Translations under genes and position numbers: made by a program
Notes under the pieces: model-generated
Seen by the model: the letters and a program-made list of their open reading frames with translations, nothing else
The model's database searches: none
What the model was told of the DNA's origin: nothing
DNA from: Oculatellaceae cyanobacterium bins.114
Lineage (GTDB): Bacteria; Cyanobacteriota; Cyanobacteriia; Elainellales; Elainellaceae
Direction of reading: 5' to 3'
NCBI GenBank assembly: GCA_033764315.1
Contig: JANRJA010000192.1
Location: 1-21,489, forward strand
Length of the DNA stretch: 21,489 bases
Shown: piece by piece, positions 1-21,489 of the stretch
How the letters are laid out: every line of letters starts with the position of its first letter
Numbering within the stretch: position 1 is the first letter of the stretch

Positions 1-56
1 TCACGTAGCTCACACCGTTCGTCTTCGCTTAATCGGACAATGTATTTCTTCTGCAT
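1..56 (-). CDS. IS630-family transposase, N-terminal fragment (partial, runs off the window)
   Basis: Manual translation from ATG at 56 gives MQKKYIVRLSEDERCELR, matching the 'KKYIVRLxxEERxxL' start of IS630 HTH transposases. GAGG RBS at 67-64. Confidence 0.7.
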   Translation of the reverse strand, partial: MQKKYIVRLSEDERCELR

Positions 57-136
57 AAAGCACCCTCGCGCTTTATACACCGTCGCCGATCTAGACGCAG
101 TTGCCAACCCTAATTCCTAGTTTTGACGCAGCACTA
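1..136 (-). mobile_element. Left end of an IS630-family-like insertion sequence (element continues beyond the window)
   Basis: The minus strand reads (C)TA-GTGCTGCGTCAAAACTAGG from 137 inward: a TA (135-136) within CTAG, followed by a terminus resembling IS630-type ends. A transposase-like ORF starts about 80 nt inside. Confidence 0.65.
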
Positions 137-149
137 GGCTATCTGTTTT

Positions 150-281
150 CTAAGTGCTGGGTTGTAGGGTGCCATCGGCATACAGCTCCATCGGAACAAG
201 AACAATTTTGCCGTCTACAACAGTCTTGGAATACACGATTTTAACGAGAGGAGATTGATTGTCATTGTAGCGACGAGCCAT
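150..281 (-). CDS. Small hypothetical protein, 43 aa (below the ORF-track cutoff)
   Basis: ATG at 281 to TAG at 152-150: MARRYNDNQSPLVKIVYSKTVVDGKIVLVPMELYADGTLQPST. AAGGA RBS about 6 nt upstream. Divergent from the GH15 gene. Confidence 0.6.
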   Translation of the reverse strand: MARRYNDNQSPLVKIVYSKTVVDGKIVLVPMELYADGTLQPST

Positions 282-597
282 GATGATTCCTTGAAATAGA
301 TTGATGACCCTATAAGGGATTTCTATAATTCACCCTATCAACCTTTGCGTGAAGATGCAGAAAATCTCATCTCCCTACTATGAAGATCAGGTAAATTTAC
401 GGAATTATTGCCCCTGATCAGAGACATTACTGACCCCCAAAGGATTCAATAGAAGAGCTGCATTGCAGAAATACCTCTTAAACAAGAGATAATCTAAGAA
501 GTTTGATAGATGACAGCCGTCTCTGCACCCTCTAGTTCCCTTCACGACAGCTTGATTTTGCTCCAAACGACGTTGCCCATCTTTTCACCCCAACGGT

Positions 598-3500
598 ATG
601 TCTACCCAAAATACTGACCGTGACTCTATCAGTCACTCTCAACAATCACTCGTGTCTCTTCGATTACAACTCAATACTTATTATCAAGAGATCAAGACGG
701 TCATTCTGGCTCGGCAAAATCCGTTGACAGGCTTATTGCCTGCCAGTACAGCAGTCAATACTCACGGTAACTACACTGATGCCTGGGTGCGAGACAATGT
801 CTACAGCATTTTGGCTGTCTGGGGGTTATCTCTGGCGTACCGCAAAATTGATGAAGATCGCGGCTATGCCTATGAACTGGAACATAGTGTTGTCAAACTG
901 ATGCGTGGCCTGTTGTTTGCCATGATGCGGCAGGCGTATAAAGTCGAGCGGTTTAAAGAAACTCAAGATTTGTTAGATGCCCTCCACGCCAAATACAACT
1001 TGCAAACAGGAGACACGGTTGTAGGAGATGATGAATGGGGACATTTGCAACTGGACGCCACCTCGCTCTATTTGCTGATGTTGGCACAGATGACAGCCTC
1101 AGGGTTGCAGATTATCTTTACCCTTGATGAGGTGAATTTCATTCAAAACCTGGTGTATTACATCGGGCGAGCATATCGCACTCCTGACTATGGCATTTGG
1201 GAGCGAGGCAACAAGATCAACCACGGTAAGCCTGAGCTAAACGCCAGTTCGGTGGGCATGGCAAAAGCGGCGTTAGAGGCCATTAACGGATTGGATTTGT
1301 TTGGGGTGCGGGGCAGTCAGTCATCCGTGATTCATGTTTTGCCCGACGAGATTGCCCGTGCCCGCATTACCTTAGAGTCTCTGCTACCGAGAGAGTCGGC
1401 CTCTAAGGAGGTGGATGCGGCTCTGTTGAGTGTGATTGGATTTCCAGCATTTGCGGTCGAGAACTTGACCTTGGCAGAGCGAACCCGGACAAATGTGATC
1501 AGCAAACTCCAGGGCAACTATGGATGTAAGCGGTTTTTGCGCGATGGCCACCAAACTGTCCTAGAAGTGGTGAGCCGACTGCACTATGAGCCGTGGGAAC
1601 TCAAGCAATTTGAACACATTGAATGTGAATGGCCTCTATTCTTTACGTATTTATTACTAGATGCATTATTTCGGGGCGATCGCGATCAAGCCGTTGAGTA
1701 TCGAGAACGTTTAGAAAACGTATTGGTTGAGCACAATGGCAATTCTCTCTTGCCAGAACTGTACTACGTGCCCAAAGACCACATTGAAGCCGAACGTGCC
1801 AATCCCCGTAGTCAACCTCGGCTACCCAACGAGAACGTTCCCTTGGTGTGGGCACAAAGCCTCTTTTTGTTAGGCAAATTTTTGCAAGATGGTTTATTAG
1901 CGGTGGGCGACTTAGATCCCCTGGGACGACACTTGCGCTCTGAGCATCGCGCCGAACCGCTAGTGCAGATCGCATTGCTAGCAGAAGATGAAATGTTGCA
2001 ATCACAACTGGCAACCTATGGCATTGCGACTCAGACCCCTAAACAAGTAGCCCCGATTCAGGTGCGGCAAGCTAGCGAATTGGCAGCGGTTTATAGCCAG
2101 GTGGGACGCAATGATAAGCTGTTGCTGAGCGGTCGTCCTAAACGCCGACTCCGCAGTTTGACTACCTCTAGAGTGTTTCGCATTCGAGGTGAAACCATCG
2201 TTTTTCTGCCATCATTTTTAGACCAACAACAGTTTTATCTGACACTCGATAATCACTTCCTGGTGGCTCAAATTAAAGGTGAGTTAGCGTATATCAAACG
2301 TCACTGGTCACAGTTGGGCCGTCCTACGATGACCCTATTGTTGACACACGATATGTTTAAGTATGAGTCTCCGTTGTTGGAGCTAATTCAAGATTTGCGA
2401 AACGGGCAGTGCAATGGTGTGACAGTGAAATTAGGACAATTGCAATCCTTTTTGTTAACCGCAGGGCTTGAGCGTGTGGACTTTATTCACGATTTTCAGT
2501 TCACTCAATCCTCAGTGCAAAACGCTCAACCCAAACCCTATTACCTGACGTTTCACCCCGATCGCAACTGGATGTTGGGCAGCACTCAAGAATTTATGCT
2601 GGAGTGTGAAACTAATCTTCACTTACTGATTACTAGTTTGCGCCAATCTAATAATTTATACGAACAGATTGAGTTGTTAGAGGCGTTAACTCGTTTGCGT
2701 GGGTTGAGTTTTGAAACGGGTATAGGTGGCCCTGGGCAGTCTGTCACAGTGGAAGATCTGCTCAATGAAGTGTATGAAAAAGCAGGTCAAATTCAACTGT
2801 GGGCGGTGGTGCGTCGAGCGGCTGGTTTGTTAAACAAGGTAGATATTGGTTTATCAGATGCAGTCACAGATATTTTGGTGCGGCAAAAACAAATTGCTGT
2901 GGGCAAAGCTTACAGTGAAGATTCACTGATTACTAGCCCCATGTCTCATAGTGAGGTCATGGAAAAAATTCGTGAGTTTGTGCGACAAGATATTCGCGAT
3001 CGCCCCTTGACCCAAGAAATTTTGATTTATCTTGGCATTCTCATCAAAACTGATCCAACTCTATTCAACGGTTTGTTAACACTGCGAGTGGGCTATCTGA
3101 TTTTGTTGATCACCAGTGAATTGGCACGAGAGTTGCAAGTGACGCAAGATGAAGCCTATGAACACTTAATGCAACTTAGCCCATTTGAGGTTAAAACTCG
3201 TCTCGAACGGGTCTTATCAGATTATGCCGATTTGGATCAATCGCTGTTTCGGCAAGAATCGCTGCGAATCAACCAGCAAAACATTCAATGGAATGTCTTG
3301 CCTGAGCAGGTCGAAACCCAAGCCTCGGTAAACTGGTGGCGACAACGGCAGCGAGATGGTTCCCTAAACCGAGTTCCCAAAAACTTCTATCCTAATGTCT
3401 GGCAGGTGATGCAGCACTGTAAGGGAGTGGTGATTGGCGATAAACTAGAACGGCGCAATCGGTTAGACAGTGACCCAATCTTATCGGAAATGACACCGGG

Positions 3501-3864
3501 CGAAAAAAACTTTGCCTTGCGGGTTGAGCATTTGCTGAATAAGATTCAGGCACCCGAATATCGTCAAGTTAATATTGAAGCTTTAGTGGAATTAGCTGCG
3601 ATCGTTGAGAAAAACCCTGACCTGCGAATTGAGGAATATATTGTGTTGGATGTGTTGATTGGGCATGCGGTGCGCTTAGCCTGGTTAGACAAACACGCTA
3701 AGGAAGGGGATCGGTATGACGAACACAAAGCTTCGGCATGGCGTGCCTTTTATGAAAGTTCACCCTATGACTGTGCTATCTATATCAGTAAAGCCTTGCA
3801 ATTCTTGTCAGAACTCGGTCAGACCACAGTTCCCGAAGAAGTCACATACACACAGATTCCATAA
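598..3864 (+). CDS. Glycoside hydrolase family 15 / phosphorylase kinase alpha/beta-subunit-like protein
   Basis: 1088 aa with motifs TGLLPAS, DAWVRDNVYSI, WGHLQLDATS, PDYGIWERG, LPRESASKEVD, YGCKRFLRDG, IECEWPLF, PLVWAQS and MTPGEKNFA, typical of PhK alpha/beta-like GH15 proteins. Confidence 0.9.
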   Translation: MSTQNTDRDSISHSQQSLVSLRLQLNTYYQEIKTVILARQNPLTGLLPASTAVNTHGNYTDAWVRDNVYSILAVWGLSLAYRKIDEDRGYAYELEHSVVKLMRGLLFAMMRQAYKVERFKETQDLLDALHAKYNLQTGDTVVGDDEWGHLQLDATSLYLLMLAQMTASGLQIIFTLDEVNFIQNLVYYIGRAYRTPDYGIWERGNKINHGKPELNASSVGMAKAALEAINGLDLFGVRGSQSSVIHVLPDEIARARITLESLLPRESASKEVDAALLSVIGFPAFAVENLTLAERTRTNVISKLQGNYGCKRFLRDGHQTVLEVVSRLHYEPWELKQFEHIECEWPLFFTYLLLDALFRGDRDQAVEYRERLENVLVEHNGNSLLPELYYVPKDHIEAERANPRSQPRLPNENVPLVWAQSLFLLGKFLQDGLLAVGDLDPLGRHLRSEHRAEPLVQIALLAEDEMLQSQLATYGIATQTPKQVAPIQVRQASELAAVYSQVGRNDKLLLSGRPKRRLRSLTTSRVFRIRGETIVFLPSFLDQQQFYLTLDNHFLVAQIKGELAYIKRHWSQLGRPTMTLLLTHDMFKYESPLLELIQDLRNGQCNGVTVKLGQLQSFLLTAGLERVDFIHDFQFTQSSVQNAQPKPYYLTFHPDRNWMLGSTQEFMLECETNLHLLITSLRQSNNLYEQIELLEALTRLRGLSFETGIGGPGQSVTVEDLLNEVYEKAGQIQLWAVVRRAAGLLNKVDIGLSDAVTDILVRQKQIAVGKAYSEDSLITSPMSHSEVMEKIREFVRQDIRDRPLTQEILIYLGILIKTDPTLFNGLLTLRVGYLILLITSELARELQVTQDEAYEHLMQLSPFEVKTRLERVLSDYADLDQSLFRQESLRINQQNIQWNVLPEQVETQASVNWWRQRQRDGSLNRVPKNFYPNVWQVMQHCKGVVIGDKLERRNRLDSDPILSEMTPGEKNFALRVEHLLNKIQAPEYRQVNIEALVELAAIVEKNPDLRIEEYIVLDVLIGHAVRLAWLDKHAKEGDRYDEHKASAWRAFYESSPYDCAIYISKALQFLSELGQTTVPEEVTYTQIP

Positions 3865-3897
3865 TTTTGAGGAGAGCAGAAGACATCGTTGTTGCTA

Positions 3898-4797
3898 TTA
3901 GACCGTTATCTGTTGTTTTTCAGTAAAATACATCGCAATTCCTTTTTCGTAGTAAGCCGCTTCATTAATAAAAATGGGATAAACCGTTGATGGCTCTTCA
4001 TAGATGATCACCTGTCCATCAAATGTCAAAAAAATGGGATCTCCCGGATGCAGCGGCTGATAGTCTTTAAATTGCAATTGAGGATGAATCATGGCTTGAA
4101 TTTCACCTAATTGATCTCTGGGATAATCGATCGCCTTGATGTAGCGATAGATAGTTAGAGGTTGGGTCAATGTTTGATTGAAGAACGGCACGGTTTCAGT
4201 ATTAATTTGTTCTAAATAATTCAAAGTTGTGTAGATTAAGGCTTCAGTTTTAAGAAACAAATCGGCAATTAAAACCCCCTGAGCGATCGGGCCAACCTCA
4301 ATCCCTAAGCCAAACTGACCGAGCGATCGCAAAGAATCTTGACCTCGTCCTGAATTGGCAGAGTGGTATATCTGAATCGATGGATGCACTGAACTCAAAT
4401 AAGCCACTAGCTGAAGTGTAAACACATCATCCGTATCAATAATCAGAGTTAACCCCATATTAGCGGTGGTGCTGTGTAAATCTACAATGACATCAGCGGG
4501 AGTTTTGCCCTGTGAGCCAAAAAGTTGTTCAATGTCTCTGGCTCGTAACTCTTCATAGGTCAACAACTCTTCTTTTGTCGCGTCTTGTCGGTTAAAACTG
4601 CGATTTAGATCTTTGTCGATATATCTCACGTTGGCTGCAAATGCGTCTGGATTCCCAAATAGTGTTTGAGTTTCAAAACTTGATCTAGCAATTAAATCAG
4701 GAAATTTCTCAAATTTTTTAATCAGAAATGCTCCGATCAGTTCATTCCCGTGAGTTGCACCTGCGAGTAATACTCGATTGAGTGTTCTCTTTTGCAT
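3898..4797 (-). CDS. Aspartoacylase (AstE/AspA family zinc hydrolase)
   Basis: GATHGNE (Zn ligands H, E), RYIDKDLNRSF, DLHSTTANMG, IEVGP, DYPR, MIHPQLQ and PIFINEAAYYEKG. Confidence 0.92.
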   Translation of the reverse strand: MQKRTLNRVLLAGATHGNELIGAFLIKKFEKFPDLIARSSFETQTLFGNPDAFAANVRYIDKDLNRSFNRQDATKEELLTYEELRARDIEQLFGSQGKTPADVIVDLHSTTANMGLTLIIDTDDVFTLQLVAYLSSVHPSIQIYHSANSGRGQDSLRSLGQFGLGIEVGPIAQGVLIADLFLKTEALIYTTLNYLEQINTETVPFFNQTLTQPLTIYRYIKAIDYPRDQLGEIQAMIHPQLQFKDYQPLHPGDPIFLTFDGQVIIYEEPSTVYPIFINEAAYYEKGIAMYFTEKQQITV

Positions 4798-4879
4798 GAT
4801 TTCTGTCTCCGGGAAAAGAAGTGTTCGCTGTGATTTAGAGCCTATACTGTTTTGAAAAACTCTTGCAACAGATCGTTTT

Positions 4880-4995
4880 ATACCAATTCAATTTTTTAAG
4901 GTTACACATCTGACCCCTCCTAACCTCCCCTTACCAAGGGGAGGTGCCACAGGCGGTGGGGTGTGATCTGTAGGAGTCATTTCTAGAATTGGTAT
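4880..4995. repeat. MITE-like short dispersed repeat with terminal inverted repeats and an internal hairpin
   Basis: ATACCAATTC (4880-4889) and GAATTGGTAT (4986-4995) are a perfect 10-bp inverted pair. Internal stem ACCTCCCCTT-acc-AAGGGGAGGT (4923-4945). Confidence 0.75.
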
Positions 4996-5034
4996 TAGAT
5001 AGAGACATCGCTGATTGCCTGACCAATCTTTGAG

Positions 5035-5110
5035 GCTTGGCGGTTGAAATCGCCGGACGTTCGGCGAAGCTCAATCGAGCCGTCGAGCCGCAGACTTCGA
5101 TCGGATACGC
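5035..5110. repeat. Probable degenerate cyanobacterial short dispersed repeat(s)
   Basis: GC-rich intergenic patch with GGCG(G)TTGAAATCGCC hairpin, TTCGGCGAAGCTCA and tandem TCGAGCCG-TCGAGCCG. Family resemblance is from memory only. Confidence 0.4.
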
Positions 5111-5228
5111 CAGCCCCAGCAAGGAATATTAAGGGTTGTAGCACCTTCATCATTCGACCCAGAGACACAGTTTACTCAGCTCTTGCCCAACGTTTGTGGT
5201 TGCTATGGCGACTGAAGGATTCGACTGT

Positions 5229-6521
5229 TCAACCCGAAATCGGCAACTGAATCCAAAACTCGGTACCCTGACCCACTTCAGACTGCACGGTCAAAATTCC
5301 CTGATGTTGTCGGGTGACAATTTGACGGGCGATCGCCAGACCTAATCCTGTGCCCTTACCAACGCTTTTAGTGGTGAATAAGTGATCAAAGATTTTGGAT
5401 TTGATCTCGTCTGGGATGCCTTTACCGTTGTCGTGAATGCGGATCTCCACAAGATTTTGGGGAGTGATCACAGCCGTTTGAATCGAGATCGTCTGAGGTT
5501 TGTCTTTGAGGTCTTCAAAGGAAGAATGTTCAGCTGCTTCATCAAACACATCGATCGCGTTTGCCAGGATATTCATAAAGACCTGATTGAGTCGCCCAGG
5601 AAAACATTGAATAAGGGGCAACTCGCCATAGTTCCGAATCACTTGAATGGCAGGGCGATATTCATTGGCTTTCAATCGGTATTTGAGAATTAATAGAGCA
5701 CTGTCGATGCCTTCGTGCAAATCAGCACTCTCCTTGTGTTCTGTATCGGTACGAGCAAAGGTACGAAGGCTATTGCTGATGTTACTAATGCGATCGGTTG
5801 CGTTTTTCATAGAGTCCAGCAACTTTGGCAAATCTTTGCTGAGAAACTCTAAATCAATCTCATTGGCGTGATCTTGTATGTCTGCGGCTGAATCGGGATA
5901 GTGTTGCTGATAGAGTGCTAAATGGTTGAGCAGGTCTTGTATGTAATCTTGGGCATGGTGGATGCTCCCTTCTAAAAAACCGATTGGGTTGTTAATTTCA
6001 TGACCAACCCCTGCCACTAAATTGCCCAGAGTTGACATTTTCTCAGCTTGAACTAATCGCAACTGAGAATGCTTGAGTTGTTCAAGGGCACTGTGCAACC
6101 CATGAGTGCTCTCTGCCACACGAATTTCTAGGGTTTTATTCCATTGCCGTAATTGCAAATGGGTTCTCACTCTGGCCAATAGTTCTTTTTCTTGAAATGG
6201 TTTGGTGATGTAATCGACGGCTCCTAGTTCAAACGCTTTGACCTTATTATCGATATCACTGAATGCTGTCATGAAGATGATCGGAATAGTAGCCATCTCC
6301 GGATTTGCTTTGATTTGCTGGCAGGTTTCAAAGCCGTCAATTCCAGGCATTTGCACATCAATTAAAATTAAATCTGGGAGATAGGTTTGCAGCCGTTTCA
6401 GGGCGCGATCGCCACTAATTGCAGTCGCGACTCCATACCCTACTGAAGTCAACATCTCCGTCACGACTTCTAAGTTAGTGGGCATATCATCTATAACCAG
6501 AATTTTGACGTCGTACCACAT
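5229..6521 (-). CDS. Cytoplasmic hybrid kinase: REC + HisKA + HATPase (NtrB-like H-box)
   Basis: REC: ILVIDD, DLILID, DYITKPF. H-box GHEINNP, N-box NQVFMNILANAID, G1 DNGKG, F/G2 [15 protein letters not shown]. Confidence 0.93.
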   Translation of the reverse strand: MWYDVKILVIDDMPTNLEVVTEMLTSVGYGVATAISGDRALKRLQTYLPDLILIDVQMPGIDGFETCQQIKANPEMATIPIIFMTAFSDIDNKVKAFELGAVDYITKPFQEKELLARVRTHLQLRQWNKTLEIRVAESTHGLHSALEQLKHSQLRLVQAEKMSTLGNLVAGVGHEINNPIGFLEGSIHHAQDYIQDLLNHLALYQQHYPDSAADIQDHANEIDLEFLSKDLPKLLDSMKNATDRISNISNSLRTFARTDTEHKESADLHEGIDSALLILKYRLKANEYRPAIQVIRNYGELPLIQCFPGRLNQVFMNILANAIDVFDEAAEHSSFEDLKDKPQTISIQTAVITPQNLVEIRIHDNGKGIPDEIKSKIFDHLFTTKSVGKGTGLGLAIARQIVTRQHQGILTVQSEVGQGTEFWIQLPISG

Positions 6522-6537
6522 AAATCAAATTCCCTGG

Positions 6538-9150
6538 CTAGATAGTGACTAAATAGTGTTGTAGTAATTCTTCAATCTCTTCTGCTTTAAATTGCTTAGC
6601 GAGTTGCAGCATGGGTTCGGCAAAAGGGAGATAGATGGGGTCGGTGTTGATCAATTGCTCAAGGTGCTCGCGCAACGTTTTTAGATTGGCCTGGTGAGCC
6701 AGCTCTAACAATATTTTTAAGGTGTCGTGGGGGGGCAAAATTAAATCATCGGGCACAGGGTCTGAAGTTGCTTGCTCGTTGACGTTGGGTTCATAAACCC
6801 ACTCTAAATCTAAATGAGTGGATATTAATTGAAACAACAACTGAGCATCTACGGGTTTCGCAATAAAGTCGTCACTACCGTGATCGAGTGCCATCTGCTG
6901 ATCGGCTGGAGATACGGATGCAGATGAAACAATGACCTTAGTGTGTTTAAAAGTTTCGTGACTACGAATGTAGTTCAACAATTCAAACCCATCCATGACT
7001 GGCATCACTAGATCAGCAATGACCAAATCAGGGTGCGTAGTCTGAAGTTGCTCTAAGCCGACTTGACCATTTTCTGCCTCAACCACTGAGAAACCGAGTG
7101 GTTCTAGTAGGTTTAACAGAACAGTCCGGTTTTCCCAGCGATCGTCTACCACCAAAATCTTGCGGCGATCGCCCGTATATCCCACCAGGCGATTGTTGTC
7201 CAGGGGTGTTTCTTGTTGATGCACCCAATCCTCAACCAGAGGTAACTGAATCGTAAAGAAAAACTCACTGCCTTCTCCCAGGCGGCTTCTGACCTGAATG
7301 TTCCCTCCCATCAGGTGAATAATACGTTGACTGATGGCAAGACCGAGTCCGGTTCCTTCTACATTCCACTGGCGATCGCCCACTTGCTCAAACGCTTGAA
7401 ACACTTTGGGGAGATCGGCTTCAGCAATGCCAGCTCCGGTATCGATTACCCTAAACAAAAGGGAGACTTGAGTCTCAGAGAGATTCAGCACGTCCACCTG
7501 TAGAGCCACTGACCCTTGATTTGTAAACTTAATGGCATTGCTCAACAAGTTCAGCAAAACCTGCCGCAACCGCTTTTCATCTGTTTTGACCCTACCCGGC
7601 AAACGAGAACTGGGCTGGTAAACAAACTCAATTCCCTTTTGGTCAGCTCGAAGCTTACATATTTCCACCACGCTTTGTAAGAGAGCAGGTAGATGCACTG
7701 CTGTTGGTGTTAATTCCAGCTTACGAGCTTCGATTTTAGACAGATCTAAAACATCGTTAATCAAAGTGAGCAGATGAGAGCCACATTGGTAGATGACGTT
7801 AACCCCATTGCGGTCTTGATCCGATAAAGTCTTAACCCGTGCCAAAATTTGGGCATACCCCAAGATGCCATTCAGGGGCGTTCGCAATTCGTGGCTCATG
7901 TTTGCCAAAAATTCGCTCTTAGCCTGGTTCGCTGCATCGGCTTGTTCTTTAGCCTGGGCTAACTCAGCAGTCCGCTCTGCTACCCGATGTTCTAGGGTTT
8001 CAAAAGACGTCTTGAGTTGTCCTGCCATTTGGTTAAAGGTTCGGGCTAGTGTGCCGACCTCGTCTTGGGTCATGACGGGCACCGTTTGAGTTAAATCTCC
8101 CTCGGCTAAGCGGGTGGCGGCTGCACTGATTGCCAAAATCGGACGGGTAATGCGTCGAGATAGCAGATAAACTGCAATTAGGAGCGTGCTAGAGGATAAA
8201 AAGCCAATGATCAAAATATTGCGAGCTAATTGCTGAGCCGGAAGAAAGGCTTGAGACTGGCTAATCTCAGCCATTAACGCCAGGTTCTGTGCAGGCAACC
8301 AGCGATAGACCCCCACCACCGGAACCCCCTGATAATTGACATAACGACCAAAGCCACTCTGTTGATCAATGGCGCGATCGATGCCCTCGCTGTGAATCTC
8401 CTCCGTCGTTGGGGTTGCATTGGCAGGGTCAGAAGCGGGTTGGTTAGTATCTTGCTTGGAGATAAAAATAGTTTCTCCCTTTGCCTGACCCACCAGATAG
8501 GTTTCTGCTGTTTCACCTAACCCCGTATTATCTCGAATCAGAGTATCTATCTCATTCAGATTGAGATCAGCAACGAGAGCCGCCATGCGGATTCCCTGCA
8601 CATCCACAATGGGCACGGCAACGGTAATGTCTGCTTTTTGAGTGGTTGGGGAGATATAGAAATTGGGGACGACCGTGTTGATGCGATCGCGGGTGAAGTA
8701 AGTGGTTGGGTCGCCCAAGGGACGGTAGGTTCCTTCTAAACTGGGATCAATAGAGTCAAAGACCACAAAGCCACTATTGCGAGTGATGCGAATGCTGTGA
8801 AGATTGGGTTTGATCTCAATGAGCCGAGTGATGTATTGATCCAGCGACTGATAGGCATTTTGATAAGACAGTTGAGTAGACTCGGTTGTCAGTAAGGTCT
8901 GAATGGCTGATTGAATCTCGGATTCTTGGCTCACCAACAAAATATCGCGTAACTGATCTTCAACCCATTTATTCAGCTGATAACTCTTGAGTTGGGCTGC
9001 CACCGTGAGTCGGTTGATCACTTCTGTTTCTAAAGAAGCACGGGCTTTGAAGTAAGAACCAACGGCGACAGCACTAATAGTAATGACCGATAGCACCGAA
9101 AAATAACTGACTAACTGGGTTAATAGGCTGGTATGCTGCCAACGTTTCAT
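6538..9150 (-). CDS. Membrane hybrid sensor histidine kinase (Cache-HAMP-HisKA-HATPase-REC)
   Basis: Two hydrophobic helices flank a Cache-like periplasmic region. HAMP (ITRPILAI...[13 protein letters not shown]), [24 protein letters not shown] and REC DLVIAD. Start placed at ATG 9150 (MKRWQ...), which overlaps the upstream stop as ATGA, rather than at 9201. Confidence 0.92.
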
Positions 9151-10574
9151 GCCCTTGCCTCCCATTCCATCCAAATGTCTTGGATACGAGCGATCGCCCA
9201 ATCAACTGCTTGTTCGGGCGATGCGTTGTCTTGAAGCACTTTAAGAACAGTTTTGCCCCAAACTTTTTGACCTAAAATTTGACTATAAGCCGGATGTAAG
9301 ACTTCATAGGGCAGAGGGCTGGGTTGTGTTTGAATCTTGAGTGCGGCTGAGAGGTGAGGATCTTCAGCATTGCGCCAATAGGGATCTGACAAGAGTTGCG
9401 GCATAACGGGCAGAAACCGACCCTTAAAGCCCTCCTTCAGCAATTGATTGAGATGCGTGGGTTGAATCAAATAGTTGACAAAGTCTTTAGCCGCTTCGGG
9501 GTGTTTGCCTGCTGTGAGCACAATAACCTGTTTGATGCCTTTTCTGGGCTGCATAGGCGTCCCATCCCGTTTTTGTGGCCAATTGACCATAGCGATTTGG
9601 CGGTAGCGATCAAAAGCATCTTGGTTATATTGATTGCGTTCTAATCGTTGGGTGAGGGGAATAGACAAGGTTGGATTATGGGTCATCAAAATTCCACCGT
9701 CTAAAAATCTAAAGTTGTTTCCCGATGCAGTCCAATCAGTTGCATCGGGAGGCACAAATCCCTGTTGATAAAAGCCTGTATATTCCTGTAAAACGTCAAT
9801 AAATTTCTGTCGGTTGTCGGGTTGGGGCAACACCAATTCTCCATCGTTGCTGACCACCGTTGCATTGTGAGCATCTAAAAACCACCGCAGTGACGTAAAC
9901 GTATCGACCCCTGATGCTGACATGCACAGCCCAACACCATAGATCTTGGGATATCCCTGAGCATGCAATTGTTGCTGGGACTGTTGCCAAAATTGCCAAA
10001 ATGCATCCCACTCTTGAGGAATGTCTTGGGTTGTTTGGTTAATACTTTCTAACAAATTAGACCAGCAATGAATATATTCCCCAGCATTACCGATGGGAAT
10101 TGCATAATAATGCCGCTCATTCAAAGTCTTATTACGATACGTCACTTGCAACAGAGTATCTGGAGTATAAGAAGCTTTGTTTTTTTCGAGTACATCTGAT
10201 ACGTCAGTGAGTTGATTTGCCCAAGCGAGCCTGGGGGCTAAATTTGCATCCAGGGAAATGGCAAATACAACATCTGGAACCTGATGTTTTTCTGGCTCTG
10301 CGATCGCTTTTAATAGCTCTTGCTCAAGGATGTTGATCTGCATCAACTTCAAGTTGGCTCTCAATCCTGATGCTTCTTCCCATCGGCGAACCAACTGGCT
10401 CACCCCTGCATTCTCTTCTGGCAAAAAGCCTTGCTCCCACCAAATCATTAGATCGGTTTGATCAATCGGGGCAGGTGTGTCTAAGGAGGTAAATTGGGAC
10501 TGTGGAGTGCAGTTTGATAACCCCATCCCCAACCCAAACAGGGATAGTCGTGTAAAATCTCGCCGGGTGAGCAT
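9147..10574 (-). CDS. Extracellular solute-binding protein (family 1-like), predicted Tat lipoprotein
   Basis: N-terminus MLTRRDF (twin-Arg), hydrophobic stretch and LSNC lipobox. [26 protein letters not shown] and [10 protein letters not shown] are typical of sugar-type ABC SBPs. 475 aa. Confidence 0.85.
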
Positions 10575-11144
10575 GAGCGGTGATGTTAAGAGTGTGGATC
10601 ATCAAGCGTCTTTAACATCTTGATTAGATAGCAAATGCATCGCCCCTCGCCAAACGATCAAGAGAAATCTGCCGATCTCTGTAGCGTATCCCTGGAAAAG
10701 GATTTAGCTCAAATCGTTTATTTAATCCTAACTAAAAAATAGTGTAAGGTAAATAGCTGTAATTTTCTAAATTAATTAGGGGTCGAATACTTAACTAACA
10801 GGTTTTATATCTTTTGTATATCCCTGAGCTAGGGTCTAGCGTGATGCTACCTCGTGTAGACCAGGATTATTGATATAACTCTGATCGAAGTAAAGACTCA
10901 GGGTGATGCAAAGGCTCAGGGCGATCGCACCCTAAAAACATTTGATGAAGATTTGTCCCGTCATGTCTCTAAAGATCTACCGATGGGCTGATCTAAACCT
11001 GTAAGAAGGGCTTGTGTGGCTCATTTCTATGCCAAAACCGTGGCTTTTGGAGCGTGACCAGCGATTGTGGGTGTTGTTAAGGCGATCGCTTTATTTAAGA
11101 AGTGCGATCGCTGTGAGAAAATAGAGCTTTCATGAGACTTATTT

Positions 11145-11468
11145 ATGCCCGCAGCTTACATTCAAGACGAAGCCGAGTTTGATGCTCTTCTGAGTGCAGA
11201 GTCATTGTTTGTGGTAGATTGCACTGCAACTTGGTGTGGTCCCTGCAAATTGATTGCTCCCTTAATTGATCAACTTGCTGATGAATATGGCGATCGCACT
11301 AAAGTCTTCAAATTAGACCTTGATGCTAATAAAGAGGTGGCTAAGCGATATGGCATTCGCAGCATTCCTGCTGTGATGTTTTTCACTAAAGGCGATTTAG
11401 CAGAGACGTTGGTTGGTGCGAAAAAATATGAAGATTACAGTGCTGCTTTGGGTAAGTATCTGGGCTAA
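11145..11468 (+). CDS. trxA: Thioredoxin
   Basis: 107 aa with WCGPC active site, YGIRSIP cis-Pro loop and F-x-KG...VGA. Probably a TrxA/m-type paralogue. Confidence 0.93.
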   Translation: MPAAYIQDEAEFDALLSAESLFVVDCTATWCGPCKLIAPLIDQLADEYGDRTKVFKLDLDANKEVAKRYGIRSIPAVMFFTKGDLAETLVGAKKYEDYSAALGKYLG

Positions 11469-11528
11469 CACTAATCCATTGTTCTTATCCTAGTGTGTTG
11501 AGCCAAAAGCGATGCGGCCCTGGTGCGG

Positions 11529-11554
11529 GCATCTTGCTTACAGGGGCGAGATGC
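11529..11554. repeat. Short hairpin repeat (GCATCTTGC...GCGAGATGC)
   Basis: 9-bp stem with one G:U pair, 11529-11537 / 11546-11554. Resembles a common cyanobacterial GGCATCTTGC repeat. Confidence 0.5.
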
Positions 11555-11556
11555 TT

Positions 11557-11657
11557 ATACCCATTTAGATTGGCTCCGCTGCACATGATTTCGTAAGGGC
11601 GTTTCGCGAAACGCCCTTACCCTAGCTATCTGCCACAATCAAAAATTAAATCGGTAT
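11557..11657. repeat. MITE-like element carrying a perfect 28-bp REP-like palindrome; may also act as a bidirectional terminator between convergent genes
   Basis: Ends ATACCCATTTA (11557-11567) and TAAATCGGTAT (11647-11657) are 10/11 inverted. Core GTAAGGGCGTTTCGCGAAACGCCCTTAC (11593-11620) is a perfect palindrome. Confidence 0.75.
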
Positions 11658-11680
11658 CAGTTTTGGTGCTGGCGATCGCT

Positions 11681-14320
11681 CTATTTAGAAATAACAGGTT
11701 CAATCAGTTGCACAATCGCTTCATCATCAAAGCTTTCAACTAATGTAATGACATAGTTGTAAAAATCGGGATACTCAGGCTCAAACTGAGTCACTTCTTC
11801 TATAATTTGCCGGACAAATCCACATCGTGCTGCATTATGCAAACTCAATAGCTGATTAGCAGGTGGAAATAGAATTGTGTTTTTATCAATTCCATTAGAT
11901 TCAGATTTGGTAGCCGAGTCAGAAATCGTATCTGTGCTATAAATCCACTCTAATTTGAGCAATTGTTGAAGTTGATAAAACAACTCTACGGCTTGAACAG
12001 GTTTAGGGAGAAAGCTGTTTCCCCCAACTTCAATACTATGAAAGCGATCGCTATCAGATACGCTAGCAGAAGACACAATAATAGGAATTGTCCGAAATTG
12101 TTCTGAGTTCCTAATGTGTTGAATGAGTTGATATCCATTGAGCACGGGCATTGCCAAATCAACAATGAGCAAGTCAGGCAGCAAGTGTTCAATCTTCTCA
12201 ATAGCATCTTTTCCGTTTGATGCTTCGCTCACTTTAAATTGCAAAGGTTTGAGCAGGCTAGAAACAACGGCACGATTCTCCCAATGATCATCCACAACCA
12301 AAATATGACGTTGCTGTCCACTATATCCTTTAATTTTTTGCTCTTGCAGCGAACTCTGAGTCGTAACCCACTGGTGGTCACAGGGACAACTGATCGAAAA
12401 CTCAAATGTACTGCCAACTCCGACCTGACTCGATACCTTAATTTCGCTGCCCATTAAATGAATAATATTTTGGCTAATCGTTAGCCCTAATCCAGTTCCT
12501 TCACTGTTTGTCTTGGCATAATCGGTTTGCTCAAACGGCATAAAGATCTTATCTAGATCATCGGGTGCGATTCCAACGCCAGTATCTCTAACCACAAAAC
12601 ACAGATGAGCCATTGATGGATCGGTGTCAGGCGTAAAATCTACGTGGAAACTCACTGTGCCAGAGTTAGTAAATTTAACCGCGTTCCCCAGCAAGTTAAT
12701 CAAGACTTGCCGCAACCGTTTTTGATCACTCGTGATGCAAATGGGAAGATTTTTAGATGAAGAAAACTGAAACCCAAGGTTTTTTTGATCTGCCCCAATC
12801 CGACATATTTTGACGACAGATTGCAAAAACTCAGGAAAATGAAACGTAGCTGGCTCCAGTTCAAGTCGATTGGCTTCGATTTTAGAAATATCTAAGATGT
12901 CGTTAATCAACGTTAAAAGATGAAACCCACAGTTATAGATAACTTCAACTCCCTGCCTTTCAGAAGATGTTAAGACGGGGGAGTCTTGCAAGATTTGAGC
13001 ATAGCCTAACACTCCGTTGAGCGGAGTTCTTAACTCGTGACTCATGTTGGCTAAAAATTGACTCTTGGCGTGATTTGCTGTATCTGCTTTATCTTTGGCA
13101 ATTCTTAGCTCATGGGTTCTCTCTTCGACTCGTTGCTCTAACTCAACCACAGAAGCTTGCAATTGAGAGGTCATGCTTTTTACAGCATGACTTAGAATGT
13201 CTAACTCATCTCCTTCACCTTCAGCTATTTCAGCTTGATTGAGAGGGGTTTGAGTACGACGAAGGGTGTCGTTGACTGTGACCGTTCTACACGTCTCAAG
13301 TAAAGGGTTGAGCCTTTTATTGAGCTGTCGAACAAAAAGAGCCGTCACAATAGCTAGGATTGACCCTGCCCCTAATACACCGCCAAAGGTGATTCGCAAT
13401 GCGGGATAAAGCACCACCGATTTGGGAACAGATGCCAGCATGATCCAATTGGTGCCGTCAATGTGTTCAAACGCCCAATAAGCTGTGTCGGTTTGCACAA
13501 TTCCAGTGGGGCGATCGCCGATCTGTTGCCAAACCTCTGTCAATTCAGTAGCATCGGGCACCTCAGAATAGGTTGCAAGATTACTCGCCTTTTCGGGATT
13601 AGGCGGATAAGCCAACAAATTGCCCTTGTCAGTCAAGATCATAAAGTAGCCCCCACCCCATTCTGGAGGGGATTGCACCTCTTTTGTGAGATCTCGAATT
13701 GTAATATCTAACCCCACCACACCCAATAAATCTCCGTCTCTGGTAAAGACAGGAGCCGTAACAGTGGTCATGGGAATGTTAAACCAGTTGTATGGCTCTA
13801 GCCAGATTGCCTCTCTAGCGTTGACGGGTGCGGTGTAATACACATTGTCAAAGCAGGAAGGCTCTAACTGACAAATATCGGTTAACCGGATGTTGTGTAA
13901 CGGTTTGGGCAGGGGAACTCCGACTTCATTGGGAATCCCCTGCTCATAAAAAGCGTAGGGCCAAAACGTTCGACGGTCAGTAAAAATACGATAAGGAGCT
14001 TGCCCAAATCCTGCGCCAACAGTTAACGAAGACCGTTTTCGCAGCATTTCTATAATGGCTTGTTGATAAACATCAGGGTCTTGCACCCCGATACTTTCTA
14101 AGACAGTCATGGTAGCTGTCAGGCTAATCATGGACTGCTCAGCCTTACCTAACTTTCCCTCAATGTCTTTGACCTGAGTGCTCAAATTATTTTCGATTTC
14201 TTGAATGGCTTGGCGTTCCAACGCTCGATAGAAAAAGAAGGCTGTGCCACCCAGTCCAACTAAGGCTCCCACTAAGACATAGAAAAACAAGCGTGCCCCA
14301 ATGGAGTTTTTGTAGATCAT
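11681..14320 (-). CDS. Membrane hybrid sensor histidine kinase (dCache-HAMP-HisKA-HATPase-REC)
   Basis: TM1 about aa 11-31. dCache hallmarks YY...WLEPY...TVTAPV...GVVGLDI and ILTDKGNLLAYP. TM2 about aa 308-330. [35 protein letters not shown] and REC DLLIVD. Confidence 0.93.
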   Translation of the reverse strand: MIYKNSIGARLFFYVLVGALVGLGGTAFFFYRALERQAIQEIENNLSTQVKDIEGKLGKAEQSMISLTATMTVLESIGVQDPDVYQQAIIEMLRKRSSLTVGAGFGQAPYRIFTDRRTFWPYAFYEQGIPNEVGVPLPKPLHNIRLTDICQLEPSCFDNVYYTAPVNAREAIWLEPYNWFNIPMTTVTAPVFTRDGDLLGVVGLDITIRDLTKEVQSPPEWGGGYFMILTDKGNLLAYPPNPEKASNLATYSEVPDATELTEVWQQIGDRPTGIVQTDTAYWAFEHIDGTNWIMLASVPKSVVLYPALRITFGGVLGAGSILAIVTALFVRQLNKRLNPLLETCRTVTVNDTLRRTQTPLNQAEIAEGEGDELDILSHAVKSMTSQLQASVVELEQRVEERTHELRIAKDKADTANHAKSQFLANMSHELRTPLNGVLGYAQILQDSPVLTSSERQGVEVIYNCGFHLLTLINDILDISKIEANRLELEPATFHFPEFLQSVVKICRIGADQKNLGFQFSSSKNLPICITSDQKRLRQVLINLLGNAVKFTNSGTVSFHVDFTPDTDPSMAHLCFVVRDTGVGIAPDDLDKIFMPFEQTDYAKTNSEGTGLGLTISQNIIHLMGSEIKVSSQVGVGSTFEFSISCPCDHQWVTTQSSLQEQKIKGYSGQQRHILVVDDHWENRAVVSSLLKPLQFKVSEASNGKDAIEKIEHLLPDLLIVDLAMPVLNGYQLIQHIRNSEQFRTIPIIVSSASVSDSDRFHSIEVGGNSFLPKPVQAVELFYQLQQLLKLEWIYSTDTISDSATKSESNGIDKNTILFPPANQLLSLHNAARCGFVRQIIEEVTQFEPEYPDFYNYVITLVESFDDEAIVQLIEPVISK

Positions 14321-14326
14321 GAAGGC

Positions 14327-17300
14327 TTACCTAGAAAACGTTGGCGATCGCAATTCAGACAACAGTTGACGTTCAGTAAAGTGTGTTAGGTAAGTTTGAA
14401 CCAACTCAGTGGGATTGACAACAGCCGTCGATATAGGAAAGGTAGAGACAACCGAATTAGACACTTGCAGGAACGTTTCAAGATAACTGTGAGCATCATA
14501 AAAATGATCAGTCACCAAAGGACGAATGGCGGTTAGGGGGTGTGAGTTATCGATGCACTCCTGGTGAACCCAATCTTGCCATTGTTTATAGGGCACTAAC
14601 TCCACTGGAAAACCAAACTGGTTGAGAGCCTGAATCAGCGATCGCCAGGGTAGAGAGGTAGGATAAACAATATGACTCAGAGCCTTGTCCAGGTGACTTG
14701 TGATCTGACGACAGGCATAGTCAATGGGGATCAGGTTAACAGCACCCTCAAATATTGGGGCTGCCTTGAGTCGAATTATACCTAAAATCAACCGTGCCAT
14801 TAGATCATCGGTCGGCCCTACCCCAGTAACACTATGACCTGTTAACATTCCAGCCCGATGGATTGTCGTTGGAATACCCCTTTCTAAAGCGGTTGTCATA
14901 AGGCGTTCGCCTACCCACTTGGTTTGGGCATAGCCACCCCCAACCTGATTAAAATCAGGAACGCTGGAGTTTTCATCGACTAGGCGATGACTCCGCAGAG
15001 GAAACGGGTTGACATCACACAAAGAGTGCAAAATATCGATGGTTGAAACAAAGTGAACTGGAATTGAGTTTAACCCGGCTAACCGTAAAACCTCCTGAGT
15101 ACCCACGACATTAGCTAACCGCAGTTGCTCATAAGACCGCATCAGATTAACCTCAGCCGCACAATGAAAGATGGTATGAATGCAGCCCGCTAGACCTTTT
15201 AAGCTAGGTAGACCAAACTGAGGTCGCGCCAAATCTCCAGGAACGACTACCACTCGACTGTCTAGCTCACTCGACTCAAGCATAAAGCGATCTAAGCTTT
15301 TTTTAAGGCGATGGAAGCCCTCTTTGGGGTTAGAGGCTCGCACCAGACAAAAAATGGTTTCAGAGGTGTCACGCAACAGCTGGTCTAACAAAAAGCTACC
15401 TAAAAAGCCAGTGGCTCCAGTTAATAAAATGCCTTTTTGAGGCTTAATTGGAAAACTCAGATGTTGTGGAGTAATAGTGTCATGAAGTCGTGCATCTATA
15501 TGTAAATCAGTTTCCATGAAGGGTGATTGCCTTGGTGAATTTTGACAAGAAATAAGATGCACGAGATCTCGAACAGTTGGACTGTTTAAGAACTCAAATA
15601 GGCTGATGGTGACTGAAAATTGCAGTTCAATTTGAGATAAGAGTTGCACGGCTAAGAGAGAGTGTCCTCCTAAGTCAAAGAAGGAATCTTCAATGCCGAC
15701 CTTACAATCGAGCAACTCAGACCAAATCTGACAGATTTGCGTTTCGATAGGGGTTTGAGGAGACACATAAAGTGAATCAAGCGTGCGATCGCCCCCAATA
15801 TCAGGAAGAGCTTTGCGATCAATCTTGCCATTCAAGGTGAGGGGCAAATCGGTTAAGCAACAGATTCGTTGAGGAATCATGTAATCGGGTAAGGTTTGTC
15901 GTAGCAATGCCCGCACTTCTTTGATTAATCGCTGATGTTTTAACTCAGCATAAGGCTCATGCGCGATCGCCTGACCCAACGCAGGAGTCGAGAAGTTAAC
16001 TGCTGTCAGGGGCAAATCATGGCGGCTAAACCGAACCTCATAGCATCCGAGCATAGGGGCAGGATGAAACGAGACACGATAGGACATCTGCTTGCCTAGC
16101 GACTCAAACACTGACAAATCAACCCCGATCAGGGTTGAGGGTTGAGCCATGACTCGTTGCAACTCGGCCACTGAACCTGTAGGAGTGTGGGCCAAATGAC
16201 GCGTAACCGCCAGTTGAGATTGAATTCGAGGGTTTGGAATATTGTAAATTCGTCCAGCGTGAAGGTTTTGGGAAGACAACAATTCTGCGAGTTCCGCGAT
16301 TGAAATGGACTGCTTTTGCCAATCGAGCACAAAATCTAGCTCTGCATCGCTCAACACTGGCTTAGCCTCAGCATACAGAAAAACATCGAACCGATATTGA
16401 GTTAATTCATTGTGATGCTGGCTCCGCTTCAGTTGCACATCAACACTGACCCCTGGTAACTGTTGCGTCAATTCATAGAAGTAAGCTGGGTTCAACAAGA
16501 GTTCATGTTCTTGTTGGATTTGCTGATTGATCAGTTGGTGCAGGGCTGCAATCGAGTGATGCGAAGCAGTCGTCTCTTTAAGAGAATTGCCCGACGCATG
16601 ATAAAGCGCATGTTCAGTATGAAACGCTTCCAACAAAGAGGCATCCCGCACATCGCCAATAAACAGACATCCCCCTGGAGCTAAAAGGGCGATCGCACTT
16701 TTAATCACCTCTGCTAGATAGGCTTGAGACGGAAAATATTGAATAACTGAGTTAATGACGATGACATCAAACTGAGACGAAAGTTCACCCACTTCATGCG
16801 CAGCCAAACAATGCAATGACACCTTTTGCTCAAGGGACGGATTCGTTGCCAGTTGAGTGTGAATATGACGAATTGCCTCAGCCGAAACATCTATCCCTGT
16901 ATAGTGCTCACACTGAGGAGCTAACTCAAATAAAAGCAAACCTGTGCCACAGCCAATTTCTAGAATGTTTTGGGGGTGAACTGAGGAAATCTGAGCAACT
17001 GTGTGTTGTACCCAATCCAACATCTCATCTGTGGTGAATGGCAAACTTGTGACTCGATTGATCCATCCGACCGTATTAAAGGTCGTTGCAGAACTCTGGC
17101 TATAGGTGGCATCCCAGACACTTCTCCAACTCTCAACATGGTTACTAGATTGATTAGCCGTAGGGACAACATAAGCCAGGAGTTGATGATCGTCGGACGT
17201 AGATCGAGCCACGACAACACAACTTTCAACCGCAGGATGCTGGCTAATCGTAGCTTCGATTTCGCCTAATTCCACGCGAAAGCCTCGAATTTTGACCTGA

Positions 17301-18502
17301 TGATCACTTCTACCCAGATATTTCAGATTGCCATCCGGCAGCCAACACCCCAAATCACCCGTTTTATAGAGTCTGCCCAATTGGGAGTGGTGGATAAAGC
17401 GGTCAGCGGTTAGCTGGGGCTGATAGAGATAACCCCGTGCTAACTTAGGACCCTGAATAAAAATTTCGCCAACCTCTCCCTCAGAAACAGGATTTAGGTC
17501 AGCATCAAATAGAAAAATCTCAGTCTGCGGCAGTGGCTTGCCAATTGACGGAGGTTCTGTTGACCCTTGAGTCACGTGCACTACCGTGGAATACGTCGTG
17601 TCTTCAGAGGGACCATACAAGTTATAAACCTGTTGAACATGCCCCAATTCATATAACTGCTGAGCGATTTTGTTAGGTAATGGCTCACCTGCCAGGTTAA
17701 CCACTGTCACAGATGCAGGAATACTTTGAGTTTTTAAGAGAGCCGCTGCTGCCGAAGGAACTGTATTAATCAGTGAAATCTTACGCTGAGTTGTTTCGGA
17801 GAGCTGACTGAGCGTTAAAGCGTTTTCGGTTAAGATAATGGTTCCTCCAGCCGCTAACGTTCCAAAAATTTCAAATACGGAGAGATCAAAACAAATGGAG
17901 GTGCTTGCCAACACTCCACTCAGTTGTTCAGGGCTGAAGAAGTCCAGGATCCACTCTAGGAAAGCGACTGTATTACGGTGTTCGATCGCTACTCCCTTGG
18001 CTTTTCCCGTGGAACCTGATGTGTAGATCACGTACGCCAGATGGTGAGGCTCAGTCTGAGTAGGCAGTGAATGGGTTGGCAAAGCCGCAATATCAGTGTG
18101 TGCAGCGGCGATATCTAGGGTTGGAGTGAGTGAGGATAGGGAATCGCAAACCCCCGCTTTTGACAGTAATAATACGGGGTTGGCGTCACTCAGAATAGTG
18201 GACAGACGATTTAAGGGATAAGACGGATCAAGTGGTAGGTAAGCTGCGCCTGCTTTTAAGATAGCCAACAAGCCAACAATTAAGTCGGGCGATCGCTCCA
18301 AACAAATCCCGACTAAACTATCGGGGTGAAGATCAAAAGTACTTAAGTATCGAGCCAGTTGATTAGAGCGATGATCAAGTTCCTCATAGGTGAGTAACTG
18401 CCCATCAAAATCAATTGCGATCGCGTTAGGGGCTTGCCGGACTTGAGCTTCAAAGAAGGTGTGAATTAGCCTGGAGGTAGGTAATTTTGTTGAAAGGTAC
18501 AC
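14327..18502 (-). CDS. Stand-alone NRPS-like enzyme A(N-MT)-T-R: adenylation domain interrupted by an N-methyltransferase, carrier domain, thioester reductase; no C domain
   Basis: A motifs LTYEEL, YVIYTSGSTGKAKG, FDLS, NLYGPSE, GEIFIQG..LARGY, YKTGDL, GRSDHQVKIRGFRVELGEIE. MT insert ILEIGCGTG, NSVIQYFP, GGCLFIGDVR, NELTQYRFDV. Then A9 LPDYMIP and A10 NGKIDR. T domain FFDLGGHSL. R domain LLTGATGFLG, FVST, GYAQTKW. Likely GTG start at 18502, 6 nt after AAGGAG (the ORF track starts at 18550). Confidence 0.93.
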   Translation of the reverse strand: MYLSTKLPTSRLIHTFFEAQVRQAPNAIAIDFDGQLLTYEELDHRSNQLARYLSTFDLHPDSLVGICLERSPDLIVGLLAILKAGAAYLPLDPSYPLNRLSTILSDANPVLLLSKAGVCDSLSSLTPTLDIAAAHTDIAALPTHSLPTQTEPHHLAYVIYTSGSTGKAKGVAIEHRNTVAFLEWILDFFSPEQLSGVLASTSICFDLSVFEIFGTLAAGGTIILTENALTLSQLSETTQRKISLINTVPSAAAALLKTQSIPASVTVVNLAGEPLPNKIAQQLYELGHVQQVYNLYGPSEDTTYSTVVHVTQGSTEPPSIGKPLPQTEIFLFDADLNPVSEGEVGEIFIQGPKLARGYLYQPQLTADRFIHHSQLGRLYKTGDLGCWLPDGNLKYLGRSDHQVKIRGFRVELGEIEATISQHPAVESCVVVARSTSDDHQLLAYVVPTANQSSNHVESWRSVWDATYSQSSATTFNTVGWINRVTSLPFTTDEMLDWVQHTVAQISSVHPQNILEIGCGTGLLLFELAPQCEHYTGIDVSAEAIRHIHTQLATNPSLEQKVSLHCLAAHEVGELSSQFDVIVINSVIQYFPSQAYLAEVIKSAIALLAPGGCLFIGDVRDASLLEAFHTEHALYHASGNSLKETTASHHSIAALHQLINQQIQQEHELLLNPAYFYELTQQLPGVSVDVQLKRSQHHNELTQYRFDVFLYAEAKPVLSDAELDFVLDWQKQSISIAELAELLSSQNLHAGRIYNIPNPRIQSQLAVTRHLAHTPTGSVAELQRVMAQPSTLIGVDLSVFESLGKQMSYRVSFHPAPMLGCYEVRFSRHDLPLTAVNFSTPALGQAIAHEPYAELKHQRLIKEVRALLRQTLPDYMIPQRICCLTDLPLTLNGKIDRKALPDIGGDRTLDSLYVSPQTPIETQICQIWSELLDCKVGIEDSFFDLGGHSLLAVQLLSQIELQFSVTISLFEFLNSPTVRDLVHLISCQNSPRQSPFMETDLHIDARLHDTITPQHLSFPIKPQKGILLTGATGFLGSFLLDQLLRDTSETIFCLVRASNPKEGFHRLKKSLDRFMLESSELDSRVVVVPGDLARPQFGLPSLKGLAGCIHTIFHCAAEVNLMRSYEQLRLANVVGTQEVLRLAGLNSIPVHFVSTIDILHSLCDVNPFPLRSHRLVDENSSVPDFNQVGGGYAQTKWVGERLMTTALERGIPTTIHRAGMLTGHSVTGVGPTDDLMARLILGIIRLKAAPIFEGAVNLIPIDYACRQITSHLDKALSHIVYPTSLPWRSLIQALNQFGFPVELVPYKQWQDWVHQECIDNSHPLTAIRPLVTDHFYDAHSYLETFLQVSNSVVSTFPISTAVVNPTELVQTYLTHFTERQLLSELRSPTFSR

Positions 18503-18508
18503 GTTTAA

Positions 18509-18514
18509 CTCCTT
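18509..18514 (-). promoter_or_regulatory. Shine-Dalgarno site of the NRPS-like gene
   Basis: AAGGAG 6 nt upstream of the in-frame GTG at 18502. Confidence 0.7.
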
Positions 18515-18633
18515 GATGAAGACGACCGACAACAAGGTTATTAAACGCATTTATACGGAAAAATGATAAAGTGCTTCTACTGATTTTTGAGTAGATTTTT
18601 ATTGTATTCACAGTGTTTTTACGGATAGGGATA

Positions 18634-19965
18634 TTAATACTGATCCTGATTTAAGAGTGCTTGCCTTTGTAACCGTGATTGTGACAGTGGAATGGTAACT
18701 GTAAATACCGAACCTTTTGAAGATGACTGATACTGAATCGTTCCGTGATGGCGATTCATGATGATTTCATAACAAATTGACAACCCTAAGCCTGTTCCTT
18801 TGCCAACCGGCTTAGTGGTAAAAAACGGATCAAAAACTTTCTCTTTAATGCAATCTGGTATACCGATCCCATTATCCTCAACGTCAATTTTGATCGATTG
18901 CTCACCAACCTGATAAGTTGACAAAACAATCGTCGGGAGTTGAGTTTGAAATGCTTCAGATCTTAATGCCTTCTCATCAATCGCATCGATCGCATTAGCA
19001 ATGAGATTCATAAATACCTGATTTAGAAAACCAGGAAAACACTCTACTAACGACTCTACATAAAAATTCTTGATCAGTTCAATCTTAGGACGTGTTGCTG
19101 AACTGCTTAATCGATGCCCTAATAGCAATAGAGTATTGTTAATTCCCTCATGGATATCCATTTCTCTTAAAAGTGAACTTCCAGTTCTGGAAAAAATTTG
19201 AAGAGATTGAATGATTTCTTGAGTTCGAGAGGTTCCCGTTTGGATCGAATTTAACAGGTTAGGTAAATCAGTTTGAATAAAATCCCAATCGATTTCCGTC
19301 ATTAATTGTTGAATCTCATGTGGCGGATTTGGATAGTGATTGGTATATAAATCAATTACTTTTAATAGACTATCTGTATATAACTGAAGGTGCTCTAGAT
19401 TGCCATGAATAAAATTGATCGGATTGTTGATCTCGTGGGCGATCCCTGCCATCATTTGCCCAAGACCCGCTAACTTTTCGGCTTGAATTAACTGCACCTG
19501 AGCTTGCTGAAGACTACTGAGAGTTTGTTGCAGTTTTTCTTCAGTTTCCTGATGGGTTTTAATTTCTTGTAAAAGTTGTTGATGAGAGTGCTTTAGCTGC
19601 AAGTGAACTGAGATGCGGGCGATCGCCTCTCGAAGCTGCACTGGCTTAGTAATATAATCAACGGCTCCTACCTCAAATCCCCTGACTTTGCTGGTCTCAT
19701 CAGTCAGGGCAGTCATAAAAATAATTGGAATTGAACGGGTTAATGGATCGGCTTTTAGAGCTTGACATGTCTCAAAGCCATCCATACCATTCATACAAAT
19801 ATCGAGCAAGATCAAATCAGGAAGGGTTTGTCGGGCTTTTTTTAGTGCACTTTCTCCACTTTTTGCCACAAAGCTATCAAATCCAGTTTGGTCAAAGGCT
19901 TCAACTAAAACTCGTAAATTGGTGGGCGTGTCATCAACAATCAAAATAGAGGCAGAGGGAACCAT
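18634..19965 (-). CDS. Cytoplasmic hybrid kinase: REC + HisKA + HATPase
   Basis: REC: ILIVDD, DLILLD, DYITKP. H-box [40 protein letters not shown]. Start placed at ATG 19965 ([16 protein letters not shown] upstream) because 20109 overlaps the upstream gene. Confidence 0.92.
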
Positions 19966-20038
19966 GCAATATCTCACTCCTATAAATTCTGATAAGGACT
20001 CAGGACGTGATCCGGGTAGATGCATCTTGAACCCAATA

Positions 20039-21151
20039 TTAGTTACGTAACACGACGTCATCAGATGCATTAAACATAATTTGGAATCGAGTTTTAGGAG
20101 ACACCTCAAACTTAAGCTCTCCTTGGAGTTGTCGGGTCAAGATTTTGACGAGTTTTAACCCCAAAGTTGTTGGATTAGTAATATCAACACTGTGTTCTGG
20201 AAAACCAATTCCATCATCTTCAACAGTGAGGTGACATAAGCCTTCATCAGATCGAGATAAAGAGACTACAATTTCTCCTTTTGATTGACTCTTAAAGGCA
20301 TACTTTAAAGCATTTGTCAAAAGCTCATTAATGATTAAAGAACAAGGGATAGCTTTATCAATTCCTAAGAAAAATTTATCGGCATGAATATAAATTGAGA
20401 CGGTATTAGTTTTGTCATATACCTCTAATAAAGCTTTGCAGAGTTGTGACAGAAAGATATTGAAGTCGATGTGAGCAAAACTTTTTGTGCCATACAGCAA
20501 ATGATGGATCATGGCGATCGTATCAATCCGGGTCTGGCTGTCGTGGAAGGCATTCAGTGCAACCGGATCGGTAATGCACGACGCTTGTAGTTTGAGAATG
20601 CTAGAGACGACTTGTAAGTTGTTTTTAACGCGATGATGAACTTCTTGTAGAAGAATATCTTTTTCAGCCAGGGCTAAGCGAATTGTCTCTAAATAAGAGG
20701 CTTGAATTTCAAGCTGTTCTTGCAATTTTGAGTTGAGTTTTTTGATCTGTAAACTGGCGGTTTGGATGCTCAACTGATGTTGAATTCGAGCTAACACCTC
20801 TTCTTTTTGAAAAGGTTTAGTAATGTAGTCTGCTCCTCCAACTTTAAAGCCAGTAATTTTGTCACTCACTTGATCTAAAGCACTTAAAAAGATAATCGGT
20901 ATTTCTCTAGTTCTGTCATCTTTCTTTAACTGCTCACAGGCTCTAAATCCATCAATACCGGGCATCCGAATATCGAGCAAAATTAGATCTGGTTTAATTA
21001 GAATTGCTTTTTCACAGGCACTGCTGCCATTTTTGGCAACAAATACTCTGAAACCGGATTGCTCAAGCAGATCACTCAATACCTGGAGATTAGCAGGATT
21101 GTCATCAGCAATGAGGATCGATTGAGAAGTCTGGTAACTTGAGCTATCCAT
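20039..21151 (-). CDS. REC + HisKA_2-type histidine kinase
   Basis: REC: ILIADD, DLILLD, DYITKPF. HisKA_2 H-box EVHHRVKNNLQ, NELLTNALKYAF, DDGIG, TLGLKLV. Confidence 0.92.
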   Translation of the reverse strand: MDSSSYQTSQSILIADDNPANLQVLSDLLEQSGFRVFVAKNGSSACEKAILIKPDLILLDIRMPGIDGFRACEQLKKDDRTREIPIIFLSALDQVSDKITGFKVGGADYITKPFQKEEVLARIQHQLSIQTASLQIKKLNSKLQEQLEIQASYLETIRLALAEKDILLQEVHHRVKNNLQVVSSILKLQASCITDPVALNAFHDSQTRIDTIAMIHHLLYGTKSFAHIDFNIFLSQLCKALLEVYDKTNTVSIYIHADKFFLGIDKAIPCSLIINELLTNALKYAFKSQSKGEIVVSLSRSDEGLCHLTVEDDGIGFPEHSVDITNPTTLGLKLVKILTRQLQGELKFEVSPKTRFQIMFNASDDVVLRN

Positions 21152-21429
21152 GAACCACGCATCAATATTAGTTTTAGAGAAAATATGTAAAACCTACTCC
21201 ACCTTAAACCCTGCCTGCAACATTTTTACCATCATGGTATTACCGTTGCTATATCACTTAGAACATTAGCTTTAAAGAGGTTTGAAGTATTTTCCTAATC
21301 AGGAATTTTAACCCCGCAACTCGGCTTGCTCTTGACAGCAGTTTCACGTAGACACACTCTATTGCTCAGTATGCCCACAATACTTGGTGAACTAAAAATA
21401 TTGCTTGAACTCAAGCGTAACCAAGTTCA

Positions 21430-21489
21430 TATAGCAGTCCTAAATCAGTTGTGAAATGGGCGGGTTGTGAGAGGCGCACCCCAGAGGGG
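21430..21489. mobile_element. Possible terminus of an IS630-related MITE/IS (truncated by window edge)
   Basis: TATAGCAGTCCTAAATCAGTTGTGAAA resembles TA-flanked 'TAGCA(A/G)TCCTAAAT' termini I recall from cyanobacterial repeats. GC content rises immediately after. The partner end is not visible. Confidence 0.4.

Follow-up and report, generated by a model that had tools for sequence, protein, structure and literature searches.

In several quorum-sensing systems (CqsA/CqsS, LuxM/LuxN, RpfF/RpfC and, in Ralstonia, PhcB/PhcS/PhcR) the gene for a signal synthase adjoins that for a membrane histidine kinase, in many cases a hybrid one, by which the signal is sensed. Sensors of the CqsS, LuxN, RpfC and PhcS type have multi-pass membrane domains and not a periplasmic dCache, and the PhcB-PhcS-PhcR layout combines a methyltransferase synthase, a kinase and a protein that joins a receiver to a kinase-like domain. 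LuxN, CqsS and RpfC are given as hybrid quorum-sensing kinases in an excerpt of a preprint (10.1101/2020.11.15.381053).

The Pvf (PvfA-D) and Ham (valdiazen) systems belong to Pseudomonas and Burkholderia. PvfC and HamD are A-T-R enzymes. According to excerpts of two papers (PMC10194917; PMC5878181), a small NRPS in these systems makes extracellular autoinducers controlling many genes, the receptor being still unknown in 2023 (PMC10194917). Single-module A-T-R enzymes were called rare and little explored in bacteria in an excerpt of PMC8179380. On the sensing side, the dCache_1AM domain is a periplasmic double-Cache that binds primary to quaternary amines in kinases and chemoreceptors, and one archaeal dCache_1AM kinase is encoded beside a dimethylamine methyltransferase, which acts on the ligand of that kinase (PMC10589655, excerpt); the word "cyanobacteria" is absent from the main text of that paper.

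We have analysed a 21,489-nt stretch of DNA from Oculatellaceae cyanobacterium bins.114 (contig JANRJA010000192.1; hereafter, the window), in which an NRPS gene is followed by a sensor kinase gene. We found no description of such an NRPS–sensor kinase cassette in the literature. A preliminary description had proposed that the locus makes a small N-methylated amine and senses it through the adjacent kinase.

Gene organization and the NRPS enzyme

The ORFs and Pfam domains agreed with the preliminary description of four co-oriented genes encoding a REC-HisKA_2 kinase, a REC-kinase, an NRPS and a dCache hybrid kinase (Table 1). The sequence likewise agreed with the six bases reported between the NRPS stop codon (TAA, 14329-14327) and the sensor ATG (14320). 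This spacing, 7 nt in the same-genus genome G001, suggests co-transcription and translational coupling of the two genes. TTG 20109 is unlikely to be the start of Gene 2. Since the long ORF reaches the REC domain only at its residue 55, ATG 19965 is the most likely start, and Genes 1 and 2 would therefore lie ~73 nt apart, with no overlap. For the NRPS, GTG 18502 is the probable start, giving about 1391 aa; this codon stands 6 nt past AAGGAG, and the alignment with the same-genus orthologue begins only at residue 15-21.

Table 1. Positions of the genes and domains discussed in the text
Feature	Position	Strand	Basis
Four genes of the window		all minus, co-oriented	ORFs confirmed
Gene 1, REC-HisKA_2-HATPase_c kinase, 370 aa	20039..21151	-	Pfam: Response_reg + HisKA_2 + HATPase_c
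Gene 2, REC-HisKA-HATPase_c (REC-kinase), 443 aa from ATG 19965	18634..19965	-	Pfam
Long ORF of Gene 2	18634-20109	-	Pfam: Response_reg + HisKA + HATPase_c
Gene 3, monomodular NRPS A(N-MT)-T-R, 1407 aa	14327..18550	-	Pfam
A-domain core, aa 33-467, code DLFNNALTY(K)	17150..18454	-	Code extracted from sequence
SAM-dependent methyltransferase core, aa 523-655	16586..16984	-	Methyltransf_12/25/23/31/11
Carrier (T/PCP) domain, aa 938-1000, GGHS phosphopantetheine-attachment motif	15551..15739	-	PP-binding, motif in translation
Thioester reductase (R) domain, aa 1041-1349	14504..15430	-	NAD_binding_4, TIGR01746, MxaA match
Six-base spacer, NRPS stop codon to sensor ATG	14321..14326	-	Sequence
Gene 4, TM-dCache-TM-HisKA-HATPase_c-REC hybrid sensor kinase, 879 aa	11681..14320	-	Pfam, translation
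Periplasmic double-Cache sensor domain, ~aa 35-305, between two transmembrane helices	13406..14218	-	AF2 model, Foldseek
Transmitter (HisKA + HATPase_c, aa 418-643) and receiver (aa 673-781)	11978..13069	-	Pfam

All four genes appear to be under purifying selection (dN/dS = 0.05-0.10 against G001, with dS saturated). The G001 orthologue of Gene 1 is 82% identical and unchanged in position, and among the related loci compared this gene was absent from cassettes outside the window's genus. Gene 2 lies upstream of the NRPS in the window and its counterpart usually after the sensor elsewhere; a REC-kinase 45-51% identical to it adjoins the sensor in most related loci. The conserved unit is the NRPS, the sensor kinase and the REC-kinase, so the proposed four-gene unit stood for these three and not for the REC-HisKA_2 gene, linked only in this genus.

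The Pfam scan of Gene 3 revealed AMP-binding (aa 33-375), Methyltransf_12/25 (aa 523-655), AMP-binding_C, PP-binding (aa 938-1000) and NAD_binding_4 (aa 1043-1283), and no condensation domain. The methyltransferase core is part of a ~420-aa insert between A-domain motifs A8 and A9, and the R domain carries a GATGFLG nucleotide motif and YxxxK. The NRPS scored above the cut-offs of the NCBIfam domain models TIGR01733 and TIGR01746 (the latter 244 bits on the R domain, cut-off 213 bits) and reached that of no NCBIfam equivalog; the Lys2 and CAR models matched in part and, like AusA and MxcG, below cut-off. Its PDB matches were McyA2, the TioS-type interrupted A domain 5wmm (5wmm_A, aligned over aa 31-780) and the MxaA reductase (4u7w, E 4e-57 against the R domain), with 8jbr_A (McyA) as the top single-A-domain match (E 6e-151). 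Gene 3 thus encodes an intact C-less A(MT)-T-R enzyme, the domain type that had been proposed. Its code, DLFNNALTYK, is identical to that of McyA2, which is listed as "predicted Ala, activated Ala" (PMC3640908 Table 2) and for which L-Ala activation was demonstrated in vitro. Alanine is the predicted substrate, and the predicted product is therefore an N-methyl amino aldehyde or alcohol.

The other scanned window ORFs of at least 80 aa, leaving aside short ones overlapping the four genes, contained no NRPS/PKS, tailoring or exporter domain in Pfam, in line with the preliminary description. No second NRPS was found in the 90.7% complete assembly, where the next matches (E 4e-10 and weaker) fell in ligase- or methyltransferase-sized ORFs. 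The same assembly gave no match to PF01648 (phosphopantetheinyl transferase), which was present in 5/5 relatives searched.

Recurrence of the NRPS–sensor pairing

We have surveyed the pairing from both partners. Starting from the sensor, relatives of its domain were collected at 49 loci from one-genome-per-species contigs; sensor identity was at least 45% at 31, of which 30 were assessable, with at least 3 kb of upstream sequence. At 24 of the 30 an R-terminated NRPS lay upstream in the same orientation, ending at most 1.4 kb away, while 6 had no upstream NRPS; at one further close-sensor locus (L061) the NRPS was divergently placed. An upstream NRPS was present at 0/5 assessable loci of 40-44% sensor identity and at 1/5 below 40%. 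Starting from the NRPS (E ≤1e-195), 32 places were found in 401 evenly drawn cyanobacterial genomes of the class, 28 of them reaching the R domain. A membrane sensor kinase lay within about 3 kb at 21 of these 28 A(MT)-T-R loci, a count that, like the 24 of 30 above, overstates the number of separate events because related genomes are not independent. The kinase was of the window sensor type, after the NRPS, at ten loci, another dCache_1 kinase at seven, a MASE1 kinase at two, and a convergent dCache kinase and an AA_permease-PAS-GAF kinase at one each; four loci had no kinase and three were cut by contig ends. As a background, kinase cores occur in 137 of the 4880 ORFs of at least 150 aa in the window's genome (about 2-3%). 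The arrangement exceeds chance and recurs in many genera, and the linkage that the preliminary description had singled out beforehand was recovered in both directions. Synthase/sensor co-phylogeny, also suggested there as a check, is not clean: the Ala-class sensors formed one clade (SH-aLRT 99), whereas the poorly resolved T-R tree did not recover the Ala class.

Beside the window sensor type, NRPSs with Ala- or Gly-type codes always carried the methyltransferase (among them 8 Ala-type cassettes, L046-L065 and L103-L105), and those with Pro-like DVQxIAH codes lacked it in 6/6 cases (L043, L044, L045, L047, L049, L071). Given this rule, every predicted product of these cassettes would be a small secondary amine. 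Acidic-pocket codes paired with dCache+HAMP kinases, and bimodular enzymes with MASE1 kinases (G017 and G010) or a convergent dCache+HAMP kinase (G024). In L094 a MatE exporter gene separates the NRPS from the sensor, and in L090 one comes straight after the NRPS. Other accessory genes were NNMT/PNMT/TEMT amine N-methyltransferases in or beside L032, L091 and L092, an alanine racemase inside L057 and SDRs in or beside L044 and L071. The outputs downstream of the cassettes were REC-kinase, REC-GGDEF (L040, L102, L044), REC-PAS-GGDEF-EAL (L100) and HisKA-REC-SpoIIE (L047, L053), and the cassette genes scanned contained no DNA-binding domain.

The sensor domain and what it may bind

Gene 4 matched dCache_1 / MCP-like_PDC_1, HisKA, HATPase_c and Response_reg in Pfam, and was below the cut-off of every named NCBIfam equivalog, including LuxQ and HrmK. 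MCP-like_PDC_1 passed (32.0 vs 27) and dCache_1, at 41.5 bits, was under its 45-bit cut-off. The AlphaFold2 model (pLDDT 89) placed two PAS-like modules between helices 7-76 and 300-344, and Foldseek matched it to solved dCache ligand-binding domains (E 1e-16 to 1e-10). Because of this match the dCache label of the preliminary description holds despite the sub-cut-off score, and the domain is a genuine periplasmic dCache. Receptors for amines and amino acids were prominent among the Foldseek matches (PacA, TlpQ, McpX, PctD, McpU, Mlp24). In the PDB profile search the best match of the sensor family was PacA (7psg, E 1e-14), the closest solved relatives being PacA and the archaeal mmHK1S.

In the family alignment Asp D205 is invariant, and the aromatic set WPY120-122, YY161-162, W173 and W179 is invariant or nearly so. 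We obtained no residue-by-residue mapping of the published amine-binding motif onto the window sensor domain. Residues of the presumed pocket hardly vary between cassettes of the Ala, Gly and Pro types, "solo" sensors that have no NRPS, and homologues from sulfur bacteria. No more than three columns of the alignment tell the classes apart, and the C150/C156 vs aromatic difference maps to one clade and is therefore a single event. Hence, there is little sign of ligand-specific tuning of the pocket. Chemotaxis receptors with the same sensor domain also exist, with no NRPS nearby.

Such uniformity bears on cluster-situated regulation, in which the kinase cascade would respond to a cue of outside origin, not made by the cell itself (an environmental amine or amino acid, for example), and control how the NRPS metabolite is made or used. 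The metabolite would then have another role (for instance in defence, or as an osmolyte, lipid head-group precursor or reactive aldehyde). Synthase and sensor would then share a pathway without forming a ligand-receptor pair. A general environmental ligand fits because the conserved residues are the same whatever the NRPS substrate class, and in solo homologues and chemoreceptors; two-component genes are common within biosynthetic clusters, and there are the six close sensors without an upstream NRPS. We nonetheless hold this explanation to be unlikely: kinases, GGDEF/EAL proteins and PP2C phosphatases serve as outputs, with no DNA-binding domain among the cassette genes scanned, differing NRPS classes pair with differing sensor classes (secondary-amine codes with the window dCache type), and MATE exporters accompany two synthases.

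Sensing of a substrate or by-product, with no cell-to-cell signalling, is more doubtful still. Here the kinase would monitor a precursor (e.g., periplasmic alanine, glycine, proline or their N-methyl forms) or guard against a reactive amino aldehyde, tuning physiology to enzyme activity. Consistent with this, the solved dCache relatives include, besides amine receptors, the amino-acid receptors Mlp24 (with Gly, Pro, Ser) and PctA, one cassette holds the alanine racemase, and one partner kinase has an amino-acid-permease-like domain. However, Mlp24 and PctA rank far below PacA, an amine receptor, and mmHK1S by profile (E 8e-8 and 1e-6). The conserved carboxyl-binding Arg is reported as missing from amine receptors in the excerpt of PMC10589655, and the family's conserved DYY aligns opposite that of PacA in HMMER, which is suggestive only.

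Adjacency by shared descent without a functional tie is already disfavoured and highly improbable: many loci do come from related lineages, where gene order may persist passively, and the T-R tree is poorly resolved, but the linkage is retained where the NRPSs are 35-45% identical and spans at least 11 GTDB-style families, outlasts rearrangement (REC-kinase upstream vs downstream, the divergent NRPS of L061) and accessory-gene insertion, and recurs with unrelated sensor types although so few ORFs encode kinases.

A putative make-and-sense cassette and its described counterparts

Functional coupling of the NRPS and the sensor kinase is well supported. Because the pairing recurs across many cyanobacterial groups, the cassette probably forms a system, not described before, that makes a chemical signal and senses it. 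We give a probability of about 0.5 to the window holding a member of a cassette, conserved in cyanobacteria, whose NRPS product is the ligand of the co-encoded kinase. The genomic predictions of the make-and-sense reading hold, and the interpretation as a whole is partly supported. We infer the ligand relationship, the product identity, its export and the phosphotransfer route as follows. The A domain would activate L-alanine, the methyltransferase between A8 and A9 would N-methylate the carrier-bound alanine, and the R domain would release N-methylalaninal reductively, with a second reduction giving N-methylalaninol. The small secondary amine would get to the periplasm, where the hybrid kinase, co-translated with the NRPS, would bind it through the double-Cache domain and relay the signal from its receiver to the REC-kinase(s). 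Diguanylate cyclases or PP2C phosphatases would form the last step in sister cassettes. The product may be a density-dependent autoinducer, or an autocrine or developmental cue.

With McyA module 2 of microcystin synthetase the window shares the 10-residue code and the best single-A-domain structural match; McyA2, however, is one of several modules in an assembly line, with a condensation and an epimerisation domain, unlike this lone reductive-release enzyme in a genome with no other NRPS found. The order A, carrier, thioester reductase without condensation domain is that of the guanipiperazine pathway, Lys2, carboxylic acid reductases and MxaA-type release, which yield an aldehyde or alcohol, as predicted here. 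The window enzyme differs from them in its inserted methyltransferase and in its alanine code, and they are not described as having a sensor-kinase partner.

The sensor resembles dCache_1AM domains (PacA, PctD, McpX) in its best profile match and in keeping an Asp and an aromatic cluster, a likeness that does not establish membership. The dCache_1AM ligands in the excerpted source are environmental or catabolic substrates and not products of a neighbouring biosynthetic enzyme. Pvf and Ham share the small NRPS, but their clusters need an N-oxygenase (PvfB), a partner not found in the window, and lack the inserted methyltransferase; they are proteobacterial, and no adjacent sensor kinase has been described for them. 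As to CqsA/CqsS, LuxM/LuxN and the other quorum-sensing pairs, their synthases have no homology to the window NRPS, and they signal with ketones, acyl-homoserine lactones or fatty-acid derivatives, compared with a predicted amino-acid-derived amine. Since the proteins are unrelated, the likeness is an analogy of layout only, a synthase beside the kinase that would sense its product, and PhcB-PhcS-PhcR resembles the succession of NRPS, hybrid kinase and REC-kinase.

Gene layout and predicted product of the NRPS

We have confirmed by ORF analysis, Pfam searches and reading of the sequence that four minus-strand ORFs lie within 11681-21151, with the co-orientation, the domain content and the six-base junction between the NRPS stop codon (TAA, 14329-14327) and the sensor ATG that the preliminary description had given, apart from small corrections. 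The NRPS probably starts at the GTG at 18502, which has AAGGAG ahead of it; counted from this codon, the gap to the REC-kinase gene is ~131 nt. A simple promoter and terminator scan of 10500-21489 gave fewer promoter-like sites than expected (11 vs 20.1) and more terminator-like sites (17 vs 10.1), none of them convincing between genes, and says nothing useful on operon structure. Sequencing runs containing this DNA, and RNA runs in particular, were looked for and none was listed. NCBIfam gave an equivalog-level assignment to none of the four cassette proteins of the window. Elsewhere in the window, Pfam identified a GH15/phosphorylase-kinase-like protein, an AstE/AspA-family enzyme, a thioredoxin and a second signalling module. 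A search of the genome (251 contigs, 6.6 Mb; completeness 90.7%) returned no other NRPS.

Coordinates of the cassette, the second signalling module and related features (L, fetched loci; G, genomes of the class sample)
Feature	Location	Strand	Basis or remark
REC-HisKA_2-HATPase_c kinase	window 20039-21151	-	Pfam
REC-HisKA-HATPase_c kinase (REC-kinase)	window 18634-20109	-	Pfam; likely ATG 19965, start from sequence
NRPS, 1407 aa	window 14327-18550 (14330-18550 without the stop codon)	-	Pfam
Hybrid kinase, 879 aa, Cache-type N-terminal domain	window 11681-14320	-	Pfam
Helical tail of this kinase	window 11684-11965	-	
Second signalling module	window 5229-10574	-	downstream of cassette
SBP_bac_8 solute-binding protein	window 9147-10574	-	overlaps dCache-HAMP hybrid kinase
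dCache-HAMP hybrid kinase	window 6538-9201	-	
Helical tail of this kinase	window 6541-6822	-	
Second-module REC-kinase	window 5229-6521	-	after dCache-HAMP kinase
PF01648 match, Oculatellaceae Prado106	G013:C494 24422-24616 (L030 16578-17211)		on the cassette's own contig
Solo sensor kinase, Myxacorys almedinensis	L052 ~6190-9492		
Second sensor-kinase copy, Oculatellaceae Prado106	L054 1-3790		without NRPS
Two tandem A(MT)-T-R genes and one sensor kinase	L105 (G087:C60) 8870-18618		
Chemotaxis-protein form of the sensor family	L126 6206-11342		

In the second module, the binding protein occupies the position taken by the NRPS in the first. Its hybrid kinase was rejected as another receptor of this type because it is a paralogue of the NRPS-linked kinase only from TM2 onward (44% identical), with an unrelated sensor domain. 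In both hybrid kinases the receiver is followed by a conserved helical tail (~90 residues); Pfam had no family for their C-terminal 94 residues, and a search of the whole cluster gave no Hpt domain.

The proposed C-less A(MT)-T-R architecture of the NRPS was borne out by Pfam, NCBIfam and motif analysis: AMP-binding (aa 33-375, E 1e-75), a methyltransferase (aa 523-655), AMP-binding_C, PP-binding (aa 938-1000, E 3e-15) and NAD_binding_4 (aa 1043-1283, E 9e-57), with no Condensation domain in the enzyme or in the scanned window ORFs. The A domain reached 408 bits with TIGR01733 (cut-off 317 bits), and motifs A3, A5, A7, A8 and A10 could be read in the translation. The carrier has its GGHS attachment motif; the R domain, which scored above the cut-off of TIGR01746 (thioester reductase, NCBIfam) and matches MxaA, has the GATGFLG nucleotide motif and the catalytic Tyr/Lys in YAQTK. 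All core motifs sought in the A, MT, T and R domains were present. For the AusA, MxcG, Lys2 and CAR equivalogs of NCBIfam, the NRPS fell below every cut-off.

An insert of ~420 residues separates motifs A8 and A9 and contains the MT. Residues 31-780 aligned with 5wmm_A (E 3e-121), the solved, backbone-N-methylating interrupted A domain of TioS. Given the insertion site, and since the MT is missing exactly where the substrate code is Pro-like and proline is already a secondary amine, we infer that methylation would occur at the N of the tethered amino acid and not at C, O or S. The ten specificity residues of the window enzyme, DLFNNALTYK, are identical to the McyA2 pocket, and the best single-A-domain PDB match is McyA (8jbr, E 6e-151). 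For that pocket, PMC3640908 Table 2 gives Ala both as the predicted and as the activated substrate, and activation of L-Ala by McyA2 in vitro is described in bioRxiv 10.1101/2023.11.13.566838. The product predicted for the window enzyme is thus either N-methylalaninal or N-methylalaninol, the sequence being compatible with both.

PF01648 (phosphopantetheinyl transferase) was not found in the 90.7%-complete assembly of the window and was present in 5/5 relatives searched, the same-genus genome (G001) included. The match in Oculatellaceae Prado106 falls within the coordinates of the ORF after the REC-kinase gene. Of 332 columns near-invariant in 20 orthologues, 54 are altered in the window NRPS; the changes affect all domains, are common to G001 and spare the catalytic motifs. 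In a poorly resolved T-R tree the two enzymes sit on a very long branch. With a dN/dS of 0.10, catalytic motifs kept and changes common to G001, a decaying pseudogene was rejected, and the NRPS of this genus is read as fast-evolving but maintained under purifying selection.

Recurrent linkage of synthase and sensor kinase

The sensor-domain profile retrieved 49 loci from one-genome-per-species contigs, nearly all of them cyanobacterial and spread over many lineages (Oculatellaceae, Elainella, Leptolyngbya sp. JSC-1, Calothrix, Tolypothrix, Nostoc, Dulcicalothrix, Aetokthonos, Chroococcidiopsis, Hydrococcus, Pleurocapsa, Spirulina, Lyngbya confervoides, a Pseudanabaenaceae MAG, Tumidithrix and Microcoleus), with a few from large sulfur bacteria. 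Sensor identity was ≥45% in 31 loci, 30 of them with ≥3 kb upstream. In 24 of these 30, a co-oriented R-terminated NRPS ended ≤1.4 kb upstream; the NRPS was divergently placed in one (L061) and absent upstream in five (L052, L054, L058, L064, L072). At 40-44% identity an upstream NRPS was seen in 0/5 assessable loci, and below 40% in 1/5. The sensor family occurs in 120/401 genomes of an evenly drawn class sample (E ≤1e-30); among the strongest matches examined, an NRPS stood beside the hybrid-kinase form in 12/16 places and beside other-output fusions in none.

Seen from the synthase, 32 places in the 401 genomes match the whole NRPS (E ≤1e-195), spanning at least 11 family codes, and 28 reach the R domain. 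This sensor type lies directly downstream in ten (G000, G001, G015, G013, G210, G002, G311, G352, G259, G087) and other dCache_1(+HAMP) kinases lie downstream in seven (G040, G064, G097, G283, G160, G326, G237); the neighbour is a convergent dCache kinase in one (G024), a MASE1 kinase in two (G017, G010) and an AA_permease-PAS-GAF kinase in one (G071). Four places have no kinase (G072, G084, G201, G360), the NRPSs of G201 and G360 being in multimodular clusters followed by aminotransferases, and three are cut by a contig end (G099, G110, G155). A membrane sensor kinase is thus found within ~3 kb in 21/28 places, or 21/25 assessable ones, counts that include related, non-independent genomes; the background is 137 kinase cores among 4880 ORFs ≥150 aa in the genome of the window. 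The preliminary description had made its circuit depend on recurrent linkage of homologues to the sensor, and this was observed from both sides (24/30 and 21/28). The adjoining arrangement is conserved across taxa, and the linkage survives rearrangement, inserted genes and a change of sensor type.

Several loci depart from the common arrangement. Myxacorys almedinensis (L052/L106) has a solo sensor kinase preceded by HlyD, an FtsX/MacB-type permease and a type II thioesterase, and its A(MT)-T-R gene is found on another contig, at the edge. The second, NRPS-less copy of Oculatellaceae Prado106 follows a radical SAM/DUF4070 protein, a dehydroquinate-synthase-like protein and an AI-2E-family transporter. 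In L105, the two tandem NRPSs ahead of one sensor kinase are of 1546 and 1534 aa, with codes DILQFGVIW and DMPQLGMVW. The sulfur-bacterial homologues (L069, L074, L075, L079-L081; Thioploca, Thiomargarita, Albibeggiatoa, Thiotrichaceae) are 33-41% identical, and no NRPS was seen near them where the flank was long enough; they fit gene exchange with cyanobacteria.

By their codes, the NRPSs next to this sensor type form three classes: an Ala class (DLFNNALTY; eight cassettes, the window included) and a Gly-type class (DILQLGMIW and variants), both with an MT in all members, and a Pro-like class (DVQxIAH..; six cassettes) with an MT in none. DILQLGMIWK corresponds to Gly (PMC12283262) and DVQ[FY]IAHV.K to Pro (PMC2866473, PMC9113097). 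As proline is already a secondary amine, the Pro-like class would share the predicted common denominator of the products, a small secondary-amine aldehyde or alcohol. Acidic-pocket codes (DAEDIGTVV-like) belong to NRPSs paired with dCache+HAMP kinases, and bimodular Pro-Gly enzymes accompany the MASE1 kinases of G017 and G010 and the convergent kinase of G024, which is of the dCache+HAMP type; L037, L078, L087 and L089 are exceptions.

Between or beside synthase and sensor, some cassettes carry MatE exporters (L094, L090), NNMT/PNMT/TEMT-family amine N-methyltransferases (L032, L091, L092), an alanine racemase (L057) or SDRs (L044, L071). For a product that would be released, accumulate with cell density and bind the kinase, the two variants with MatE genes are the sole support, and an indirect one. 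A REC-kinase follows the sensor nearly always, and may itself be followed by REC-GGDEF (L040, L102, L044), REC-PAS-GGDEF-EAL (L100) or a CheY-like protein with HisKA-REC-SpoIIE (L047, L053). No DNA-binding domain was found among the scanned cassette genes.

The sensor domain and readings of the coupling

An AlphaFold2 model of the sensor (45 homologues, pLDDT 89) has a long N-terminal helix, two tandem PAS-like modules and a second membrane helix, the modules being flanked by the TM helices. Foldseek matched it to the dCache ligand-binding domains of MkcA, mmHK1S-Z2/Z3, PacA, TlpQ, McpX, PctD, McpU, Mlp24 and PctA, with a probability of 1.00 for MkcA, mmHK1S-Z3, PacA, TlpQ and Mlp24. PF02743 (dCache_1) gave 41.5 bits, below its gathering threshold of 45, and the related PF22673 passed (32.0 vs 27). 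The model confirms the fold, and the sensor is a divergent dCache subfamily.

The solved sequences nearest to the family profile are PacA (E 1e-14) and mmHK1S. PMC10589655 places PacA, PctD and McpX in the amine-binding dCache_1AM group, which keeps the Asp and aromatic ligand contacts of amino-acid sensors and lacks their conserved carboxylate-binding Arg. In our family, a possible member of this group, D205 is invariant and WPY120-122, YY161-162, W173 and W179 are invariant or nearly so. The presumed pocket residues are nearly constant from the Ala to the Gly and Pro classes, and in solo sensors and sulfur-bacterial homologues as well; no more than three columns of the alignment are specific to a class, and these reflect a single clade. 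The C150/C156 pair tracks one clade, solo sensors included, and is not independent evidence of ligand tuning.

The same dCache family (~40% identity) heads methyl-accepting chemotaxis proteins in L126, L112, L114, L119, L120, L121 and L123, in operons with PatA-type (DUF4388-REC), CheY, CheW and MCP genes. Elainella Prado103 and Leptolyngbya sp. JSC-1 have both these chemoreceptor copies and the NRPS-kinase cassette, and the genome of the window has the kinase copy only.

Co-phylogeny of synthase and sensor, suggested earlier as a check, gave a divided answer: the sensor tree groups the Ala class, but the T-R tree does not recover it or mirror the sensor tree, and no co-speciation is claimed.

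That synthase and kinase are functionally coupled is well supported. The simplest reading, to which we give a probability of about one half, is that of the preliminary description: the NRPS product would be the signal and the kinase its receptor. It fits the variants with exporters and amine methyltransferases, the periplasmic amine-receptor-like sensor, the outputs devoid of a DNA-binding domain and the way sensor classes go with substrate classes. It is weakened by the near-constancy of the pocket residues across classes, by the unlikeness of the T-R and sensor trees, and by synthases and sensors that stand alone. With such a pocket, the kinase might instead be regulated by an external cue, which we consider rather unlikely beside the paired classes. 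That it senses a precursor or by-product of the enzyme we judge improbable. Neutral synteny, though related genomes are among the counts, is very improbable given a linkage that outlasts rearrangement.

The signal-receptor reading could be extended, tentatively, to phylum-wide NRPS "dialects", in which single amino acids would be turned into secondary-amine aldehydes or alcohols recognized by cognate adjacent kinases. The signals would be N-methyl-Ala, N-methyl-Gly and Pro derivatives, with basic-amino-acid and dipeptide variants, and the kinases would drive c-di-GMP or phosphatase outputs. Since the same sensor domain heads PatA/CheY/CheW-type chemoreceptors in some carriers, the self-made amine might be both an autoinducer of surface or biofilm behaviour and an attractant guiding filament motility; sensors with no adjoining synthase would be eavesdroppers.

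Significance and relation to known systems

The cassette offers a candidate synthase-receptor pair whose ligand would be predictable, simple and synthesisable. Natural Ala, Gly and Pro substrate variants allow specificity tests, the c-di-GMP enzymes are readable outputs, and cultured carriers exist (Leptolyngbya sp. JSC-1; Calothrix, Tolypothrix and Chroococcidiopsis strains), so that coordination in mat and biofilm cyanobacteria becomes directly testable. With a confirmed pair, a widespread "orphan" NRPS class would gain a function, as would a large dCache subfamily. The cassette would be a testable ligand-receptor pair for cyanobacterial cell-cell signalling.

We found no description of the cassette in the full-text literature on NRPSs, kinases and cyanobacteria, supplements aside, nor of a kinase-based autoinducer system in cyanobacteria in the literature searched. 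The main text of the phylum-wide survey of cyanobacterial biosynthetic clusters by Calteau et al. 2014 does not mention histidine kinase, two-component, sensor or reductase domain.

Among known systems, the cassette would work like the NRPS-derived autoinducers Pvf and valdiazen, without being homologous to them. Pvf/Ham-type clusters have a partner diiron N-oxygenase (PvfB/HamC-like), whereas none was found in the scanned window ORFs; receptors of NRPS-derived signals such as Pvf had yet to be identified in 2023 (PMC10194917). No homology to the CqsA/S, LuxM/N or LuxQ families was found, the window synthase being an NRPS, and the LuxQ equivalog of NCBIfam reached 281 bits against a 1200-bit cut-off, in the transmitter only. 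PhcB/S/R is alike in layout and not homologous. As a putative synthase-kinase quorum-sensing pair, the cassette would work like CqsA/S, LuxM/N and RpfF/C, while being homologous to none of them.

What the first reader, a model, noticed from the sequence alone, without database searches (positions are those of the whole stretch)
14327..18502. Specificity code DLFNNALTYK plus N-MT plus reductase predicts an N-methylated alaninal/alaninol-type product
Seen: manual alignment to GrsA positions gives D235 L236 F239 (FDLSVF), N278 (LINTVP), N299 A301 (VNLAGE), L322 (NLYGP), T330 Y331 (EDTTYS), K517. Known: I recall DL(F/Y)NNALTYK as an Ala-type code, and an MT inserted between A8 and A9 with these motifs is the N-MT type. 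Inference: with no C domain to consume the amine, methylation could be single or iterative. Reductive release would then give N-methyl-alaninal/alaninol, a methylcholine-like quaternary amine, or a piperazine/pyrazine by amino-aldehyde dimerisation as with fungal A-T-R enzymes. A single-module A(MT)-T-R architecture is itself unusual.
Basis: partly seen in the sequence, partly recalled or inferred. Interest (0 to 1): 0.75.

Follow-up and report, generated by a model that had tools for sequence, protein, structure and literature searches.

The report
Cyanobacterial amine-signal synthase with matched receptor
This one-module enzyme probably turns alanine into a small methylated amine, and it sits next to a membrane amine sensor whose binding pocket changes whenever the enzyme's amino-acid choice changes, which is the pattern of a private cell-to-cell signal, something not yet defined genetically in cyanobacteria.

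Summary
The minus-strand gene 14327-18502 encodes an intact A(N-MT)-T-R enzyme whose code DLFNNALTYK matches McyA-A2 (Ala). It is the only NRPS A domain in this 91%-complete genome. Eleven of 14 stand-alone A-MT-T-R loci carry this kinase's orthologue, against 0 of 59 other NRPS loci. Across 44 synthase-kinase pairs the A domain falls into three classes: L-Ala, Gly and a probable D-Ala class linked to alanine racemase. The kinase's ligand-binding module tracks all three with the minimum 2 tree changes. MT, R and the kinase core do not (12, 14, 14; shuffled about 17). One genus carries all three classes at the same chromosomal site. Best reading: a signal synthase and its own receptor, with strain-specific dialects, making an N-methyl-alaninol-type amine. 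Product, degree of methylation and density dependence are untested. I found no paper describing it (7 searches, open-access library only). The scan noted analogous NRPS-kinase pairs in gut Clostridia and Legionella, but not this family.

The parts
14327..18502 (-). Single-module NRPS-like synthase A(MT)-T-R, 1391 aa from the GTG start (P0001)
17153..18475 (-). Adenylation domain, N-terminal part up to A8 (residues 10-450)
   Evidence: Pfam PF00501 E 1e-75, TIGR01733; best single-domain PDB match McyA 8JBR
17591..17887 (-). Specificity pocket D206-Y304 giving DLFNNALTY (K893 completes the code)
15923..17149 (-). SAM-dependent methyltransferase inserted between A8 and A9 (N-MT type motifs EIGCGTG, NSVIQYFP, GDVR)
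15551..15739 (-). Thiolation (carrier) domain, GGHS with Ser948
   Evidence: PF00550 E 3e-15
14504..15430 (-). Thioester reductase domain (TGATGFLG, ST, YxxxK)
   Evidence: TIGR01746 above cut-off; MxaA R E 3e-58
11681..14320 (-). Partner hybrid sensor kinase TM-dCache_1-TM-HisKA-HATPase-REC, 879 aa (P0122), starting 6 bp after the synthase stop
   Evidence: H428, D721 invariant; hydropathy peaks at residues 11-30 and 310-333; linkage
13676..14083 (-). Membrane-distal ligand-binding dCache module (residues 80-215): Y161, W173, W179, D205 invariant in 46 of 46 pairs; Cys150/Cys156 pair marks L-Ala partners; co-varies with the A-domain code
18634..19965 (-). Soluble REC-HisKA-HATPase protein, probable phosphorelay partner; a gene of this type adjoins the cassette in most loci
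   Evidence: (82% identical and syntenic in G001)
20039..21151 (-). REC-HisKA_2-HATPase protein, syntenic only in the same-genus genome G001; possible part of the operon

Best explanation
The gene is the synthase half of a synthase-receptor cassette. Inferred steps: the A domain loads L-Ala on the T domain; the embedded MT N-methylates it (once most likely, more not excluded); the R domain releases it by NAD(P)H reduction to N-methyl-alaninal and probably on to N-methyl-alaninol or a higher-methylated relative. This small carboxylate-free amine reaches the periplasm, where the adjacent kinase binds it in an aromatic-plus-Asp dCache pocket and signals through its REC domain and the neighbouring REC-kinase. 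Relatives use Gly, probably D-Ala, or Pro with matched receptor pockets, giving strain-specific signal dialects as in agr or ComQXPA. Shown here: architecture, linkage, co-variation and an amine-type pocket. Not shown: any chemistry, export, binding or output.
For: Linkage from the synthase side: 11 of 14 stand-alone A-MT-T-R loci have the kinase orthologue within one gene, 2 have another membrane receptor and 1 ends at a contig edge; 0 of 59 other NRPS loci have it. In relatives, 5 of 6 have it. Linkage from the sensor side: the 20 best of 27 matches in a 389-genome family, and the 8 best of 26 in the window's order, all have the synthase within one intervening gene. Co-variation: in 44 pairs with three code classes (25 L-Ala, 11 Gly, 8 DxP) the distal dCache tree needs 2 changes, the minimum, against MT 12, R 14, proximal dCache 11 and kinase 14; shuffled mean about 17, minimum 12-14. 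IQ-TREE on the first 33 pairs puts the 9 Gly-like partners on one side of the sensor tree (94/86; 0 of 500 shuffles), while the kinase tree rejects that group (AU p 4e-60). Example: P0021/P0136 against P0114/P0180 are 98% identical in kinase and 84% in MT and R, but 32% in A core and 49% in the distal sensor. For 12 of 12 new non-Pro pairs the nearest sensor predicted L-Ala versus Gly-like correctly. The sensor's nearest structures are amine sensors (7PSG PacA, 3LIB) and the carboxylate-binding Arg position holds Arg in 1 of 46.
Against: There is no experiment and no ligand. The sensor is not a strict dCache_1AM member: the Asp-Arg seen in three structural neighbours is Asp-Pro here. Related sensor domains also occur without a synthase within 1.5 kb (7 of 27 and 16 of 26 matches, 9 of the 16 on chemoreceptors), so such ligands may be ordinary environmental amines. 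No exporter or DNA-binding regulator is conserved in the cassette. Eleven of the pairs are joined only by equal contig length, not by seen adjacency. Kin are not independent, and profile A3 was built mostly (19 of 23 rows) from synthase-linked sensors, which lifts their scores. Nearest-neighbour prediction of the finer DxP class failed in 3 of 4 new cases. One MT-less A-T-R has no receptor beside it (L257) and another lacks this kinase (L098). No PPTase was found in this genome. Two- versus four-electron reduction cannot be told from sequence.
Confidence: 0.62

Rival explanations
1. Same synthase-receptor pair, but the reductase stops at the aldehyde and the signal is N-methyl-alaninal or its dimer (a tetramethyl-dihydropyrazine or piperazine), as with ATRed and fungal A-T-R enzymes.
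For: R domains classically release aldehydes, and the minimal bacterial ATRed gives a pyrazine (PMC7586950, abstract and introduction). The protein has one R domain, whereas ATRR and PtNRPS1, which make alcohols, have two.
Against: N-methylation blocks aromatisation and a piperazine would need an extra reductase; none stood out in the loci listed. The best R match is MxaA, recalled as a four-electron, alaninol-forming reductase. The pocket resembles those for small monoamines.
Confidence: 0.17
2. The kinase senses the enzyme's substrate (L-Ala, Gly, D-Ala) and switches the enzyme on; the product serves another purpose such as defence or nitrogen handling.
For: It would give the same co-variation. 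Three loci use a receptor with an amino-acid-permease-like membrane domain instead (L079, L100, L264). Amino-acid dCache domains also appear among the PDB hits.
Against: The RxW carboxylate clamp of amino-acid sensors is missing (Arg in 1 of 46), the cation-pi position W179 is invariant, and the top structural neighbours are amine sensors.
Confidence: 0.1
3. The product is a choline-like metabolite (osmolyte precursor, lipid head group, or cue for other species), and the kinase only gives feedback on its level; there is no self-signalling between cells.
For: The Gly version with three methylations would give choline itself; fungal ATRR makes choline (listing only). Synthase-free sensors of Gly type sit on chemoreceptors.
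Against: Housekeeping use does not explain three interchangeable amino-acid classes with matched receptors at one chromosomal site within one genus, nor the patchy distribution (25 of 389 and 21 of 57 genomes hold the sensor). The sensor domain is extracytoplasmic.
Confidence: 0.08
4. The protein is a loading module acting in trans for a larger NRPS, or is partly inactive, and the kinase is a chance neighbour in a kinase-rich region.
For: The window is full of kinases (5 of its larger genes), the genome is 9% incomplete, and no PPTase was found.
Against: No other NRPS A domain in the genome; catalytic motifs intact here and in nearly all 46 family members; kinase cores make up only about 130 hits against about 5,200 ORFs and this sensor subfamily has one copy; linkage holds across several families.
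Confidence: 0.03

Closest known systems
Minimal A-T-R reductases: ATRed of Xenorhabdus indica (PMC7586950), fungal piperazine-forming single-module NRPSs (cited in PMC8658869)
   Same: One module, no C domain, reductive release of an amino acid.
   Different: Embedded N-methyltransferase, small aliphatic substrate, and a fixed receptor partner; N-methylation should prevent the pyrazine.
A-T-R1-R2 amino-alcohol synthases: fungal ATRR (glycine betaine to choline; bioRxiv 10.1101/559534) and diatom PtNRPS1 (tryptophanol; PMC13194791)
   Same: An NRPS-like enzyme reduces a free amino acid to an amino alcohol; tryptophanol acts as a growth regulator.
   Different: One R domain instead of two, methylation on the carrier, bacterial, and encoded with a sensor kinase.
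Valdiazen (HamD, Burkholderia cenocepacia; PMC12838280) and Pvf of Pseudomonas (recalled)
   Same: A single-module NRPS on one small amino acid makes an autoregulatory signal.
   Different: No diiron oxygenase or other tailoring genes, no N-N bond; here a co-varying receptor is encoded next door.
Synthase plus hybrid-kinase quorum systems CqsA/CqsS, LuxM/LuxN, LqsA/LqsS, and the dialect systems agr and ComQXPA (all recalled)
   Same: Adjacent synthase and membrane hybrid kinase; signal-determining part and sensor domain vary together while the kinase core does not.
   Different: Synthase is an NRPS-like reductase, sensor is an amine-type dCache, the two variable tracts are separated by about 3.5 kb that does not co-vary, and density dependence is unshown.
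dCache_1AM amine sensors PctD, PacA, McpX, Methanosarcina 3LIB (bioRxiv 10.1101/2023.04.06.535858)
   Same: Pocket positions matching PctD F188/Y189, Y206, M215, S217, D235 are kept; carboxylate Arg is absent.
   Different: The upper R103-D133 pair is apparently absent, there is an insertion after FWPY and a Cys pair in L-Ala partners, and the gene is tied to a synthase.
McyA module 2 A domain (8JBR) and MxaA terminal module (4U7W)
   Same: Identical Ala code residues (McyA); closest solved R domain (MxaA, recalled as Ala-loading and alaninol-forming).
   Different: Both are parts of large assembly lines with C domains.

Membership tests
Stand-alone A-T-R (NRPS-like) reductases | A, T and R in one chain with no C domain | tested here: met
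Stand-alone A-T-R (NRPS-like) reductases | Intact A3/A10, carrier Ser, Rossmann and YxxxK motifs | tested here: met
Stand-alone A-T-R (NRPS-like) reductases | NAD(P)H-dependent release of aldehyde or alcohol | not testable with these tools
   needs enzyme assay
McyA-A2-type Ala adenylation domain | Code DLFNNALTYK | tested here: met
   that McyA-A2 loads L-Ala is recalled, and no held paper printed this code
McyA-A2-type Ala adenylation domain | L-Ala activation | not testable with these tools
   needs adenylation assay
A8-A9 interrupted A domain with N-methyltransferase | MT inserted between A8 and A9 with EIGCGxG, NSVxQYFP, GDVR | tested here: met
   motif assignment to N-MTs is recalled
A8-A9 interrupted A domain with N-methyltransferase | Number of methyl groups added | not testable with these tools
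   passages of PMC6920865 show an N-MT in a first module but not iterative methylation
dCache_1AM amine sensor (kinase 11681-14320) | Pocket residues at PctD F188/Y189, Y206, M215, S217, D235 | tested here: met
   Y161/Y162, W179, M184, T186, D205 by alignment to PacA 7PSG; conservation
dCache_1AM amine sensor (kinase 11681-14320) | Aromatic residue at PctD W155 | tested here: inconclusive
   Y122 of FWPY is the candidate by motif likeness; the HMM alignments did not place it
dCache_1AM amine sensor (kinase 11681-14320) | R103-D133 pair above the pocket | tested here: not met
   Asp-Pro where 7PSG, 3LI8 and 9HEH have Asp-Arg; that this Arg is R103 is my inference. Not filed as a member.
dCache_1AA amino-acid sensor | Arg two residues before the pocket aromatic (PctA R126) binding the carboxylate | tested here: not met
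   N159 here; Arg in 1 of 46
Quorum-sensing synthase-receptor systems | Linked synthase and receptor genes | tested here: met
Quorum-sensing synthase-receptor systems | Specificity groups: signal determinant and sensor vary together | tested here: met
Quorum-sensing synthase-receptor systems | Extracellular signal accumulating with density, receptor response, autoregulation | not testable with these tools
   needs culture experiments

The most novel reading that the evidence does not exclude
This is a native cyanobacterial quorum-sensing system built on N-methyl amino alcohols, with dialects written in side chain and stereochemistry: N-methyl-L-alaninol, N-methyl-D-alaninol (racemase-linked code D[ML]PQLGMVW), N-methylethanolamine or choline (Gly) and prolinol. 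Strains swap the A-domain core and the receptor pocket as a matched set, and synthase-free receptors and chemoreceptors listen in.
Probability: 0.35. Interest if true: 0.92.

Novelty: new variant of a known kind. Interest (0 to 1): 0.8.

Why it matters
[quoted passage not shown] This cassette supplies a candidate synthase, a receptor and a short list of cheap ligands, in cultured strains such as Tolypothrix tenuis PCC 7101, Nostoc carneum NIES-2107 and Stanieria cyanosphaera PCC 7437. The question becomes testable with a thermal-shift plate and one enzyme assay. It would also add a new signal class (methylated amino alcohols, partly isobaric with choline and so easily missed), a probable D-Ala adenylation code, and matched synthase-sensor sets useful as orthogonal channels.

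Tried and rejected
The metagenome scan with the full kinase alignment drew its patterns from the generic kinase core and returned unrelated kinases; it was not used. Sequencing-run search: none was listed. Promoter and terminator scan: 11 promoter-like sites against 20 in shuffles, uninformative. PPTase search in the genome found none by family or tblastn; I put this down to incompleteness but did not prove it. The first tree script stopped after printing trees because one row was dropped; the analysis was redone. Literature: the exact code gave 0 papers, six codes gave 1 paper, and its supplement gave no hits. A phylum-wide cyanobacterial NRPS survey has no occurrence of 'kinase', 'signal' or 'PCC 7437' in its main text (supplements not searched). 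The MxaA reductase paper was not held. A precedent for iterative methylation was not confirmed. Rejected: trans-acting loading module; pyrazine product; strict dCache_1AM membership; inclusion of the second sensing unit at 5229-10574, which is not syntenic with the synthase even in the same-genus genome. My first label 'Gly-like' for nine systems was split after the racemase links appeared. No complex prediction was run.
Full report
Observation. The finding lies on the minus strand. The GTG at 18502 starts a 1391-aa protein, P0001. It has an A domain, a methyltransferase inserted between A8 and A9, a T domain and a thioester reductase, with no C domain. The pocket residues read DLFNNALTY plus K893. 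The closest solved A core is McyA (8JBR), with the same five code-bearing motifs; that this module loads L-Ala is recalled. The MT best matches 5WMM and the R domain MxaA. All catalytic motifs are intact. tblastn finds no second NRPS A domain in the genome (90.7% complete), so a partner assembly line is unlikely. Named homologues of the same architecture are cyanobacterial, from 76% identity down to about 40%.

The neighbour. Six bases after the stop begins an 879-aa hybrid kinase: TM, dCache_1, TM, HisKA, HATPase, REC. Of six relatives with a full-length A-MT-T-R, five have its orthologue (49-82% identity) directly downstream. The sixth (G040) has a small-molecule N-methyltransferase and a different dCache kinase. 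Of 14 stand-alone A-MT-T-R loci, 11 carry the orthologue within one gene, 2 carry a receptor with an amino-acid-permease-like domain, and 1 ends at the contig edge. None of 59 other NRPS loci has it, nor does the one A-T-R locus. From the sensor side, 25 of 389 genomes of one family gave 27 matches. The best 20 all have the synthase (19 directly, 1 across a gene), and the other 7 have none within 1.5 kb. In the window's order, 21 of 57 genomes gave 26 matches: the best 8 have it, 2 more have an R domain directly upstream (an MT-less A-T-R in the one seen whole), and 16 have none, 9 of them chemoreceptors. The profile was built mostly from linked sensors, which favours them in rank. A phylum-wide sample found the sensor in 10 of 401 genomes at E 1e-30.

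The pocket. By sequence, profile and fold, the sensor's nearest structures are amine sensors: PacA 7PSG, Methanosarcina 3LIB and MkcA 9HEH (model pLDDT 92.5). Using the text of the dCache_1AM paper (parts 1-3 of 5 read, figures not seen), Y161/Y162, W179, M184, T186 and D205 match PctD F188/Y189, Y206, M215, S217 and D235. Y161, W173, W179 and D205 are invariant in 46 of 46 pairs. The carboxylate-binding Arg of amino-acid sensors is present in 1 of 46. The upper Arg-Asp pair seems absent, so I do not file it as a strict member. It looks built for a small carboxylate-free amine.

Co-variation. I assembled 33 synthase-kinase pairs and added 13 new ones after dropping 5 duplicates. Eleven of the 33 are paired only by equal contig length. 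Codes: 25 DLFNNALTY, 11 DILQLG(M/L)(I/V)W, 8 DxP(Q/E)LG(M/L)VW and 2 DVQFIA. Passages of PMC12283262 give DILQLGMIWK as Gly and V236/Q239 as Pro. Both Pro-code enzymes lack the MT. On trees of the 44 non-Pro pairs, the three classes need 2 changes for the A core (circular) and 2 for the membrane-distal dCache module. They need 12 for MT, 14 for R, 11 for the proximal dCache module and 14 for the kinase, against about 17 when shuffled (FastTree). IQ-TREE on the first 33 pairs puts the nine Gly-like partners on one side of the sensor tree (94/86), and the kinase data reject that group (AU p 4e-60). P0021/P0136 and P0114/P0180 share 98% in the kinase and 84% in MT and R, but only 32% in the A core and 49% in the distal sensor. 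P0033/P0130 and P0111/P0215 share 100% in the kinase, 34% and 49%. All 25 L-Ala partners have Cys150 and Cys156; none of the 19 Gly or DxP partners has either. For the 12 new non-Pro pairs the nearest sensor predicted the broad class every time, but the finer DxP class in only 1 of 4. Nine genomes of genus g81 hold the cassette beside the same upstream ORF or ORFs, in L-Ala (3), Gly (4) and DxP (2) forms. The two variable tracts lie about 3.5 kb apart with non-co-varying DNA between, and no mismatch was seen. I infer selection for a match between what the enzyme loads and what the sensor binds. Kin are not independent, so the shuffle figures overstate significance.

A stereochemical clue. One DLPQLGMVW enzyme is an A-T-R fused to alanine racemase (L264), and one DMPQLGMVW gene is followed at 6 bp by a racemase gene (L259). 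These were the only racemase hits among the loci held. The DxP class may therefore load D-Ala. This rests on two loci and is untested.

Mechanism. Most likely Ala is loaded, N-methylated on the carrier and released by reduction to an N-methyl-alaninol-type amine that the neighbouring kinase senses outside the inner membrane. My split within the product question (judgement): mono-methyl alcohol about 0.4, di- or tri-methyl alcohol about 0.3, aldehyde or dimer about 0.25. The MT-less Pro variants suggest a secondary amine is enough. N-methylation should block pyrazine formation. Against the alcohol, there is a single R domain, whereas ATRR (search listing only) and PtNRPS1 (abstract) use two. 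The main rival that explains the co-variation equally well is substrate sensing; the pocket argues against it, but only binding data can settle it.

Evidence against. There is no experiment, no conserved exporter or transcription factor, no PPTase found in this assembly, and many synthase-free sensors. Some MT-less A-T-R genes have no such partner (L257, L098).

What is known. Minimal A-T-R enzymes make pyrazines (PMC7586950, abstract and introduction; PMC8658869, passages). HamD makes the signal valdiazen (PMC12838280, passages). Synthase-kinase pairs with dialects (CqsA/S, agr, ComQXPA) are recalled. Seven searches found no description of this cassette; the library lacks most subscription papers, and bioRxiv supplements were closed. 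[quoted passage not shown] Earlier scan notes describe analogous NRPS-kinase pairs in gut Clostridia and Legionella. I had reached my reading before seeing them, did not check them, and none covers this family.

Verdict. It works like an autoinducer synthase-receptor pair; membership among quorum-sensing systems is unproven. New variant of a known kind, interest 0.8.

Noticed in passing
window 5229-10574 (-): A second sensing unit: periplasmic solute-binding protein, dCache-HAMP hybrid kinase and REC-kinase, arranged like LuxP/LuxQ (resemblance recalled). Not syntenic with the synthase in G001.
   Followed up: partly
L264:5039-9217 (-) and L259:8221-9450 (+): A-T-R fused to alanine racemase, and a racemase gene between synthase and sensor; suggests D[ML]PQLGMVW is a D-Ala code.
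   Followed up: partly
L079:7954-10608, L100:4107-7772, L264:1841-4903: A second receptor type beside the synthase: an amino-acid-permease-like membrane domain fused to PAS-kinase, PAS-GGDEF-EAL or kinase-REC; the three are homologous (46-67%).
   Followed up: partly
L026:3818-12265 (-): Variant with code DQEDLGTII followed by an NNMT/PNMT-family methyltransferase and a different dCache kinase.
   Followed up: no
L236, L237, L238, L241, L250, L251: Sensor domains resembling the Gly-partner type on chemoreceptors beside CheY/CheW-like ORFs, with no synthase nearby: possible eavesdropping or taxis to choline-like amines.
   Followed up: no
L118:7751-14059 (+): MT-less A-T-R with the same L-Ala code, 6 bp upstream of an unrelated HAMP-PAS hybrid kinase, then an adenylate cyclase.
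   Followed up: no
L268, L270, L272-L275, L279, L280: In genus g81 the cassette is divergent from a 360-aa ORF that looks like psbA (D1) and a 463-aa ORF that looks like malic enzyme (both labels recalled, not searched); the 360-aa ORF is split in L279 and L280.
   Followed up: no
L024:17078-17711 and L100:12321-13055: Sfp-type phosphopantetheinyl transferase genes next to two cassettes; none found in the window's genome.
   Followed up: partly
P0012-P0015 and relatives: Two-module reductase-ended NRPSs with an embedded PilZ domain (PF07238), some with the same Ala code in module 1.
   Followed up: no
window 598-4797 and 11145-11468: Glycosyl hydrolase 15/phosphorylase-kinase-like gene, aspartoacylase and thioredoxin: ordinary neighbours.
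   Followed up: no
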